A stretch of 64,000 nucleotides of DNA from Nitrospira sp. UBA5698. Its GTDB lineage: Bacteria; Nitrospirota; Nitrospiria; Nitrospirales; Nitrospiraceae. The notes under the pieces were generated by a model. It was not told the origin of the DNA, made no database searches, and saw only the letters and a program-made list of their open reading frames with translations. The stretch is taken from positions 60,136 through 124,135 of the forward strand of contig DIHK01000007.1 in NCBI GenBank assembly GCA_002420115.1, read 5' to 3'. A program made the position numbers and the translations under genes. This document shows positions 1 through 64,000 of this stretch, in pieces (within the stretch, counting starts at the first letter, position 1; each line of letters opens with the position of its first letter).

Positions 1-1189
1 CTTCGCACATTTGGTAGTCGGCAGTAGGATACAAATTGGTGAAATGCGTGTTACGACAACTTTTGCGCCCATCTTCCGCATCGACAAATCCATATTCGTC
101 GTCTAAACCGAAGGCATGTCCGACTTCGTGCCAATAGCTGCCGTCAGTGGTCATGGTGGAGAAATTGTTCACCTGAAACACATTGGATTTGTACATCTGA
201 TTGAAGTGCGCACGGAGAAACTTTGTGGCGAAATTCACACTCAGATGATCGTCGACCTCAAATAGGGTGCGAGTCGAAGACGGAATAGTTCCATCATTGT
301 GTCCTTTGAGGTACAGCTTCAACTGGAACACACCTGGGATACTCCAGTACGCTTCCGATGTCCGAACGAAGTTGTCGAGAATCCAATCCTGCGGCTTCAC
401 CTTGACCGCTTGCGATCCATCAGGATCCCATCTCCAATAGAGCTCCTTGTTTTTGTCCACTCGACAGCCCGCATAGGAGTCGCCGTCTTTGTCATAGCGA
501 TACTCAATCTTGCCTAGGCTGATTGCTTTGTTTTCGGGATCTCGTTGGTGAAGCGCTTTATCAGCGTACGTGCCTTGTTCACCGGGGAAATAGGTCGTCG
601 TCGAGCACAGCGTTGAACTTATCGATTTTGCGGAAGCTTTGAGCGTGAAGATCTGGGAATTGGTATTGGTGGATGGCATCTCGATCTGTGACGCGTCATA
701 CAGCTGCCCGGCGTGTGAAAAAGCAAAATCAACCCGGTTTGGGACCAGCTCATTAAACTGTGGTCGATACGGGATGGTCATGGTCCAAACCCCGTTGATC
801 TTGCTCAAGGCGTAGACATATTTGAAGCTCAAGAGTGAGCCGATAGGTAGGCCGACGAAGTCGTAGTGCCCTCGCACAATCTTCGTTTCCAGATTCCTCG
901 CTTTTAAGAGCGCTTTCTCCGGAGTGTCTCGTTCACTCCCAAGCGCTTGGGCTATTTCACGGCCCTTGGTGTCACGCTGGCGGTTGCACTGCAGAATGAT
1001 TCCATCCCACCGCAAGCTCCCTTGCAATGCCGTATCAGGGAAGAGCTCTGGGTAGTAGGCGCTTTCCGCTACGAGTTCAGGCGTCACCGGTCTGACCGTC
1101 CCAAGCGCGTCGTTGCAGAGATCCGCATAGACGGGAGGCTCCATGAGGAACAGTCCCAGCAACACGAGGATCATGATCAACAGTTTCAT
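1..1189 (-). CDS. Secreted zinc metallopeptidase, 3' end runs off the window (absent from ORF track)
   Basis: Hand translation: ATG at 1189 after a GAGGAGG RBS, signal peptide MKLLIMILVLLGLFLMEPPVYA, frame open to base 1, motif HEVGHAFGLDDEY near 140-100. Confidence 0.85.
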   Translation of the reverse strand, partial: MKLLIMILVLLGLFLMEPPVYADLCNDALGTVRPVTPELVAESAYYPELFPDTALQGSLRWDGIILQCNRQRDTKGREIAQALGSERDTPEKALLKARNLETKIVRGHYDFVGLPIGSLLSFKYVYALSKINGVWTMTIPYRPQFNELVPNRVDFAFSHAGQLYDASQIEMPSTNTNSQIFTLKASAKSISSTLCSTTTYFPGEQGTYADKALHQRDPENKAISLGKIEYRYDKDGDSYAGCRVDKNKELYWRWDPDGSQAVKVKPQDWILDNFVRTSEAYWSIPGVFQLKLYLKGHNDGTIPSSTRTLFEVDDHLSVNFATKFLRAHFNQMYKSNVFQVNNFSTMTTDGSYWHEVGHAFGLDDEYGFVDAEDGRKSCRNTHFTNLYPTADYQMCE

Positions 1190-1261
1190 TGCAATACCTC
1201 CTCGGCAGCACCAGCAGCATAGGGCTGGCCGACACCGCAGCTCTGCGTTGCGTTGTCTCAT

Positions 1262-1966
1262 TTATTTGCACTCATATTTCGGGAAACCCGAACATTCACC
1301 CGATTTGCATTTGTGGTCATTACCGAGCGATCCAGCCTTTCCGCAGGTTTCGCCTTTGTCCAACTTGGCCCGACACTTGTTATCTTTAAAATCGAGCCCG
1401 CCGTCGCAATATTCGCCGGCACCACAATCGGAGTCTTTCTTGCAAACGCAGGTCCCCTTGGTGCCGTCTACCGCGCTGCATTTGCCACCCTTGCAAGCGT
1501 CATCGTTGTAGCAGGTTCCGTCCATTTCTACCGAATTGGGTGTGTAACATTTTGACCATTTGCAGTAGCCACTTTTGCATTGATGTCCCCCTCCGACTGC
1601 ATCGCAGGTGAGGTTATCGGCCTTCTTAGGCATGCACTTGTTCTGATTGAGGTCAATGCCTGCATCACAGTACTTATCGTCGCTACAATCTGCATCCGTC
1701 TTACAGACACAGACCCCTTTGAGTCCTTCGATGTCGCTGCACTTGCCTTCCGCACAGGCATCATTGACATAACAGGTCTGGCCGAACCCCACGGAGTGTG
1801 GCGTGTAGCAGCGGCCGAGCTTGCAGTATCCACTTTTGCACTGGTGCCCGCCGCCGGCAACGTCGCACGTCGCGTTGTCCTCCTTGAGCGGCATGCAACG
1901 ATTCGCGGACAGGTCCACACCGGCGTTGCAATAGTTGCCCTCGGGACAATCCGGGTCCTTTCGGCA
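1262..1966 (-). repeat. Cys-rich coding repeat, modules A-B-A-B-A (A=8 Cys, B=4 Cys)
   Basis: Two ~87-aa near-tandem copies (CxxDxDC..YC.AG.DL..N.C..GGGHQCKSGYC..CYTP.SV..TCY..DAC..GKC) plus a terminal A module. Confidence 0.9.
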
Positions 1967-2887
1967 CTCAGGCAAACCACCGGCGATGTAGTTTTCGCCA
2001 TCCTTGATGGTGAAGACCTTCCCCGTGAGGTCGGAGAAGCGAGGATTGCGCTGTTCCTCAAAGTCATAGTCCTCTAAGTCACCGCTTTTATCGTCGACTT
2101 TGGGGTTGGAATCATCAACCTCAATCTTCACGATCTCAAAGTGCAAATGTCCTGGCGAGGCGCATCCAACATTGCCTTCATCACCCAGATAGTCCCCTTG
2201 GGTCACGTGGTCACCAACCTTGAGCTTGGCCTTGGTGGTCGTGGTACCGAACTGCATGTGTGAATACTTCGACCATTCATTATTCGCATGTTCGATCCAC
2301 ACATAGTTATTAAAACAGTCTGGTGTGTTGCGAAGGATCCTCCAGATATGCTGATTTTTCGATCGGCTGTCCTCGATATGCCGGATGGTTCCGTCTGCTG
2401 CTGCCATGATGCGATGGGGACCGCCGCCCTTACCATGCATGTCGAAACGACCTATCGGGTTGTGAGTGCTGAAATCACGAGTGACTTTCACATTGGTGCC
2501 GTCGGCATAAGGGATGCGATAGATATTCTGAGATTCCTGTCCTTTTGGTGGCGGTCCTGGATTCACGCAGGCATTTACCGCCTCATCGTAGGCGCGAGAG
2601 CACGCTTCGAGCTCATCACCTGTCTTGTTCATGCAAGGCTTGATGAGAATCTGTGCCTCCGCCTCGCAGCGATCAAGTATGTCGATTTGATGAGGCGTGA
2701 CCTTCTTTCCCGCACCAGCCTTGGACATGGCCTTGCTCCGCTCGACCTTCGAGAGAGATTTAGAGGGTTCCCCACTCTCTGCTGCTCTGCCGGCGTAGAC
2801 CGAAGAAGCCGTATCGAGGGACCACATTGCAGTCATACAGAGTAGGACTAAGAGGCGCCCAACCCAGCTTGTTCGTATCGCGATCAT
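1262..2887 (-). CDS. Secreted M23-family (LAS) peptidase with 32-Cys C-terminal repeat region
   Basis: Signal peptide; H-x6-D (HNPIGRFD), YSH and HLHFE motifs; AGGAGG RBS before ATG 2887 (ORF track starts at 2929). Confidence 0.8.
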   Translation of the reverse strand: MIAIRTSWVGRLLVLLCMTAMWSLDTASSVYAGRAAESGEPSKSLSKVERSKAMSKAGAGKKVTPHQIDILDRCEAEAQILIKPCMNKTGDELEACSRAYDEAVNACVNPGPPPKGQESQNIYRIPYADGTNVKVTRDFSTHNPIGRFDMHGKGGGPHRIMAAADGTIRHIEDSRSKNQHIWRILRNTPDCFNNYVWIEHANNEWSKYSHMQFGTTTTKAKLKVGDHVTQGDYLGDEGNVGCASPGHLHFEIVKIEVDDSNPKVDDKSGDLEDYDFEEQRNPRFSDLTGKVFTIKDGENYIAGGLPECRKDPDCPEGNYCNAGVDLSANRCMPLKEDNATCDVAGGGHQCKSGYCKLGRCYTPHSVGFGQTCYVNDACAEGKCSDIEGLKGVCVCKTDADCSDDKYCDAGIDLNQNKCMPKKADNLTCDAVGGGHQCKSGYCKWSKCYTPNSVEMDGTCYNDDACKGGKCSAVDGTKGTCVCKKDSDCGAGEYCDGGLDFKDNKCRAKLDKGETCGKAGSLGNDHKCKSGECSGFPKYECK

Positions 2888-2935
2888 GACAATCCCTCCT
2901 ATCGGAAATATGCTTGACACAGACCCCACATCGAG

Positions 2936-3541
2936 TTACTTGCACACAAAGTTCGGCAACCCCGAGCATTCTCCTGACTTGCATTTATGGTCGTTGCCGA
3001 ATGTGCCGACTGCACCACATTTCTCTCCTTTGTCGAGCTTCGGCCGGCACGCATTGACTTTGGCGTCCAATCCCTCGTCGCACCACTTGCCAGCGCCGCA
3101 ATCGGAGTCTTTGCTGCAGACACACGTCCCTTTAGTCACTCCGCCGACGGGTGCATTACACTTGCCTTCTCGGCATTCGTCGTCAAAGCGGCAGGATTCG
3201 CCCATCGAGGCCGAAGCCAGCGCTGAACAGAATCCCGCCTTGCATCGACCGGCCTGACATTGCTCGTCCTTAGTACAGACGGAACCGTCGCTCAACTTGT
3301 CTTTGCAGGTGCGCTTTCCTGAAATAGGATCTCCACAATAGTTGCCCGTGCCGCAATCTGAGTCGGCCCGACACTCATCTGCGTCCGCACAAACGCCCCA
3401 ACTGCATCGATCAGATGCGCATTGCCGCTTGGTGGTACAGAGAGTTCCACGGTCTGACTTGGGTTTGCAGATATTTCGAGCAAGATTCAGTATCCCAGCG
3501 GTACAGAACTCTCCATCCTCACAGTCAGCATCGGCTTCACA
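2936..3541 (-). repeat. Cys-rich coding repeat, modules A-A-B-A
   Basis: 28 Cys; last ~65 aa closely match the M23 protein C-terminus (GTCVC.KDSDCGAG..CD.GLD.K.N.CR.KLDKGE.CG..G..GNDHKCKSGECSG.P...CK). Confidence 0.9.
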
Positions 3542-4420
3542 CTGTCCTTCGCCACGCAAACCCGCCATCGCCTGATAATCGGTCTTGCCGTCACTCGTCT
3601 GGTAGCGTTCGCGCTGCTTGGCAGCGCGGTTCAATTGACAGGCGTTTAGGACTTCTTTGCCAATTTCTGACGTGCAATAGTCCATGACATTGGAGATTCC
3701 TTTGCACTCACGGAGATCACCGGCACTATCGGGCTTAACCTGACCCTGGCAGGAATTACACTTGATGTGATTACCGAATTCTTTGTTGCAGTTCGACACA
3801 CTGAGGGGATTCAGATTCACATAGGGCTCGAAGGTGTGTTTGAGTGAGAAAAAGTGCCCAAGTTCATGTGCGAGTAGGTATTGCTGGTTCAAGACTTTCG
3901 GCTCCGTGTCCGCCACAACGCAGGTAGCTATAATGATGCCCCGCTTTCTGTTGAACGGATTGACCCAGTGAGGAAAGGTCGCTCGACCGCACAAGCCCTT
4001 GTTCTTGTCCTCATTCTTTACAACCGTGTCGACGACAAGCACTGTGAGATGTCCGTCTGTTTTTGTGCGAGCCTGATTGTCGAAGTTGTCGTCCATAAAC
4101 TTTTCAAGGTCGGACGCATTGTCGAACCCAAGGTAACTAAAATTCTTCCCGTTGGAATCCGTCTGAACCTTGATTGCGCTGTGGTTCTCCTGCATAAACG
4201 TCGGGTGGATGACCAAAGCCGGGTTATTGCTATAGAGCGATTCGGCCCTTTCGATGTTGACCTGCAGCCACTTTACGATTTCGGCGTAAGTGTACCGCTG
4301 CGTGTTGATATGAAAGTGAATGTTGGCATCGAAGTTGCCCGCACAAACCGATGAAAGTGGGCAGAGCCAGACAAGCGCTGCGATCGCACAGATGCTGACC
4401 ACGTGCTTCAGTCTTTTCAT
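2936..4420 (-). CDS. Secreted metzincin (M43/pappalysin-like) metalloprotease with 28-Cys C-terminal region
   Basis: Signal peptide; HELGHFFSLKHTF zinc motif; NVMDY Met-turn. Confidence 0.8.
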   Translation of the reverse strand: MKRLKHVVSICAIAALVWLCPLSSVCAGNFDANIHFHINTQRYTYAEIVKWLQVNIERAESLYSNNPALVIHPTFMQENHSAIKVQTDSNGKNFSYLGFDNASDLEKFMDDNFDNQARTKTDGHLTVLVVDTVVKNEDKNKGLCGRATFPHWVNPFNRKRGIIIATCVVADTEPKVLNQQYLLAHELGHFFSLKHTFEPYVNLNPLSVSNCNKEFGNHIKCNSCQGQVKPDSAGDLRECKGISNVMDYCTSEIGKEVLNACQLNRAAKQRERYQTSDGKTDYQAMAGLRGEGQCEADADCEDGEFCTAGILNLARNICKPKSDRGTLCTTKRQCASDRCSWGVCADADECRADSDCGTGNYCGDPISGKRTCKDKLSDGSVCTKDEQCQAGRCKAGFCSALASASMGESCRFDDECREGKCNAPVGGVTKGTCVCSKDSDCGAGKWCDEGLDAKVNACRPKLDKGEKCGAVGTFGNDHKCKSGECSGLPNFVCK

Positions 4421-4452
4421 GACGGGACCCTCCTAAGTATAAGTAGACAAGC

Positions 4453-5295
4453 CTACCGTGCCAGTGCCTGGGGTTCTGGCAGCATTTTCCTAATAATACG
4501 ATCGAAGTCTCGCTTGGGATGATTACCGACTAGCGACACTCCGTTGATCACGAACGCGGGTGTGCCGTCGAAGCCGAACCGTTCTGCTTCCGCTCGATCA
4601 GCTGCAATGCGTTGCGTTACTGCGTCGCTCTGTAGATCGCGTTCGAGCCGTGCATGATCGATGTTCAGTGTCGCGGCAATTTCCTGCACGGCTTCGACGC
4701 CGCGGGACAAGTTCCGCTGCTGCTGAAATACAAGGTCATGAAATCGCCAAGCCTCATCTTCGTTCTGCAGTGCGATCGCCTCAAAATATCGCGCGGCTGG
4801 TTCGGCCGTGGCGTGGAAGCTCAATGGGTTATGTTTGTAGACGAGACGGACCTTGTCTCCGTACGCTACCAACACTTCCTGCAGCGTCGGGGATACGGCT
4901 CTGCAATAGGGGCACTCGAAATCGCTGTACTCAACGACCGTGATCGGCGCGTTGCGCGCTCCGCGAATAGGGCGATCTTCCGCAACGGTCGCAACTTTTG
5001 GATTTGCCATCTCGTTCTGCCAGCGAGCTTCCTCAATCTTGACTTTGCGAATCTCGGTTCCGCGCTCCACGAGGTCCGCAATCATCACCGGATCTTGTTC
5101 CAACGCGCGAAGGATGAGATCTGGATGTTGTCGTAACGTCTCTTCAACCAGGGCTTTGATGTCGGTGGACGATGACTGCAGGTCAGAGGTCTGAGCCCAC
5201 GCTTGTTCGGTACTGCTGATGAGAATTCCGAGTGAGACTGCCAGACTGAAAGATAAGAATGGACATGTTCTCCGGATAGAGGTCATCATAAGCAT
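4453..5295 (-). CDS. DsbA-family thioredoxin-fold disulfide oxidoreductase, exported
   Basis: EYSDFECPYC active site, GTPAF cis-Pro motif, N-terminal signal; true start may be ATG 5289. Confidence 0.9.
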   Translation of the reverse strand: MLMMTSIRRTCPFLSFSLAVSLGILISSTEQAWAQTSDLQSSSTDIKALVEETLRQHPDLILRALEQDPVMIADLVERGTEIRKVKIEEARWQNEMANPKVATVAEDRPIRGARNAPITVVEYSDFECPYCRAVSPTLQEVLVAYGDKVRLVYKHNPLSFHATAEPAARYFEAIALQNEDEAWRFHDLVFQQQRNLSRGVEAVQEIAATLNIDHARLERDLQSDAVTQRIAADRAEAERFGFDGTPAFVINGVSLVGNHPKRDFDRIIRKMLPEPQALAR

Positions 5296-5487
5296 CTCCT
5301 CGGTAGTTGATGGTCATTGGGAAAAATGTTTTGTATGCGGCTCTTAAGAACGGTCAATCCAGAAATCGTCTCGCCGTAGTCCCTTTCAGCAAAACGTATT
5401 CCTCAAAGCCACGCCATCAAAACGGTCAGATCCGTTTAATCTGCAACATTCAACCACGGTGGTGCCTGCTCAGTAGGATACAGTGGT

Positions 5488-5503
5488 GTATCTGTTCAGA
5501 TAC
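5488..5503. promoter_or_regulatory. Perfect inverted repeat GTATCTG-TT-CAGATAC, candidate operator upstream of dsbA
   Basis: 7-bp perfect arms in the LuxR-dsbA intergenic region. Confidence 0.3.
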
Positions 5504-5833
5504 GGGCAGGGCGTTTAGAAAGATGCTTCTGATAGGCCAGACTGCATCATGATCAGAGTTGGGCCGATGAATCTGGCTTTGATGGTATGGAGAGCACGTC
5601 TCACGCTTATTGTTTCTGTCGCTCTCTTTGGATAGCTGGTCCGCCCATGATTCATCCATGACTAGATCTTTCATTGCATATAGGAATCAGCCCTTCCTTA
5701 GACGTAACAGGAGGGGCACACGGAATCTGATTCGCTACTGTCATATTGGCGAGAATAGGAGGAGGCGTGAGGAGACGCTATAGTTAATTTTACACGTGCA
5801 GCCCACGACCGGATCCAAGGTGCTGGTCTGGTC

Positions 5834-7084
5834 TTACGCTTCGCGCTGCAACCGCACGGGCAGCTCGCTACGCGAATGCACACCGACTTTCCGAAAGATT
5901 GACTGTATCTGGTTGGCCACGGTGTGTTCGCTACAGTTGCGGCTGTGTGCAATGTGACGGTTCGTGGAGCCCATTAACAACGCTGCAAGTACTTCTCGTT
6001 CGGCGTCTGTAAGGTGTGCAACCTGACCGGCAGGAAGGAGCGGATAGGTGCCGATCAGCAATGTGTTCTCATGCACTCCATATTCAGCCAGCGTGGCTCG
6101 TGGTCCGTTGGGTGAAAAAAATGCTGCGAGCTCTGTGAGCGATGATAAACCCAGTTTGCGAACTGCGCGCGTCGTGCAGTTCGTCACGGCGGAGGGCGAG
6201 ATCCCAAGCATATAACTGATCTCCTTGCAGCTATGCCCTTGGCCGATGAATTCGGAGATCTGTCGCTCACGCAGCGTGAGGCCGCGTGGATCTGGAAACC
6301 TGGGATCATTCTTGACTGCGAGGACGAAGCGGCGTCCATCGGAATCAAAGTGGTCGACGAGCGACCAGCGGCCCCGTATGAGCCCCTCCCAGGCTGCCAA
6401 GGCTCGGTCAGGATCATTGCGGCCTAGACGGGTTCGGAGTTGGTCGAGGCGGAAGACTGCCCCACGCAACGCGGCGCGTGCGGACGGACGTTCTGCGCCC
6501 TCACGGGCTTCATAGAGTTTTCCGGATCCATCGAAAATGGCCTCCACGGAAGGGGAGTCGAGATCCAACTTCTGTGCGAATTCACGCAACCGGAGTCCGG
6601 CACCCATATGGCTCGCCACGCATTGCCAGCGGTGTCGTTCTTGCGCGGTCGGTACGATTCGTTCTGAAAACAACCAGCACAGGATGAGCGCGCTGCCTTG
6701 GCCTGTCAGCCCCTTGACCGCAATCTTATCGTGAACCACACCATTGGTAATCTGCTGAACAACCGTCGCGAGATCTGGTTCACGTGTGTATAACGCTTCG
6801 CTGAGTGATGTCACGGCTGGCCCGCTGCGGAAAAAATGGCTGACCACCGGAGTTTGCACCTGCATACTGGCTGCAAGAATGTCGCGCGCGTGCGTCGGCC
6901 CCAGTGCGGCAGACCGTTCAAGCTCTAGGTTGCCTGGGGTATAGTGGTAGGTGCCGATGGTGGGCCAGAATCCTCGTTTCGACAGAGGAGCGGCGTGTTC
7001 CAGTAGACGATTCAGCCAGCTACCGTCGTCATCTTCGAGCCTATATACCTCTTCGATGAGCCCTACCCAATCCTTGGTGTTCAT
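5834..7084 (-). CDS. LuxR-family regulator with two C-terminal HTH domains
   Basis: LTLRERQISEFIGQGHSCKEISYMLGIS and LTDAEREVLAALLMGSTNRHIA..SEHTVANQIQSIFRK. Confidence 0.85.
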   Translation of the reverse strand: MNTKDWVGLIEEVYRLEDDDGSWLNRLLEHAAPLSKRGFWPTIGTYHYTPGNLELERSAALGPTHARDILAASMQVQTPVVSHFFRSGPAVTSLSEALYTREPDLATVVQQITNGVVHDKIAVKGLTGQGSALILCWLFSERIVPTAQERHRWQCVASHMGAGLRLREFAQKLDLDSPSVEAIFDGSGKLYEAREGAERPSARAALRGAVFRLDQLRTRLGRNDPDRALAAWEGLIRGRWSLVDHFDSDGRRFVLAVKNDPRFPDPRGLTLRERQISEFIGQGHSCKEISYMLGISPSAVTNCTTRAVRKLGLSSLTELAAFFSPNGPRATLAEYGVHENTLLIGTYPLLPAGQVAHLTDAEREVLAALLMGSTNRHIAHSRNCSEHTVANQIQSIFRKVGVHSRSELPVRLQREA

Positions 7085-7410
7085 GGCTCAGGAAGGTTGT
7101 TTTCTCCCATAGGTTGGGTTTGCAGCGAGCAGGCACAATCTGTTGCCAGCCGCCGTTGATTTCTCAGTCTCGAACCTTCTGGCTACTATACCTGGTGAGT
7201 TCAACCAATTCATCCACGTCCATTCACGTCCATTGTCCGGACAATACGCGATTAGGGTCTCATTTCAACGGAATAGAGGAGCGGAATGATGGGGAGTGGT
7301 TTGTTCTCGTGGAAACCATTTGTTGCAGTCATCGCCTTCAAGCGATGGGTGTTCAGTGTGGGGAGAATCAGACCGACCGCTATATATCTGATTCAGCAAC
7401 AATTATGAGG

Positions 7411-9117
7411 CTAGTTTGAGGTTTTTTCAGTGGGTGCCAGAATAGGCTGAAACATCGGATCTGCATTGAGCACGGCCTTCAGCAACTCGCGGTGGAGGAA
7501 GTAGCGCCATACCTCGTCGTCTTTTCCGGGAATCTCATCAAACCAGCGTTTGGCCTCGGTGAGGTGATGTAACATCTGACCTTTATCCCCGTAGTTCGGC
7601 ATGAAGATCATGCTGTAGGCCATGGTGTATTCAGCGAGAAACTTATCGAGTGGCCGTTCAGCGAGCTCCAGCGACGCCTTGGCATTGTCATAGGCTCTGA
7701 TACTGTCCTGGTCATGCAAGATGCGATTCCACGCCACCTTGTTGATACGAGACCAGGCTAGTTGTAGGAGAGCTTCAGCCTTAAGGCCTTTTCGATCGGC
7801 TGGAATCTCGTTGACCAACGCGTCAAAGGTTTCACTCATCGGAACCTGGTCATTGTTCCAGCGATAGGCCATTCCAAGCCGGAACCGATTCTCCAACTGC
7901 TCAGGATGGGTTCGTGCGAGGGTCTGCAGCGCCGGCAGGAGTCGGTACAACAGATCTGCAGAAGTCGGTTGTGCAAACCCACCAACCTCCATCCCCAACG
8001 AGAGATCGAGGCGATCCGAGGCGGCGGCGATCGTCCAATAAAACTCGTTGACTATCTGGGCGAGTACGGGATCCTTGATGACGAGCTTGTGGTTTCGGGC
8101 CGCGTCCTGTAGCAGCACGGTATAGAGATGCTTGGTTAAGACGGTGAGTGCCTCGGTCTGTTGTGGATCAATGAGGAGAATACGATTAAGGAGCGCCACG
8201 CGGTCGCGGAGCTCAGGAAAGGAGGCAGCCCGAGCGGCAGCCGCAGTGAGTGTGCCGGGTTGGTCGGCGGGACTCCACCAGACGATGGAGTCTGGAAGGG
8301 CACGACTTCTTTCAGTTGTGAATGGGATGCGTTCCTGGACCATTCCTGGAGCCTCAGGCTTGGTGTCTACCGGGAGATGCGCAACGGCGGTGTCGCGCGG
8401 AAACCCGTGTGGACGGAGTCCACTGAGCACGACCCATTGTGTGGTTATGGATTTGATGGCACGGCGTTCACGCTTGACCGTGCTGGTCCAGTGAACCATG
8501 CCCGGCCCGTAGGCAATCGGGGATGTGAGCGGGTCATGGTAGTGAACGGTCAGCTCGACCAATGTTGCAGGCACGCCAATGACGCTTCCATTCGGTTTCA
8601 ACCGAAAGGATCCGTTTGGGATGGTGCGGGTTCCGGTGACGGCTAAATGAAGACCAGTCCCTGGAGGGGAGGTGCCGAGCACATCCATCACGAAGGCTGA
8701 GGCCTGTGCACTAGGTAGCATATCTCCATAAAATACAAGAGGACCTGTGCTGGGCCAGAGGACATCCATCCCAATATCCGACCGATTCAGGAATGGGGCA
8801 TGTCCCACAGTGAGCGCCTCCCAGCACTTGTCGTAAGAAGGTTCCTTTGCAACGGAAGATTTTGCTTTTGCAGAGGGAGCCGTCACTGAGTTGTACTGGC
8901 AGGCAAAGTCGAATTCCCCGGCCGTGATTCTGTCGCCATGGGCAAGGGCCGTCGCATAGCGAAGGGCGGTGTCGATGGCAGAGGGATGAACGGTTTTGTG
9001 CTTCGTCTGGCTCAGCGGCGCTTTCGGCGTGGCGCTCGCCATGTCCGGCAGATTCAGCTCAACGATGGTCAAGAATCCAACAAGGAGGAGCAATCCACGA
9101 AAATGTGTCATGGTCAT
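7411..9117 (-). CDS. Exported hypothetical protein with TPR-like helical C-terminal half
   Basis: Long ORF, signal peptide, helical repeat-like pattern. Confidence 0.6.
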   Translation of the reverse strand: MTMTHFRGLLLLVGFLTIVELNLPDMASATPKAPLSQTKHKTVHPSAIDTALRYATALAHGDRITAGEFDFACQYNSVTAPSAKAKSSVAKEPSYDKCWEALTVGHAPFLNRSDIGMDVLWPSTGPLVFYGDMLPSAQASAFVMDVLGTSPPGTGLHLAVTGTRTIPNGSFRLKPNGSVIGVPATLVELTVHYHDPLTSPIAYGPGMVHWTSTVKRERRAIKSITTQWVVLSGLRPHGFPRDTAVAHLPVDTKPEAPGMVQERIPFTTERSRALPDSIVWWSPADQPGTLTAAAARAASFPELRDRVALLNRILLIDPQQTEALTVLTKHLYTVLLQDAARNHKLVIKDPVLAQIVNEFYWTIAAASDRLDLSLGMEVGGFAQPTSADLLYRLLPALQTLARTHPEQLENRFRLGMAYRWNNDQVPMSETFDALVNEIPADRKGLKAEALLQLAWSRINKVAWNRILHDQDSIRAYDNAKASLELAERPLDKFLAEYTMAYSMIFMPNYGDKGQMLHHLTEAKRWFDEIPGKDDEVWRYFLHRELLKAVLNADPMFQPILAPTEKTSN

Positions 9118-9144
9118 TATGAGTATTGGTCACGCGATTGGAGG

Positions 9145-9450
9145 TTAGCGAGTGCCGGTGGTTTCCAAGATCTTTTTCCGCATTACCGCTCGGCTCGCCG
9201 CGGACAATGTTGGTGAGGGGCTATGGCGACAGAGCGACACGGTTTGACGCAGTGATGTCACGAAGGTTTCACAATTCGGGCAGGCGCCCAGGTGTCGACG
9301 AATTTCATCGCAAATATCTCCGGAGAGTTCGTCATCGATATAGGCGGACAGCTGGCGCAGGATACGTAGACAGTGGGCTTTCCCATGAGCCTGTTTCCGT
9401 TGGATCGGTGCCGAAGATCGTTGTCGTTTAGAGGTGTTCCCTCGTGCCAT
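9145..9450 (-). CDS. Zinc-binding anti-sigma factor (zf-HC2), soluble
   Basis: LSAYIDDEL..HLGACPNC motif directly downstream of the ECF sigma gene. Confidence 0.85.
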   Translation of the reverse strand: MARGNTSKRQRSSAPIQRKQAHGKAHCLRILRQLSAYIDDELSGDICDEIRRHLGACPNCETFVTSLRQTVSLCRHSPSPTLSAASRAVMRKKILETTGTR

Positions 9451-10096
9451 GTGAAGCATTCCTCCGCGTTCTTGCTGGGATATGGGTATGGTCGGTGAGT
9501 GGCTCGCCGAGCCCCCGGGCGCTCAATTGACGGCGCACGAACAATCGAGCCCGGTGTAATCGTGATTTTACCGCTCGCTCATTTAACCCCATGATGGTCC
9601 CAACCTCCTTGGCGCTGACTCCCTCCATATCGCGGAGCACCAAGACCATCTTGTACTTCTTCGGTAGTTGATTGATCGCCGTATCGAGCGCCTCCCGCAA
9701 CTGCTTATTGTGGAGTGCGGCTTCGGGGCTCAGGCCATCGATCGGAATCTGTAACCGAAATTCACCGTCTGATGTGGGGATGAATTCCTCGAGTGATAAC
9801 TCTCGCTCAGGCGCGCCCTTCCGTTTTCGCCGCATGCGTAGGCAGGCCCGCGAGGCGATCGTGTACAACCATGTTGAAATCTGGGCATCGCCACGGAACC
9901 GGTCGAGGCCTCGATAGGCATTCAGAAAGGTCTCCTGGACCAAATCCTTCGCAGCCTCCGTTTCCCCACACAAGCGGTGGGCGAAACGATACATGAGATC
10001 CACATGATCTCTGTACATCGTATCAAAATCCTTCGCCGATCGGGTCTGAGTCGAGGGTTTCTCAGGCCGGCGGTCTGTGGCGGGTGATGCATTCAT
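9428..10096 (-). CDS. ECF (sigma-70 group 4) RNA polymerase sigma factor
   Basis: AKDLVQETFLNAY, ISTWLYTIA, region 4 AVKSRLHRAR. Confidence 0.9.
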   Translation of the reverse strand: MNASPATDRRPEKPSTQTRSAKDFDTMYRDHVDLMYRFAHRLCGETEAAKDLVQETFLNAYRGLDRFRGDAQISTWLYTIASRACLRMRRKRKGAPERELSLEEFIPTSDGEFRLQIPIDGLSPEAALHNKQLREALDTAINQLPKKYKMVLVLRDMEGVSAKEVGTIMGLNERAVKSRLHRARLFVRRQLSARGLGEPLTDHTHIPARTRRNASHGTREHL

Positions 10097-10169
10097 ACGC
10101 CGCGCAGTCTACGGGGTGGCAGAAAAGAGAGTCAAGATGAAGAACGGAGAGGCAGAGGACGCGGCTGGG

Positions 10170-11381
10170 CTACTTCACCCGATGCAGTTCGATGAGCTCG
10201 CCTTGTCCATTGAGCTCCACTGTGATGGGAGTTCCTTCCCGTGCTCCGTTCAGCAAGGATTTGCCGGCTCCGATGGGGTAGGTCTGTTCCCCTTCCGGAG
10301 TCCAGAGCCGGACGGCAGCATGATCCGGAGCGGCGAAGTCCAATGGTCCTGTGACGAAACGGCGAAGAAGAGCCGAATCGTTGGAGGCGGCAAGATCCGC
10401 GACGACGGAGTCGTTATGCATATGCAAGGTCATGGTCTGCCCGATCTTGGCACTCTTGATGCCGATCTTGTTATTGACGTTCACGATGCCGATAGGCGTC
10501 TTCAAGAAGATAAAATTCGACTTCATTTTGGAGATCGTGCCCGTGAGCAACAGATGGGCCTTACTACCCGGGGGAGCGATCTGGCCGATTTGCAGATCGA
10601 ACTGGAGGTCATGCACGCCGATAATGTTTCCCGCGCCATCTACTTCCACCGTCACAAACTCCCCGTTCTTGGGAGCGGTGAGTGCAGATTCATAAGTTCC
10701 CATGTGGAAGGCCTTCATGCCGCTGGTGGGTGTCCATAGCAGCAACTTGGTGTTGTCGACGCTGTCTCGCTTGAACGGTCCGGTGAGATAGCGATGGACG
10801 AAGGTCCCATCAGTCCGCCGCACAATATCGATGACGATATAGTCGTCGTGGACCATGAAGGACACTTCTTGCGAGGCAGGGAGAGACTTCAGCGTGGTCT
10901 TTGAACTCAGCGACATGAGCCCGATCGGTGTTTTTAGAAATACGATCCCTGGCTTGGCTCGCCAGACTCGGCCCGTCAACTCGATGGATGGGTTGACGTC
11001 AACACGAACGGGCACCGGTTCCACAATCGCAGGGTGAGCGGTCGGTGGGTTGTCCATGGGTGGTTGAACTGCCGGAGCTGTATCCGTGGTCTGAGCCGGC
11101 GGTATTTCAACCTCTTGTGGCTGAACGGTTGGTGGTAGATCGTTCTGTGGTTGTGCTGGGACGACGTCATCCGCCTCTGGCGGTTTGGGTGAAGTCCCGT
11201 CGTTCTGGGCCTGGAGAATTGTCTGGGTATCGAGTTGAGTTTCGAAAGGAAGCGGGTCGGAGGATTGCTTCTGCAGCTTGTCACCGTCCGCGTGGCTGAC
11301 TGTGGCACAGCCGGCGTTGACGACTCCCATGAGAAACACTGCAACCAATAATTGTCGAGCCTGTCCAAATTGATTCATCAT
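10170..11381 (-). CDS. Lipoprotein with Pro-rich linker and internally duplicated beta domain
   Basis: Lipobox NAGC; two copies of LTG...FLKTPIG...R.LTGP/RFVTGP...LWTP...TVE..G.G. Confidence 0.7.
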   Translation of the reverse strand: MMNQFGQARQLLVAVFLMGVVNAGCATVSHADGDKLQKQSSDPLPFETQLDTQTILQAQNDGTSPKPPEADDVVPAQPQNDLPPTVQPQEVEIPPAQTTDTAPAVQPPMDNPPTAHPAIVEPVPVRVDVNPSIELTGRVWRAKPGIVFLKTPIGLMSLSSKTTLKSLPASQEVSFMVHDDYIVIDIVRRTDGTFVHRYLTGPFKRDSVDNTKLLLWTPTSGMKAFHMGTYESALTAPKNGEFVTVEVDGAGNIIGVHDLQFDLQIGQIAPPGSKAHLLLTGTISKMKSNFIFLKTPIGIVNVNNKIGIKSAKIGQTMTLHMHNDSVVADLAASNDSALLRRFVTGPLDFAAPDHAAVRLWTPEGEQTYPIGAGKSLLNGAREGTPITVELNGQGELIELHRVK

Positions 11382-11697
11382 GAAAAGGCTAAGTCCGGCT
11401 AGAGGTGAACGTTGGGATCTGTCTAAATAGAGACTCCCTCTTGTGCGAAAGGCGGAACGAGGTGATCAGTCCCAAGAACCGAGGGCCATTCTATGCGAAT
11501 ATCATGAGGCCAGAATGGGAGTCAACTTGAAATCAGATTTGATCTTGGAGGGAGGGAAGCGAAAGGCGAATCGGTTCTCAAAACTATGATGCCGAGTAAT
11601 TCGCTCCTGCCAATGTGGGATTCGTTGCGCCATTCCGTGGTAGCTCGGGTAGGTGAGGATAGCCCCGAGGTGACGAAAGATACGCAGGAACTATCCT

Positions 11698-13080
11698 TTA
11701 CTTCTTTCTCACCATAATGCGGAGCGGGGTGCCGGTGAAGAGGTAGGTCTCGCGGAGTTGGTTCTCCAGATATTTGAGGTATGCGGGGGTGATGTCTTCC
11801 GGATGGCCGACGAACAATACGAAGACCGGAGGTTTGGTGGCGACTTGAGTCATAAAGGCCGACTTCGTCCCAGCTGTGGGTTTGTGCTTCCGAGCCGGCA
11901 ATGGATGGATCTCCAGAATCTTCTGCAGCCAGGTATTCAACGCGCCGGTGGCGACGCGCTTGGTAAACATTCCGTGCACGTCCTTGAGCAGAGGAAACAG
12001 GCGTTGGATGGACTCCGGTTTGAGGGCTGAGCCATAGAAAACGGGGGCCCAGGCCAGAAAGGGAAAGCGGCGGTGGAACTCGAGCTCATAGGCTTGTCTC
12101 GCGCTCTGGTCCCCGGCCCGTAGATCCCACTTGTTGATCAAGAGAATACAGGCACGGCCCTGTTTGAGAATCGCCCCGGCGATCTTTGTATCTTGTTCTG
12201 TGACGCCTTCTACTCCGTCCAAAAGCAGAACGGCAATGTCGGATCGTCCGATCGCACGGAGCGATCGGAGGACACTGTAGCCTTCTATGCCTCGGTCAAT
12301 CTTGCCACGACGCCTGATCCCTGCAGTGTCGGTGAAGACGTAGGATTGATCCTGGTGGGTCACCAGTGAATCGACCGGATCGCGTGTGGTTCCCGGCACG
12401 TTGCTGACGACGACGCGCTCCTCTCCGAGCAGCGCGTTCACGAGCGTGGATTTGCCGACGTTCGGACGGCCTACGATCGCCACGCGGGGGAGTTGTTGCA
12501 GCTCGTCTGATTCCTCGGTTGCGGGAAGCAGTGGGTAGAGGGCGTCCAAGAGTTCAGCCACTCCGAGACCATGTTCGGCGGAGATGGGGTACAGCTCGTC
12601 GGCGCCCAACTTGTAGAAGTCGGCGAGTAAGGGCTCGGATTTCGGCGTATCGATCTTATTGATGGCATAGAACAGCGGTTTCGTCACGCCGCGTAGGAGC
12701 TTCACGACCTCATGGTCCGGCGGGGTCAATCCTGACCGGCCGTCCAGCAGCATGATGAGGATATCCGCTTCGGCGATCGCCAGTTCCGATTGACGGCGGA
12801 TTAAGGTCAACATGCTGTCCGACGAAGACAGATCCAACCCCCCTGTGTCGACCAGTCTGAACTTTCTGGTGCGGTACGTGGCATCGGCATAGTTGCGGTC
12901 GCGAGTCACGCCAGGCACGTCATCGACAATCGCGACCTTCGCGCCGAGAATCTTGTTGAACAACGTCGACTTCCCCACATTGGGCCTGCCGATAATGGCA
13001 ACGAGCGGTGGTGGTCCCCCCTCAGCCGGGAGTAAGGGCAGGGTCAGTTCTTGTTTTGGATTCGATTTTGCGCGCGGCAT
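11698..13080 (-). CDS. der: Ribosome biogenesis GTPase Der
   Basis: Two GRPNVGKST P-loops, DTGG/DTAG, NKxD. Confidence 0.97.
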   Translation of the reverse strand: MPRAKSNPKQELTLPLLPAEGGPPPLVAIIGRPNVGKSTLFNKILGAKVAIVDDVPGVTRDRNYADATYRTRKFRLVDTGGLDLSSSDSMLTLIRRQSELAIAEADILIMLLDGRSGLTPPDHEVVKLLRGVTKPLFYAINKIDTPKSEPLLADFYKLGADELYPISAEHGLGVAELLDALYPLLPATEESDELQQLPRVAIVGRPNVGKSTLVNALLGEERVVVSNVPGTTRDPVDSLVTHQDQSYVFTDTAGIRRRGKIDRGIEGYSVLRSLRAIGRSDIAVLLLDGVEGVTEQDTKIAGAILKQGRACILLINKWDLRAGDQSARQAYELEFHRRFPFLAWAPVFYGSALKPESIQRLFPLLKDVHGMFTKRVATGALNTWLQKILEIHPLPARKHKPTAGTKSAFMTQVATKPPVFVLFVGHPEDITPAYLKYLENQLRETYLFTGTPLRIMVRKK

Positions 13081-13163
13081 GATGCATCGGACCGTAACAC
13101 ATGGTTTTTCATAAACACAACCCGCCTCGTCTTCTCTTGAGCTGTTCCGCTATACTCTTTCTC

Positions 13164-13856
13164 ATGACTCAACACTCGGCACCCAGCGCTCAGCACGTCC
13201 TCGATTGGTCCCAGATCGATGACGTGCTCCTCGATATGGACGGCACGTTGCTGGACCGTCATTTCGACAACTTCTTTTTTGAGGAGGAGTTGCCGCGTCG
13301 GTATGCGGCGCTTCATGCCATCCCGTTCGAAGAAGCACGTGCTCGTCTCATGGCAATGTACCGATCAGTGGAAGGAGAGCTCGAGTGGACTGACCTGGAT
13401 TATTGGACAAGGCGGGTTGGGATTGATGTGGTGGCGATGCACAAGGAACTGGATCACATGATCGGCTTTTTGCCTGGCGCGGAGGGATTCTTGCACCATC
13501 TTCGGCAACTCGGGAAGCGGATAACGATTGTGACGAACGCCCATTCGACGGGAGTTTCCGTCAAAATGGCCAAGACGGGACTCGATGGCTACGTGGACCG
13601 CATTGTCGATGCGTTCGAAGTGGGCTATCTCAAGATGCGACCGGAATATTGGCCGAATTGTCAACAATTACTGGGCTTCGAGCCGTCGCGATCCCTGTTT
13701 ATGGATGATGATGAAGGCTGTTTGACGGCTGCGAGAGCGTTTGGGGTGGCTCATCTGGTGCATAGTGCCAAGTCAAGTTCACAATTGCCGCCTGCTCCGC
13801 TTCCACAGTTTTTCTCGGTCGCGGGGTTCGCACCGCTTCTCAATGGTCGGTTGTGA
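13164..13856 (+). CDS. HAD hydrolase, YrfG-like GMP/IMP nucleotidase
   Basis: LLDMDGTLLD motif I, TNAH, FMDDDE; start uncertain (ORF track 13101). Confidence 0.85.
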   Translation: MTQHSAPSAQHVLDWSQIDDVLLDMDGTLLDRHFDNFFFEEELPRRYAALHAIPFEEARARLMAMYRSVEGELEWTDLDYWTRRVGIDVVAMHKELDHMIGFLPGAEGFLHHLRQLGKRITIVTNAHSTGVSVKMAKTGLDGYVDRIVDAFEVGYLKMRPEYWPNCQQLLGFEPSRSLFMDDDEGCLTAARAFGVAHLVHSAKSSSQLPPAPLPQFFSVAGFAPLLNGRL

Positions 13857-13858
13857 AG

Positions 13859-14479
13859 CTAAGGTAAACTGGTGGCCGTACCGCGATACATTTCTCCACC
13901 TATTCTCGGCACACTCTGCATAGCAAATCGATCGAGCTGAGTGATGGTCAATCCGGCTTGAGCGATCAGATCATCAATCCGGCGATTTAGATTGCAGCCG
14001 CAGCCGATGATGTTCTGAACGGGATTGAGTCTGTCCTGCCAGCGGGCAATCTTCTGGTCGTCGCTCCGACCATGTTCCAAAAAGAAAAACCTGCCTTCCG
14101 GTCTCAGAACACGCCGTACTTCTGCAAGCGAACGTAGCGGCTCGGAGATCGTGCAGAGTGTCCATGTGCTGACCGCACAATCGAATGTGCGATCATCATA
14201 GGGAAGCCGTTCGGCACTGTGATGGGAAATCTCAACCGGAAAGGACACTCCCCCACGCCGTTCTGTCACACGCGCAGGGAGCATGGGGTTGGGGTCGACG
14301 GCCCGCACCCGTGACACGTTGGGTCCGTAGTGACGAAGATTAAGCCCGGTCCCAATCCCGATTTCCAGCACCTCACCGGCCACTGATTGGAGGACTTCCG
14401 TGCGCAATCGTTGGAACGCCTCCCCACGCATGACGTGATCCATCAGGCGAGGGAAGATATGTTTGCAATAGAGTCCCAT
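13859..14479 (-). CDS. Class I SAM-dependent methyltransferase
   Basis: VLEIGIGTG, LPYDDRTFD, FLEHG. Confidence 0.9.
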   Translation of the reverse strand: MGLYCKHIFPRLMDHVMRGEAFQRLRTEVLQSVAGEVLEIGIGTGLNLRHYGPNVSRVRAVDPNPMLPARVTERRGGVSFPVEISHHSAERLPYDDRTFDCAVSTWTLCTISEPLRSLAEVRRVLRPEGRFFFLEHGRSDDQKIARWQDRLNPVQNIIGCGCNLNRRIDDLIAQAGLTITQLDRFAMQSVPRIGGEMYRGTATSLP

Positions 14480-14770
14480 GTGCGGTGCAGTATAGCAAAC
14501 CGTTGGAGCCTGTCCGACAGTGACCTTTTCTACTGTGACAAACGATCGAGGGCCATCTGTGTCGTACCTGGCCTCGAAACATCCTTGCTGTACTTCGGCG
14601 AATACACCTCCGGTTTTTCTGGGCTTGCGGCCTTGCAGCTTGCCGTATCTCTTTCGTCTCGCTACGAAGGCAATCTCGGACAGGCTCCTCGCTGGGTAGA
14701 AATCTTGTGACCCCCGAGGCGCTATGTTAGAGTCCTTCGTCTTTTTTGACAGAGGGAGTGATAGCGATCA

Positions 14771-17206
14771 ATGAGCAAAGGATACGATCACCGCGCGATC
14801 GAGACGAAGTGGCAGCAATATTGGGCTCAGCATGCGACGTTTCGTGTGGCGGACGATTCCAGCAAGCCAAAATTCTACTGCCTCGATATGTTCCCCTATC
14901 CCTCAGGGTCTGGGCTCCATGTCGGTCACCTGGAAGGGTATACCGCGACGGACATTGTCTCCCGGTATAAACGGATGAAGGGGTTTAATGTCCTCCATCC
15001 GATGGGCTGGGACGCCTTTGGGCTTCCCGCAGAACAGTATGCGGTGAAAACCGGCATCCACCCGGCCAAGACGACGGCGGACAACATTGCCACATTCAAA
15101 CGCCAGATGAAGCGCGTGGGCCTTTCGTATGACTGGGAGCGCGAGCTCAGTACAACGGATCCCGGATACTATCGCTGGACACAGTGGATTTTCCTCAAAC
15201 TCTTCGAGCGGGGATTGGCCTACGTGGCGGAAGTGCCGGTGAATTGGTGCCCACAGCTGGGGACGGTGTTGGCGAACGAAGAAATCATCGACGGCAAGAG
15301 CGAGGTCGGCGGGTTCGATGTGATTCGCAAGCCGATGCGGCAGTGGGTGCTGAAGATTACCGCCTATGCCGATCGCTTGCTGGAGGACCTGAAGCTTGTG
15401 GAGTGGCCTGCCTCCACGTTGGAGATGCAGAAGAATTGGATCGGACGTTCAATCGGTGCGGAGGTGGACTTCGCCCTCGCCGATCGGGCGGGCGCCATCC
15501 GAGTGTTCACGACCAGGCCTGATACGCTGTTCGGGGCGACCTACATGGTGCTTGCGCCGGAACACCCTCTTGTCGATGTCATTACGAGCGAGGCGCAAAA
15601 ATCCACTGTCCAGGCTTACCGCGAGAATGCGGCGCGGAAGAGCGATCTTCAACGGCAAGAGCTTGACAAGGAGAAGACGGGAGTCTTCACCGGGGGCTAT
15701 GCTGTGAATCCTGTGAACCAGGAGCGATTGCCGATCTGGATCGCCGACTATGTGCTGATGGGTTATGGGACCGGTGCCATCATGGCGGTCCCGGCGCATG
15801 ATGAGCGTGACTGGGCGTTCGCGCATCAATATCAGCTTCCGATTCGCGAAGTCATTGCCGGGGGGAATGTGCAGGAAGCGGCCTTCACCGACACGAGCCG
15901 TGGGACCGTCGTCAATTCAGCGACCAGTGACGGCAGTTTTTCAATCAACGGGCTTATTCCCTCCGAGGCGATTCCAACAGTTACTGAGTGGCTTGCGAAG
16001 CAAGGGAAGGGAACCAAGGCGGTCAACTACAAACTGCGGGATTGGCTCTTTGCGCGACAACGTTATTGGGGAGAACCCTTTCCGATTGTTTGGGTTGATG
16101 GCGAAGCGTGTCCGATTCCTGAACAACAGCTTCCTCTTATATTGCCGGAGACGAGCAACTTCAAGCCCTCAGGCACCGGGGAAAGCCCGCTCGCAAACTT
16201 AGAGACTTGGTTGGCGACAACCGACTCTTCTACCGGTAAGCCCGCTCGGCGCGAGACGAATACCATGCCGCAGTGGGCCGGTTCCTGCTGGTATTACCTG
16301 CGATTCATCGATCCGAAGAACTCAACCCAGCTTGTCGACCAGACCAAGGAACGCTATTGGATGCCGGTGGATCTGTACATCGGCGGTAGCGAGCACGCGG
16401 TGCTACATCTCCTCTACGCTCGGTTTTGGCACAAAGTGTTGTTCGATATCGGTGTGGTGAGCACGCCTGAGCCATTCTTGAAACTCGTGCATCAGGGCAT
16501 CGTCCTGGGAGAAGACAATCAGAAGATGTCTAAATCGCGGGGCAACGTGGTCAATCCCGATGAGATGATCGACCAGTTCGGCGCGGATGCGGTACGGCTC
16601 TATGAAATGTTCATGGGACCGCTGGAGGCGATGAAACCATGGAGTACCAGAGGCGTCGAAGGTGTGACCCGTTTTTTGGAACGGGTCTGGCGTCTCATCG
16701 TCGATGACCAAGGCTGCTTGTCCGGCACCGTGGTTTCGACCGCTGCGAGCCTTGATCATCAGCGACTCCTCCACCAGACGATCAAGAAGGTGACGGAGGA
16801 CATTGAGGCGCTCCGGTTCAATACGGCGATCTCGCAGATGATGATCTTGACCAATGAGATGACGAAAGCTTCGCAGCGGCCTCGATCCGTCATCGAGCCG
16901 TTTGTGTTACTGCTTGCGCCGTTCGCCCCGCATGTGGCGGAGGAGCTCTGGGGCGTACTCGGTTATCAGCCCAGCATTTCGCAGCAACCTTGGCCGATAT
17001 TTGATCCGGCCATGACGGTCAGTGAACGCGTGACCATTCCGATTCAGATTAACGGGAAGCTCAGGGCGAAGCTCGAAGTGGCACTTGAGGTCTCGCGCGA
17101 AGAGGTTGAGCGACTGGCCCGTGTGGAGGCAGCGGAATGGCTCCAAGGCAAAGAGCCGAAGAAGGTGATCTACGTTGAAAAGAAGCTGCTCAACTTCGTT
17201 GTCTAG
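14771..17206 (+). CDS. leuS: Leucyl-tRNA synthetase
   Basis: MFPYPSG, HVGH, KMSKS, editing-domain TTRPDT and [12 protein letters not shown]. Confidence 0.98.
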
Positions 17207-17218
17207 GGGGAGTGCTGA

Positions 17219-17854
17219 GTGCTGAGTGCTGAGGGAAAAGAGGGCAGGAGTCGAGAGCGGGAAGGGCCATGCTTTATCGTTCTCAGTACTCTCGTTTCGG
17301 CACTCATTGCGGTGACACTAACGGCGTGCGGGTATCAGTTCCGGGTGGGCGGTGCCGGTCCGACGATTGGCGGCGCTCCGGCTACTACATCCACGGAGCC
17401 TCCTCCCCGACTTGCTATCAAGACATTGATCAACAATAGTTTTGAGCCGAATTTAGAGGCGCGCTATACCAATTACTTTCGTGACGAATTTTCGAACGGC
17501 AGTGGGGCACACGTTGTCTCCGAGTCTGAGGCGGCAGATCTCGTGTTGAGCGGACAAATTCTGTCTGTGTCCGTGCCGACACTCAGTTTTTCACAAACGG
17601 CGACCTTGGAAAGCCGGGCTGAGGTTGTCGTGTTGGTTCGGGTGGAAGAAGTCCGTTCGGGCAGGGTTGTCTGGACGCAACTCGCCAAGGGCGGGTCAGA
17701 GTTCTTCATCACGTCGGACCTTCAATTCAACCGTACGCTTCAGAATCGAGCGGTGGAGCAGGCAGGTCGTATCCTGGCTGCTGATTTGGCATCACGGTTT
17801 CTGTTACAGGTGGAGACTGGTGCATTCAAGCAACCGGCTTCTTCGCCGCAGTAG
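17219..17854 (+). CDS. lptE: LPS assembly lipoprotein LptE
   Basis: Lipobox LTACGYQ; conserved leuS-lptE-holA order. Confidence 0.8.
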   Translation: MLSAEGKEGRSREREGPCFIVLSTLVSALIAVTLTACGYQFRVGGAGPTIGGAPATTSTEPPPRLAIKTLINNSFEPNLEARYTNYFRDEFSNGSGAHVVSESEAADLVLSGQILSVSVPTLSFSQTATLESRAEVVVLVRVEEVRSGRVVWTQLAKGGSEFFITSDLQFNRTLQNRAVEQAGRILAADLASRFLLQVETGAFKQPASSPQ

Positions 17855-17873
17855 ATTTGAACGGTAGATACCG

Positions 17874-18986
17874 ATGGCCTCAACCCTGAATCATCTCCAG
17901 CTTGAGTCGTCTCTGAAACAGCAGGGACCTGGATGTCTGTATCTCGTGGTGGGGGAAGAAGATTTGCTGAGAGATACTGCCGTCAGCGCCCTTACGCAAG
18001 CGGTTCTCGGCGTAGACGGGGATGCCTTCAATTGCGAGCAATTCTATGGCGATGAAGCGAGCGGGGCTGATATCCGGAACAGCATTGCCGCGGTCCCGGT
18101 TTTTGCCACGCGCCGTTTGGTCGTGGTGAAAGCCACGGAGAAACTGAATGCGCGAGAAAGCGAGCCTCTGCTCGACAGTGTGAACAACCCTGTAGAATCC
18201 ACAACCGTGGTCTTTGTCAGCTCGAAGATGGACGGACGACTGAAATTCTCCCAAGCGCTTGCCCGATCGGCTGTTGTCGTCGATTGCTCACCGCTTCGTG
18301 ACGCTCAATTACCGGCCTGGATTAGCCGTGAGGCTGAACGCGCCGGTCTTCGCTTGGAAGAAGCCGCCGCTCAATTACTGCAGGAGATCTGCAGTGCCTC
18401 GCTGTATAGTGTGCGGCGGGAGTTGGAAAAACTAGCTTCGTATGTGCCATCTCATCGTGCCGTTACTGCTGCGGATGTCTACCAGCTCCGTGGTATGGAA
18501 CCAGGTGCTTCGGTATTTGATCTGGCACTGGCTATTGCCGAAGGTCGTCGAGGGCGGGCGCTGTCGATTTTGGCACGGAATCTTGAGGCTGGAGAAGCGC
18601 CCCTTCGGATCCTCGGATCGCTCGCGTGGCAGTATCGCCGGATTTGGAAGGTCAAAGAATCGCTGGCTCAAGGAGGGCGTGAAGGGGAGGCCGCAAGAAA
18701 TTTACGAATGGACCCGGGGAAAGTCCGGACATTTCTGAATCAATTTTCTGAGCCGCATCTTGCCCTGGCAATTCGCCTCTTTTTGGAAGCTGATGGACGG
18801 CTCAAGGGGGGAAGCAGTAGTCGCCCGAAGATGATCTTGGAGCGGGTGCTTCTGGCGCTCTGTGAGGAGTCCGTCGGTAGACGAACCGAAGCAACCCCTC
18901 CCTCACAGGCATCACCGAAGCGAGGCGCGACACGAACCGTCTCAAACGTGCGGACGATTAAGAGCCGGAACCGGCCAGTGCGTTGA
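17874..18986 (+). CDS. holA: DNA polymerase III delta subunit
   Basis: LYLVVGEE, ELEKL, SVFDL motifs; synteny. Confidence 0.92.
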   Translation: MASTLNHLQLESSLKQQGPGCLYLVVGEEDLLRDTAVSALTQAVLGVDGDAFNCEQFYGDEASGADIRNSIAAVPVFATRRLVVVKATEKLNARESEPLLDSVNNPVESTTVVFVSSKMDGRLKFSQALARSAVVVDCSPLRDAQLPAWISREAERAGLRLEEAAAQLLQEICSASLYSVRRELEKLASYVPSHRAVTAADVYQLRGMEPGASVFDLALAIAEGRRGRALSILARNLEAGEAPLRILGSLAWQYRRIWKVKESLAQGGREGEAARNLRMDPGKVRTFLNQFSEPHLALAIRLFLEADGRLKGGSSSRPKMILERVLLALCEESVGRRTEATPPSQASPKRGATRTVSNVRTIKSRNRPVR

Positions 18987-19236
18987 CACGGAGGGCTAAC
19001 CGTGAAATACGGCGGGAAGCAGTATTGCGATGCAAAATACCTTTGGAAACAGCTTTCCCGATTGCCGAGGTCGCTTCCAGCAAGCTGGTCTTTGCCTCGT
19101 CAACCTTTTTCCCGGTCACCGCGGATTGGACCTTCTTGATGAGCGTTCGTACCGTGTTGACGGTGGCTCGATTCCGCTCATGGCGTCGCTCGGCCTGGCG
19201 TGCACGTCGAATCGTCGATTTGTGAATTCGGGGCAT
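18958..19236 (-). CDS. rpsT: 30S ribosomal protein S20
   Basis: KSTIRRARQAERR..RN; KGILHRNTASRRISRL. Confidence 0.96.
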   Translation of the reverse strand: MPRIHKSTIRRARQAERRHERNRATVNTVRTLIKKVQSAVTGKKVDEAKTSLLEATSAIGKAVSKGILHRNTASRRISRLALRVNALAGSGS

Positions 19237-19323
19237 CGATCACTCCTATAAGTAAAGAAGAAAATTTGTATCATAGGGTATCGCTGACCGTCAAGGATCA
19301 GTTTTGAAGAAGGAGCAAGGAAG

Positions 19324-20037
19324 ATGACGAAGATCGTGGCACGCGATCGGCTGATGTTCGCGTTGGATGTTCCCTCGGCAGTGGAAGCCGATCGGCTCTT
19401 GGATCAACTCCAGGGGCATCTGACGTTCGTCAAGGTAGGGCTTGAGCTCTACACGGCGGCTGGACCAGAGATGGTAAAGCGGATCGTGGAGCGAGGCATG
19501 CGGGTATTTCTTGACCTGAAATTCCTCGACATCGAAGAAACGGTTCGTCGTGCGACGAGTCGGGTTGCCGCCATGGGGGTCGAGTTTCTGACCGTTCATG
19601 CCAATCGCAAGGCGCTGATTGCCGCTGTGCAGGGACGTGAAGGTTCATCGCTCAAGCTACTCGCAGTGACCGTGTTGACGAACTTCGACGGCAACGATTT
19701 GCGAGAGATGGGAATCCAGCGGACGGTCCAAGACCTCGTGACAGCCAGAGCGTTGCTGGCCTCAGAAGTCGGCTGCGACGGTGTCGTTGCGTCCGGTGAA
19801 GAGGCCATGGCACTCCGCCAGAAAGTCGGGCCGCATTTCACGATCGTGACGCCGGGTGTCCGGCCGGCCGGCAAAGGGGTCGATGACCATGCTCGTGCGA
19901 CGACGCCGACTCAAACCATTGGTGCTGGGGCGGACTATCTGGTGATCGGGCGACCGATTCGTGATGCCGCAGATCCTGCTGCGACGGTCGCCTCTATACT
20001 GGCGGAGATGCAAGCGGCATTTGATGCACGTGGTTAG
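19324..20037 (+). CDS. pyrF: Orotidine-5'-phosphate decarboxylase
   Basis: ALD, KVG, FLDLKFLDI, TPGVR, VIGRPI. Confidence 0.96.
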   Translation: MTKIVARDRLMFALDVPSAVEADRLLDQLQGHLTFVKVGLELYTAAGPEMVKRIVERGMRVFLDLKFLDIEETVRRATSRVAAMGVEFLTVHANRKALIAAVQGREGSSLKLLAVTVLTNFDGNDLREMGIQRTVQDLVTARALLASEVGCDGVVASGEEAMALRQKVGPHFTIVTPGVRPAGKGVDDHARATTPTQTIGAGADYLVIGRPIRDAADPAATVASILAEMQAAFDARG

Positions 20038-20099
20038 CAGAAGTCGGGTTGCGGTAGCAGTCGACCCTTTGTTAATATCTCCCTTCTTCAAGCCTGTCT

Positions 20100-20177
20100 G
20101 GTGGGTGTAGCTCAGTTGGTTAGAGCGCCGGATTGTGGATCCGGAGGTCGCGGGTTCGAAACCCGTCATCCACCCCA
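20100..20177 (+). tRNA. tRNA-His (GUG) with G-1 and encoded CCA
   Basis: Acceptor GTGGGTG/CATCCAC, anticodon arm CCGGA-TTGTGGA-TCCGG, T-loop GTTCGAA, C discriminator. Confidence 0.97.
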
Positions 20178-21388
20178 CTCGCCCTTCTCGGAACTACTGA
20201 ATACTCAAGCTGATCCGAAGAAACCGGCCCCATAGCGGCACCTACCGGTTGCGCGGGGGTTGCAGAATTGGGCAGTCCCACGGGTGTATCCAGCCGATCG
20301 ACGGCTTGCTTGTTCCCACCTGGGATGAGGTGTCCGTAGAGGTCCACGGTCACCTGAATGGAGCTGTGGCCCATCTGATCTTTCACATAGACCGGGCTTT
20401 CCCCGTTCTGCAGCAGGAGCGAGGCGAAGGAGTGACGTAAGTCATGGAACCGGACTTGTCGCACGCCCGCCCCTTTCAGCAGACGGAAGAATTTCAGGCG
20501 GATCCGGTTCTGATTCAGTGGCTGGCCCTTCTCGTTACAGAAGACCCATGGGGGGCCTTCCTTCCATCCACGTGCGGCCGCTTGAAACTGCCGATCAAGC
20601 TGCAGCGTTTCCAAGGTAGCTGTCAGTTCACGAGACAGGTCCACGCGTCGAGATTCGCCGCTTTTGGGCGTAGTCATCTTGCCGTGTGTGAAATTTCGAC
20701 GGACCTCCACGAAACGCCCCGCAAAGTTGATATCCTCCCACTGAAGGGCCAGAAGCTCGCCTTGCCGTAATCCGGTTCGAGCTGCACAGAGGAACGCCGG
20801 ATAGAGAGTCGGCGCCATGGTCTTCGTATAGGCCAAGAAGAGGGCTAGTTCCTGTCCGGTCAAGGGATTGATCGAACGGCGTTTGCTGATCTTCGGCAGG
20901 AACTTGCCGGGCCGCAGGGCCGGATTGACCGTGACGAGATTATCCTCCACGGCGTGACTGAACAAGCTGCTGATTGTGCGGATGATGTTCTGCACGGTCT
21001 TGGCCGACAAGCCCCGTTGCAGACAGCCGACGGCGAACGCCTTCACCTTCTCCCGGGTGATCTGTTGGAGATCCTGTCCGCGAAAGACCGGGAGAACATA
21101 ACGGTCGAAAATCTTTCGGTAGTCGTCGTGCGTGGTATGTTTACGGGTCTGTTCGATCCGTTCAAGAAAGGTCTGGGCATAGGCGTCGAGGGTCACGCTG
21201 GTCTGTGGGCGGTCGAACGCCGCTTGCCCCAGTGCCAGCCGAGCTTGGATCTGTTGCGCTACCTGCTTGGCAGCTTTCCTGCCAGGCTCTCCGGTGCCAA
21301 TCCGCTTGGCCTTGCGCGTGCCTTGATGGTTGATAAAGACCCACCAAGCCCCTTTCCACTCTCGAATCTTCACGCCCATGAGGCCCAT
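20120..21388 (-). CDS. int: Tyrosine recombinase/integrase; C-terminus reads through attL into the tRNA antisense strand
   Basis: ARTGLRQGEL, RFHDLRHSFAS, MGHSSIQVTVDLYGH. Confidence 0.95.
   Translation of the reverse strand: MGLMGVKIREWKGAWWVFINHQGTRKAKRIGTGEPGRKAAKQVAQQIQARLALGQAAFDRPQTSVTLDAYAQTFLERIEQTRKHTTHDDYRKIFDRYVLPVFRGQDLQQITREKVKAFAVGCLQRGLSAKTVQNIIRTISSLFSHAVEDNLVTVNPALRPGKFLPKISKRRSINPLTGQELALFLAYTKTMAPTLYPAFLCAARTGLRQGELLALQWEDINFAGRFVEVRRNFTHGKMTTPKSGESRRVDLSRELTATLETLQLDRQFQAAARGWKEGPPWVFCNEKGQPLNQNRIRLKFFRLLKGAGVRQVRFHDLRHSFASLLLQNGESPVYVKDQMGHSSIQVTVDLYGHLIPGGNKQAVDRLDTPVGLPNSATPAQPVGAAMGPVSSDQLEYSVVPRRASGVDDGFRTRDLRIHNPAL
20155..20181 (+). repeat. attL core, 27 bp TTCGAAACCCGTCATCCACCCCACTCG
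   Basis: Exact copy at 37051-37077; covers the tRNA-His 3' end. Confidence 0.95.
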
Positions 21389-21399
21389 CTTGGGGGATC

Positions 21400-21714
21400 C
21401 TATGCTCGTTCTGTCAAGCGCCGAAGGTTAGGTGCCTGGACTTGCGAAACGACCGCGTCGACCAGTTCACTAAGATTGTCTGTACAGTTAGAGACTCGGT
21501 GTCTGGCAATCCATCGATCGAACTCTTCACGTTTCACAAGAATCTTTCCTTCAATTCGGTAGCAGGGGAGTGGATGGTTTCGATCAACAAGGCGATTCCT
21601 CAACCATCTGACCGAAGTGCACGAATAGGTCGCCAACGCTTGGAGATCGAAATAGCCGGGTGCTGCCTTGTTATCCAAGGATCTCATAGCGAGCGTCGTC
21701 TTGGTGCCCGTCAA
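21400..21714 (-). CDS. Excisionase-like winged-HTH protein
   Basis: YFDLQALATYSCTSVRWLR..LPCYRIEGKILVKREEFDRW; immediately upstream of int; start may be 21687. Confidence 0.8.
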   Translation of the reverse strand: MTGTKTTLAMRSLDNKAAPGYFDLQALATYSCTSVRWLRNRLVDRNHPLPCYRIEGKILVKREEFDRWIARHRVSNCTDNLSELVDAVVSQVQAPNLRRLTERA

Positions 21715-21795
21715 GATTTGGCTGCCTCGTCGATTGTCAGAATGGTCATGATTGTCCTAGAAAGGTACGAGGCTCCCCAGACCATTCGGCAAACA

Positions 21796-24195
21796 TCATG
21801 CTGAAATCCCTCGCACCCGCATGACTGACGGCATTTCGTCGAACACCGCCCGCGCGATCTCGCGCCCGCTCAATTCCACAGTAATGCTGACGGGCCCGCC
21901 GCCGCTCCCGCCGCCCATCGCCTCACGCATAAACGACGCGCCGCGCTTGTTGAGCGGAATCACCGCCTCACTGCTGCCCGCCTCACCGATCATGCCCAAC
22001 GTCGGCCCCGTGACCACGCCGCCGTCGGCAAACGCAAACGCCATCAGCGACCCAATAGCCGCGCCGATGATCGCCACACCCGCCAGAATGGCAATGCCGT
22101 ACGGAATGCCGAAGATCGTCGCCGCCGCCGCCGCCGCGATGGCCGACAGAAACGTCATGAGCGCGGTCCCGATCGACACAAAGAAGGGAATCAGCGTTGC
22201 CGTAAAAAATCCGGTGATCGCTCCAGTGAGCGCCGCAAAGGTGCCCGTGATCCCCGCCGCCGCGCCAGCCCATATGCTCGTCGTCGCCGTAGCCGCCGCC
22301 GCATCGCCCGCCACGATCGTGGCATTCTTCGCCGCATTGATCCCCATAGTCGAGGCCGCCGTGGCCGACACAATGCCCAGCTCTACCGAGGCCTGCAGCG
22401 CCAGCGCCGCCGCCTTCTGAATGCCGAAATTCAAGAGCCCCTGCAGCACGGCCACCTGCGTCGACTTCCAGGCCTGCTCCACAAAATTGCCGCCGTTCAC
22501 CGCCGCATTCGCCAGGCCCGACGTCCAGCTGGTGGTGATCTGCCCGATGGAAAAGCTATTGCTTTGCACGATGGCCTGCATCTGTTGCTCAAAAAACGTC
22601 GGAAACTGCTGAATCGCCTGCCGCCGCCGCGTGTCCATCTGTAGATCCAGATTCATGATGGCCGCCGCCTTCTTTTTCTCATCGAAAATCGTTTCCTCGA
22701 TCACGCGCTTCTGCAGAGCCCCCTCCGCTGCGATCAAATCCATCCGCTTCATACGCGCAATATCCGAGGCCCCGAACAATGCAAACTCAGACTGAAAGAG
22801 CGCCTGCTGCGCCTCGTCGACCACCTTGGCCCGCTCCGCTGCCATCTCAAGCGCGTCGTTGCGATGTTTCCAGGCCTCGGTGGCCTCTTGGACTATCTGA
22901 TAGCCGGCTTCTTCCTCCTGGGTGATCACAGCGAGTTTTTGCTCGGTCTGGAAATACAGATCCAGCTCCTTGGATAGATCTCCCTGAATGCGTTGATGAA
23001 TTTGTAACAGTGTCCGTCCGAGAGCCTCCTGCGCTTTTTCCTCGGACGTGAGCGCCCCAAGTTGGGACTGCGTCATTTGCACGATGACGCGTCCAAGCGC
23101 TTCCTGGGCATTTTGTTCCGCCTTTACCAAAGTGTTCTTGTGGATGAACTGCCCGAGCAATCGGTGGCCGATCTTTTCCTGCTGCTGCCCTAAGGCAATG
23201 GCGCGCTCCTGCACGTGGGTGTCCTGCTGGCCAACAGGCGGAGGGGGAACCGCCGGGGGTGGCAGTTGCGCGGCTCTCAGTGCCGCTGCTGCCGAAGCCA
23301 GCCCAGGCATGAGGCCCGAGAGAATCGGATGGTCGGTTTTGACCTTGTTCAGCTCAGTCGAGAAATTTGAAACCAGACCTGTCAATTTCGTCACGCCGCT
23401 GGTCATCGTCTCGATGCCTTGCGTGACGGGCCCGGCAAAGACCAGGGAAAGGCGTGTCTTCAGCCCATCAACGGCCTTTCCAAGCTTGTCATAGGAATCG
23501 TCCGCTTCTGTCAAGGCATTCATTTGCTCATGGCTGAGCACCAATCCAAATCGCTTCGCGGCCTCACTCGATTCGTCAAGCGCCTTGGATCCACGATTGA
23601 GGACTGGGATCAGTTCTAGCCCCGCCTTGCCAAACAGCTCAACAGCGAGACGCGATTTCTCTGGCCCATCCGGCATTTCCTTAAAGCGGTCCGCGACCGC
23701 TCGGATCGTCGACTCCGTCGATCCCAGCTCGGTGATGGAGATGCCCATCTGATCAAACAGCGCGGCGGCTTTCGTCGCTGGATTTTGGGCATCCACGATC
23801 TGCCTTGAAAGGGTTCGCATCCCCGAGGTGAGTGTTTCTGCCTGAAAATTGTTTTGTGCCATGACCACCGACCAGGATTGCAGGCTCTGCGCATTAATTC
23901 CGGTTCGCTGGCTGAGATGGTCGATTGCCTCCGCCTCTTTCCCCGCCTGGAGGGTTAAGGCCACAGCAGAGGTTGCCGCTGCCGCCACGGCTCCAGCAAG
24001 GACTCCCGCCGCTGCCGCACCGCCCTTTGCCAGGTTCATGAAATTATCAATGGATGTACCGAGGCTGCCGCCGATTGCATGCCCTGCCGATTCTGCGCTC
24101 GCCGTGAACCGATCAAGGTTGCGTTGCACGTTATCGAGCGTCTTCATAAGTGGGTTGGCATCCGCCACGAGTTCCAGTGCAATTCGATTCGCCAT
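21796..24195 (-). CDS. Phage tail tape measure protein, 799 aa
   Basis: LSQRTG..LQ, AVADRFKEMPDGPEKSRLAVELFGKAG, Ala/Gly-rich hydrophobic segment, C-terminal FADGGVVTGPTLGMIGEAGSSEAVIPL; GAAGGAG RBS. Confidence 0.9.
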   Translation of the reverse strand: MANRIALELVADANPLMKTLDNVQRNLDRFTASAESAGHAIGGSLGTSIDNFMNLAKGGAAAAGVLAGAVAAAATSAVALTLQAGKEAEAIDHLSQRTGINAQSLQSWSVVMAQNNFQAETLTSGMRTLSRQIVDAQNPATKAAALFDQMGISITELGSTESTIRAVADRFKEMPDGPEKSRLAVELFGKAGLELIPVLNRGSKALDESSEAAKRFGLVLSHEQMNALTEADDSYDKLGKAVDGLKTRLSLVFAGPVTQGIETMTSGVTKLTGLVSNFSTELNKVKTDHPILSGLMPGLASAAAALRAAQLPPPAVPPPPVGQQDTHVQERAIALGQQQEKIGHRLLGQFIHKNTLVKAEQNAQEALGRVIVQMTQSQLGALTSEEKAQEALGRTLLQIHQRIQGDLSKELDLYFQTEQKLAVITQEEEAGYQIVQEATEAWKHRNDALEMAAERAKVVDEAQQALFQSEFALFGASDIARMKRMDLIAAEGALQKRVIEETIFDEKKKAAAIMNLDLQMDTRRRQAIQQFPTFFEQQMQAIVQSNSFSIGQITTSWTSGLANAAVNGGNFVEQAWKSTQVAVLQGLLNFGIQKAAALALQASVELGIVSATAASTMGINAAKNATIVAGDAAAATATTSIWAGAAAGITGTFAALTGAITGFFTATLIPFFVSIGTALMTFLSAIAAAAAATIFGIPYGIAILAGVAIIGAAIGSLMAFAFADGGVVTGPTLGMIGEAGSSEAVIPLNKRGASFMREAMGGGSGGGPVSITVELSGREIARAVFDEMPSVMRVRGISA

Positions 24196-24212
24196 GATGT
24201 CTCCTTCGCGTA

Positions 24213-24677
24213 CTACGTAAAGAACCGATGGATCCCTGGCAAGTCCGGCTGATTGCCGTCAGGCAATTTCTTCACTCTTGAGTGGGCCACGGGGGACGCG
24301 CCGAGCTCTGCCAGCGCGCGATGATAGGCCGTCCTCGCGGTATCCCGAATACGAACCTCCGGCCGCATGCGGATGACAGTTCCCGCCTCGCCCGTCGTTT
24401 CATAGGTCAGGCCTTTCTCTTGGATAATTCGATCTGCAGTCGTCATCTGTGAAAACGCAGAGACGGCGACGAGTAACATGCCTCCACTGGCAGGACTCAA
24501 AATCGGAGCCAGGCGCTCGACCAACCGATCCCACTCTTCGCTCGCGAGCGTGTCGAGGCTCGAGGGCTTCTCAATTTCTCCAGCCGTAAACGGCTCACCG
24601 GTATCCGATACCGGCCGATGGCCCGGGTTACCGGAAAGCAGCCTTAACCGCTCGTCTTTGGGTTTGCGGCCCTTCAT
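24213..24677 (-). CDS. Terminase small subunit, P27 family
   Basis: MKGRKPK..LLSGNPGHRP, LDTLASEEWDRL, ELGASPVAHSR (start refined to ATG 24677). Confidence 0.88.
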   Translation of the reverse strand: MKGRKPKDERLRLLSGNPGHRPVSDTGEPFTAGEIEKPSSLDTLASEEWDRLVERLAPILSPASGGMLLVAVSAFSQMTTADRIIQEKGLTYETTGEAGTVIRMRPEVRIRDTARTAYHRALAELGASPVAHSRVKKLPDGNQPDLPGIHRFFT

Positions 24678-25051
24678 AAATCTTCCATCACGTTCGGAAT
24701 GGTTGGGGTGCATCTCAGTGCATGACACGCGACTAAATACGGTTCTTTCCAATCTCTCGACGCCAACTTAGAACCTGGCATTCCCCACCGACGCGCCAGC
24801 TGTTCGATCTTGACCCGATACGAGAACGCCTGCGCGGCTAACTCAATGAGAGGTCCGTCATGAAGGAAGATGCCGTCTGGCTGCGCTTGCCGTTCGGCTA
24901 CGAGCCGGTTCCATTCGCGTAAGGCATCTGCATCAAGTCCAGCGGGCATGGGAGGAGTTCCCTTCATCGGTCCGACAATTTCGAAAGGATGAGCGACCTT
25001 TCTTGAAGTTTCATGCTCGGCTTGTGGACCTTTACTCATGATCACCTTCAT
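24674..25051 (-). CDS. Divergent second P27-type TerS paralog
   Basis: PAGLDADALREWNRLVA aligns with PSSLDTLASEEWDRLVE; ATGA overlap with terS. Confidence 0.55.
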   Translation of the reverse strand: MKVIMSKGPQAEHETSRKVAHPFEIVGPMKGTPPMPAGLDADALREWNRLVAERQAQPDGIFLHDGPLIELAAQAFSYRVKIEQLARRWGMPGSKLASRDWKEPYLVACHALRCTPTIPNVMEDL

Positions 25052-25061
25052 CCATCACAGA

Positions 25062-25160
25062 GGGGGAAAATATTCCCAATTTCGCGGCGGCATACGGTGA
25101 GGGAAGACGGTCGGTCTACGCTGAAAACCTGTAGAGATTTCACCCCCCTACCCCCTCCTT
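25062..25160 (-). other. Putative cos packaging site (HK97-like)
   Basis: Between HNH and terS genes: GGGGGTAGGGGGGTGAAATCTCTACAG..GACCGACCGTCTTCC..CGCGAAATT, resembling cos regions of HNH-terS phages; exact nick site not determinable. Confidence 0.65.
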
Positions 25161-25492
25161 CTTTCTGAACCTGTCTTGATATTGTGACATCGCGTGCATA
25201 GAGGCTGAAGGTTACACTCATCATCCGTGCCACCATTCACCTTCGGCCTTATGTGGTCCACCAGCACAGCCCTGCTCCGCATACACAAACGACAGAATGG
25301 GAATCGTTTCAGATACTCAGCCCTCAGCTTTCTCCATTGCCGATCGTACCCTCTTGCCGTCGAGCTCCCACGCCGATCGTCATAGAGCCGTGGTTTCTCC
25401 GCTTGTGGCACCACAGGCCGCGCATGCTTCGCACAAGGGCCCAGCACCGGACATCCAGCAACGGGGCAGGGTCTCTTCGGCAGCATCGGCAT
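25148..25492 (-). CDS. Terminase-associated HNH endonuclease (HK97 gp74-like)
   Basis: RGSSTARGYDRQWRKLR..PFCRLC..VDHIRP..GG..NLQPLCTRCHNIKT; AGGAG RBS before ATG 25492. Confidence 0.9.
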   Translation of the reverse strand: MPMLPKRPCPVAGCPVLGPCAKHARPVVPQAEKPRLYDDRRGSSTARGYDRQWRKLRAEYLKRFPFCRLCMRSRAVLVDHIRPKVNGGTDDECNLQPLCTRCHNIKTGSERRRG

Positions 25493-25628
25493 CAGGCCAC
25501 TCCTTGTCGTATTCCGGCGGCAGTCGCAGCTAAACCCCTCGGGTTGAGATCTGCGACTCCGGGCGGACGTGTACGGTAACGAGTCGCACACGCTCTCCAT
25601 GCTGACTTGTGACCATTCATTGCATATC

Positions 25629-25895
25629 CATCGTTGCAACTCCCCCTCTTATAAAGAGGGGGGTTGCAATCAACGATGCCCTGCAACGATCACCGTTGCA
25701 GGGAAACGGTTTGTGAATCAATGAGTTATAGAGAGTTGCAACGCTGCAACGATCTGCAACGATGAAAAGGCTGCAACGATGCGCTGCAACGATGAAATTC
25801 ATAAGCCATAGTTGCAACGAAAACCCTTTCCTATGGCGATGTTTCAGCGATTGTGCAACGATGCAACGCTCTGCAACGATATTCCTGCAACGATG
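25629..25895. repeat. Iteron-like array, putative origin: 11 direct + 2 inverted TGCAACG, GC hairpin 25634-25669, IHF consensus 25716-25728
   Basis: Counted by eye; AATCAATGAGTTA matches WATCAANNNNTTR; lies immediately 3' of the helicase-like gene. Confidence 0.75.
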
Positions 25896-25912
25896 GCTGA
25901 ACGGGGATGAAC

Positions 25913-27151
25913 TCATCGGTTCACACAAGTCCATTTCGTCTCGCGTCCACTGCCGATCGAGTGCCACTTCTGAGCATTCTGGCGCGACAGGGTACTCTTA
26001 ATCGTGGCCACGGGCGCCGCCAAGGCATCGGCAATCTCTTTGGCCGAATAAACGCCGCCGTCCTTTTCGAGAAAGTTCCGGATCCGGCTGGCAATAGGGA
26101 GCCCTCGCTCGAGTTCAAGCGTCTGGCTCAGGTCGCACGCTTCGTACGCCATTGCCGTGTTCGTCGCATTCTGGCGCACGCGCAAGCCGATGGGCGGATG
26201 TAGCCGGCTCAAGTTCGACTTACGATTGAAGAGCCCGAGCACGGATTCATCGGCGCCAACGTCCTGCTCTTTCTTCAGCTCCCAAGTCGACCGGGCAAAG
26301 TTCTTATAGAACACCGAGCCATAAATGCCGGCCTCTTGTTGCTGCTCGTTCATCTTGGGAATATGAGCCAGCACCAGAGCACCCCGGTTCAGCATCCGCA
26401 GGGCCCGAAACGCTTTCGTGGCCGCTTCAGCACTTGCATCGCCACAGGTTGCAGCAGCCAGACTATCCAGGATGATGAAATCAATGCGCTCAAGTTGAAC
26501 GAGCCGGAGCAAGGTCGGGAGAATGTTCCAGATTGGTTCGTGATGGGTTTGATAAATCAGCTCGGCAGACTTCAGGGCAGGGTGGCAGGTGGCGATCGCC
26601 TCACGGCGCCGCGCGTGCACATCCAGCGTATCCTCGTAATCCAGGTACAACACTCGACCTCTCACGGCACTCAGGCCGGCCACCGATTCCCCACTCGAGA
26701 CGAGCATACCCATCAAGAGTGCCAAAGAGCTTTTCCCGAGCCCGCCATCGCCATACAGAATGGTCACCTTGCGAGAGAACACAATCGGATTAAGCTGATA
26801 GCTGAGAGTTTCGACCGGCGTCTCGGCGTTCAGCCGATGGGGTGGCTCGCCCTCTCGGAAGCGGCGGAGAACAAGCACAGCGGTCGCTTCGATCAACCGA
26901 GTCCAAGCAGGCAGCTCCAGCCGGCCATCATATTCATGAACTTTCTTGGCGACGCGGCTTTTGTCACCATTGAGATTGACCCTCGCACCTTCACACAGAG
27001 TCTTGTCTCCGTCGAGCACCGTGAACTCTGAAACAATCCCCTGCGATTGTCTGGTGAGGTATTCCACGAGAAAACGAATGTTGCTTTCCGGCCAATGCAC
27101 AGAGAACCCATTGCCCAAGTCGGAAATCTCAGGATCGCGGGGGGACATCAA
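25913..27151 (-). CDS. RepA/DnaB-like AAA helicase with C-terminal HTH
   Basis: Walker A GDGGLGKS, YLDYED, Walker B IILDSL, LAHIPK, GSVF. Confidence 0.85.
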   Translation of the reverse strand: MMSPRDPEISDLGNGFSVHWPESNIRFLVEYLTRQSQGIVSEFTVLDGDKTLCEGARVNLNGDKSRVAKKVHEYDGRLELPAWTRLIEATAVLVLRRFREGEPPHRLNAETPVETLSYQLNPIVFSRKVTILYGDGGLGKSSLALLMGMLVSSGESVAGLSAVRGRVLYLDYEDTLDVHARRREAIATCHPALKSAELIYQTHHEPIWNILPTLLRLVQLERIDFIILDSLAAATCGDASAEAATKAFRALRMLNRGALVLAHIPKMNEQQQEAGIYGSVFYKNFARSTWELKKEQDVGADESVLGLFNRKSNLSRLHPPIGLRVRQNATNTAMAYEACDLSQTLELERGLPIASRIRNFLEKDGGVYSAKEIADALAAPVATIKSTLSRQNAQKWHSIGSGRETKWTCVNR

Positions 27152-27524
27152 GCCCTCCTTGCGTAGCTGAGCCAGGCAGCACCGTTCGGGCGATTGCGCG
27201 TCGAAGGGCTTGCAGCTCAGCGTGAAGGGTACGCACCTTAGCCTGCACTTGAGCCAGTTCGGCTTCGACAGTGGAACTCATATGCGGCAGCCGGCAACCG
27301 TGACGGATATACGCAGAAAACTCTCGATCGCACAGTGCATTGATATAGGTCAGCGATGGACGCGAAGGATGGCGGCGAGAACGAAACCCTGTTCGATATG
27401 GGCGAGGTCGCGTGTCGGAAACAAAGAGATCCGACATTGGGCAATCGAAGGCGTCCTCCTGATATTCTTGAGGCATCAGCAGCGTCCCTTCGCATCTAGC
27501 AAAAGTGACACACATATCAGCCAA
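27129..27524 (-). CDS. Hypothetical protein with C-terminal coiled coil
   Basis: Co-oriented ORF overlapping the helicase start; start uncertain. Confidence 0.4.
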   Translation of the reverse strand: MADMCVTFARCEGTLLMPQEYQEDAFDCPMSDLFVSDTRPRPYRTGFRSRRHPSRPSLTYINALCDREFSAYIRHGCRLPHMSSTVEAELAQVQAKVRTLHAELQALRRAIARTVLPGSATQGGLDVPPRS

Positions 27525-27527
27525 AAC

Positions 27528-27911
27528 TTAACCAAGCTGCGCTTTGGTGCCAGCATGGGCTCCCTCATCCACGGGCAGGGGATTGTCGATTGACCGTCCG
27601 GCCCGAACGGTCGACGCCTCGTCAGGTGTAAGCAGGCCACACTGCTCACTGAGATCGATCAGTTTCATCAGATCAAAGAATGATGGCTGCATGTTGAGAT
27701 TGATCAGATGCGCGTAGAGCGCTTTGTGGTCATCTGGCAGCAGGGGGAACATCCGATCGAGCTCATCGCTGGCAAGATGAGCGCACCGAAGTATCTGCAC
27801 CATCTGCCGGGCGACGAACCTGGGCACGGTATAGTCCGGCGGCGCGGCCACCTTGTGGCGCGGCTCCTGAAGACCTGCACGTTTCGCTTTCTTAATCTTC
27901 CACATGGCCAT
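27528..27911 (-). CDS. Hypothetical protein
   Basis: Co-oriented ORF in the element operon. Confidence 0.55.
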   Translation of the reverse strand: MAMWKIKKAKRAGLQEPRHKVAAPPDYTVPRFVARQMVQILRCAHLASDELDRMFPLLPDDHKALYAHLINLNMQPSFFDLMKLIDLSEQCGLLTPDEASTVRAGRSIDNPLPVDEGAHAGTKAQLG

Positions 27912-28001
27912 TCCACCACACGTTTCTAACTGGCAATCGTCAGTGCACGCCCGTCCTCGGATGCGGCTAGCTTGCACCGCATCCGAGCTCCTGCGCAGTC
28001 A

Positions 28002-28295
28002 TCACCCACGCGAGCGGAGTGCAATGACTCCCTCAAACGCCGTTGGAGTGCCCCCCGCTTCCAAAAGGGCGAGCTCCGTCTCGGCCTCCCATCTACGCAG
28101 ACGCACTCTAGCCTTTGCGAGGTTGGTTTTAGCGTGCCGCTCATCAGTTCCTGACTGCTCAATGGCGCGTCGAAGCATGGTGCGGTACTCCGAAGTGTGT
28201 TTGAAGCGACGCAAGCTCCCCGCAGCCGTTGCACACTCGTAGTTACTGCGTGAGTCAAATTTACCGTCCAATCCGATCAACGAGTATTCGCGCAT
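28002..28295 (-). CDS. Hypothetical protein
   Basis: GGAGGA RBS, co-oriented. Confidence 0.6.
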   Translation of the reverse strand: MREYSLIGLDGKFDSRSNYECATAAGSLRRFKHTSEYRTMLRRAIEQSGTDERHAKTNLAKARVRLRRWEAETELALLEAGGTPTAFEGVIALRSRG

Positions 28296-28308
28296 GGCAT
28301 CCTCCCTC

Positions 28309-28941
28309 TTATGCTATGACCAATTCAGAATGATCGATGGATGGCAGCGCCGCCTGCAGTCCCTCTAACTCCTGTCGCAATTCATCTTCGGTCCGATCCA
28401 AGTACTTCAGCTCCTCAGCACGGGAGCGCGCCGCCAGGACAGCACCCGCTCGCCGACTAATGGCCGGGGCGTTACTGAACCTAAGTCGGGGCGTTTTGGG
28501 ATTATCGGCAAATAAATTCTTGTCACCAAAACCGATGTGCGTCTTTGGTATGAGCTTGACGAGCTCAGTATGTTCGGCATTCATGGATTCGATGAATTTA
28601 TCGAGCTGGGCGGAACATGTAGTCCGCAACAGGGCAAGCTGCTTGTCAATTGCAGCCGAATTCTCGATCCACTCGCACCACAACCGGGATGTGTTGGCTC
28701 GAACGCGCTCCCGAAGTTCAGCGAGCTCGATCTCGAGATCGGCAATACGTGCCTCATCAGCCACCATGTCAGCTTTCCGAGCATCGAGTGCACACATCTT
28801 CCCCTTGAGATCATTCAACCGTGCAAGAATGCTGGCCCGCTCGGGCACTGCAGGTGCAGCCGAAGGTGGTTTCGTAGTAGGGCTGCTTGTATGCGACAAT
28901 TCCTCACGAAGTATTGATTTGACGATCGCTCGAAAATCCAT
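28309..28941 (-). CDS. Coiled-coil hypothetical protein
   Basis: AGGAGG RBS before ATG 28941; heptad pattern. Confidence 0.7.
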   Translation of the reverse strand: MDFRAIVKSILREELSHTSSPTTKPPSAAPAVPERASILARLNDLKGKMCALDARKADMVADEARIADLEIELAELRERVRANTSRLWCEWIENSAAIDKQLALLRTTCSAQLDKFIESMNAEHTELVKLIPKTHIGFGDKNLFADNPKTPRLRFSNAPAISRRAGAVLAARSRAEELKYLDRTEDELRQELEGLQAALPSIDHSELVIA

Positions 28942-28997
28942 GAATCGCTCCTCCTTGTTGTCGTCAATCCTTATCACACAGACCATTTGGCATTCGT

Positions 28998-29192
28998 TTA
29001 CCCACCAGCCGGCCAGATCACGCCTACAGGGAAGCCGATCGCGTGGGCGATCAGCTCCTTCGCTTCATCGGACGGACAAAGGTAATAATCCTCGATTTGG
29101 ATGATAGTTTCCGGAGGTACGCCTGCTCGGGCAGCTACCTCTTCGACTGAGAATCCGATGCGCTTCCGCAAGGTTTTCAGGTTTGGCGACAT
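28998..29192 (-). CDS. XRE-family HTH protein
   Basis: LKTLRKRIGFSVEEVAARAGV..TIIQIE. Confidence 0.85.
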   Translation of the reverse strand: MSPNLKTLRKRIGFSVEEVAARAGVPPETIIQIEDYYLCPSDEAKELIAHAIGFPVGVIWPAGG

Positions 29193-29211
29193 CCATCCCT
29201 CCCTATCTGCA

Positions 29212-29433
29212 TCACGCCGCTGTTGGTGAACTGGGTTGGTCGCCGGATGGCCAGATCGCCACCACATCAACACCGAGAGCCTTCGCAATCTTCAGTTTCG
29301 TCTCCACACGTGGAGTATGGCCGTGCCGTTCGATCGCGACGATGGTCCCGGGCCCGACTCCTGCCCGTACGGCGACTGCTTGGATAGCCAGCTGACGCGC
29401 CACTCGCAAGGACCTAAGTTTTGAAGCCACCAT
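29212..29433 (-). CDS. XRE-family HTH protein (paralog of neighbour)
   Basis: LRSLRVARQLAIQAVAVRAGV..TIVAIE..KIAKALGV. Confidence 0.88.
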   Translation of the reverse strand: MVASKLRSLRVARQLAIQAVAVRAGVGPGTIVAIERHGHTPRVETKLKIAKALGVDVVAIWPSGDQPSSPTAA

Positions 29434-29661
29434 GATTATCACCTCATGTTTTTATTGTGTTTACTCCAGCTATTAAACAAAGTCATTGAGGCTGAATTAA
29501 AATAAATGCAGCCTACATAGTGAGGCTGTCGACTGAACAGAGTCTGGCGACTTTGTTCGATGCACAGCGCCAAGGCGGACGTTGGCGCTGCGTAATGGGC
29601 TGTAATGGAGCTGAGAGGGGTGAGCTAAGCTACAAAGAAGTGGAAGCCGACTTGACGATGC

Positions 29662-30243
29662 TCAGGTCTGGAGTCGTTTGAGTATCTCAGCCCGTGTGAG
29701 GTACCGACTTTTGGAAGAATGTTGCTGTGGTCTTTTACGCTTCCACAACTCTCCCTTGAGTTCATCAATCAGCCGGTCGAGCTCTAGGTCTTGCTTGGCC
29801 TTGACTCGAGCGCTATGGCGCTCAACCGACTCTGGTTTGCCAAGCCACCACTTTAAGAAAAACGGCTTCGCGACCGGCCCATACATCTTCTTGAGCCAGG
29901 TTTCGTCAGCCGCTGTAAGATTCACAACACTGGTAATATAAAATAGCTTCCAAATCTTGAAATACACCTTAGCTCTCGACAAGGAAATTTTATATTCCTT
30001 ACTGATATGTCGTGCGACAGCATGCTTTGTTGGAAGGGGTTCGTTTTGCCTTAGCATGTTCAGCACGTATTGAGTTATTGCCTTGAAGATCTGAAGGTCA
30101 GCAACTTTTGCCCGTACCCCTGGGCGCACCTCTGGATGCACATACTCAAAAGCGGCTCTTGCCGCGTCGAGGAACTTCCCTTGAGCGTCGAAAGATTTCG
30201 CTGCTTGCTTCAAGAGCTTAATGGGCTCAATGTGCCGCGGCAT
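29662..30243 (-). CDS. Basic hypothetical protein, visibly AT-richer
   Basis: 193-aa ORF with GGAG RBS. Confidence 0.7.
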   Translation of the reverse strand: MPRHIEPIKLLKQAAKSFDAQGKFLDAARAAFEYVHPEVRPGVRAKVADLQIFKAITQYVLNMLRQNEPLPTKHAVARHISKEYKISLSRAKVYFKIWKLFYITSVVNLTAADETWLKKMYGPVAKPFFLKWWLGKPESVERHSARVKAKQDLELDRLIDELKGELWKRKRPQQHSSKSRYLTRAEILKRLQT

Positions 30244-30393
30244 TTCAACTCCGATTCTTTTAAGTTTGGTGTGAGCGATAGCGCAGTACTACTCTATGTG
30301 GCCAATAGTCTCCTCGCAATCGCTTCCATTTTATGCGTCGAAAAGATCAACCGCTAGACCGCTGACAGCGAGCGGCCTAGCGCCTTCAGGCTC

Positions 30394-30579
30394 TCACCTC
30401 TTGCCTGTCCTAGAAAGCTTGATCGCCTCGGCCGCAGTAATTCGGCCCGCCACCACTTCTTTCATGATCCTCGACACTAAAGCAGCCTTGTGATGATTCG
30501 GCATCCCCTCAGCGGCGTCCAACCAATCTCTCTTCCGGTCGATTTGGCTTGTAAGTATGATCCGCGTTTGCGATTTCAT
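30394..30579 (-). CDS. Small hypothetical protein
   Basis: Overlaps the upstream stop; AAGGAA RBS. Confidence 0.5.
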   Translation of the reverse strand: MKSQTRIILTSQIDRKRDWLDAAEGMPNHHKAALVSRIMKEVVAGRITAAEAIKLSRTGKR

Positions 30580-30821
30580 AGCGTTCCTTTTTTGTTGGAC
30601 ACAAGCAACTGCCGGCAGAGCATCAGAACGGCCTGCGTGTGCAAGACGTACAAGCCCATATGAATGCCGTGACTCTTATACGTTGGCGGCTTCTCGTCCT
30701 CCATCCGCTCAATGACCTTCTGCACTGTCACAAGGCCCAACTCCAGCGCGCGGAGTGCTTCCTCGAATCCTTTCACTTCATCTTCACTGATGATGGTCCG
30801 TACAGTCACGAGGTTGACCAT
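30576..30821 (-). CDS. Small hypothetical protein
   Basis: Co-oriented, RBS-like AGGAAAGG upstream. Confidence 0.6.
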   Translation of the reverse strand: MVNLVTVRTIISEDEVKGFEEALRALELGLVTVQKVIERMEDEKPPTYKSHGIHMGLYVLHTQAVLMLCRQLLVSNKKGTL

Positions 30822-30896
30822 GATGAGTTTCCTTTCTTGCTCTGATGGGCGCCTAGTTATCGCGAGCAGTCAGCCTACTACGAGCGTTCACTATCC

Positions 30897-31253
30897 CTAG
30901 GAGCACAGTTCATCTTCAACAACGGGGTAATGACCAGCCCGCATCCCAAAGCAGCGCCGACGGGCCTGATAACGGTCAAGGTCACCAGTGGCCTCAGAGA
31001 AACCATCACCTAATTGGTTTAGTAGATGGTCCAGGAACAAGAGACCCTTGTGCTTGGTGGGGAAGGGGCCGAATCGTCTAGGACGGAGCCCGGTCATCTC
31101 CACGCGCAAAAACCACACCGTCCGACCGAATTGATCTCTGCTTCGCTTGAACCATTCCTCTCGAGGTTTCACCTCCATGATCTCAATCTTTTCTCGCTTC
31201 TTGCGTGGCGCAACCGCCTTGGCTTTGCCCGTATCGGTCAATGATTGTCCCAT
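30897..31253 (-). CDS. Hypothetical protein
   Basis: AGGAGG RBS before ATG. Confidence 0.65.
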   Translation of the reverse strand: MGQSLTDTGKAKAVAPRKKREKIEIMEVKPREEWFKRSRDQFGRTVWFLRVEMTGLRPRRFGPFPTKHKGLLFLDHLLNQLGDGFSEATGDLDRYQARRRCFGMRAGHYPVVEDELCS

Positions 31254-31378
31254 CGTGCGTCCTCCTGTTCAGGTTCGTGTGTTGGTCGTTCAGATCGGCT
31301 GCATTTCAGTTCCTCAACCCAATAACTTGTCAGCCTCCTCATCCGACCGTTCAGGCTGAATTGCAGGTGTCTCATGGC

Positions 31379-31475
31379 CTATCCACGCTATCCACAAACA
31401 TCCACAGCCCAGATTCAAGATTCCTGATTTACGATCTACGATCCAAGATTCAAGATAAAGATCTAAGATTTAAGA
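31379..31475. repeat. Three DnaA-box-like ATCCAC units followed by a 7-bp-period GAT array; candidate second origin
   Basis: CTATCCACG 31379, CTATCCACA 31388, ACATCCACA 31398; GAT at 31412,19,26,33,40,47,54, then 60, 67. Confidence 0.65.
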
Positions 31476-31512
31476 GTTCCTACGCCGGTCTGAACGCTCG
31501 TCGAACGAGTGT

Positions 31513-32046
31513 TCAGATAACCATGCGAGCCACCTCCTGACGGTCGTTCGACACCGGTCGGAACTCCCGTTCCAACAAGTCTGGAAGCCCCTGTGCAAAT
31601 GGTGACAGTCCGCTCTTAAGACAATGCTTCCTGGCCAGCAGGAGAAATTCGTTCATCAGCTCCGGGTTATCCGGAAGATTGCGAACCCGCGCAAGCACTG
31701 CCTTCTGAACATTCTTGCTGTCGGGCTGCTGATACCGGAGCGCGTTTCGGATGAGGAGGAGGTTCGTTTTCTCATCGAATCGAATGAATCCCTCCTCCTC
31801 GAGTTTCAACAGCATGTCCTTGACCCGCCGGAGCGGCCAGGCCATATCCGCAGCGACGTATTCCGGCGGCAACACAAAAAAGCCTTCCAACGTGCGGTGC
31901 TTCGTCGTCAGAAGGTGCAACGCGAAGAGCCTCTGCGAGTCTGGCCAGGTGGCGACCTTCTCATCCGACCAAAAGTGACAAGCTATGCGGTAATACCTCG
32001 GCACATCGGGGCGCTTTGGTTTATTGGTTTGCTCGTCGTCCAACAT
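31513..32046 (-). CDS. Phage replication initiator / replisome-organiser N-terminal winged-HTH protein
   Basis: RYYRIACHFWSDEKV..LFALHLLT..H..LEGFFVLP..YVAADM..LEEEGFIRFDE..LLIRNALRYQ. Confidence 0.75.
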   Translation of the reverse strand: MLDDEQTNKPKRPDVPRYYRIACHFWSDEKVATWPDSQRLFALHLLTTKHRTLEGFFVLPPEYVAADMAWPLRRVKDMLLKLEEEGFIRFDEKTNLLLIRNALRYQQPDSKNVQKAVLARVRNLPDNPELMNEFLLLARKHCLKSGLSPFAQGLPDLLEREFRPVSNDRQEVARMVI

Positions 32047-32066
32047 CGAGACCTCTCCTCATACAC

Positions 32067-32477
32067 TTAGTGAGCCGTCGATCGACTCATGGCACGGCCA
32101 GTCCTTCGCGTACTAGGCATCTGTAACGGATCAATCGGATCGGAGTTGCTGAATAATTCATGAGTGAGCCGAACATAGGTGACGAGCTCGCTCACGTCGT
32201 CAAACTCACTTCTCAATTCGTCAACGATGAGTTGCACAATGCTGGCATCGATATGTGATCGGCTTTCTGCAGCCATGAACAACAGATCCAACCGCTTCTT
32301 ACAGTTCCCGAGAATGTACAGGGCGAGGTCACCATCTTCTGCAAACCATTTGAGGCCGAATGGTTTCTGATCAGTCACGTCCCTGATCTGTCCATCTTGA
32401 TCGCGATGGAGAACTCTTGCCTGTAACGCCAACCTCGGCTCGGTTTCCTCAGTTTCGGTCGTCGTCTTGGTTTTCAC
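32067..32477 (-). CDS. Hypothetical protein
   Basis: AGGAGG RBS, GTG start. Confidence 0.6.
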   Translation of the reverse strand: MKTKTTTETEETEPRLALQARVLHRDQDGQIRDVTDQKPFGLKWFAEDGDLALYILGNCKKRLDLLFMAAESRSHIDASIVQLIVDELRSEFDDVSELVTYVRLTHELFSNSDPIDPLQMPSTRRTGRAMSRSTAH

Positions 32478-32532
32478 AGGACCTCCTGGTTTAGAAGTTC
32501 AGAGCAAACGGTGCACCGGAGATACGTCACGT

Positions 32533-32679
32533 TCACGATCGCAGTTCCTTTCGTTGCTTAAATTCCTTCTCCAGCAGATTACGGATGAACCCACTGGCCG
32601 AAATCCCCTCCTTTCGCAAGGCATCCAATTTGACCTTCATTCCCCTCGGCACGCTGATCAGTATCTTCACCATCGCCAT
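32533..32679 (-). CDS. Ribbon-helix-helix (Arc/CopG-like) regulator, 48 aa (absent from ORF track)
   Basis: MAMVKILISVPRGMKVKLDALRKEGISASGFIRNLLEKEF; GGAGG RBS. Confidence 0.8.
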   Translation of the reverse strand: MAMVKILISVPRGMKVKLDALRKEGISASGFIRNLLEKEFKQRKELRS

Positions 32680-32702
32680 AGCCTCACCTCCAATGACTAT
32701 AA

Positions 32703-32769
32703 ATATAGATTTCTATATATTCATATGTCAAGGCATATGATTGACTATATCGAGCGTGGCCAGTACAGT
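32703..32769. promoter_or_regulatory. Divergent sigma70 promoters with two palindromic operators
   Basis: Rightward TTGACT(32741)-N17-TACAGT; leftward TTGACA(32731)-N18-TATATT; inverted repeats ATATAGA-TT-TCTATAT and TCATATG-N6-CATATGA. Confidence 0.75.
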
Positions 32770-32780
32770 ACCGAGACGCA

Positions 32781-32960
32781 ATGGCGACGAAGGGCAGTAA
32801 CTCAACGGAAAAGCGAAGGAAAGTGTTTGGCTTGAGCCTCGATCGACAGCTCATGCTCGATATCCAGCACTTAGCACTCGACCAAGACCGCTACGTGAAT
32901 GAGATGATTGAAGAAGCTGCGAAGGACCTGCTGAAGAAGTACCGAGAGAAGGCGAAATAG
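32781..32960 (+). CDS. Ribbon-helix-helix regulator, 59 aa, probable element repressor (absent from ORF track)
   Basis: RRKVFGLSLDRQLMLDIQHLALDQDRYVNEMIEEAAKDLLKKY: beta-helix-helix pattern. Confidence 0.8.
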   Translation: MATKGSNSTEKRRKVFGLSLDRQLMLDIQHLALDQDRYVNEMIEEAAKDLLKKYREKAK

Positions 32961-33062
32961 ATACCTTCAGCTTATGAGCTGACAAGAATCAGGCGGCACG
33001 TGCCGAGTGCCTTCATTGCGATCCATCCCCAAGACCCAGCAGGAAGAATTACGAGGCACACG

Positions 33063-33521
33063 ATGAAAAGCTCGATCACCTTTGGACGGCTGGGCACCCA
33101 CAGCCTACTGGCTTTCTTCCTTATCGCCTTTACTCTGGGCTGTACACGCCTCACACCGCAAGAACGGGAACACTACGCTTCTCGTGTCTATGATATCCCT
33201 CATGACCGCGTGTTCGAAGCAGTCAAAGAGCGGGTGCGGCAATACCCGATGGGTCTACAAGAGACTGATCTACAGCAAGGCCTTGTGAAAAGTCGGATTG
33301 GTGGGACCACGCCGGGCATCGGAGCGACCGTCGGCTATCAAATCACCGTCATGACCACGGCGGAAGGCCAGCGGACGAGGGTGGTTCCAACCTGGCAGAT
33401 GAATATTTCATCAGAACCAACCAAAACCCACTTGCTTCCTGTCACGATCGACGATCGGCCGTTGCTCTATTTGGAGTTCTTCGACGCACTCGATGAACAG
33501 CTCGAGAAAGCACGTCAGTGA
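33063..33521 (+). CDS. Lipoprotein of unknown function
   Basis: Signal II FTLGC; start refined to ATG 33063. Confidence 0.75.
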   Translation: MKSSITFGRLGTHSLLAFFLIAFTLGCTRLTPQEREHYASRVYDIPHDRVFEAVKERVRQYPMGLQETDLQQGLVKSRIGGTTPGIGATVGYQITVMTTAEGQRTRVVPTWQMNISSEPTKTHLLPVTIDDRPLLYLEFFDALDEQLEKARQ

Positions 33522-33534
33522 GGAAAAGGCACCA

Positions 33535-33966
33535 ATGAGGTATGCCGTCGCATTACTGTTGCTCCTCGCGCTGTCCGCGCCTTCACTGGCAGGCGAAAAG
33601 GGTAAGTTGGTCAGCCTTCTTGCCGATTATGCTGATTTCAAACATCGCGTCCAAGACATCAGGACAACCCGGCAGAGCGGTTACGCAAGCGACAGTAAAG
33701 AACTACTAGAACTCAGGAAAGAGATTCTCGCTGCACTCCAAGATGTAGACGACTATCAGACCAAGCTGAATGCCCGAACAAGAGACGATCCGGCCAATGA
33801 AGTGCCTCTCGCGCTCACGTACGCCTACAGCGCAATGTTTCATATCGTTTCAATGGAATTAGATCGAAACCTCTATCGATCCAATTTACCTCTTAAGCTG
33901 TCAGAAAAATATGCTGACATCTGGGGGATGGTTGATCCCTTAATCCCTGCCTTCTCTGCCCCGTAG
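33535..33966 (+). CDS. Secreted helical hypothetical protein
   Basis: Signal MRYAVALLLLLALSAPSLA. Confidence 0.75.
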   Translation: MRYAVALLLLLALSAPSLAGEKGKLVSLLADYADFKHRVQDIRTTRQSGYASDSKELLELRKEILAALQDVDDYQTKLNARTRDDPANEVPLALTYAYSAMFHIVSMELDRNLYRSNLPLKLSEKYADIWGMVDPLIPAFSAP

Positions 33967-34290
33967 AAACAACTCAAGCACTAAAATTCGAGCTCTTCGC
34001 AAGTCTGCCTATTATGCAGGCATCAGTGTGCTGATTGCGCCGAGGTTGTGGGGTTGCGACTGTCCTGCCAGGATTTTCACTTCTCTGCATGGCCGAACTC
34101 TTGATATTGCCGGATTTTCCAGGTTTCCGCCTCGTCAGATTGTGACTTCGAATCACGGTCATGACCGGTCGTGGTCTTGCTTGCCCATTTTTTGAGGTAA
34201 CCCCAATGGGGAATTCGCTGAGCCTCCTGCACCGCTAGGCTTCACTCAGACAGCCACTGATCACCAGAAACCTGTGAAGGAGTCGCAACC

Positions 34291-34695
34291 ATGCACACGC
34301 TGAACAAGAGGTTTGTGCACCGGATCTATTCACGGTTCCTTGTACACTTTCCGATGATGTATCTGGGGCAGACCGTCACCGGCCAAGGGATTGTCCGGGA
34401 GTTATCCCTGGTGGGGTGTCAGGCCCTCAGCAACGCTCCTGTGATTGAGGGCACGTCCCTGAGCGTAAGACTCGCTCTGCCGAGTTACGAGAAGCCGCTG
34501 GTTATCGAGCGAGCCACCGTGAAATGGGTTAAGGGATTGGAGTGTGGACTAGCCTTTGACCACCATGACGAGCGGGAGCGAGTGCGACTCCGGCAGGTGC
34601 TAAATGAGCTGCTCGCTCGTAGACGCTACAACGGCTTGACGACGGAAGCCCCTCACACTGACACGCCCAATGCACCTCTGACCGCTTGCCCCTGA
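34291..34695 (+). CDS. Single-domain PilZ protein
   Basis: RIYSR (RxxxR) and ELSLVG; VKW..G.AF. Confidence 0.8.
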   Translation: MHTLNKRFVHRIYSRFLVHFPMMYLGQTVTGQGIVRELSLVGCQALSNAPVIEGTSLSVRLALPSYEKPLVIERATVKWVKGLECGLAFDHHDERERVRLRQVLNELLARRRYNGLTTEAPHTDTPNAPLTACP

Positions 34696-34792
34696 GCCCC
34701 CCTCTTTCGATGTACCTCGTTCAGTTCTGGTGGGAATCGGACGTCCTGATACGGTTATCTCAGACACGATCACGACACAGGAGGACACCACA

Positions 34793-35032
34793 ATGACCTG
34801 TACACGATGTCAAGGACTCATGCTGGAAGAGCAGATAATCGACATGGAAGCAGCGTATGGCGAGATGTGGAGCCTCAGCTCCCGCTGCGTTAATTGTGGC
34901 CATCGACATGATGCGGTGATCCAGCAACACCACCAAGCCTACTTGCGGCCAGTGGCTCTCTCCCAGACAGTCGCCCGGTCAGAATCCGTGGATCTGTCAT
35001 GGGATTCGGAACAGGAACCACTGGCAGCCTAG
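34793..35032 (+). CDS. Small zinc-ribbon protein
   Basis: MTCTRCQGLM..RCVNCG; AGGAGG RBS; ends LAA. Confidence 0.8.
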   Translation: MTCTRCQGLMLEEQIIDMEAAYGEMWSLSSRCVNCGHRHDAVIQQHHQAYLRPVALSQTVARSESVDLSWDSEQEPLAA

Positions 35033-35080
35033 CGGTAAACACCCAGCCCACAGCTTTTCGAGCACGAAAGGAACACGGTC

Positions 35081-35443
35081 ATGAAGCCATCCACGATCCT
35101 GGTCATTGAGGATCAGGCATCCGTCCGTAAGCTCCTGGCGCAGGTTCTCGAAGAGGCTGGGTACCAGGTCTATCAGGCGGTGGATGGCCGACAAGGGCTC
35201 GCCCAGTTCCACGCCCAGCCCGTCGATCTGGTCCTCACGGATCTAGAGATGCCTGAAATGAACGGGTTGGACCTGATCTTGGAACTGACCCGCACGTTCT
35301 TGGATGTCAAAGTCATTGTCATGAGTGGCCACTCGGCAGGGAAGCTACAGACGGCCCGACTCCTTGGGGCACGGCAAACCTTTGTAAAGCCATTCAACCT
35401 TCCCGAGTTGCTTCGCGCCATTGAGTACGAACTCCTCCACTAG
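35081..35443 (+). CDS. Single-domain response regulator
   Basis: ILVIED, TDLEMP..G, MSG, KPF. Confidence 0.92.
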   Translation: MKPSTILVIEDQASVRKLLAQVLEEAGYQVYQAVDGRQGLAQFHAQPVDLVLTDLEMPEMNGLDLILELTRTFLDVKVIVMSGHSAGKLQTARLLGARQTFVKPFNLPELLRAIEYELLH

Positions 35444-35561
35444 ACGCAGGGAGCTATCCCACGGACACACATTTAGCGGGTTTCCATCCGATGTCCCTCG
35501 GCGTCTAAGAGCATCCAACAAATTGATTGACTCGGACAGTTCGCATTGATAGCATTTTGTC

Positions 35562-35891
35562 ATGCGCAGGATGGCCGCCTTTCTGGTGTTCTTGCTGCTC
35601 GGTCTCACCTTCAACGCGTACGCCTGCATCCTGCCTTTACAAACCGTAGCCCAGACGGATTGTTCCTCTGACACACAGGAGCAATCACGGCAGACATGCG
35701 ACGCGTTTCTTGAGATAGGGCCACAGTCACAGCTTTCTCTAAACCATGCCCTCAGCTCATTCACGTTTGAGTCACCAGTACCGAGTCTGCCGTTTGAGAC
35801 GGTCCATTCTATTTCTGCGCCGACACCATCGCCTTACCACGCCGTCTTTCCCATTCATCTCTCAATCCCAACTACCGTTTTGAGGATTTGA
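35562..35891 (+). CDS. Small exported Cys-containing protein upstream of the copper storage gene
   Basis: Signal peptide; TTGACT(35527)-N17-TAGCAT promoter 6 nt before ATG; ends VLRI. Confidence 0.65.
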   Translation: MRRMAAFLVFLLLGLTFNAYACILPLQTVAQTDCSSDTQEQSRQTCDAFLEIGPQSQLSLNHALSSFTFESPVPSLPFETVHSISAPTPSPYHAVFPIHLSIPTTVLRI

Positions 35892-35960
35892 TACCCTCCT
35901 TCAGGTTTCTGTGCACCAACAGCAACGTGGGCGTGAACAGCAATCCACGAAGGGGGACTT

Positions 35961-36461
35961 ATGTCTGACAACAACACGATAGGCAGACGATCATTTCTAT
36001 CGACCGGCGTATCTCTGGTGGCTGCAGGTGTGTCGTTCATGACTTTGCCCAAGGCTTATGCTTCGTCCGGCGGCGAGTCAGACGGCCAGCCGATGTTGGC
36101 TCCAGGAGGGCATCACATGGACGAGGAGATGCAAAAGTGTATTCAGCTCTGCCGAGACTGCCATGCGATGTGCACTCAAACGATTGCACATTGTTTGAAG
36201 CTGGGAGGCCGCCATGCGGCACCCGAACACATCCGCTTATTCCTGGACTGTGCACAGATATGCACGACCACTGTCGATTACATGCTTCGGGGCTCCGCGG
36301 TTCATGACCGAGTTTGTCGCCTCTGCGCTGACCTGTGTATGCAGTGCGGAAAGGATTGTGAACAGATGGCAGGAGACGATCAGATGGTAAAACAGTGCAT
36401 TGAAACGTGTCGAAAGTGTGCAGAGTCTTGTGAGCGTATGGCATCACAAGCGGCAGCATAG
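35961..36461 (+). CDS. Tat-exported four-helix-bundle copper storage protein (Csp/DUF326)
   Basis: IGRRSFL Tat motif; CxxxCxxC repeats (CIQLCRDCHAMC, CRLCADLCMQC, CIETCRKCAESC). Confidence 0.9.
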   Translation: MSDNNTIGRRSFLSTGVSLVAAGVSFMTLPKAYASSGGESDGQPMLAPGGHHMDEEMQKCIQLCRDCHAMCTQTIAHCLKLGGRHAAPEHIRLFLDCAQICTTTVDYMLRGSAVHDRVCRLCADLCMQCGKDCEQMAGDDQMVKQCIETCRKCAESCERMASQAAA

Positions 36462-37050
36462 CCGTCCAGCGGCTATCTCGCTCGTGCTTAGTCCGCGTGG
36501 GCTGTGGCAAAGCCACTGCCTGCGCGGGCCAGGTCGGTCCCGCATCTGTGCATTGCCTCATTGGTGCCAATCTGACACCAAAATGCCAAGGCACACCATG
36601 ACCAGCGATGAAGAGCTGTCACAGATCCTCTTCGTTTTTTGATGATTTGTCTTGTTGACTGTCCTCAGGTAGGTGTAGGCCGAGACTCCTAATCAGCGGG
36701 GTCAACTCAGAATATTGCCCACTTTATGCTACCAGCAAAGAGCAAACCAGCCCCACCAGCGCCAACCGTGCCACCTTGCTGAGATTTTGTTTCTTGTGGG
36801 GTTAAGGTTGTCTGAGGTAGAGCGATCTGACGCACCACGCAGCAAGAAACGGCAGGGGGCGATATGCCGATGCCAGGAGTGAGGGGTGACACAGGCGTTC
36901 ATGACTCCTCTTCTTCGGACTGAAATGAATGAGGGGAGTCGGATGTCTGGTTGCAACTGGTTGCAGACTTGCTGATTTCTTGCTCAGTTTTTCCGTGATT
37001 TGCCGAGCTATCCTGTTGATCTTGTTGAGGTAGCGATGTGTCCGGTGCAA

Positions 37051-37077
37051 TTCGAAACCCGTCATCCACCCCACTCG
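37051..37077 (+). repeat. attR core (duplicate of tRNA-His 3' end)
   Basis: Identical to 20155-20181. Confidence 0.95.
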
Positions 37078-37322
37078 TTCCCCTCAGAGACTATCGGTAG
37101 GTAACGGAACAACCAAGACTCCAGCTATAAGCGGTTCTTCGGGAACGTCCGGAAACGGGATATCTATGACCGTATTGGGGTTATGGCGTTCCGTCTGATG
37201 GAGAGAGGCATGAAGCAGAAAGTCCTGGGCATTCGGGGCCGGTTGATTCCAGAGATAAGTGATTAGGTAAATTAAGCCACGTATTTTATGGGATTGACCA
37301 TGGGTTGTTAATGGTGTAACCA

Positions 37323-37691
37323 TTGGTTACCGTGGTAAATCGTGATGACATTGCTCTCGGTGTCTATCTCAGGCAGACATCCGGCGAACGTCTGGGCGTC
37401 ATTGCCGTTGTGCATCAAGTCGGTACCAGTTGGTCAGGAGAATGGTTCTTTCAGTTACGGTACTTGAGTCGGTCGGTCGGAGTGAGCAAGCGAGGCAGTT
37501 CGGAATGGAGCTCCAATCTCCGGGAGAAGGATCTGGCCCACTTCGAACTCATTGGAGCATGGATTACGGCACAGGCTTTACTGGCAAGCGGCCCACCTTC
37601 TTCTCTCAAGCCAAAGAAACCACCACGAGTACCAGCTTGGATGCGAGGAATCGGACAGCCCAATCAGCTTCGATTATTTGAAGATTTTTAG
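37323..37691 (+). CDS. Hypothetical protein ending QLRLFEDF
   Basis: ORF 122 aa; start uncertain. Confidence 0.55.
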   Translation: MVTVVNRDDIALGVYLRQTSGERLGVIAVVHQVGTSWSGEWFFQLRYLSRSVGVSKRGSSEWSSNLREKDLAHFELIGAWITAQALLASGPPSSLKPKKPPRVPAWMRGIGQPNQLRLFEDF

Positions 37692-37848
37692 TTGTCATCA
37701 TGATCGGGTAAAACCTCAAGTGAGACTTTTATGAAGGAACAGATATTAGATGATCTTGGCCTGGAGAACTGGTCAGTTCTTACGAGTGTTCCGGATTGTC
37801 CTCTTGGGAGGGCATTGTCTTGAGGCCAAGGTTCTGGGGTAGGAATGG

Positions 37849-38499
37849 CTAATTCTCTGGAACCGGATTTCGACCGGTTTGGCCGCGAAGGGCCTTGATT
37901 GCGAGCATACGCCGAACAATGGAGCGTGCCTCACACCAGATTTTCTCAGGCACGTCGTCGATGGGCATGTTGACCTCACTCTGGGGAACGTCTAACTTGC
38001 TATCCTGATGTGCTTTCGTTGTCATCATGGTCGAAGCCAGATCGGCTGCAGCGACACGGCGGAGGATATCTTCCAGGGGTGGAAGCGCAAGTTGTGGTGG
38101 GAGGGATTCACCACGGGATTGTATCGTTCTGATCTGATGTGAAGGCACTTGGTCGGTGGCTTGCGACATCCACATGAGTCCGAGTTTGTGTCGAAGGAAC
38201 TCCGCAACCCACGCTTGATCATCCGGAGCGATCTCATTCGCTTCAATGGCAAACTCCTGATCCTTTACCCATAGCACGATTGCACGATGAATGCACAATG
38301 GGGTGGCCCTGCCCGGGACTGACACCTTCAAGGTCAGTTGCATGCCCGCTATGACTGGCATTGAGCCGGTGACTCGCCAACCACGAGTAGTCAGATCAAG
38401 GACGGTCCCTTCTGCGACAAATGCACCATCTCCGTACAGCACGGGCCAGCTCACGGGAAATCGACTATGTCGCCGTATGGGATCCGTTCTATGACTCAT
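37849..38499 (-). CDS. PilZ-domain protein with C-terminal extension
   Basis: RRHSRFPV, DLTTRG, VLW..FAI. Confidence 0.8.
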   Translation of the reverse strand: MSHRTDPIRRHSRFPVSWPVLYGDGAFVAEGTVLDLTTRGWRVTGSMPVIAGMQLTLKVSVPGRATPLCIHRAIVLWVKDQEFAIEANEIAPDDQAWVAEFLRHKLGLMWMSQATDQVPSHQIRTIQSRGESLPPQLALPPLEDILRRVAAADLASTMMTTKAHQDSKLDVPQSEVNMPIDDVPEKIWCEARSIVRRMLAIKALRGQTGRNPVPEN

Positions 38500-38974
38500 A
38501 AACGCTCCCTGTCATCTGTGCCTATCAGGTTGGTAATGCAATGATAGCGGGGAGAGTAGCTGAGCATCTTCCTCAAAATATTTACCTCAAAAGAGGGGGT
38601 GTGGTTTTGAGTGAACAGCTGTGCTCTGCAAGTCCCTCTGCCTCACTGCAGCTTCAAGCATGAGACGCTGGATAGTGCACTGTTTGGGTGGTCAATGGCA
38701 AGTCCGATGTGATGTTAGAAGTCTTGTTCGCTATCCGAATTGGTGAAGAGCAAAGCCTCTCGGTGGTAGGGAACTAGAATGGTTCTTCAAGCTTGCACCC
38801 AGCCGAGATTGTAGGCCGCTAGTCGATGAATTGATGTGTCTTCTACGAATAGTCGAGGTAGGCGTGCTAGCCTCGTATCTTGGTAGAATGACGGACGATG
38901 GCCGGCGGCAAGCGACCCGATCAATGGTCATGATGATCAATTGGGAGCACCTGAGTCGAAAGGAGATGGTCGTC

Positions 38975-39265
38975 ATGGAGAGGCTTGTATTCCGAATAGT
39001 GGGCAGTCTGGTACTCTTGGTTGTGACGATGGTGAGTTGGCCTCGTTCCGTTTCCTCTCTTCCTCCGGTCCAAGGGGAAGTGATTACTGTGACAACAGGG
39101 ATTCCGGGAACCATGGTGATTCGAGACGACAAAGGGCAGCTCCACATTCTGAATCTTACCCAGCAGACTCAACTTGGGGCTCAGTTTAAGGTGGGGGATA
39201 AGGTGCTAGCCTTCTTCAGTCCCTATGGCGTCAGTGCAGTCCAACTCCAGGGGGGAAATCGATAA
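38975..39265 (+). CDS. Small exported OB-fold-like protein
   Basis: AAGGAG RBS, signal peptide, FKVGDKV. Confidence 0.55.
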   Translation: MERLVFRIVGSLVLLVVTMVSWPRSVSSLPPVQGEVITVTTGIPGTMVIRDDKGQLHILNLTQQTQLGAQFKVGDKVLAFFSPYGVSAVQLQGGNR

Positions 39266-39327
39266 CAGGGCTCGTGTGAATACGTGCGATAGATCGGACT
39301 ATCCTCCACCTCATACGGGCGCATCCT

Positions 39328-39546
39328 TCACCGCCGAGTTGCGGTCAGCAGTCCTGCAAGACCGAGAAGTACCCCGAGGATGACCAGGAATGAGGATGTG
39401 TCCGGCAGACTGGTATCCTGAGATGGTGACCAGTCAACGCAAATGCCGAGTGCGATCAAGACGGTACTCAAGGCCAGCATGACCTTCCAGCGGAGCGCGA
39501 AGCGCTGATTGTTCTCGACCGTATCTTCCTGCATTCCATCCGGCAT
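39328..39546 (-). CDS. Small two-TM membrane protein
   Basis: Two hydrophobic segments. Confidence 0.55.
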   Translation of the reverse strand: MPDGMQEDTVENNQRFALRWKVMLALSTVLIALGICVDWSPSQDTSLPDTSSFLVILGVLLGLAGLLTATRR

Positions 39547-39661
39547 AGACTTTCCTCGGCTTACAAACTGCTAGCATGGCGAATGGGATTGCCGACGGTC
39601 AAGGCGAAGTCTTACCCTTGTCGGGAGCTCCTCCAAGAGCGTATCTTTACGCCTGGTCAGA

Positions 39662-40510
39662 TTGAAGGCATCACGTGAGTGTTGCATGGAGAGTTTAAAA
39701 AAGAGCTGGGTGTGGTTCTGGCAGCAAAGCGTCCTCAGTAAAGTCGCCATCCTCGGCCTCATTGCTGCCTTTGTCCCATTCGTGCTGCCGACGGTCGTGG
39801 CCTGGTTTAGGCCGACGATGATTCACGTTGGGGTGTCGTTCTACACCTATGAACGGGGGATTCAGCCACAGGGTATGAATACACTGTATTTCTTTGAACG
39901 CCGTAATCTCGTTTCAGATTGCAGCATCCGACGGGAGGAGCAGTCCATCCCGAAGGGACGGGCGAAGTCGCTCGATCCAGAGAGCTGGGTGCTCATCAAG
40001 CTTCTGCTTGAAAATGTGTCCAATCGTGACCTGACGAACCTTCGCGTCGGTGTACGGTCTCCCGCCATCAATCAGGCGACGCGGTTGACGGCCGCTCCCA
40101 CCTTGGTGGTGACCGGGAACAAGGAAGCACCTCCCGACGTGAAGCCATTGTACGTGATCTCAATTGCGACCTTGCCGGCAGAAAGTTCGGTGGTGGTGAC
40201 CTTGAAGACATCCGTCGACGACAATTTGCGGGACTTTGTTTATGTCAAACGTCGTCCTGTAACCATCCAAGTCCCATATGTTTCGGCAGAGCAATTCAGA
40301 GAGTATCCTCCGATTGTTTCCCGCACGAATGCGGTGAGAATGTTGAATCGGGAAGGGGTCTTGCGAAGCCGTAATGACGGTTTCTCCGACGAAACACTTC
40401 AAGTCATGATGTTGTCTTCGAACGAGCCCACGCGGGAAGACGGAGAGATCTCCTATCATCCTCTCCCGAGAGCGAAGGTGTGTTCAGAAGCGGAGGCGGG
40501 TGCGTGGTGA
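39662..40510 (+). CDS. Membrane-anchored hypothetical protein
   Basis: N-terminal TM helix, long ORF. Confidence 0.65.
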   Translation: MKASRECCMESLKKSWVWFWQQSVLSKVAILGLIAAFVPFVLPTVVAWFRPTMIHVGVSFYTYERGIQPQGMNTLYFFERRNLVSDCSIRREEQSIPKGRAKSLDPESWVLIKLLLENVSNRDLTNLRVGVRSPAINQATRLTAAPTLVVTGNKEAPPDVKPLYVISIATLPAESSVVVTLKTSVDDNLRDFVYVKRRPVTIQVPYVSAEQFREYPPIVSRTNAVRMLNREGVLRSRNDGFSDETLQVMMLSSNEPTREDGEISYHPLPRAKVCSEAEAGAW

Positions 40511-40551
40511 TTGTTAGTCTTGACCGATGAAGGTGTACAAAAGTAGAAACC

Positions 40552-41850
40552 TTATTCGAGTGATGAGGCTGGGTGAGTGGAAGTCTTCTCCTCGAGAAGG
40601 CTCCGGATCACTGACTTCCCGGCCAGCCAGCCTGTTGTCCAGGCCCATTGAAAATTGAACCCACCGATTCTGCCGTCACAATCAAGCATTTCCCCAAGGA
40701 GGTAAAGCCCGGCGATCAGTTTCGACTCCATTGTTCGATAGTTAATTTCCTCAAGTGGAACCCCGCCGGCGGTAACTTCCGCCACGTTCCATCCACGGTC
40801 ACCGATAATCGGAAAATGAAAGTGAGTGAGTGCATTCAATAACTGATCGCGAGTGGGGCGTGGGACCTGGGCCACCGCTCTTTGCGATTCACAGCCCTGG
40901 TAACGACAGAGGGATTCGGCAAAGCGATCCGGGACCAGGGATGACAACGTTCGAACCAGTGAGCGTCTGGGATGCTGAGCTGCCTGGGCAACGAACCATG
41001 CTCGAAGTTCATCAGCCGACTGTCCGGGAACAAAGTTGCCGTACATTTCGACGACGGTGCCCTGTTTCGTGGCCAAGGTCCAGAAGCGGCTGGCATCTAG
41101 GACCACGGGGCCACTGATTCCAACGTGGGTCCAGAGAAGGCTTCCCGTTCGACGGTCCACTTCTCGCTTCTCTACCAGTGTCGTGAGTTCCACCTCATGG
41201 GAGAGGCCTGAGAGAGTAGTCTGGAACATAGAGTGGTCAAGTACCAGTGGAACTAAGGCTGGTGCGGTCGAAGTGATCTGATGCCCAAACCTGCGCGCCA
41301 ACTGAAACCCGAATCCGTCGCTCCCAGTTCTCGGTAACGATTGACCGCCGGTGGCAAGCATGACGTGAGAGGCATGTGTGATGCCATGGCTGTGTTGTAC
41401 GAGAAACCCGGTGTTGGTGCGGGAAATTGCATCGACACGGTGGTCCGGACAGATCGTCACGCCGGCGCGTCGAGCGCTGTCGATCAATGCCTGAAGCACG
41501 GTGCGTGCCTTGTCAGTTACGGGAAAGAGCTTACCCGTCGGTTCATGCTTCAACTCAACGCCGAGGGAAGCGAACCAGGCGACCGTTTGCTCAACCGGAA
41601 AAGCCGCCAGCACATTCCGGATGATGTTGCGATTCCCGAAAAAATCTTTCGGTGTCACAACGTCGTGAGTCACGTTACATCGTCCCCCGCCTGAGACAAG
41701 AATCTTCGCTCCGATCTGTTTCGCACCGTCCAGTAAGAGGACACGGCCGTCGACTTTTTCCTGTGCGAGCGTTTGTGCTGCAGCGATCGCGCCGGTCAAG
41801 CCAGCTGCGCCTGCACCCACGATGACGATAGTGGCAGGGTGATCGGTCAT
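40552..41850 (-). CDS. HI0933/BaiN-family flavoprotein
   Basis: GAGAAG, KILVSGGGRCNVT, ATGG, VTAGGV, GGFNFQWAW. Confidence 0.93.
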   Translation of the reverse strand: MTDHPATIVIVGAGAAGLTGAIAAAQTLAQEKVDGRVLLLDGAKQIGAKILVSGGGRCNVTHDVVTPKDFFGNRNIIRNVLAAFPVEQTVAWFASLGVELKHEPTGKLFPVTDKARTVLQALIDSARRAGVTICPDHRVDAISRTNTGFLVQHSHGITHASHVMLATGGQSLPRTGSDGFGFQLARRFGHQITSTAPALVPLVLDHSMFQTTLSGLSHEVELTTLVEKREVDRRTGSLLWTHVGISGPVVLDASRFWTLATKQGTVVEMYGNFVPGQSADELRAWFVAQAAQHPRRSLVRTLSSLVPDRFAESLCRYQGCESQRAVAQVPRPTRDQLLNALTHFHFPIIGDRGWNVAEVTAGGVPLEEINYRTMESKLIAGLYLLGEMLDCDGRIGGFNFQWAWTTGWLAGKSVIRSLLEEKTSTHPASSLE

Positions 41851-42083
41851 TTCATCACTGCTTCTTCATAGGATGTTATTGGTGTAGGCCTATTTATGCA
41901 ATTTCTGTAAGAGGGCCGCACGCTGTGTTCTATCGAAACGTTGGCAGGGAGCTGCATGAGAGGGCATGACAAATTTTCTGATGATATGTGTGAATAAGCC
42001 ACTCATGATTTCGTGCAAGATTTTGAAAACAGAGAAGGAACTCCCGTTTCAGCGAAGGAGACAGGAAAGAATATTAGATAGTT

Positions 42084-42110
42084 TTAACTGACGGTTAACA
42101 CGATGTTAAT
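42084..42110 (+). promoter_or_regulatory. Three TTAA(C/T) direct repeats at 11-bp period (OmpR/PhoB-family-like box)
   Basis: TTAAC 42084, TTAAC 42095, TTAAT 42106. Confidence 0.5.
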
Positions 42111-42159
42111 GTTTCAGTGTTAAGAGAGACTGGTCATCATTATCAGGAGGAGGGACTCC

Positions 42160-42315
42160 ATGACTTGTCGAAAATGCAAAGGCTTGATGATTCAAGAGCG
42201 TCAACCAGCGGTGTCTTCCAGTACCGTCATTCTTCGTTGTCTGAATTGCGGCTTGATCATTGATCCATTGATTGAGCTGAATCGCAGCAACCATATGCGG
42301 GTGAAGGCCGCGTAG
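42160..42315 (+). CDS. Small zinc-ribbon protein, 51 aa, paralog of 34793 (absent from ORF track)
   Basis: MTCRKCKGLM..RCLNCGLIIDPLI..KAA; AGGAGG RBS. Confidence 0.8.
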   Translation: MTCRKCKGLMIQERQPAVSSSTVILRCLNCGLIIDPLIELNRSNHMRVKAA

Positions 42316-42390
42316 AAGAGACTCTCCATTCCACCCTACCGAGTAACGGTGGAATCGACAGTTCTCATGGAGTGGGTGTCGCGTGCGCGG

Positions 42391-43164
42391 TCAGATCGAA
42401 AACTCTGCCCACAAAAATGTATGGTCGGAAGGTTCTTTCGCTCGTCGCGGCTCGACATCCACATCCGCCTTCACGCATTTCTCAGCCAGCGGTGTGGTCG
42501 CCATCATATGATCAATGCGCCAGCCCTTGTTGGCTGCCAGCGAGCTGGGCGCACGGTAGTCCCAAAATGTGTATTGTTGACGCGTTGGGTAGAGTTTCAC
42601 GAAGACATCCTGGAATCCCCAGGCGACGGTCTGTTCATACGCAGCACGGGCTGCCTCATGGTAACACACATGATTGAGATGTTTCTCAGGGCTGTGGACG
42701 TCCATGGGCCGAGGTGCCACGTTCATATCTCCACACCAGATGGCCGGAGCCTGTGGTGAAAGATGTTTGGTAAAGTAGTTCCGTAGTCGCTCATACCAAC
42801 CAAGCTTGTAGGTGTATTTCGGGGAATCAATTTCAAATCCCTGCGGCACATAGGTGTTTACGATGGGAATCCCATCAATGATGACTCTCAGTAAACGAGA
42901 GTCGTCCGGCTCCCCACCATCATCGAATCCGTAAAAGACCGCTTCCGGCTTGTGACGGCTGAGAATGGCGACGCCGTTATAAGATTTCATGCCGCGAAAG
43001 GTAATGGCATACCCGCTGGGGGCTAATGCCAGTAACGGGAATTCACTATCCTGAACCTTGGTTTCTTGCAGACAAAGGACATCCGGCTGGTGCTGTTCAA
43101 GCCAGGCGAGCACGATCGGCAGCCGCTTGCGTAAGGAATTCGCATTGAACGTCGCGATTTTCAT
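42391..43164 (-). CDS. xth: Exodeoxyribonuclease III
   Basis: TFNANS, LQETK, GDMNVA, RIDH, SDH. Confidence 0.95.
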   Translation of the reverse strand: MKIATFNANSLRKRLPIVLAWLEQHQPDVLCLQETKVQDSEFPLLALAPSGYAITFRGMKSYNGVAILSRHKPEAVFYGFDDGGEPDDSRLLRVIIDGIPIVNTYVPQGFEIDSPKYTYKLGWYERLRNYFTKHLSPQAPAIWCGDMNVAPRPMDVHSPEKHLNHVCYHEAARAAYEQTVAWGFQDVFVKLYPTRQQYTFWDYRAPSSLAANKGWRIDHMMATTPLAEKCVKADVDVEPRRAKEPSDHTFLWAEFSI

Positions 43165-43247
43165 CGGAAGATGCTCCAGTCAACCTGTCGCATCCTAACA
43201 AAAGCACTCTGAGGCAACAAGCAGAACGAAGACCCTATCAAAGTTGG

Positions 43248-44156
43248 TTATCCGGCTACCATGCTGAGACCAGGGATCTGTAAGGCTCTGACGGCTTCCT
43301 GTAGGACTTCGACTACTTGTGGGCGGGTGTAGCCTCGGCGCCAGGCGAGGCCGATCCGTCGGCCAGGTACGGGCTGCGCCAGCTTGATCGCAATCAGGCG
43401 CTTGTGTTGGTACTTGACTGTGAGGGCACTGCAAGGCATCACGGTAATCCCAAAGCCAGAGACGACCATCTGTCGGATGGTTTCTAGGGAGTTTCCTTGC
43501 CAACCTTCTGCGTCGGAGCGGCTGAGTTCAGGACATGCCTCCAGGACTTGTTGTCGGAAGCAATGACCGGCATGAGGCAACAGGACTTTCTCAGTGCCTA
43601 ATTGTCGGGAATCGAGAGACTTCTTTTTCTGCCACGGATGTCCGACGGGGACCACAACCTGAAACGGTTCATCATAGAGGGCGGCGGTGAGTATGCCCAG
43701 TTCCTCGAAGGGAAGGGCGATCATGATGACATCGAGTTTTCCACTCTTCAACATCCCAGCCAAGTTCTGCGTGAGATTTTCTTCAAGTTCGAGCGGCATT
43801 TTGGGTGCCCGTGCGTTCAGCAATGGAACCAGATCAGGAAGGATATACGGTCCTACTGTCGCGATCACTCCGAGCCGCAGAAGCCCATTCAACTGATCTT
43901 TGCCTTGAGCAGCCAAGATCTTGATTCGCTCGGCTTCTTCCAAAACTCGTTGAGCCTGATGAACGATTTGTTCGCCAAGCGGAGTCAGTTCCACCTTGTT
44001 CTGTCGACGCTCAAAAATGGTCGTGCCTAAGTCGTCCTCCAGTTTTTTGATCGCGAGACTTAAGGCTGGCTGTGTGACGAAGACTCGAACGGCAGCCCGG
44101 CCGAAATGTCGTTCTTGTGCGACGGCCACAACATATTGCAGCTCAGCAAGCGTCAT
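43248..44156 (-). CDS. oxyR: OxyR-type LysR regulator
   Basis: LysR HTH; GHCFRQQVLEAC with both redox cysteines. Confidence 0.85.
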   Translation of the reverse strand: MTLAELQYVVAVAQERHFGRAAVRVFVTQPALSLAIKKLEDDLGTTIFERRQNKVELTPLGEQIVHQAQRVLEEAERIKILAAQGKDQLNGLLRLGVIATVGPYILPDLVPLLNARAPKMPLELEENLTQNLAGMLKSGKLDVIMIALPFEELGILTAALYDEPFQVVVPVGHPWQKKKSLDSRQLGTEKVLLPHAGHCFRQQVLEACPELSRSDAEGWQGNSLETIRQMVVSGFGITVMPCSALTVKYQHKRLIAIKLAQPVPGRRIGLAWRRGYTRPQVVEVLQEAVRALQIPGLSMVAG

Positions 44157-44179
44157 CCGTTCTCCCGGACTTTCAGCCT

Positions 44180-44194
44180 ATAAGCGCGGCTTAT
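44180..44194. promoter_or_regulatory. LysR/OxyR-type box ATAA-N7-TTAT
   Basis: ATAAGCGCGGCTTAT ~24 bp upstream of the oxyR start. Confidence 0.45.
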
Positions 44195-44537
44195 GTCCGG
44201 ACAATACATTATCAATTGGACTAAGTACAGCAGCCAGAGTATCTTCCACTCATGCAGGTGGATGACTTTCGGAATATTCCAGTCCGCGGGTCATGGTGTA
44301 TGTGTGGGATCATCGACAGGCATCAGATTGTCTCGACGATGACGTTTCCGCTCAAGATCAACCGATTGAGTCGATGGGACAAGTCATGGTATGACAAGCT
44401 CAAACCGCAGTTCCGTGAAGCGTTCACGACGGTCTCGATGACGGCCGAGAACGATCAGCTGGAACAAGCGCGATGGAGTGAGTGAGCCAAGGGTGGGCAT
44501 CAACACACACATCAACGTGTGCAGAGAGGAGGATGTA

Positions 44538-45620
44538 ATGGTACAGAAGACGATAGCAGGGAGCCGACTGTTCATAGGGGCATTGGCATGTGGACTGGTG
44601 GTGGCCATGCCGCTTGTCCCTGTGATTGGCGTAGAAGGACCGGGGCACAAGGTGTTTGCGGCAGAACCGGTGACCCTGCCGACGATCCCGGGGTTAGAGG
44701 ATCCGAATACGTATGTGCCGGCTGACAATCCGCTTACGAAGGAGAAGATTGAACTAGGACGGGCGATCTTCTTCGATAAGCGTATGTCAAAGGACAACAC
44801 GATCGCGTGCGCCAGTTGCCATATGGCGAAGAAGGGATTCGCGGACGGCATGCCCGTGTCGACCGGAATCAAGGGCCAGAAGGGCGGCAGAAGTGCGCCG
44901 GTGTCATTCAATCGGGTCTACAGTAAAGCCCAGTTTTGGGATGGTCGAGCGGCGACGCTGGAAGATCAGTCCATCGGGCCATTTGCAAACCCCATTGAGC
45001 ACGGGTTTGCCAACCATGACGAAATGGTGGCCAAGATGAAGAAGATGCCTGGCTATCGCAAGCTCTTTCAGGAGGTCTTCGGGGGGGAGATCACGATTCA
45101 GGATGTCGGTCGAGCGGTGGCCAGCTTCCAGCGGACGGTGTTGTCTGGAAACAGCGCGGTGGACAAGTACGACATTGGCGGAGATCAAAATGCCTTGAGC
45201 GATTCTGCGAAGCGTGGGCTTGAGCTGTTCCGCGGGAAAGCCCGTTGTACGCGCTGTCATTCCGGATTCAACTTCACGGACGAGAAGTTCCACAATTTGG
45301 GAATCGGCTGGGATGACAATAAGGTCGATCTCGGTCGATACATGGAGACAAAGAATCCAGAAGACATCGGGGCTTTTAAGACTCCCACCTTGCGAGAAAT
45401 TGCGCGGACTGCTCCCTATATGCACGATGGGCGGTTTAAGTCCTTGGAGGAAGTCGTGAAGTTCTACAACCAGGGTGGCGTGAAGAATCCGCACCAAGAC
45501 AATACAATCATCCCTTTGGAAATGACGGATGACGAACAACAGGATTTGGTGGCGATGCTCAAGTCGCTCAATGGCGAGGGATGGCAGCATGTTGCCCCGC
45601 CGAAGTCGTATCCAAAATAA
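44538..45620 (+). CDS. Di-heme cytochrome c peroxidase (CcP/MauG family)
   Basis: CASCH and CTRCH, QFWDGRA, FKTPTLR, APYMHDG; GAGGAGG RBS. Confidence 0.93.
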   Translation: MVQKTIAGSRLFIGALACGLVVAMPLVPVIGVEGPGHKVFAAEPVTLPTIPGLEDPNTYVPADNPLTKEKIELGRAIFFDKRMSKDNTIACASCHMAKKGFADGMPVSTGIKGQKGGRSAPVSFNRVYSKAQFWDGRAATLEDQSIGPFANPIEHGFANHDEMVAKMKKMPGYRKLFQEVFGGEITIQDVGRAVASFQRTVLSGNSAVDKYDIGGDQNALSDSAKRGLELFRGKARCTRCHSGFNFTDEKFHNLGIGWDDNKVDLGRYMETKNPEDIGAFKTPTLREIARTAPYMHDGRFKSLEEVVKFYNQGGVKNPHQDNTIIPLEMTDDEQQDLVAMLKSLNGEGWQHVAPPKSYPK

Positions 45621-45652
45621 CTCGAACCGTTCACGATACTGAAGTGTAGGGG

Positions 45653-45679
45653 AGGGCCATCACAAGATGGCCCTTTTCT
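45653..45679 (+). terminator. Intrinsic terminator
   Basis: AGGGCCATC-ACAA-GATGGCCCT followed by a T run. Confidence 0.75.
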
Positions 45680-45680
45680 A

Positions 45681-46535
45681 TTAGGCCCGAGGCAAGGACT
45701 CCTGATTGTTCACGTGGAGAAGATAACGACGGATGATGGCCTGCTCAATGCGAGAGCGTCCCCGATCCGGAGCCGGAAATCGGAGTACCAGATGGATCTT
45801 GCCGGATTCCGGCAGTTGAATGGTGATGCGGGGTTCCGGGGAAGGGGCCTCGAGCAGATTCGCCTGTTCTAAGAGCTTCATGTGCCGGACAGCTTCTTCC
45901 ATGAACGGCGCACATTCGAGTTTCGCCGCTTCCAGGAGCACGCGCTCCGATCGTTGCCACTCGTCATCATTCTTGATCGGTACGACCACTGTATACAGCC
46001 CATACTCTTGTTCGGGGTTTTCTTTGATCAACGGGTTTGTAAAGAGCAAGCTGTTGGGGAACACAGTGACGCGTCCGGTGTACAGGTGAGCGGACTGCCC
46101 TGGGCCGATCTCCAATAGCTTCGTGGCGAACATGTCGTGGTCCAATACGACTCCGCGGTGGCCTGCGATCTGAATTCGATCGCCGACACCATAGACCTTG
46201 CCACCCATCCGAAGTGCCGCGCCGCTCCAACAGAGAATCAGCTCCTTGGTCGCCAGGACCATGGCGGCAGCCAACGCGACCAGCGATACGGCAAATGCCT
46301 GCAGTTCATGCGCCCAGATCATGACCAGGCCAATGAGGAAGGCGAAGACGACGGAATTTCTTGTCGTGACCACCCATCGACGTTTCGACTCCATCGACAG
46401 TGTCGGGTTCCCAGCAATCCACCGCACGATGAGTGTTCTGGCGACGATCAAGGTCAGCAGCAGAACCAGCGATTTCAAACTGTCCAACGCCACCACACTA
46501 TCGATGGAGAACCATTGGTTCTGAGGCACGGGCAT
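45681..46535 (-). CDS. MscS-family mechanosensitive channel
   Basis: TM helices, VGDRIQI..GVV, FPNS. Confidence 0.85.
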   Translation of the reverse strand: MPVPQNQWFSIDSVVALDSLKSLVLLLTLIVARTLIVRWIAGNPTLSMESKRRWVVTTRNSVVFAFLIGLVMIWAHELQAFAVSLVALAAAMVLATKELILCWSGAALRMGGKVYGVGDRIQIAGHRGVVLDHDMFATKLLEIGPGQSAHLYTGRVTVFPNSLLFTNPLIKENPEQEYGLYTVVVPIKNDDEWQRSERVLLEAAKLECAPFMEEAVRHMKLLEQANLLEAPSPEPRITIQLPESGKIHLVLRFPAPDRGRSRIEQAIIRRYLLHVNNQESLPRA

Positions 46536-46538
46536 CCT

Positions 46539-47036
46539 CTATTTGGCAGTCAGTGTCTCGCGGGTACCAGGAACGCATTCTTCCCGGCTCCAGTTCTTGA
46601 GGGTCTTGTCTTCTGCGAAGGTCAATGCATAGCGGTAACAATAGAGTGTCGGTTTGGTGGTCTCCGTCCCTTTGCCCATCATACTCGTGATTGAATTAGA
46701 GGCATCCCCGAGCATGGAGGATCTCCACGAAGTCAGGTCCTGTTCGCTGAGCGGGAAGCGATAGGTCCAGAGGCTGTCTCCGCCAAGCGCAGGCGTTTTT
46801 GCAGTATGTGGAGGACCAAGTCGTTCACGGATGTCCTCTTGCGTCAGCCGGCCAACCCCTTTCTTGAGGTAGGTATCGCGCCAGGGGCCGCCACATCCGG
46901 AGAGGCTCATCACGAGCGTGATGACCAGGGACCACAGAAGGAGCTGGGAACAGTTGTCGTGGGTGGAACACCTCGAACCAGGCATGCTGGAGCATACGCT
47001 ACACTGGACGATCGCCAAGTGCAACTCTCTTGGCAT
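46539..47036 (-). CDS. Lipoprotein, SmpA/BamE-like fold
   Basis: LSGC lipobox; EDIRERLGPP..WTY. Confidence 0.6.
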   Translation of the reverse strand: MPRELHLAIVQCSVCSSMPGSRCSTHDNCSQLLLWSLVITLVMSLSGCGGPWRDTYLKKGVGRLTQEDIRERLGPPHTAKTPALGGDSLWTYRFPLSEQDLTSWRSSMLGDASNSITSMMGKGTETTKPTLYCYRYALTFAEDKTLKNWSREECVPGTRETLTAK

Positions 47037-47128
47037 CTTCTGTGGCGGGGTCAGTCCGATGGATACAGCCCGCTGGGCGACTGGATTTATAGATGACTTT
47101 TCGGTACCTTACTCCGCGAGAGGAAGGA

Positions 47129-48058
47129 ATGGGCGCATTACGAATTCTTACCGTGTGTCTTGCTGGTTGGGGTTTTCTGTTTCTGCCCGATGGGTTCGCG
47201 ACAGCGGCCGAAAGCCGAGCAGCGAAACCTGAGACGCTGCTCGTTCAGGGGAAACCGCAGGACCTCAACGGGGCCAACGGCGAAACCAAATCCGGAGACA
47301 AGGGCAAATCTTCCACAAACAGATCTGCCGTCTCCTTTCCTGAACTCCATGGAAAAGATGGCGCACCGATGATGTTGGTGCCTGCCGGAGAATTTATTAT
47401 GGGAAGCGACAGGGGAGATGAAGACGAAGCCCCTGTGCATCGAGTGTATTTGAATACGTTCTACATCGATAAGTTTGAAGTCACGAATGCACGATTCGCC
47501 AAGTATGTCGAGGCGATCCAGAGTGAGCCGCCATGGGGATTTTCTGATAAAGAGACTCCGGTGGTTCATGCCGATCGTCCAGTGCGCTGGGTGAGCTGGA
47601 TGGATGCCATGGGGTACTGTCTCTGGGTCGGGAAGCGGCTTCCCACGGAAGCGGAGTGGGAAAAAGCTGCGCGCGGGACGGACGAGCGACTGTATCCATG
47701 GGGGAACGATCCACCGACACCGGTGCATGCCGTCTATGGACTCAAGGAAGGTGGTGCGGAGGCGGTGTCGGTCATCGGCGATCACCACATGGGGCAGAGC
47801 CCGTACGGGGTCCAGGACTTGGCCGGTAATCTCTACGAATGGGTGATGGACTGGTACGCGGAAGATTTTTATTCCAGCTTTATCAATAACCCCGCCATCA
47901 ATCCCCGTGGTCCCAGCGAGGGGACGGCAAAAGTCCAGCGGGGCGGGTCATACATCAACACCCCCTATCGACTTCGCTCATCGTTCCGGACCAAAGGCGA
48001 TCCAACTGAACAGGATCCGAACGTCGGTTTCCGTTGCGCACAGGGTGTTCCCAAGTAG
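47129..48058 (+). CDS. Formylglycine-generating enzyme (SUMF1/PvdO) family protein
   Basis: FIMGS, EVTN, RLPTEAEWEKAARG, DLAGNLYEW, GFRC. Confidence 0.92.
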   Translation: MGALRILTVCLAGWGFLFLPDGFATAAESRAAKPETLLVQGKPQDLNGANGETKSGDKGKSSTNRSAVSFPELHGKDGAPMMLVPAGEFIMGSDRGDEDEAPVHRVYLNTFYIDKFEVTNARFAKYVEAIQSEPPWGFSDKETPVVHADRPVRWVSWMDAMGYCLWVGKRLPTEAEWEKAARGTDERLYPWGNDPPTPVHAVYGLKEGGAEAVSVIGDHHMGQSPYGVQDLAGNLYEWVMDWYAEDFYSSFINNPAINPRGPSEGTAKVQRGGSYINTPYRLRSSFRTKGDPTEQDPNVGFRCAQGVPK

Positions 48059-48149
48059 CCGAAGTCTTGAACGATCTGGTCGGTGACCAGCATATCTTGT
48101 GGAACTGTCAGGCTAAGGGTCTAGGCTCACCACCACAAAGGAGTGGCTT

Positions 48150-48968
48150 ATGAAGCAATATCGGGTAAAACCAGGTGGCCAGCTCTCATTAAAACAGTAT
48201 GATCCAGCTGACACCGGCGACTACAAACAAAACGATCAAGGTAAGGAAAAGGCCAAAGCGGAGACAGCCAAGCTCATCGCCAGCCTCGATGGACTCCAAG
48301 AGCGACTCTATGCCAACGCCACTCGATCTCTCCTCATTGTGCTGCAGGGAATGGATACGAGCGGAAAAGACGGAACCATCAAGAGTGTGATGTCTGGAGT
48401 GAATCCGCAAGGCTGTAAGGTAGTGGCGTTCAAGGCGCCGTCTAAGGATGAATTGGCTCATGACTTTCTCTGGCGCGTGCACCGTGAAGTCCCTCCTAAA
48501 GGCTACATCGGGATCTTTAATCGTTCCCATTACGAAGACGTCTTGATTACCCGAGTGCACGGTTGGGTATCTGGCAAAGCGGTCAAGCGCCGCTTCGACC
48601 AAATCAAGGAATTCGAGGAGTTGCTGACTGAGAGTGGCACGACCGTGCTCAAGTTTTTTCTCCATATCTCAAAGGACGAACAGAAAGAGAGGCTGACGGC
48701 CCGTATTACCGATCCGGAAAAACGCTGGAAATGGAATTCGGGAGATCTGGAGGAGCGGAAGTTGTGGAATGAGTATCTCAAGGCGTTCGAAGATGTCATG
48801 TCGGCGACCAGTACCGACTGCGCCCCTTGGTACATTGTCCCAGCCAACCGGAAATGGTACCGCAATCTCGTGGTCGCGGATCGCATCGTGAATGTATTGG
48901 AGAACATGAAACTCAAGACACCTCCAGCGCCGGACGGTGTGGATTTCAGTAAACTCAGAATCGTGTAG
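48150..48968 (+). CDS. ppk2: Polyphosphate kinase 2 (class III-like)
   Basis: QGMDTSGKDG, FNRSHYEDV, APWYIVPA. Confidence 0.9.
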   Translation: MKQYRVKPGGQLSLKQYDPADTGDYKQNDQGKEKAKAETAKLIASLDGLQERLYANATRSLLIVLQGMDTSGKDGTIKSVMSGVNPQGCKVVAFKAPSKDELAHDFLWRVHREVPPKGYIGIFNRSHYEDVLITRVHGWVSGKAVKRRFDQIKEFEELLTESGTTVLKFFLHISKDEQKERLTARITDPEKRWKWNSGDLEERKLWNEYLKAFEDVMSATSTDCAPWYIVPANRKWYRNLVVADRIVNVLENMKLKTPPAPDGVDFSKLRIV

Positions 48969-49089
48969 TGCGCGGCCAAGGCAGTGGGTGAAGTGCCGTG
49001 ACGGACGCTTGGTCATGGGTGAGGCGTGAAGCAAGGAGGAGCGTGGCAGGATCGCCGCGCTCCTCCTTGCTGTTTGCGGGGACTGTTTC

Positions 49090-49530
49090 ATGAACTGGAT
49101 TATGCTGACATGGTGCTTGCGGCTCCTAACCGGTGGTGTGCTTCTGGCCTCGGCTTTGGGAAAGTCACTTGACCTTCAGGGGTTTGCCGACGTGTTGGTC
49201 ACCTATCGTCTGTTCCCAGACTGGTCTCTCTGGCTGCTGGCGCTTAGGATCACGGGGATCGAGTGGGGGCTGACTGCCTGGATTCTTGTCGGATGGCGAT
49301 TGCCGACGGGGGCACTCTTGGCGATGATGTTGAACAGTCTCTACGCCATAGGGCTCATCGTTACGCTCTTTCGCGGCCTCGATCTTCCGAACTGTGGATG
49401 CTATGGCGTATTTTTCCCACAACCGTTGCGGTGGTATTCTCCACTCGAAGACCTTGCGCTGGCTGGCATTTGCTATGCATTGTATGTCGGTGCTCAGGTG
49501 AGTCGTACGACGCTTGACACGGTTTCCTAA
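49090..49530 (+). CDS. MauE/DoxX-family membrane protein
   Basis: TM helices, RGLDLPNCGCYG. Confidence 0.85.
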   Translation: MNWIMLTWCLRLLTGGVLLASALGKSLDLQGFADVLVTYRLFPDWSLWLLALRITGIEWGLTAWILVGWRLPTGALLAMMLNSLYAIGLIVTLFRGLDLPNCGCYGVFFPQPLRWYSPLEDLALAGICYALYVGAQVSRTTLDTVS

Positions 49531-50065
49531 TAGGCGTAAGGAAACAGGTGCGGCCCATCTATCAATCGAAGTTCGAGAGATCGGGTAGACCGCGCGGCTG
49601 CCATCCAGGTCTCTCGATGACGTCATCATGAGAGGAGGGTGGACATGGACGACACAACGCCACCTGGCCCATCAGGCCCACCGATGCCGGAGTGGGTTTC
49701 TCATCGATTCTGCTGACCGACTTTTTCGCAAGGCGTGCCATTGAGGCACAAGGTGTCCTTCACGAGAAGGCGAACAGCCATTGAGCGGAGAAATATTCGG
49801 GGCAGAAAGTAGGCAATCTCCAGGGAGTGATGAGCTCTTCCCTGGTTGGAAACCCAAGGATCCCAACGATCGCGTGGGTCTCGTGGGCCGCGACAACACA
49901 GAATAAAGTCGGCGTCCTAAGCGCCAAGTCACGGGCGACCTCCCACCTCAGTGCAAGGTCGCCCGTTCTTTTTTTGAATCCTCATCAGGCACACCTCTTA
50001 ATCGACGCACACAAGAGTCCCCGGTAGGCGTTTCTTTTTTCGGACAGCTGCCCTACCATAGGGCG

Positions 50066-51064
50066 ATGGGTGAAAAGAAACCTAAGAACCCACCGTTGTC
50101 CAAGGGGACCAGACGTCGTCAGAAACCGGGTGGAAGCTCTATAGGATTGGCCGCTGGTGAATTACAGGCTGCAGCGCCGCCCGGAGCTGTGGCTGAGCTT
50201 CATCAGCAGATAGAAACCGATGGAGGGAGAGTGCTCTCGGCCTACCGGGAACCGTATGGCGGACGTTGGCTGGTCTTGGCTGCCCTCCCGATCGAGTTGG
50301 TTCAACCGACGCCCTACCAGCGTAACATCTCCGACACGCATGTGCGAAAACTGGAAGGAGTGATCGGAAAAATCGGCCGTTTTCTCGATCCCATTATTAC
50401 CGTTCGAATTGCAAAGTCTGATCATGCGGCGAAATATTGGACACCGAACGGCAATCATCGCTTGTCCGCAATGCGGACGCTGGGAGCGAAGAGCATCATT
50501 GCCATCGTGGTACCTGAGGCATCCGCTGCCTATCAAATTCTCGCACTGAATACGGAAAAGGCCCATAACCTTCGTGAGAAAGCCTTGGAAGTCATCCGGA
50601 TGTATCGAGAGCTGGTACAGCTCGATCAGGTCACAGAAGAAACCTATGCTTTGGAGTTCGAGGAGCCGGCATTGATCACGTTGGGGATCTGTTATGAAGA
50701 ACGACCTCGATTCAGTGGCGGGGCGTACCATCCGGTGCTGAAGCGGGTGGACGAGTTTCTACAGAAACCCATGATGACGGCGTTAAGCATTCGTCAGCAA
50801 CGTGGTAAGTCCGTTCTAGCGCTGGATGATCTGATTATCAAACAGGTCGAAGCCCTCAAAGCCAAGGGGCTGACCAGTCCCTATCTCAAGAGCTTTGTCG
50901 TGGCTCGTGTGAATCCGATGCGGTTCCGTCCCAGAGATGCCCCGTCCTTGTCGTTCGATGAAGCCCTTGATCGAATGACCCAGGCTGCGACCAAGTTCAA
51001 TCCTGAGAAAATCAAAATGGACGATCTGGCGAAGTCTGGGGGAGTCCCGGACGAGGTTGAGTGA
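50066..51064 (+). CDS. ParB/Srx N-terminal domain protein, orphan
   Basis: TPYQR, GRFLDPI, TPNGNHRL; no parA neighbour. Confidence 0.75.
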   Translation: MGEKKPKNPPLSKGTRRRQKPGGSSIGLAAGELQAAAPPGAVAELHQQIETDGGRVLSAYREPYGGRWLVLAALPIELVQPTPYQRNISDTHVRKLEGVIGKIGRFLDPIITVRIAKSDHAAKYWTPNGNHRLSAMRTLGAKSIIAIVVPEASAAYQILALNTEKAHNLREKALEVIRMYRELVQLDQVTEETYALEFEEPALITLGICYEERPRFSGGAYHPVLKRVDEFLQKPMMTALSIRQQRGKSVLALDDLIIKQVEALKAKGLTSPYLKSFVVARVNPMRFRPRDAPSLSFDEALDRMTQAATKFNPEKIKMDDLAKSGGVPDEVE

Positions 51065-51160
51065 GATTGCTCCAAAGAGTTTGCTCTTCGTCCGTCGTCT
51101 TGTTTATACGCTGAGATCCCCTTTAGAATAATTTGTTGAGCGTGCTGCAAGGAGGACATT

Positions 51161-51511
51161 ATGAGTCTCGCGGATAATAAGTGTGTGCCCTGTCGTGGGG
51201 GCGTACCCCCCGTGTCACATGATCGTGCTCAGGCCTTGCTGAAAGAGTTGGGCCGAGGGTGGGCACTCAATGCCCAAGGCCATCTCGAACGGCTCTTTAC
51301 CTTCCCAGACTTTGCGCAAGCGCTGGCGTTTGTGAATAAGGTGAGTGCAATTGCGGAGACGGAAGGCCACCATCCTGATCTGTATTTAGCCTGGGGTAAG
51401 TGCAAGGTTGAGATCTGGACGCACAAGATCAACGGGCTGACCGAGAGCGACTTCTATCTAGCAGCCAAGGCCGATAGAGAATTCGAGCCGTTCAGGGCGA
51501 CAGCAGGCTAA
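51161..51511 (+). CDS. Pterin-4a-carbinolamine dehydratase
   Basis: EGHHPD, WTHKINGLTESDF. Confidence 0.92.
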   Translation: MSLADNKCVPCRGGVPPVSHDRAQALLKELGRGWALNAQGHLERLFTFPDFAQALAFVNKVSAIAETEGHHPDLYLAWGKCKVEIWTHKINGLTESDFYLAAKADREFEPFRATAG

Positions 51512-51551
51512 GCGACGTACAGTTTTCTACAATGAATGTACGAGGCCTCAG

Positions 51552-53402
51552 ATGAGTGACCAGGCACAAGTGGCGCTCGTCAATATGCCGTTCAGCTATG
51601 CCAAGTATCCCTCCATTCAACTCGGCACGCTCTCTGCCTTGCTCAAGTCCAACGGAATTCCCGTCGACTGTCACCATTTGAATGTTCGGTTTGCTCACCT
51701 GATCGGCGTTGAGCTGCATGAATCCATCTGCGAGAAACGTGCACTTTTTGGCGAGTGGCTGTTCTCTTACTTGCTCTTTAAAGAGAACCCGAAGCGGGCA
51801 GAGTACCCACAGATCTTCAAGCCGGTCTTCGAACAGGCGGCGCAAGAGAGTGGTAGGCCGATCGGCTATTTTGAGGAGATGGCCACCCGCATCGCACCTC
51901 AATTCTTAACATGGGCGCTGCGGTCGATCGATTGGGGGCAGTACAAACTGGTTGGCTTTACGTCAACATTCGATCAGAACGTCGCCAGCCTCACGATGGC
52001 CAAACTTATCAAGGATCTGTATCCAGAGGCGACGATCGTCTTTGGCGGGGCCAACTTCGACGGCGAGATGGGGCTGGAACATTTCAGGGCGTTTCCCTTC
52101 ATTGACCACGTTGTGGTCGGGGAGGGGGAAGACAGCTTCTTGCCGCTGGTCCGCCAGATTCTGGCTGGTAAGAAGAGTAATTATCCCAATGGAGTGACCT
52201 ATCGAGAGGGGGACAAGATTATGCTGACCCCGAATGCGTCGCTCTTTTCCGATTTTACCAAGACCGGCCCGCCTGATTACGACGATTACTATCAGCTGCT
52301 CACCGAGCTAGGCGGCAAGGCACAGGGGCTCGATCGAATCCTCTTGTACGAAGGCTCGCGTGGTTGTTGGTGGGGAGAGAAACATCACTGTACGTTTTGT
52401 GGGCTCAATGCGCAGAGCATGAAGTTCCGAGCGAAGAAGCCGGCCCAGGTCTTAGCAGAGATTGCTGAGCTCTCCCAGCGCTACGATGCCGTTCGGTTTC
52501 GGTTGGTCGACAACATCATCGACATGGGGTACATCGACAATCTGTTCGGCAAACTGGCAGAAGATCATTGTGATCTGGACGTGTTCATTGAAACGAAGAG
52601 CAATCTGCAGAAGCGCCAGATCAAAACGTTGGCTGCCGGTGGAGTGAAGTGCATGCAGCCGGGGTTGGAAAGTTTGAGTCTCAATCAGCTTCGTGCAATG
52701 GACAAGGGCGCCACGCCGATGCAGAATATCGTCTGCCTCAAGTGGAGCCTCTACTATCACGTGATGGTTTCGTGGAATATCTTGCTGGGCTTTCCTGGAG
52801 AGACGAACGAGGACTACCATCGCCAGCTTGAGCTGATTCCGTCACTGTTCCATCTCCAGCCACCCGAAGCAACCGGCAAGTTCTGGCTGCAGCGGTTTAG
52901 CCCCTACTTCACCAGACCACATGAATATGGTGTCCGGATCACCGGGCCAGGCATGGCCTATGAGTATATATACGACGCCCGGCAAGTCGATCTGAAGAAG
53001 GTCGCCTACGACTTTGAACATGAATTGGATGACTGGCCAGTGGATCCCTATCTGTATCAAGAACTGGTTGCTGCAATTGAAGGCTGGCAGCGAATGCATA
53101 GGTTGGGAGACACGCCCTTCCTGTATTACTCCAAAGCGCCGAACTACATCACGATCTATGATGGGCGTAATCCGAAAGAGCCGACTCGTCGACGATATGA
53201 AGGGTTGGCGGCACTCGTCATCGAAATCTGCAACGAGTCAGGGAAAAGCGTCGAGCAGATCCGAACAGCAGCGACGGACAAAACCGAGTGCAGTGAGACG
53301 ATCCTCAAGCCAATCCTCAACGATCTCATGGCTTCACGGATTCTCTACGAAGAGCGCGGCAAGTATTTCACTCTGGCGGTCCCTGAAAATTCACATCTCT
53401 GA
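51552..53402 (+). CDS. B12-binding radical SAM enzyme, RiPP-maturation type
   Basis: PSIQLGTL, FTSTFDQ, GGANFDGEMG, SRGCWWGEKHHCTFCGLN, QPGLES. Confidence 0.88.
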   Translation: MSDQAQVALVNMPFSYAKYPSIQLGTLSALLKSNGIPVDCHHLNVRFAHLIGVELHESICEKRALFGEWLFSYLLFKENPKRAEYPQIFKPVFEQAAQESGRPIGYFEEMATRIAPQFLTWALRSIDWGQYKLVGFTSTFDQNVASLTMAKLIKDLYPEATIVFGGANFDGEMGLEHFRAFPFIDHVVVGEGEDSFLPLVRQILAGKKSNYPNGVTYREGDKIMLTPNASLFSDFTKTGPPDYDDYYQLLTELGGKAQGLDRILLYEGSRGCWWGEKHHCTFCGLNAQSMKFRAKKPAQVLAEIAELSQRYDAVRFRLVDNIIDMGYIDNLFGKLAEDHCDLDVFIETKSNLQKRQIKTLAAGGVKCMQPGLESLSLNQLRAMDKGATPMQNIVCLKWSLYYHVMVSWNILLGFPGETNEDYHRQLELIPSLFHLQPPEATGKFWLQRFSPYFTRPHEYGVRITGPGMAYEYIYDARQVDLKKVAYDFEHELDDWPVDPYLYQELVAAIEGWQRMHRLGDTPFLYYSKAPNYITIYDGRNPKEPTRRRYEGLAALVIEICNESGKSVEQIRTAATDKTECSETILKPILNDLMASRILYEERGKYFTLAVPENSHL

Positions 53403-53416
53403 TCGACACTGCGCCC

Positions 53417-53749
53417 TTACATCGAGAGTTTCTCGGCCACCTTCCTCATCTGCACGCCATGGACGAGTGACGCGCCGCCGCGGATGGCGCAGGCCACGTG
53501 GACGGCTTCCGTCATTTCTTCTATGTTTGATCCCTTTTCCAGCGACGCCTGCGTATACGCATCAATACAGTAAGGACATTGCACGGTGTGGGCGACGGCC
53601 AGGGCAATGAGTGCCTTCTCTCGTTCGGTCAGTGCGCCTTCAGTAAATACCGCATCGTAGTAGCTCTTGAACTTTTCCCACAAGGCAGTATTGCCTTTCC
53701 CAATTTCAGCAAACTTGCCTAAATCATGCGAATGGTAATACGAGTCCAT
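53417..53749 (-). CDS. AhpD/carboxymuconolactone decarboxylase family peroxidase-like protein
   Basis: EKALIALAVAHTVQCPYCIDAY. Confidence 0.88.
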   Translation of the reverse strand: MDSYYHSHDLGKFAEIGKGNTALWEKFKSYYDAVFTEGALTEREKALIALAVAHTVQCPYCIDAYTQASLEKGSNIEEMTEAVHVACAIRGGASLVHGVQMRKVAEKLSM

Positions 53750-53802
53750 GGGAACCTCCTCTGTCGATCGGATAGGAAGAGAAAAAGCGAGGGGCGGAAC
53801 GG

Positions 53803-54084
53803 TTAGGCATTGCCGGGAGGGATCGGGTCGATTTGAGCCAGGGCCTTGGAGAATCGCTCACCGACGATGTCGGTTGCCTTCGCCATGAGATCCACCACTT
53901 CTTGCCATTCCGCGGGCAGCAGGTCTTGCTTCAACTGCGGATGGATGGCCCATTGGGCTTCAACCTGTGTGCCTTTGCGGCTGACGAGGACGCGGAGCAA
54001 TTCTACTTCCCAGGTTGGGTCACCCGGATTGTCACTGGACGCTGGGGTATTTGGTTGTTCAGACGGAGGAACGGCGCGTGCCAT
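53803..54084 (-). CDS. Hypothetical protein
   Basis: AAAGGA RBS before ATG 54084. Confidence 0.6.
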   Translation of the reverse strand: MARAVPPSEQPNTPASSDNPGDPTWEVELLRVLVSRKGTQVEAQWAIHPQLKQDLLPAEWQEVVDLMAKATDIVGERFSKALAQIDPIPPGNA

Positions 54085-54181
54085 GAGATCCTTTGTCGCT
54101 AAATCGTAGGAACAGCATACCGTATCCTCAGTTGGATTGTATATCCGTGTGACGGACAAGCGGTGTGGATTTCCTGTGGTT

Positions 54182-54991
54182 TCACGTCTGGTGCGGTGCT
54201 TGGTTCAAGAGGGTGAGCATCGCCTCGTGGATCCGTCCGTTACTGGCCACGAGCTCTTGCCCATAGATTGAGAGATCCTTTCCGCTGAAATCAGTCAAGC
54301 GCCCGCCGGCTTCACGCGCGATGACTGAGCCAGCGGCCATATCCCATGGGTTGAGTCGCACTTCCCAGAATCCGTCAAACCGCCCTGCCGCCACATAGCA
54401 CAGGTCCAAAGCCGCTGACCCTGTCCGTCTGAGCCCCTGAGCCTTCAAGGCAAATTTCACAAAATGATCGAGGTTGTTCCGCTTGGTTTCTCGGATGTCG
54501 TAGGCGAAACCGGTGACGAGGAGGCTACCGTCGAGAGCCTGTGTGTTGGACACATGGATGGGCCGACCGTTTACACATGCCCCACGATGTTCCATGGCCG
54601 TAAACAGTTCATTCCGGGATGGGTCAAAGACAACACCGATGATACACCGCCCCTCGTACTCGAGGCCAATGGAAACGCAATATGCGGGATAGCCATGCGC
54701 AAAATTCGTGGTCCCGTCGAGTGGATCGATGATCCACCGATAAGGGGAGGATCCTTCCTCGTCACGACCACGCTCTTCGGCTAGAAAACGATGATCGGGG
54801 AAACGAGTCTTCAGATGATCGATCACGCACTGTTCAGCGGCACGGTCGGCATCGGTGACCAGATTGATGGGATTTTTGTATTCGATCTGAAAGCCTGTTT
54901 CGGCATAGCGCAGTAATAGGGCTCCAGCTGCTTGACTCGCTTCGACCGCAGCTTGGAGCAGGATGTCGTGTGGTGGTGATTCGGGAGGCAT
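54182..54991 (-). CDS. suhB: Inositol monophosphatase family protein (SuhB)
   Basis: VTDAD, WIIDPLDGTTNF, RRTGSAALDL, PWDMAAG. Confidence 0.92.
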   Translation of the reverse strand: MPPESPPHDILLQAAVEASQAAGALLLRYAETGFQIEYKNPINLVTDADRAAEQCVIDHLKTRFPDHRFLAEERGRDEEGSSPYRWIIDPLDGTTNFAHGYPAYCVSIGLEYEGRCIIGVVFDPSRNELFTAMEHRGACVNGRPIHVSNTQALDGSLLVTGFAYDIRETKRNNLDHFVKFALKAQGLRRTGSAALDLCYVAAGRFDGFWEVRLNPWDMAAGSVIAREAGGRLTDFSGKDLSIYGQELVASNGRIHEAMLTLLNQAPHQT

Positions 54992-55198
54992 AGGCACGCC
55001 CGATTGTAACATGACCGGACTTGCGGCCAAGGAAAATCCTGCTACTCTTGCCAAGGCAAGTCTTACGCTCAGCAACCATCAAAGTATTACTTGCTTGCAA
55101 GAAACAGAACTGAATAGGCAATGTATTATTCAAATCATAAATCTTGACATGGTTTCTAAGCAATGATATAAAGCAAGCATGCTTTTCGAGAGGAACTT

Positions 55199-55714
55199 GT
55201 GGAGGAATTAACAGATATACTCGTTGGCCTGGAGCAACGGATCAACGCCTATAAGAGTCGGTATCAGGAGCTTGAGAAGAAACGACGCCGGCTCGATGAC
55301 GAGATTGCCACCATCAAGAAATATCTCGAACTTGCTGAAACGCTCTATCGAGTTGAGGCCGACAAGGCCAAGCTTGCCAGCCTGTCCAATCAAATCATTA
55401 CCACCGATGATCCTAAGGGGATTCGCCCGGTTCCTCTTATGGACGTGACCGATCAGTCCCGAGAAATTCTCCTTGGACGGAGTAAGTATGTGGGGAAGAG
55501 CGTTCCCCAGGCCGCCTATGAAATACTCCGGGAGTCCAATCGAGCCATGCATGCAAAGGAACTCGTTCAGCGGTTGATCGAGGGCGGGTTACAGATCAAA
55601 GGGAAAACTCCCCTGACGTCAATTGCCACCTCGCTCAAGCGCGACAAGCGATTCAGAAAAGTGGGTCCCAATACGTTCGAAGCTTTAGGCGATATGCTGA
55701 TTCAAGCTGTCTAG
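55199..55714 (+). CDS. Coiled coil + winged-HTH (HARE-HTH-like) protein
   Basis: AAYEILRESNRAMHAKELVQRL..GKTPLTSIATSL..F..GPNTF. Confidence 0.7.
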   Translation: MEELTDILVGLEQRINAYKSRYQELEKKRRRLDDEIATIKKYLELAETLYRVEADKAKLASLSNQIITTDDPKGIRPVPLMDVTDQSREILLGRSKYVGKSVPQAAYEILRESNRAMHAKELVQRLIEGGLQIKGKTPLTSIATSLKRDKRFRKVGPNTFEALGDMLIQAV

Positions 55715-55764
55715 CGGGTGCTACTCATGGGCCAAACTGGATAATGCGAAGGGGGGTGAGACTC

Positions 55765-55806
55765 TTGGCAACGAAGAAGGCAGCAGCGAAGAAGAAGAAG
55801 AAGTAA
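55765..55806 (+). CDS. 13-aa Lys-rich micropeptide MATKKAAAKKKKK
   Basis: TTG start after AAGGGGGGTGA SD; followed by a strong hairpin. Confidence 0.5.
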   Translation: MATKKAAAKKKKK

Positions 55807-55823
55807 CCCCAAAGTGATGTGAT

Positions 55824-55855
55824 ACGCCGGGGGTGAGGTTCCTCGCCCCCGGCGT
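55824..55855. terminator. Strong GC hairpin between convergent genes
   Basis: ACGCCGGGGGTGAGG-TT-CCTCGCCCCCGGCGT; no long U tract. Confidence 0.65.
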
Positions 55856-55941
55856 ACCATCCTGTGCGATGTTCTTGATTGCGCCGTGCGTCCTACCGAC
55901 AGACCACAACTCACTAGACAGTAGAAAAAGCGTCAATGAGT

Positions 55942-56871
55942 CTACGAGGCCTGAAGTGCTACGGCTGGTTGACGCGAAGTGCTGTACGGATTTGAATGCA
56001 CTGCTACCTCTGAAGACTCTGCATTCAGAAGCACCCACGTGTCTGGCTGGGACAGGATTTGCTGGACGAGCCGGGTATGGAGTGCATGTCCTGACCGGTC
56101 AGCGACGATGTGCCCGATGAAGGGCATTCCTAAGAGCGAAAAATCCCCGATCAGATCCAGGATCTTATGACGGACAAACTCATCGTCAAAACGAAGGCCT
56201 GATTGATTCACGATACCGTCGCCGGAGAGGACGACTGTATTGTCGAGGGTCCCGCCTTTTCCGAGCCCACGAGCCCATAAGGCTTGAACCTCTTGGAGAA
56301 AGCCGAATGTGCGGGCTTCCGCAATTTCATTCTCAAATGTGCCGACCGAGCAATCATAGTCGTACGTCTGTGTCTTGATCAGCGGGTGATCGTAGTGAAT
56401 CGAATAGGTAATACGGGGAGTGGGGGATGGCTCGATCCGCACCCGCTTTGATCCGTCGGTGATTTCAATCGGTGCCATGATCTTGAGAAATGACTGTTTT
56501 CGTCCTTGCGACACGATACCGGCAGACTGAATGAGTCTGACGAATGGTGCGGCGCTTCCATCCATAACCGGCACCTCAGTGGCGGTCACCTCAATGAAGG
56601 CGTTATCGATATCCATGCCTGACAGAGCTGCTAATAAATGCTCAATGGTTTGGACCTGAAACCCATTCCCTTTGATAGCGGTGCACAGCTCGGTAGGGAT
56701 TTTATGCTCAATGGAAACGGGAAGATATGCATCAACGTCTGCACTACGATTAACGAAAACGATGCCGGTGTCTGGTGGGGCGGGCCGCAGCGTGATTGAC
56801 GCGGATTGCCCTGAGTGTAGCCCGACGCCGGAGCAGGTGACCGTTGATGCTAAGGTTTGTTGATTCCGCAC
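55942..56871 (-). CDS. lpxC: UDP-3-O-acyl-GlcNAc deacetylase
   Basis: GVGLHSG, TIEHLLAAL, PVMDGSA, HKILDLIGD, GHALH. Confidence 0.97.
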   Translation of the reverse strand: MRNQQTLASTVTCSGVGLHSGQSASITLRPAPPDTGIVFVNRSADVDAYLPVSIEHKIPTELCTAIKGNGFQVQTIEHLLAALSGMDIDNAFIEVTATEVPVMDGSAAPFVRLIQSAGIVSQGRKQSFLKIMAPIEITDGSKRVRIEPSPTPRITYSIHYDHPLIKTQTYDYDCSVGTFENEIAEARTFGFLQEVQALWARGLGKGGTLDNTVVLSGDGIVNQSGLRFDDEFVRHKILDLIGDFSLLGMPFIGHIVADRSGHALHTRLVQQILSQPDTWVLLNAESSEVAVHSNPYSTSRQPAVALQAS

Positions 56872-56927
56872 AAGTCCTCCCTCGTTAGAGCTTCATTTCG
56901 AAGGCATCATTCGACCCAAAAGATACT

Positions 56928-56943
56928 AGCAATTAAAGTGCCA
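56928..56943 (-). promoter_or_regulatory. Sigma54 (-24/-12) promoter of lpxC
   Basis: TGGCACTTTAATTGCT matches TGGCAC-N5-TTGC(A/T) with exact spacing. Confidence 0.75.
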
Positions 56944-57428
56944 CTGTTCGATTAACATAACAGCATGATTTTAAAAGTAAAGTGTTAAATCAATAAAATG
57001 CCATCATGTATCAAAAAAGGCACAACTGTGTATTTCACAATCCGTGAAGTGTGGATAAAAAATAATTTTTTCATGATGAACAAAGAGTTCTCAAAAATTC
57101 ACTAAGGGGACAGGTGGCGTAAGTGGAGATTGCTTGAGCTGAGGGGCGCTGAAGTGGCGCAGAGATAATATTCATATCCTAACACTGTGAGGGACTCGCA
57201 TGGTGGCGCTTTTCGGAACATCATACGTCGGTCTTTCCTCCATAGGCGTGTTTGGGTTTGATGACACTCTATCTGACGCTACTGTCGCCGAAGCGTAAAG
57301 ACCGTTGGCGGTGTGGAGGGAGAGCCCCTCATCGAAAGGGCAAGAGAAAAGCAATTCCATAGTATCGACCGGGTCTTAACTTCTTCATGCAAGAAACCGA
57401 GTAAGAAGCGGAAACGTTCATAAAGGTT

Positions 57429-59348
57429 ATGTCTATCATGAATGTGAGTCCCTTGGTCTGGATCAGTTTTGGTCTCACGAGTCTGACGCTCAGCGTCATG
57501 CTGGCTGGTGATGCCTTGGTTGATCTGGTTCCTAACCACGATCGCCAAGACTTTGAATATCGTCGCGATGTGGCCGAAGCCTTGGCCGTTCAATACTCTG
57601 CACTGGTGGAGCATCATCAGCTTGAGACCATCAAACTGTCGATGGAGCGGTTTGCTCAGCGGAATAAAGAGATCCGTTCATTGGCCCTGCTTCTTCAAAG
57701 CGGAGAAATTCTTGCACAGATTGGGGATCATACTCGCATCTGGGTGCAGCCATCCGGTGGTGCATCATCACTGGAATTTCTCCAAGTCCCCATCTTTGCC
57801 GGGGATCAGTCGTGGGGAGTACTCCAAGTCGCATTCCGTAAATCCGACCTGTCGGAGACGGAGCGGTTTTTGAACGATCCATGGGTGCGGTTCCTCACCT
57901 TCGTCGGCGTGATGGGATTTATCGGCTATCTTGTCTTCATGAAACGCACGCTTCGACAACTAGACCCATCCGGCATAGTTCCGACACGAGTCAAAGCCGC
58001 TCTCGATGCACTCACGCAGGGTGTGGTGATGATCGACACACGGGACCTCATCGTATTGACGAATGAAACCTTCTGCCGTGCGGTGGGGAAGTCGGTGACC
58101 GCTCTGATCGGTACCGACCTTGGGGCCATTGCCTGGAAGTCTTCGGAGTCAACTGGGGCCTTGAGGGTGTATCCCTGGACCAGGGCGATTATGGACAAGC
58201 AGCCGCAAGACAATATTTCACTCTTCTTGCCAGGCGAAGAGGGAGCGTCAAAAAAGTTTATCGTGACGACCGTCCCGATCATGGATGATGGATCGACGGT
58301 GCGAGGTGCGCTCGTCTCGTTTCACGACGTCACGGAGCTGGATCGGGCAAATTCACAACTCAAGGAAGCAAACAATGAATTGGAGGCCTCCCGCGTTCAG
58401 ATTCTCCAAAAGAACCAGGAACTCGAGGTGACGAATACGAATTTGCACGTCGAGATGGATCACCGAAAAAAAGCCGAAGCCGAAAAGGAAAAGTTGTATC
58501 AGCAGCTCATGAATGCCTCACGTCAAGCGGGTATGGCGGATGTGGCGTCGAGCGTGCTTCATAATGTCGGAAATGTGCTCAACAGTATCAACGTCTCGAC
58601 GGATACCTTGCTCAAGACGCTCAAGAAACCGATGGTGGGCGATGTCTGTCGCATTGCGGCACTGTTCAGCGAACATCAGGATAATCTGCAGTCATTTTTG
58701 ACGGCTGATCCAAAGGGGAAGCAGATTCCTTCTTATCTGGGGTTGGTCGCTGAATCTCTCAGTGGAAGCCATCAGACGATCCAACAGGAGCTCGACTCGC
58801 TGGTGAAGAAAGTCGATCACATCAAGCAAGTGATCCTGTCGCAGCAAGATATCGCACGTGCGGGGAGTATTCGAGAACCGGTCTCGATCGAAGACATGAT
58901 GGAGCAGGCGTTGATCATGGCGATGCCTGAGCCGGAGAAGTATCACATCCAAGTGGTGCGGGACTATCGTCCCATCCCTGCCATTATGACGGATCGGCAT
59001 CAGGTACTGCAGGTATTGGTGAATCTCATCACGAATGCCAAGAACGCGATGGTCGAGCATTCGGACAGTACGCGTTGTCTCACCTTGCGGCTTGGCGTGC
59101 CGGCTGGCAGCGCCTTCGCACGGTTGGAAGTGATCGACACGGGTGGGGGGATCAAGGCGGACAATCTCCACAAGCTGTTTGCGCAGGGTTTTACCACGCG
59201 AAAGGCCGGTCATGGGCTTGGACTGCACAGTTCCGCCATTGTTGCGAAGAATCTTGGCGGTGCCTTACAGGCGCACAGTGCCGGTGAAGGACAGGGGGCG
59301 ACGTTCACGTTGGACCTGCCGCTGGTTCTTGTCGAGGCAGCGGCATAA
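57429..59348 (+). CDS. Membrane sensor histidine kinase with PAS domain
   Basis: Two TMs, PAS, VLHNVGN H-box, NLITNA, DTGGG, GHGLGL. Confidence 0.9.
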   Translation: MSIMNVSPLVWISFGLTSLTLSVMLAGDALVDLVPNHDRQDFEYRRDVAEALAVQYSALVEHHQLETIKLSMERFAQRNKEIRSLALLLQSGEILAQIGDHTRIWVQPSGGASSLEFLQVPIFAGDQSWGVLQVAFRKSDLSETERFLNDPWVRFLTFVGVMGFIGYLVFMKRTLRQLDPSGIVPTRVKAALDALTQGVVMIDTRDLIVLTNETFCRAVGKSVTALIGTDLGAIAWKSSESTGALRVYPWTRAIMDKQPQDNISLFLPGEEGASKKFIVTTVPIMDDGSTVRGALVSFHDVTELDRANSQLKEANNELEASRVQILQKNQELEVTNTNLHVEMDHRKKAEAEKEKLYQQLMNASRQAGMADVASSVLHNVGNVLNSINVSTDTLLKTLKKPMVGDVCRIAALFSEHQDNLQSFLTADPKGKQIPSYLGLVAESLSGSHQTIQQELDSLVKKVDHIKQVILSQQDIARAGSIREPVSIEDMMEQALIMAMPEPEKYHIQVVRDYRPIPAIMTDRHQVLQVLVNLITNAKNAMVEHSDSTRCLTLRLGVPAGSAFARLEVIDTGGGIKADNLHKLFAQGFTTRKAGHGLGLHSSAIVAKNLGGALQAHSAGEGQGATFTLDLPLVLVEAAA

Positions 59349-59350
59349 CC

Positions 59351-60220
59351 ATGGACCAAGACACCATTAACCGTCGGATTCTCATCATTGACGACAATCT
59401 CAATATTCACGAGGACTTCAGGAAAATCTTGTCCCCACCGATAGAATCAGGAGCACTGGACCAAGCACGGGCGGCTCTGTTTGGGGAGACTCCGACTCTT
59501 CCCACGCATGTGTCGTATGAACTGGAGTTTGCAACCCAAGGCCGTGAGGGATTCGGACTTGTTCAGACGGCTCGTCAGGGTGGGATGCCCTATGCGGCGG
59601 CCTTTGTGGATATGCGTATGCCCCCGGGCTGGGATGGGCTCGAGACCGTTGAGCACCTGTGGTATGTCGACCCGGAAATCCAAATCGTCATCTGTTCGGC
59701 CTATTCGGACCATCCATGGGAAGACGTCAGTCGTCGCATTGGCGATACCGACAAGTTGCTCATTCTGATGAAACCATTCAACAGCATCGAGGTCGTCCAG
59801 ATGGCCAACGCCTTGACCAAGAAATGGAACCTGGCTCGTGCGGTGAAGCTACAGATTGAGGGGCTGGCACAGAATGTGAGCCACCGGACGACCGACGTAC
59901 GCGCCATCAATCAACGGCTTCAGGAGCAAATTGCCAGCCGAATAACCGGAGCTGGCCCTGTGGCGTCACCGGGATCGGAAGGAGCAATGCTCCGCCAAAA
60001 AGAAGAGTGTCTCGCAATCATGAGCCACGAAATCCTGACACCGATGAATGAGTTGATCGCGAAGGTGACTCTCCTGCTCGATAGCCCTTTGAATCCTGTC
60101 CAGCGTCAGCATGCGTCGACTCTTGAGCACTGTGCACAGGACCTGCTCTCCTTGATCAAAGATATGCATGAATTCTTGACCAGTCAAAGACAAGAGACCG
60201 ACGTACGCGATCGGTCGTGA
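59351..60220 (+). CDS. Receiver + HisKA (DHp) protein lacking the ATPase domain
   Basis: IDDN, FVDMRMP, KPF; MSHEILTPMN then stop. Confidence 0.8.
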   Translation: MDQDTINRRILIIDDNLNIHEDFRKILSPPIESGALDQARAALFGETPTLPTHVSYELEFATQGREGFGLVQTARQGGMPYAAAFVDMRMPPGWDGLETVEHLWYVDPEIQIVICSAYSDHPWEDVSRRIGDTDKLLILMKPFNSIEVVQMANALTKKWNLARAVKLQIEGLAQNVSHRTTDVRAINQRLQEQIASRITGAGPVASPGSEGAMLRQKEECLAIMSHEILTPMNELIAKVTLLLDSPLNPVQRQHASTLEHCAQDLLSLIKDMHEFLTSQRQETDVRDRS

Positions 60221-60259
60221 TGGTAGGACGTTCCCGACGGGGAGCCGGCATTCATTCAT

Positions 60260-62143
60260 ATGGATAACCACAGTAAGAATCCTCGAGTCTTGATCGTCGA
60301 CGACAATCAGTCGATCCATGAAGACTTTCGGCGGATCCTTCAGTCTCAACCAGAAGATGAAGGCCTGAACCAAGCGCGTAGGGATTTGTTTGGTGGGGCG
60401 CCGCTTGTCGAAGCGCTGGATTGCTTCGAGTTGGATTATGCGGTTCAGGGACAGGCGGCTCTGGCATTGGTGCAGATGGCGCGGCAGGAGGGCCGCCCCT
60501 ATGCCGTGGCATTCGTCGATATGCGGATGCCGACGGGATGGGATGGTCTGGAAACGATTGAGCGACTGTGGGAGGTCGATGGCCGGATTCAGGTCGTGAT
60601 CTGCACGGCCTATTCTGACCATTCGTGGGCGGAAATTTCGGCACGGTTGGGGATGAGCGATCGGCTGTTGATCCTGCGCAAGCCGTTCGATGCGATTGAG
60701 GTTCAGCAGATTGCCGCGTCACTGACGCGCAAGTGGGAGTTGGGGCGTGATGTGCGGTTACAGATTGAAGACCTTGTCGCACAGGTCAATGCCCGCAACC
60801 GGGAACTGCTTGTCACCAACCAGCGGCTCGAACAACAAGTGGCTGAACGCACGGTCGAGCTTCAACAGCGCAATAGTGAATTGCAGAAAACCGTGGAAGC
60901 GTTGAAAAAGGCAAAACTGGATGCCGACAATGCCAACCAGGCCAAATCGCAGTTTTTGGCGCATATGAGCCATGAGATCCGAACCCCTATGAACGGGATG
61001 CTCGGTATGAATGAGCTGTTGCTCTCGACTCCCTTGAATGACCAGCAGCGTCACTTTGTTCAGGTCATCCATGATAATGGCGAGCAGCTGGTTGAACTCA
61101 TTAATGACATCCTCGATCTGTCCAAGATCGATGAAGGGAAGATGGATCTCCATATTGCGAGGCTCGACCTGGTGGCGACAGTGCGGGGTGTTGTAAGTCT
61201 GTTTCACGAGCCTTCGAGGAAAAAGGGGCTCAGTTTAGAATGCCAGGTCGATCCCGAACTCCCCACCGTGTGGCGGGGAGACGCTGTCAGGCTGAGGCAG
61301 ATTCTGGTGAACCTCGTGGGCAATGCCGTCAAGTTTACGGAACGAGGTGGCATCCTGATTCACATTGAACGTGTCGAGGATCGTCATGATAGCGCCCTCT
61401 TCAAAATGACGGTATGTGATACCGGAATTGGCATTCCTGTCGAGGCGCAGCAGACGATCTTTGATCCCTTCGCACAGGGGGATGCTTCGATCACACGGCG
61501 ATACGAAGGGACGGGGTTGGGGCTTGCCATCGTGCAACGTCTTGTCCGATTGATGGGCGGTGATATTGGTCTCACAAGTACCCCAGGACAAGGTTCCACA
61601 TTCTGGTTTACGGCTCGTCTTCAGAAACAGAGCACACAAGATATGCCTGTCGTTGAGAGCCAGTTGTCGAATCAGGCCCCTATGCCCGTTCTATGCATTG
61701 CTCAGATGACAAAGCATCCCGGCAGCTCTTCCCCTAAACAGCGATCCCGCGCGCGTATCCTCCTGGCTGAGGACAATTTGACGAACCAGGAGGTCTTTTT
61801 ACGCATGCTGGATCTCTGTGGTGAGTCGGCCGATGTGGTCAGTACGGGCAAAGAGGCGTTGGAGGCGATGGGGCGGGTGCAATACGACGTGGTTCTCATG
61901 GACTGTGAGATGCCTGAAATGGATGGGTTAACGGCATGTAGGGAAATTCGAAGACGTCGATTGACCAGAGCTGACGGCGAGCCCGTTCAGGTCATCGCTC
62001 TGTCCGGTCACGCAGTCAGTAGCTATCAAGAGGCCTGCCTTGCCGCAGGTATGGATGGATTTCTCTCCAAGCCGGCGGGGTTGAAAGAGATTCGTAAGGT
62101 ATTGCAACAGTTTTTACCGACGAGTGAGTCACGGGCTGCCTAA
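60260..62143 (+). CDS. Hybrid kinase REC-HisKA-HATPase-REC
   Basis: [32 protein letters not shown]. Confidence 0.92.
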
Positions 62144-62173
62144 CGAACAGGGCCGTTCATCCGATTTGATCGA

Positions 62174-63445
<1,272 letters not shown>

Positions 63446-63479
63446 CGCATCACAGTAAAGAGTCGTCGGAGGGTGTGGA

Positions 63480-64000
63480 GTGACAAGCGAGGAGATCAAT
63501 CGACGCATCCTGGTCGTGGACGACAATGTGTCGATCCATCATGACTTCCTGAAAGTTCTACACCCGACCAAGGGATCGGAGGCTCTAGAAGAGGCACGGG
63601 GCTCCTTATTCGGCGAGCCCGGTCCTGTCTGGAGCAGCGACGAGTTCAGGGTCAATTGTGCAGAGCAAGGGACCATCGCGCTGGCTTTCGTTGAAGCGGC
63701 TGTCAAGGAAGGGAAACCATATGCGGTGGCTTTTGTGGATATGCGGATGCCGCCAGGTTGGGACGGGCTGGAGACGATCGAGCGTCTCTGGGCGGCAGAT
63801 GCTGCGTTGCAAGTCGTGATCTGTACCGCCTACTCCGACCAACCGTGGGAGGAGATCAGAGGCCGAATTGGGCGAACGGATAAGTTGCTGATCCTGCAGA
63901 AGCCGTTCAATAGCATCGAGGTGTTGCAGCTTGCGACTGCACTCTGTCGGAAATGGGACCTTGCGCAAAAGGTTGCGGGCCAGGTGAATGAGTTGAGCCG
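63480..64000 (+). CDS. Fourth paralogous receiver-first protein, runs off the window
   Basis: GTG start; [35 protein letters not shown]. Confidence 0.85.
   Translation, partial: MTSEEINRRILVVDDNVSIHHDFLKVLHPTKGSEALEEARGSLFGEPGPVWSSDEFRVNCAEQGTIALAFVEAAVKEGKPYAVAFVDMRMPPGWDGLETIERLWAADAALQVVICTAYSDQPWEEIRGRIGRTDKLLILQKPFNSIEVLQLATALCRKWDLAQKVAGQVNELS

Follow-up and report, generated by a model that had tools for sequence, protein, structure and literature searches.

The stretch of DNA from Nitrospira sp. UBA5698 analyzed here (64,000 nucleotides, hereafter the window) harbors a phage-satellite-like element in which the gene of a small terminase (TerS) is preceded and overlapped by the gene of a second TerS-family protein, O125, a truncated paralog. 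The element is a member of an undescribed family of such elements, found mostly in Nitrospira, and its gene pair represents a genuine and new form of packaging hijack by a satellite, with a mechanism that is proposed from sequence. The best explanation as a whole, with a probability of roughly 0.45, is a satellite in which O125 would enter mixed rings with TerS and bias packaging toward the element's own DNA.

Borders, gene content, and class of the element

The element spans about 16.9 kb at a tRNA-His integration site and is bordered by 27-bp att repeats (Table 1). Metagenome contigs represent the empty att site, with 20180/20181 fused to about 37314/37391, and the metagenome contigs placed on the window indicate a reduced read depth across the element. 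All genes lie on the minus strand, in the order Rep/iterons, HNH, cos, O125, TerS, tape-measure-like gene, Xis, and Int, and the frames of O125 and TerS are at the positions given in the preliminary description. HTH_3 genes and a DnaD-like loader (phrog_1701, 2.5e-20) are also encoded. The AAA_25 Rep is kept in all sister elements, and the iteron array beside its gene is probably the replication origin.

Table 1. Features of the element in the window (positions are those of the window).
Feature	Position	Strand	Remarks
attL	20155..20181	+	27-bp repeat, 3' end of tRNA-His (tRNA = 20101-20177)
Tyrosine integrase	20120-21388	-	Pfam Phage_integrase 8.6e-28; phrog_1 7e-69
HTH_17 Xis/AlpA-like protein	21400-21714	-	HTH_17 2.6e-5
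Tape-measure-like protein, 799 aa	21796..24195	-	starts 17 nt past the terS stop
TerS, P27-family small terminase, 154 aa	24213..24677	-	Pfam PF05119, phrog_83
ATGA stop/start overlap, O125/terS	24674..24677	-	read from sequence
O125	24674..25051	-	125 aa from ATG 25051; truncated TerS paralog
T/C-rich tract	25056..25075	-	GAATATTTTCCCCCTCTGTG; between cos core and O125 start, in place of the phage A-tract
cos core block	25076..25155	-	GGGGGTAGGGGGGTGAAATCTCTACAG...TAGACCGACCGTCTTC^CCTCACCGTATGCCGCCGCGAAATTGG; common to helper-type phages
HNH endonuclease, 114 aa	25148..25492	-	Pfam HNH 1.8e-10; phrog_144 8.3e-28
Iteron array	25617..25896	.	8 direct copies of TGCAACGAT and several inverted copies
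AAA_25 (RepA/helicase-like) replication protein	25913..27151	-	Pfam PF13481 1.6e-16
attR	37051..37077	+	exact second copy of the 27-bp repeat; other border of the 16.9-kb element

Pfam and PHROG searches, together with the locus comparison, revealed no TerL, portal, or capsid genes in the element, which bears out its description as satellite-like, and no fragments of such genes were seen in the window element. The sister elements L003, L004, L007, and L009 likewise lack TerL, portal, and major capsid genes; a capsid gene is present in a distant relative (L143). Measured against PICI-like satellites, the element displays an att-bounded island, an integrase with regulators, a replication module of its own, and packaging genes without a virion-building set, and departs from their lack of tail genes by the tape-measure-like gene after terS. 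The satellite context and the cos of the element, as predicted from genes and contigs, are very probable.

The HNH gene, which had been reported next to the gene pair, is confirmed by both Pfam and PHROG. Its product belongs to the type of endonuclease that acts together with HK97-type terminases, and the 3' end of the gene extends into the G-rich stretch at which the cos block begins; in phages, the homologous HNH genes are found immediately upstream of cos. The gene is missing in the sister satellites L004, L007, and L009, and 25 nt are found in its place in one metagenome contig. On the other side of the pair, the tape-measure-like protein matches PHROG tape-measure families (8e-25 and below) and, by tblastn, shares 26-31% identity with annotated phage tape-measure proteins over residues 90-294. 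Its gene occupies the same position in L003, L004, L007, L009, and L143 and belongs to a conserved O125-TerS-tape-measure module.

Relatives also carry tail-completion-like and minor-tail-like genes, so that tail-type genes stand where a phage late operon would be, and only a remnant of the tape-measure gene is left in L001. Both observations would suit a decaying prophage in which O125 is a degenerating tandem terS duplicate without a role. Against this reading stand the compact architecture with intact ORFs in at least eight lineages, the TerS proteins of which are only 52-72% identical, the element's own Rep, iterons, Int, and Xis, the exact att repeats and the empty sites in related strains, the lack of TerL, portal, and capsid fragments, and the purifying selection acting on O125 (see below). 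A degraded prophage was rejected as the main explanation because of the intact architecture, the mobility and replication genes, and this selection, and is regarded as extremely improbable.

TerS and its truncated paralog

TerS matches Pfam Terminase_4 (PF05119) with 53.2 bits (cutoff 24.7), covering 95 of 98 profile positions, and phrog_83 at 3.9e-22; several of its 113 homologs have already been named P27 TerS. Its N-terminus, MKGRKPK, contains the full GRKPK arm, its C-terminal tail reads ...ELGASPVAHSRVKKLP, and residues R4 and R134 are invariant across the family. With the TerS proteins of bona fide phages encoding TerL, portal, and capsid, it shares 50-61% identity, and the N-arm and C-tail of the satellite proteins are the same as in phage TerS. 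A partner TerL gene adjoining terS is absent from the element, where the neighbor is the tape-measure-like gene, as expected for a satellite TerS. The AF2 model (pLDDT 79) reaches its highest PDB TM-scores with HK97 TerS (8pop/6z6e; TMt 0.56-0.57, prob 0.63-0.85), at weak Foldseek E-values of 0.6-0.9. When TerS and the profiles of TerS and O125 were searched against PDB sequences, all matches were at chance level; HK97 TerS is detectable from the PDB only by fold comparison.

The upstream protein, O125, probably begins further downstream than the longest frame suggests, at ATG 25039 (MSKGPQ...), which is the likelier start and is preceded by AAGGTGATC; its N-terminal extension is variable, and the first ~30 residues are missing in some lineages. 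Pairwise BLASTP relates it to TerS with 32% identity over 56 aa (E 3e-4). Alignment of the family profiles by hhalign extends the relation to 103 columns with 19 sequences (probability 97.7%, E 1.8e-12; E 1.4e-7 with 6 sequences), pairing O125 residues 26-125 with TerS residues 28-143 and leaving a 13-residue gap at the TerS hairpin, and HMMs of the two families match each other in both directions. The AF2 model of O125 (pLDDT 83.7; helices 41-56, 63-88, and 102-111) finds as its best Foldseek match a COG3747/P27 TerS in BFVD (E 2.2e-4, prob 1.0, TMq 0.63) and HK97 TerS in the PDB. A TerS fold is thus present at 24674-25051 by both profile alignment and structural match, and the upstream frame is, as had been suggested, almost certainly that of a TerS paralog.

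In Pfam, O125 gave nothing at E ≤ 0.1 and so carries no PF05119 assignment, and its match to phrog_83 has an E-value of 0.028; PF05119 is carried by some short relatives of the second O125 subfamily. The family is rare: a word-based search returned 5 close relatives, and an exhaustive profile search of 1.84 billion representatives returned 11 clusters, with no TerS reaching significance on the scale of the database, for which reason the paralogy is drawn from profile-profile and fold evidence.

Both sequence motifs on which the relationship had first been proposed were recovered. The N-terminal motif P-x-x-LD-x-x-A-x-x-EW-x-RLV occurs in TerS as PSSLDTLASEEWDRLV and in O125 as PAGLDADALREWNRLV, and the late pair ELGASP/ALRCTP holds family-wide, as Y..AL.ELGASP in TerS and Y..AC.ALGCTP in O125. 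The GRKPK arm is indeed lacking in O125, which additionally lacks the TerS beta-hairpin (residues 91-104), the C-terminal tail (130-154), and the greater part of the basic residues in the channel helix. Since the N-arm (MKGRKPK, invariant R4), the beta-hairpin, and the C-terminal helix (invariant R134) are absent across the O125 family too, O125 is a truncated paralog and not a complete TerS. In HK97, the TerS ring is formed by residues 24-124, and the sequence is read by the N-arm (Arg7) of one protomer together with the C-terminal helix (Arg128) of its neighbor (PMC11331095). By analogy, O125 has kept the oligomerisation core and lost the segments equivalent to the DNA-reading parts. Two features of the O125 family have no TerS counterpart: an invariant Y105 and a pair of cysteines spaced as C-x4-C, the pair being a candidate inter-subunit site. 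No recognizable DNA-binding motif is found in O125.

Coupling to terS and selection on O125

The ATGA overlap between the two genes that the preliminary description had noted is real, the TGA of O125 lying at 24676-24674 and the ATG of TerS at 24677-24675. The same junction occurs in eight lineages (WIN, L001, L003, L004, L007, L009, L017, and L020), which are not phylogenetically independent as counts. In these lineages, a GGAG/GGGA-like motif, Shine-Dalgarno-like and weak, is usually found 5-9 nt upstream of the junction. The related module of L143 shows a 1-nt TGATG overlap instead of ATGA.

A conserved overlap with weak Shine-Dalgarno-like motifs would also be expected if the O125 frame worked mainly in cis, either by delivering ribosomes to terS through termination-reinitiation or as a part of the packaging signal, with little function left for the protein. 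The position of the gene, in place of ~100 nt of cos-proximal DNA in phages, fits such a role. The protein itself speaks against it: dN/dS is 0.10-0.22 (unsaturated pairs), indicating purifying selection, its fold is predicted with confidence, and its motifs are kept down to ~30% identity in two subfamilies. The retained TerS fold likewise argues against a mere spacer, and a role chiefly in cis is considered very unlikely. The low dN/dS and a dN 2-3 times that of TerS fit a functional protein engaged in an arms race.

The cos block and the adjoining tract

That the gene pair lies beside cos, which had only been asserted, is now supported by a conserved block and by a start base shared among phage contigs. 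The contigs of five different phages (L012, L022, L024, L030, and L031) start exactly at CCTCAC within the block, and that of L011 starts 3 nt before it; from the comparison with phage contigs, the end of the packaged DNA is placed between 25103 and 25102. Over 80 nt, the identity of the window block is 80-90% with the Nitrospira prophages L015, L018, and L019 and 84-88% with other phages, and the cos core of the element is a close copy of the cos in related HK97-type (HNH + P27-TerS) phages, Nitrospira prophages included. An invariant CGCGAAATTGG at about +17 to +27 from the inferred cos end matches the position of the minimal HK97 TerS site, +15 to +29 (PMC11331095). The core, including this position, is the same in phages and in the element, and, as the N-arm and C-tail of TerS are the same as well, there is no direct sign of differing specificity. 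In search of the other cos terminus, viral contigs were scanned for TAGACCGANNGTCTTC; almost all matches were chance ones, and no contig ended at the motif. A conserved cos inverted repeat (TCTAC...GTAGA) with compensatory changes was considered and dropped, the pattern being inconsistent across lineages.

The difference from phage cos is limited to a ~20-nt tract beside the core. It is T/C-rich in seven of the eight O125-positive elements, the exception (L017) combining an O125-like gene with a phage-like A-tract; all 13 phage lineages, and likewise L027, a satellite without O125, have an A-rich tract (GGAAAAcAAAAAG). The T/C tract may be a specificity determinant; equally, it could be nothing more than the 5' leader of O125, the gene inserted there. 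This co-occurrence of tract and gene also lends itself to a reading in which O125 acts alone, as a homo-oligomer or dimer, without mixing with TerS protomers, and serves as an accessory cos factor or as an adaptor to TerL or HNH; it could, for example, recognize the T/C tract. The conserved features of its own, Y105 and the C-x4-C cysteines with their possible inter-subunit site, would agree with this. O125 is however devoid of a recognizable DNA-binding motif, its N-terminal extension is variable or missing, L017 breaks the correlation with the tract, and the tract may be a mere leader, so that a stand-alone function appears quite unlikely.

Distribution among satellites and phages

An O125-like gene accompanies TerS in eight of eight satellite lineages of the TerS-plus-tape-measure type examined, which are not phylogenetically independent, and every element with the Rep-...-TerS-tape-measure layout carries an O125-type paralog. 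In 13 phage lineages that encode TerL, portal, and capsid, no second TerS-family ORF was found within flanks of up to 10 kb on each side (less at contig ends). The paralog is satellite-specific among the sampled loci. A natural control is provided by L027, which belongs to the TerS clade of L020 and L143, yet lacks O125 and has the phage-type A-tract.

Confinement to satellites, together with a non-synonymous rate 2-3 times that of TerS, as expected when diverse helper targets have to be tracked, would also characterize a pure dominant-negative decoy for helper TerS, comparable to Ppi of SaPIs, with the satellite TerS packaging DNA without O125. Such a decoy would inactivate the TerS rings of the helper by capping them or by taking a place within them. 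The loss of the DNA-reading segments and of most channel-helix basic residues from a protein that keeps just the oligomerisation core would suit this function, and Ppi, Rpp, Gpi, and TerI attest to a recurrent strategy of terminase-targeting inhibitors. That every lineage keeps the strict ATGA link to the terS of the satellite itself, however, suggests a stoichiometric partnership with that TerS, and since O125 resembles satellite TerS no less closely than phage TerS, the decoy offers no account of how the satellite TerS escapes poisoning. Pure inhibition is therefore held to be unlikely.

Proposed mechanism

In the favored explanation, induction by a putative helper phage would lead to excision of the element and to its replication via Rep and the iterons. 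The satellite TerS would bind the shared cos core and recruit the helper TerL (and HNH), which would cut at cos and fill helper capsids with satellite DNA. O125, made in fixed proportion with TerS, would co-assemble into hetero-oligomeric rings with the satellite's own TerS and possibly with the helper TerS. In such mixed rings, the arm/helix pairs that read DNA would be fewer in number and the channel less basic, which could alter terminase engagement or termination at cos in such a way that packaging is biased to the satellite and against the helper. O125 would act as a packaging-redirection or interference factor, functionally Rpp/Ppi-like, derived from the TerS ring core instead of a DNA-binding domain. 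Hetero-oligomerisation of O125 with a TerS is put forward tentatively, at slightly less than an even chance, and the direction of its effect on packaging more tentatively still.

HK97 uses a single arm/helix pair per nonamer (PMC11331095), and arm dilution need not alter function. O125 might also assemble into rings by itself, or TerL might be its binding partner.

A more specific, and unlikely, form of the mixed-ring explanation would have armless O125 dope TerS nonamers so that satellite and helper cos are treated differently, as part of a cos-O125-TerS-tape-measure hijack module in this undescribed satellite family, the hosts of which would be Nitrospira and neighboring taxa. For instance, a lower chance of clamp closure could cause the 16.9-kb genome to be packaged as a dimer (about 34 kb), which would fill a head sized for a helper genome of roughly 40 kb; alternatively, the T/C-tract form of cos could be what O125 recognizes. 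The tails used by the satellite would be built with its own tape-measure protein. If true, redirection would be achieved by ring composition, not by an added DNA-binding domain or by a block of TerS or TerL.

Relation to known packaging systems

The preliminary description had started from Rpp of E. coli cos-PICIs as a TerS-like partner of phage TerS. This premise holds roughly: the N-terminal wHTH domain of Rpp resembles the DNA-binding domain of lambda TerS, and Rpp binds helper TerS (PMC6739421). It does not extend to homology, since O125 is not an Rpp homolog and is close to its structural opposite. Rpp (RppA/B/C; E. coli cos-type PICIs, e.g. EcCICFT073; Fillol-Salom et al., 2019, PMC6739421) and O125 are both small satellite proteins related to part of a small terminase, and in both settings the satellite cos resembles the helper cos and differs next to the cleavage site. 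A heterocomplex with TerS that redirects cos packaging and harms the helper was demonstrated for Rpp (PMC6739421) and is proposed for O125. Rpp, however, keeps a lambda-Nu1-like wHTH plus a coiled-coil dimerisation domain of its own and adds DNA specificity (PMC6739421), whereas O125 keeps the P27/HK97-type ring core; its predicted fold is the TerS helical core and not a wHTH, and no Rpp chain occurs among its PDB sequence matches at E ≤ 10 or its top 50 Foldseek PDB matches. Rpp-type PICIs are without a terS of their own, whereas the element described here couples a full TerS to O125, and the terminases belong to different families (lambda Nu1 in the Rpp systems, P27/HK97 with HNH here).

SaPIs resemble the element in that a TerS homolog of their own, TerS(S), steers the helper TerL and a second small protein, Ppi, acts on TerS. 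SaPIs use headful pac packaging, in contrast to the cos/HNH type of the element, the second protein of which is TerS-derived; Ppi is not known to be a TerS paralog. The cos SaPIs (SaPIbov5 type) and PLE with its pac-site mimicry also share with the element a copied helper packaging site and the need for helper terminase and HNH. These satellites are not known to encode a TerS themselves, whereas HNH (in some lineages), TerS, and the TerS paralog are all satellite-encoded in the family described here.

Among phages, HK97 (gp1 TerS, gp2 TerL, and gp74 HNH; PMC11331095) follows the same gene logic of HNH, then cos, then TerS, and shares with the element a conserved site at about +15 to +29 from the cleavage site, which in the phage relatives is followed by the A-tract; the TerS fold may be similar as well (TMt 0.56, at a weak Foldseek E-value). 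HK97 and the 13 related phage lineages have one TerS gene, whereas the element has two TerS-family genes and no TerL. With PICIs and cfPICIs as delimited by SatelliteFinder (de Sousa et al., 2023, PMC10085698), the element has in common an integrase, HTH regulators, a replication module, TerS, a compact island at a tRNA gene, and the occasional HNH. No capsid-morphogenesis gene was recognized in it, and with 16.9 kb it exceeds the median PICI (9.5 kb; PMC10085698). It carries a tape-measure-like gene, a kind that the survey lists as characteristic of phages and not of satellites, and Nitrospirota, the phylum of the host, does not figure among the taxa highlighted there (PMC10085698).

Implications

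Small proteins and predicted cos sites defined to the base make the central claims approachable in vitro without culture of the host. Known satellites redirect packaging by a TerS of their own (SaPIs), by an adaptor that binds TerS and brings a new DNA-binding domain (Rpp), by inhibitors of TerS or TerL (Ppi, Gpi), or by a copied helper packaging site. A coupled TerS paralog reduced to the ring core would add a fifth strategy to these four. It would also bear on questions raised by the HK97 TerS-DNA structure, namely how many arm/helix pairs are needed per nonamer and what sets cos recognition and termination. Satellites with a tape-measure gene are unusual, and a literature search found no description of phage satellites in Nitrospira. 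The finding points to the presence of phage satellites in this genus of nitrifiers, which matters both for the treatment of wastewater and in soils.

A truncated TerS paralog upstream of terS

The 125-residue protein encoded directly upstream of terS (O125) is a truncated paralog of the small terminase (TerS). Direct BLASTP comparison of the two yields 32% identity over 56 residues (E 3e-4), and O125 has no Pfam match. O125 belongs to a small family: a word-based search returned five close relatives and an exhaustive HMM search 11 clusters among 1.84 billion representatives. A family alignment of 19 members, some of them upstream ORFs taken from related loci, was compared with 41 TerS sequences by hhalign; the families match with 97.7% probability (E 1.8e-12, 103 columns), TerS 28-143 being paired with O125 26-125 with a single 13-residue gap. 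The AlphaFold models are in accord with this paralogy: helices are predicted at 43-55, 62-88, 106-125, and 129-134 and a beta-hairpin at 91-104 in TerS (pLDDT 79), and helices at 41-56, 63-88, and 102-111, without the hairpin, in O125 (pLDDT 83.7). Nearly all Foldseek matches of the O125 model among predicted viral structures are COG3747/P27-type small terminases (best match: E 2.2e-4, probability 1.0, TMq 0.63). In the PDB, the HK97 small terminase ranks first for O125, with a weak score, and 21st by E-value for TerS, although it leads that list in TM-score and probability. The preliminary description had read the locus as a pair of TerS paralogs, a reading to be given up if 24674-25051 had no TerS fold; given the fold and profile evidence this objection falls away, and the finding is real; as a structural reading, the earlier one was sound. 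Short TerS-like proteins of 120-131 aa, which make up a second subfamily, are encoded at the same genomic position; PF05119 matches are precomputed for some of them, and one is named 'phage terminase small subunit' by one source.

The lack of the GRKPK arm, already pointed out for O125, is seen in the family alignments. Compared with TerS, O125 is devoid of the basic N-terminal arm (MKGRKPK..., invariant R4), the beta-hairpin, and everything beyond ...LG(A/C)(S/T)P, including a short C-terminal helix with the invariant R134. The nonameric ring of the HK97 small terminase and its basic channel are formed by residues 24-124, and sequence-specific contacts are made only where the N-terminal arm of one protomer (Arg7) packs against the C-terminal helix of the neighboring protomer (Arg128) (PMC11331095). 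Since arm and helix read the DNA in HK97, O125 would by analogy correspond to the ring core minus the DNA-reading parts.

The last helix of O125 has fewer conserved basic residues than that of TerS and two cysteines instead; C109 is invariant (19/19 sequences), C114 is so in subfamily 1 and nearly so overall. Residues 105-119 (window about 24695-24739) form a family-specific motif, Y-x3-C-x4-C-x-P, in place of the TerS motif Y..AL.ELGASP, with the Tyr and first Cys invariant family-wide and the second Cys in subfamily 1; it could be an inter-subunit metal or disulfide site. In the window O125, pLDDT is low over the first ~30 residues. In the sister element L004, an in-frame stop (L004:9060-9130) removes the N-terminal extension and the gene restarts at MPAGLD, so these residues are probably dispensable.

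Gene order and the packaging site

The stop codon of O125 overlaps the start codon of terS (ATGA, 24674-24677), a junction kept in eight lineages, and the two genes are translationally coupled. This overlap, the motifs quoted for both proteins (letter for letter), and the placement of the pair beside cos and an HNH gene were all recovered as previously described. That O125 is an independent accessory factor appears improbable.

Features of the window locus; the first seven rows, all on the minus strand, follow its 5' to 3' order
Feature	Position	Strand	Remarks
HNH endonuclease	25148-25492	-	Pfam HNH 1.8e-10; phrog_144 8e-28
Intergenic stretch	25052-25147	-	96 nt
O125	24674-25051	-	125-aa ORF; TerS paralog
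TerS, small terminase	24213-24677	-	Pfam Terminase_4 (P27 family) 53.2 bits (cutoff 24.7 bits); phrog_83 3.9e-22
Tape-measure-like gene	21796-24195	-	799 aa; start 17 nt past terS stop
HTH_17 Xis/AlpA-like gene	21400-21714	-	
Tyrosine integrase	20120-21388	-	
cos block	25076-25155		between HNH and O125
T/C tract GAATATTTTCCCCCTCTGTG	25056-25075		
tRNA-His	20101-20177		
AAA_25 Rep gene	25913-27151		
Iteron array of TGCAACGAT	25617-25896		between AAA_25 Rep gene and HNH
DnaD-like loader	31513-32046		phrog_1701 2.5e-20
Two HTH_3 regulators	inside element		
Cargo region	33000-36500		PilZ-domain protein, stand-alone response-regulator receiver, Cys-rich DUF326 protein

Contigs of five different phages (L012, L022, L024, L030, L031) start exactly at the first base of ^CCTCACGG, ~100 nt upstream of terS, and a sixth starts 3 nt earlier. 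In read-through contigs, this base falls within the conserved block GGGGGTAGGGGGG-TGAAATCTCTA..-..TAGACCGA..GTCTTC^CCTCAC....GCCGCCGCGAAATTGG, which comes straight after the HNH gene. The window block is 80-90% identical to Nitrospira prophages and 84-88% to other phages. From these contig ends, rather than read termini, we infer that packaged DNA ends between 25103 and 25102.

The minimal TerS site of HK97 spans +15 to +29 from the cut, with an A-tract adjoining (PMC11331095). At about +17 to +27, phages and satellites alike carry the invariant CGCGAAATTGG. The A-rich tract GGAAAAcAAAAAG follows directly in every phage and in L027, which lacks the paralog, whereas a T/C tract replaces it in 7/8 paralog-bearing elements (exception L017). 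This exchange may change how the terminase views the site; it may equally be merely the leader of the inserted O125 gene. That O125 is mainly a cis-acting reading frame is very unlikely. As the N-arm and C-tail of satellite TerS are essentially identical to those of phage TerS, both probably read the same core site.

The integrated element

The final 23 nt of tRNA-His plus 4 more bases (27 nt) recur exactly at 37051-37077, and these att repeats delimit a 16.9-kb insertion. The 3' end of the integrase ORF overlaps tRNA-His on the opposite strand (window 20101-20181). Contigs of two 2025 metagenomes show the empty site, linking 20180/20181 straight to about 37314/37391; in both, the element reaches a depth of 5-10x against 55-77x for the flanks, about one tenth. 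No TerL, portal, protease, or capsid genes were found in the element. The dense TGCAACGAT iterons (8 direct copies and several inverted) are probably its replication origin. The cargo region also holds small secreted-looking ORFs, and L001/L002 have the same cargo. Two pairs of exact 14-nt or 15-nt direct repeats tie the packaging module to ~31.8-32.1 kb: TCCTTCGCGTACTA at 24202-24215 (terS/tape-measure junction) and 32102-32115 (upstream of the DnaD-like gene), and CGTATTCCGGCGGCA at 25508-25522 and 31857-31871; these could have arisen by chance, serve as common regulatory boxes, or mark past recombination. At 25148-25483, one metagenome contig carries 25 unrelated nt instead of HNH, and in the sisters L004, L007, and L009 different small ORFs fill this place; thus HNH is dispensable for the element, unlike cos-O125-TerS.

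Satellite-type and phage-type loci

Related loci, gathered via O125 homologs, TerS homologs, and TerS-profile scans, fall into two classes. Satellite-type loci (window, L001/2/13, L003, L004-6, L007/8/14, L009/10, L017) follow the layout Rep(AAA_25)-...-[HNH or other small ORF]-cos-short TerS paralog-TerS-tape-measure-Xis-Int and have no TerL, portal, or capsid genes; L020 ends at a contig boundary, and a more distant relative, L143/144, has a capsid gene as well. Phage-type loci (13 lineages, including the Nitrospira MAG prophages L015/16, L018/29, and L019) read HNH-cos-(0 to 3.5 kb)-TerS-TerL-portal-protease-capsid. Among the loci sampled the paralog is confined to the satellite type: over 3,715 ORFs, the O125-family profile finds it in every satellite-type locus of Rep-to-Int layout, and in phage loci it matches TerS itself only, with no second TerS-family gene. 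L027, a satellite-like contig with a TerS of the L020/L143 clade, has no paralog.

O125 is under purifying selection (dN/dS 0.10-0.22 where dS is unsaturated). Amino-acid changes accrue 2-3 times faster in it than in the adjacent TerS (window vs L007: 34% identity for O125, 68% for TerS). A decaying duplicate within a prophage remnant is extremely improbable.

Tail and head genes vary. Directly downstream of terS, satellite-type elements carry a tape-measure-like gene of about 800-900 aa (window 21796-24195 (-), L143:10870-13572). It is reduced to an ~80-aa remnant in L001/2/13, and L017:917-2994 has a short tape-measure fragment and a 566-aa minor-tail/fibre-like gene. A weak tail-completion/Neck1-like ORF lies between terS and the tape-measure gene at L004:9889-10287 (phrog_5, 4.5e-5). 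Just upstream of cos, ORFs at L027:4645-5220 and L020:8782-9489 resemble, as judged by eye, an HK97-type prohead protease, and L143:7824-8999 is a Pfam Phage_capsid gene; these single head genes suggest a mosaic spectrum from minimal to capsid-encoding satellites. L015 and L016 (JALHMZ010000010.1, 43710-64180 and 5391-25861) are separated by about 38 kb within a single contig of a Nitrospira MAG, with identical cos regions and identical coordinates and scores for all packaging/head genes tested; either a tandem or duplicated prophage or a fault of the assembly could account for this.

Proposed role and relation to known systems

It is proposed that the element is a helper-dependent satellite, whose TerS would bring helper TerL (and HNH) to the satellite copy of cos. 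O125, co-produced with TerS, would join TerS-family rings, and the altered number of reading arms and altered channel would benefit the satellite. Hetero-oligomerization of O125 with a TerS is held tentatively, at a probability of roughly 0.45; that such mixed rings block helper cos, as first suggested, is a hypothesis. A pure anti-helper decoy is unlikely. The related phage contig L012, which starts at cos, measures 40.5 kb and two satellite units 33.8 kb; a factor reducing termination at every cos could therefore, speculatively, matter for filling a helper-size head.

The closest known system in proposed function is Rpp, which had been cited as precedent. The analogy holds at the level of working alike and fails as family membership: O125 is not a member of the Rpp family, PDB sequence and Foldseek searches gave no Rpp match in sequence or fold, and Rpp retains a Nu1-like wHTH DNA-binding domain (PMC6739421), whereas the domain kept in O125 is the opposite one, the ring core. 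Unlike the Rpp-type case, the window element encodes its own TerS. SaPIs likewise pair a satellite TerS with a second protein, Ppi, although their packaging is of the pac type; cos-SaPIs and PLE mimic the helper packaging site; PLE Gpi inhibits TerL, and Listeria TerI inhibits TerS. Ppi is not known to be derived from TerS. In the literature searched, of incomplete coverage, neither a TerS-core paralog coupled to a satellite TerS nor satellites in Nitrospira are described. A SatelliteFinder survey gives tail components as marks of phages, not satellites (PMC10085698), which makes the tape-measure gene kept after terS a second unusual feature. The O125-TerS finding is rated as falling under the redirection of helper packaging by satellites.

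Follow-up and report, generated by a model that had tools for sequence, protein, structure and literature searches.

Phage satellites are silenced by helix-turn-helix master repressors (Stl/Rpr) or, in the case of P4, by RNA. In phage lambda, the cI mRNA transcribed from P_RM is leaderless, and P_RM and the early lytic promoter are arranged back to back. The operators of MetJ and of the plasmid omega protein are built from tandem short boxes approximately 7-8 bp apart rather than from one long palindrome. The immI region of phage P22 is a secondary immunity region that controls the anti-repressor ant; its promoters, Pmnt and Pant, are closely spaced with the operators inside them, and Mnt possesses an extra C-terminal tetramerisation domain. 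The immI gene set comprises mnt and arc-ant, i.e. divergent ribbon-helix-helix (RHH) repressor genes (PMC8022706). Among satellites, SaPI Stl is insensitive to SOS and has no cleavage domain, its repression being relieved by a helper-phage protein, and the mode of silencing of Gram-negative PICIs is still obscure (PMC6092414). A search of the full-text literature returned no paper joining ribbon-helix-helix proteins with PICI regulation or with satellite repressors. To our knowledge, the mobile-element biology of Nitrospira, a key nitrifier, has hardly been described.

Within the window, i.e. the whole 64-kb stretch of Nitrospira sp. UBA5698 DNA that was analysed, two small divergent genes, designated RHH-L (leftward) and RHH-R (rightward), most likely form a conserved and modular two-RHH control cassette that belongs to a family of satellite-like islands in Nitrospira, as judged from the comparisons described below. 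An earlier sequence-only reading of this DNA had held that such switches normally use helix-turn-helix proteins, but this overlooked P22 immI and, as immI has an equivalent build, the two-RHH architecture is not unprecedented. In common with immI, the locus has two small divergent RHH genes, closely spaced promoters with candidate operators inside them and no peptidase domain, with RHH-R standing alone in the way that mnt does and RHH-L coming first in its operon in the way that arc does. In contrast with immI, the operon here carries replication, packaging and integrase genes and no ant, and this makes the cassette appear to be the island's primary control. In addition, RHH-R is only 59 aa long and is without the tetramerisation domain of Mnt, and the sequence similarity is marginal; given these three differences, the cassette is not a member of immI. 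Furthermore, whereas Arc binds the immI control region, the binding of RHH-L to the spacer is only putative here.

The RHH pair is located within a 16.9-kb island integrated at tRNA-His (gene at 20101-20177), the length being set by attL (20155..20181, plus strand), a 27-bp core at the 3' end of tRNA-His, and attR (37051..37077, plus strand), an exact 27-bp repeat of attL, which together delimit both ends. RHH-L is the first gene of a long leftward operon with replication, packaging and integrase genes, all of them on the minus strand, in which it is followed by genes for a 136-aa protein (32067..32477), a DnaD-like helicase loader or replisome organiser of 177 aa (31513..32046; PHROG 1701, E=2.5e-20), small ORFs, an AAA_25 helicase, an HNH endonuclease, a small terminase (Terminase_4), a 799-aa tape-measure-like protein and a tyrosine integrase. 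The integrase gene, int (20120-21388, minus strand), closes this series of genes at a distance of 11 kb from the RHH pair. The 136-aa protein matches no known family, and its gene is kept after RHH-L in many, not all, relatives; the 177-aa gene is conserved in loci L001-L008. On the other side, RHH-R is followed by a gene (33063..33521, plus strand) that opens the cargo side of the island and whose product has an exported or lipoprotein-type look, with an N-terminal hydrophobic segment ending in LGC, and then by PilZ, response-regulator and DUF326 genes. Homologues of the 33063..33521 gene are found after RHH-R in L001, L002 and L008, and a family search with it gave no match. No capsid, portal or large-terminase genes were found in the island, and no Ant-like family was detected in the leftward operon. 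As integrase, replication and small terminase genes are present and those for capsid, portal and large terminase are absent, the gene content of the 16.9-kb tRNA-His island looks like that of a phage satellite, which agrees with the satellite-like setting implied by the sequence-only reading. The arrangement resembles the PICI/SaPI module (PMC6092414) in that a divergent regulatory pair heads replication and packaging genes, with int and a small terminase and without capsid genes. However, Stl and Rpr are larger helix-turn-helix proteins with int on the repressor side, whereas the regulators of the present island are both RHH proteins of minimal size, with int at the end of the leftward operon, on the opposite side from the candidate repressor.

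The RHH-L ORF (48 aa, MAMVKILISVPRGMKVKLDALRKEGISASGFIRNLLEKEFKQRKELRS) occupies 32533..32679 on the minus strand and the RHH-R ORF (59 aa, MATKGSNSTEKRRKVFGLSLDRQLMLDIQHLALDQDRYVNEMIEEAAKDLLKKYREKAK) occupies 32781..32960 on the plus strand, and they are separated by a 101-bp spacer (32680-32780). A consensus scan of the spacer gave two sigma-70-like candidate promoters. The leftward promoter, P_L (32702..32731, minus strand), has a -35 box TTGACA (32731..32726), an 18-nt spacer and a -10 box TATATT (32707..32702), with 11/12 matches to the consensus, and the rightward promoter, P_R (32741..32769, plus strand), has a -35 box TTGACT (32741-32746), a 17-nt spacer and a -10 box TACAGT (32764-32769), with 9/12 matches; the two -35 boxes lie back to back, 9 bp apart. 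Two perfect palindromes are also present. Palindrome 1, ATATAGA-tt-TCTATAT (32703-32718), lies over the -10 box and spacer of P_L and comprises two ATATAG-type half-sites, and it is kept in L013, L024 and L030 and has one mismatch in the E-type loci defined below. Palindrome 2, TCATATG-N6-CATATGA (32721-32740), encloses the -35 box of P_L and ends 1 bp before that of P_R, and its core, ATATG-N6-CATAT, is invariant across loci of the window's own type (WIN-type) and the E-type. A third ATATAG-type hexamer (CTATAT on the plus strand, 32745..32750) coincides in part with the 3' end of the P_R -35 box and may be an autoregulatory site, and a weaker half-site, CTATA (32697..32701), is found between the P_L -10 box and the expected transcription start. 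Neither palindrome occurs elsewhere in the 64-kb window, and no palindrome lies over the -10 box or the spacer of P_R in the window. Two perfect inverted repeats with 7-bp arms were obtained in approximately 2-3% of dinucleotide shuffles of the spacer, and three ATATAG hexamers in 101 bp gave a post-hoc shuffle P value of approximately 0.008, such P values for half-site motifs being optimistic because the motifs were picked after inspecting the sequences.

The two genes have different leaders. RHH-L is preceded by a strong Shine-Dalgarno sequence, GGAGGTGA (32684..32691, minus strand), which was read from the sequence 4 nt 5' of the ATG, and a AGGAGGTG-type motif is present in nearly all relatives. 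RHH-R has no Shine-Dalgarno motif, and its predicted leader is only approximately 4-5 nt long, as the distance from the -10 box to the ATG is 11 nt. In this respect, RHH-R and its relatives, with 7-11 nt from the -10 box to the ATG and no Shine-Dalgarno motif, resemble lambda cI as expressed from P_RM; RHH-R is otherwise unlike cI, a helix-turn-helix protein whose C-terminal domain is RecA-sensitive and whose operators are also bound by Cro. The anatomy described by the sequence-only reading was thus recovered in full, i.e. two divergent ORFs of 48 and 59 aa set 101 bp apart, back-to-back -35 boxes, two perfect palindromes, one of which lies over the leftward -35 box and abuts the rightward one, and an almost leaderless rightward gene. 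Its description of the ORFs as unannotated holds only in part, relatives being listed in public records as 'hypothetical protein' or 'CopG-like'. A scan for an intrinsic terminator 3' of RHH-R found none, the fold there being no better than those of shuffled sequences, and a palindrome 3' of RHH-L (CGGTGCACCG), considered as a conserved element, was rejected as it is not kept in relatives. In the only transcriptome run (X25), from a related strain whose housekeeping genes are approximately 96% identical, read-length contigs of depth 2 fall on both genes and give no indication of their expression state; one of these terminates 2 nt 5' of the RHH-R start codon, which fits a leaderless start and is far too thin to count.

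Structural predictions and profile comparisons suggest that both proteins are RHH-like. The AlphaFold2 (AF2) model of RHH-L (pLDDT 71) has an extended segment (residues 1-11), a helix (residues 12-23), a turn (EGIS) and a second helix (residues 28-47), a predicted strand-helix-helix order that is RHH-like, and its only three Foldseek matches are all RHH proteins, namely ParD2 (TM 0.65, rmsd 1.7), RelB and NikR, with E-values that are not significant, weak statistics being expected for 48 residues. Matches to Pfam families of the RHH clan were found for 22/24 members of the RHH-L family, all of them sub-threshold (best E-values for the family 7.8e-5 for RHH_1 and 7e-4 for RHH_5), and RHH-L itself scored 17.2 bits against VAPB_antitox, for which the cut-off is 27.9. 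RHH-L had no sequence match in the PDB and none in NCBIfam, and no profile scored above its curated threshold. The YlcI/YnfO family was also considered for the proteins and rejected, as NCBIfam gave no match. Its homologues form 42 clusters with an invariant LDALRKEG..ASGFIRNLLEKEF, and the RHH-L helices are nearly invariant across all types of the cassette.

The sequence pattern of RHH-R suggests a basic N-terminal tail, a ribbon (KVFGLSLD) and two amphipathic helices. Its homologues form at least 765 clusters, the named clusters of both RHH proteins all coming from Nitrospira, and the C-terminal helix of RHH-R, ..NELxEEAxKDLLKKYREK, is always kept. The best phage-family match of RHH-R was the PHROG 'Arc-like repressor' (E=8e-4), and below threshold 23/25 members matched the Pfam family Antitox_RHH and 16/25 matched RHH_1; for both protein families, all Pfam matches fall in RHH-clan families and below the curated cut-offs. 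With a profile of all RHH-R subtypes (A3), the top four PDB entries were 2kel (SvtR, 1.2e-3), 9kkd (CopG family, 4e-3), 4me7 (EndoAI, 0.04) and 4aai (E73, 0.2), all of which are solved RHH proteins, and SvtR, from the Sulfolobus virus SIRV1, aligns with RHH-R almost from end to end, the basic N-terminal tail included. The AF2 monomer of RHH-R is one long helix (residues 16-58) and not a strand-helix-helix, and we argue for an RHH fold in this protein from the KVFGLSLD pattern with its helices and from the alignment to solved RHH proteins. The RHH character assigned to both proteins by the sequence-only reading is therefore supported, for RHH-L by AF2 and Foldseek and for RHH-R by the profile matches, whereas the structure prediction that it had called for gave strand-helix-helix for RHH-L but only a single helix for the RHH-R monomer. 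As that reading had also stated, neither protein has a peptidase domain, or indeed any extra domain. A profile-profile comparison for paralogy between RHH-L and RHH-R was not significant. Substitutions relative to relatives fall mostly at third codon positions (e.g. 6/5/23 and 11/6/32 at positions 1/2/3); both ORFs are real genes under purifying selection.

Approximately 60 related loci were gathered by exact-protein look-ups and from a species-genome collection, metagenomes and IMG/VR. In approximately 35 Nitrospira loci, RHH-L is paired with a small divergent RHH gene at a distance of 95-109 bp, the -35 boxes again lying back to back; at L010, RHH-L is found without a partner, and a few further loci are too short to judge. 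N. moscoviensis and Nitrospira sp. BLG_1 are among the strains with a member of the family. The P_L of relatives lies at the equivalent place, with a TTGACA/TTGCTA box and a -10 box approximately 18 nt away. The P_R layout, TTGAC[TAC], 17/18 nt and TAnnGT, followed by the ATG at 7-11 nt and lacking a Shine-Dalgarno motif, recurs across classes of unrelated sequence, i.e. in every operator class but the E-type, in which the leader is 14-16 nt long and a GAGGTG motif is present. What follows the two RHH genes varies from locus to locus, whereas the pair and its spacer stay together; the genes 3' of RHH-R are a variable cargo, often of a defence-like kind (TIR, SocA_Panacea, FRG and SIR2), and at L057 the stop codon of RHH-R overlaps the start of a TIR-domain gene. 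A type II toxin-antitoxin pair was considered and rejected, as the neighbours of both RHH genes in the window gave no match to a toxin family and the downstream genes differ between relatives.

The ribbon and first helix of RHH-R occur in at least seven versions, each with its own repeated half-site in the spacer. In the WIN-type, the ribbon KVFGLSLD, with the DNA-facing residues V-G-S, accompanies three copies of ATATAG and two of CATATG, and in the E-type (L056-L059), KTFGLSLN (T-G-S) accompanies ATATAG/CTATAT, some as 8-bp direct repeats. Class D combines KTYAVSFN (T-A-S) with CATATGA, and L014 combines KTYTLSLN (T-T-S) with three copies of CTGTA. Classes B and Bq have KLFGVRMD/KLFGLRLD (L-G-R) with four to six copies of GATA[AG]C, and class C has QQIGARVD (Q-G-R) with four copies of GTAACA. 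Ribbons with arginine pair with half-sites that contain G, and those with serine pair with pure AT sites. The spacers of the WIN-type and E-type can be aligned and share an invariant core, TC.ATAT...ATATGTCAA..CATAT..TTGACTA. The repeated half-sites of classes B and C occurred at very low frequencies in shuffled sequences, and these frequencies are optimistic for the same reason as the P values above. One exception to the pairing is class A' (L007, L008 and L029), in which the V-G-S ribbon of the window accompanies mostly different palindromes (TTAAGTACTTAA and AATCTAGATT), so that residues outside the ribbon, or the second protein, must contribute too.

In classes B, C and E, the half-sites lie over P_L at a spacing of approximately 8 bp, an arrangement reminiscent of the boxes of MetJ and omega operators. 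MetJ, omega and SvtR act on metabolism, plasmid maintenance and archaeal virus genes respectively, and none of them is known to be paired with a divergent RHH gene in a satellite. As a counterpoint to the model presented below, autorepression by RHH-L, in the manner of CopG or Arc, would account just as well for an array over P_L.

Comparison of loci in which only one of the two proteins differs is informative as to which of them the operators follow. The RHH-L proteins of L014 and L015 are identical, yet their RHH-R proteins and operators differ and their spacers are unrelated, and the same swap pattern is seen between L027 and L033 and between L035 and L016/L018. The RHH-L ribbon KLLIQ is found with GATAGC spacers and also with ATATAG spacers, and in general the RHH-L ribbon (K-L/M-S/M/Q) does not track the operator classes. 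Across loci, the RHH-R region made up of ribbon and helix A gave a correlation with spacer identity of rho 0.59 (Mantel p=0.0005), against rho 0.24 for the RHH-L ribbon, physical linkage alone yielding some spacer correlation with either gene. No operator shared by all spacers next to MAMVK-type RHH-L proteins was found, their common motifs being only the Shine-Dalgarno, a -10-like motif and the -35 box, and no spacer element that tracks RHH-L was found across loci. These data show that the half-sites co-vary with RHH-R and not with RHH-L, and they point to an asymmetric rather than a symmetric switch.

We propose, with a probability of about 0.6, that transcription of a satellite-like island is controlled from this cassette, in which RHH-R would be the maintenance repressor and RHH-L an Arc-like early product. 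DNA binding, the identity of the repressed promoter, the role of RHH-L and the induction trigger we infer from the anatomy of the locus and the joint variation of its parts. The weak P_R would supply a nearly leaderless mRNA for RHH-R, the maintenance (immunity) repressor, dimers of which would read short AT-rich half-sites, in this island of the ATATAG and CATATG types. Sites for RHH-R would blanket P_L from just upstream of its -35 box to the start site, and with the array occupied the leftward operon (replication, packaging and integrase) would be silent, whereas the site that touches the P_R -35 box would allow RHH-R negative autoregulation. Once repression is lifted, P_L would fire, and its first and best-translated product would be RHH-L, a putative Arc/Cro-like early regulator. 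The cargo side after RHH-R would be the side expressed in the quiescent state, which the cargo and defence-like genes found there in relatives fit. As a cleavable domain is absent, RecA-type induction of RHH-R is excluded and, for the same reason, induction would most likely come from an anti-repressor or a helper-phage protein, on the model of SaPI Stl (PMC6092414).

The sequence-only reading had instead proposed a genetic switch built from the two RHH proteins. In a mutual, two-way form of it, the logic of lambda cI and Cro would be carried out with RHH folds, both proteins binding the spacer and each shutting the other's promoter. The divergent genes and back-to-back promoters would suit such a bistable arrangement, and the two palindrome types (ATATAG and CATATG) could serve two proteins; in addition, the class C proteins each have a distinct ribbon (R-N-Q and Q-G-R), and class A' combines the RHH-R ribbon of the window with another RHH-L (L7M) and other palindromes. 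However, the operator half-sites change with RHH-R only, near-identical RHH-L ribbons (K-L-S, K-L-M and K-L-Q) stand beside at least four unrelated operator sets, the MAMVK-type spacers have no motif in common other than those of the promoters, and the -10 box and spacer of P_R are free of palindromes in the window, all of which leaves the two-repressor switch a doubtful account of the locus. A different division of labour, in which RHH-R alone carries the immunity specificity (at least seven exchangeable cassettes) and RHH-L is a universal partner that inactivates RHH-R rather than a Cro-like competitor, appears to us distinctly improbable. RHH-L would then engage the C-terminal helix of RHH-R (..EEAxKDLLKKYREK), which hardly varies, e.g. 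in mixed RHH oligomers, and the island would be locked 'on' after P_L fires.

The two proteins could also be independent autoregulators with no lysogeny-type switch between them, RHH-L adjusting the level of the replication operon by CopG-like autorepression and RHH-R acting as a local, or orphan antitoxin-like, regulator of the variable cargo and defence genes 3' of it. Indeed, the RHH families that they resemble in Pfam, VAPB_antitox and Antitox_RHH, are of the antitoxin type, the position of RHH-L at the head of a replication module matches that of copG in copG-repB, and RHH-R overlaps the TIR gene at L057. We nevertheless regard independent autoregulation as unlikely, given that the pair and spacer persist while the downstream genes change, that a toxin family is absent beside either gene in the window and that the half-site arrays linked to RHH-R cover P_L and not any cargo promoter. 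It might further be argued that the arrangement is fortuitous, the palindromes being a by-product of AT-rich promoter DNA and the small ORFs having no regulatory link to them, as the spacer is AT-rich and the palindrome statistic reaches only P ~0.02-0.03. Chance of this kind is very hard to reconcile with a layout kept in approximately 35 loci, with the rarity of the class B and C half-site repeats in shuffles and with purifying selection on both ORFs, and we give it hardly any credence.

On the preferred reading, in which RHH-R silences the leftward operon from sites over P_L, a pair of proteins, 48 and 59 aa long, together with approximately 100 bp of DNA would make up a compact candidate silencer for a whole family of Nitrospira islands. 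The cassette is small enough to be synthesized in full and could be tested in vitro or with E. coli reporters, without Nitrospira genetics. In addition, the ribbon and half-site classes, of which there are at least seven, constitute a natural data set on how RHH ribbons read DNA and on how recombination exchanges immunity types.

Searches of phage and viral sequences with the two proteins gave few relatives. A tblastn search of INPHARED with both proteins returned zero matches even at E<=1, and no helper phage was identified. IMG/VR likewise contained zero matches to the RHH-L profile, and searches of it with the RHH-R profile and with the operator pattern both returned the same single UViG, of 17.6 kb. 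L057 and L058, which bear TerL, were considered as complete helper phages and rejected, as capsid genes are absent from them. Both loci end in TerL, a tape-measure-like gene, a chaperone gene, xis and int and, having no capsid genes, they too appear satellite-like.

The islands that carry the E-type switch, i.e. the class with its own RHH-R ribbon and repeated spacer half-site, at the related loci L060 and L061 (positions 1-17300, on one contig with locus L058), are a second satellite-like architecture under the same control cassette. These islands encode a large terminase of the lambda GpA type, an 836-aa tape-measure-like gene, a tail chaperone and two integrases, and we could find no capsid or portal genes within the 1-17300 region. 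Downstream of RHH-R, the rightward gene and candidate maintenance repressor, defence-like cargo genes are located in L057 (10183-12490) and L058 (10452-11285 and 15761-16831), with CAP12/PCTIR TIR, SocA_Panacea, FRG and SIR2_2 domains between them. In L057, the stop codon of RHH-R is the start point of the TIR gene.

Directly downstream of an intact C-type RHH-R gene, L003 carries a fossil A-type RHH-R reading frame (..QQLMLDIQHLALDQDR..; about 9600-9770), which looks like the scar of an immunity-cassette replacement by recombination. At one locus, L010, the leftward gene RHH-L lacks a divergent RHH partner, and the upstream region of its RHH-L contains B-type-like half-sites (GGATAGCTGTTATC; 3180-3310). 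A repressor encoded on another island may control L010 in trans, or the locus may represent a decayed cassette.

The -10 element of P_R, the rightward promoter of RHH-R, takes the form TAnnGT across all classes (TACAGT, at 32764-32769 in the window, and TATGGT, TATCGT, TATTGT, TAAAGT and TAGAGT), the G at position 5 being retained at all loci despite its departure from TATAAT. This retention could reflect a promoter deliberately held weak or a sigma-factor preference in Nitrospira. In the transcriptome run X25, from a related strain, a 151 nt contig of depth 2 (97% identical; window 32781-32929) has its end 2 nt before the start codon of RHH-R. This is compatible with a leaderless RHH-R transcript but too sparse to serve as evidence.

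Between RHH-R and the next gene, the window contains a hairpin-type repeat, TCAGCT-TATG-AGCTGA (32967-32982), and a perfect 12-bp palindrome, CGGCACGTGCCG (32994-33005), both of which are retained, slightly altered, in L001 and L008. These repeats may provide the cargo genes with a control site of their own. No T-run is present at either of them (32967-33005), and the predicted fold of this intergenic region in the window was not better than that of shuffles. On the leftward side, a 10-bp palindrome, CGGTGCACCG, lies in the interval (32478-32532) that separates RHH-L from the second gene of its operon, which encodes the 136-aa protein. This palindrome is found in L001 and L027 and is changed in other relatives.
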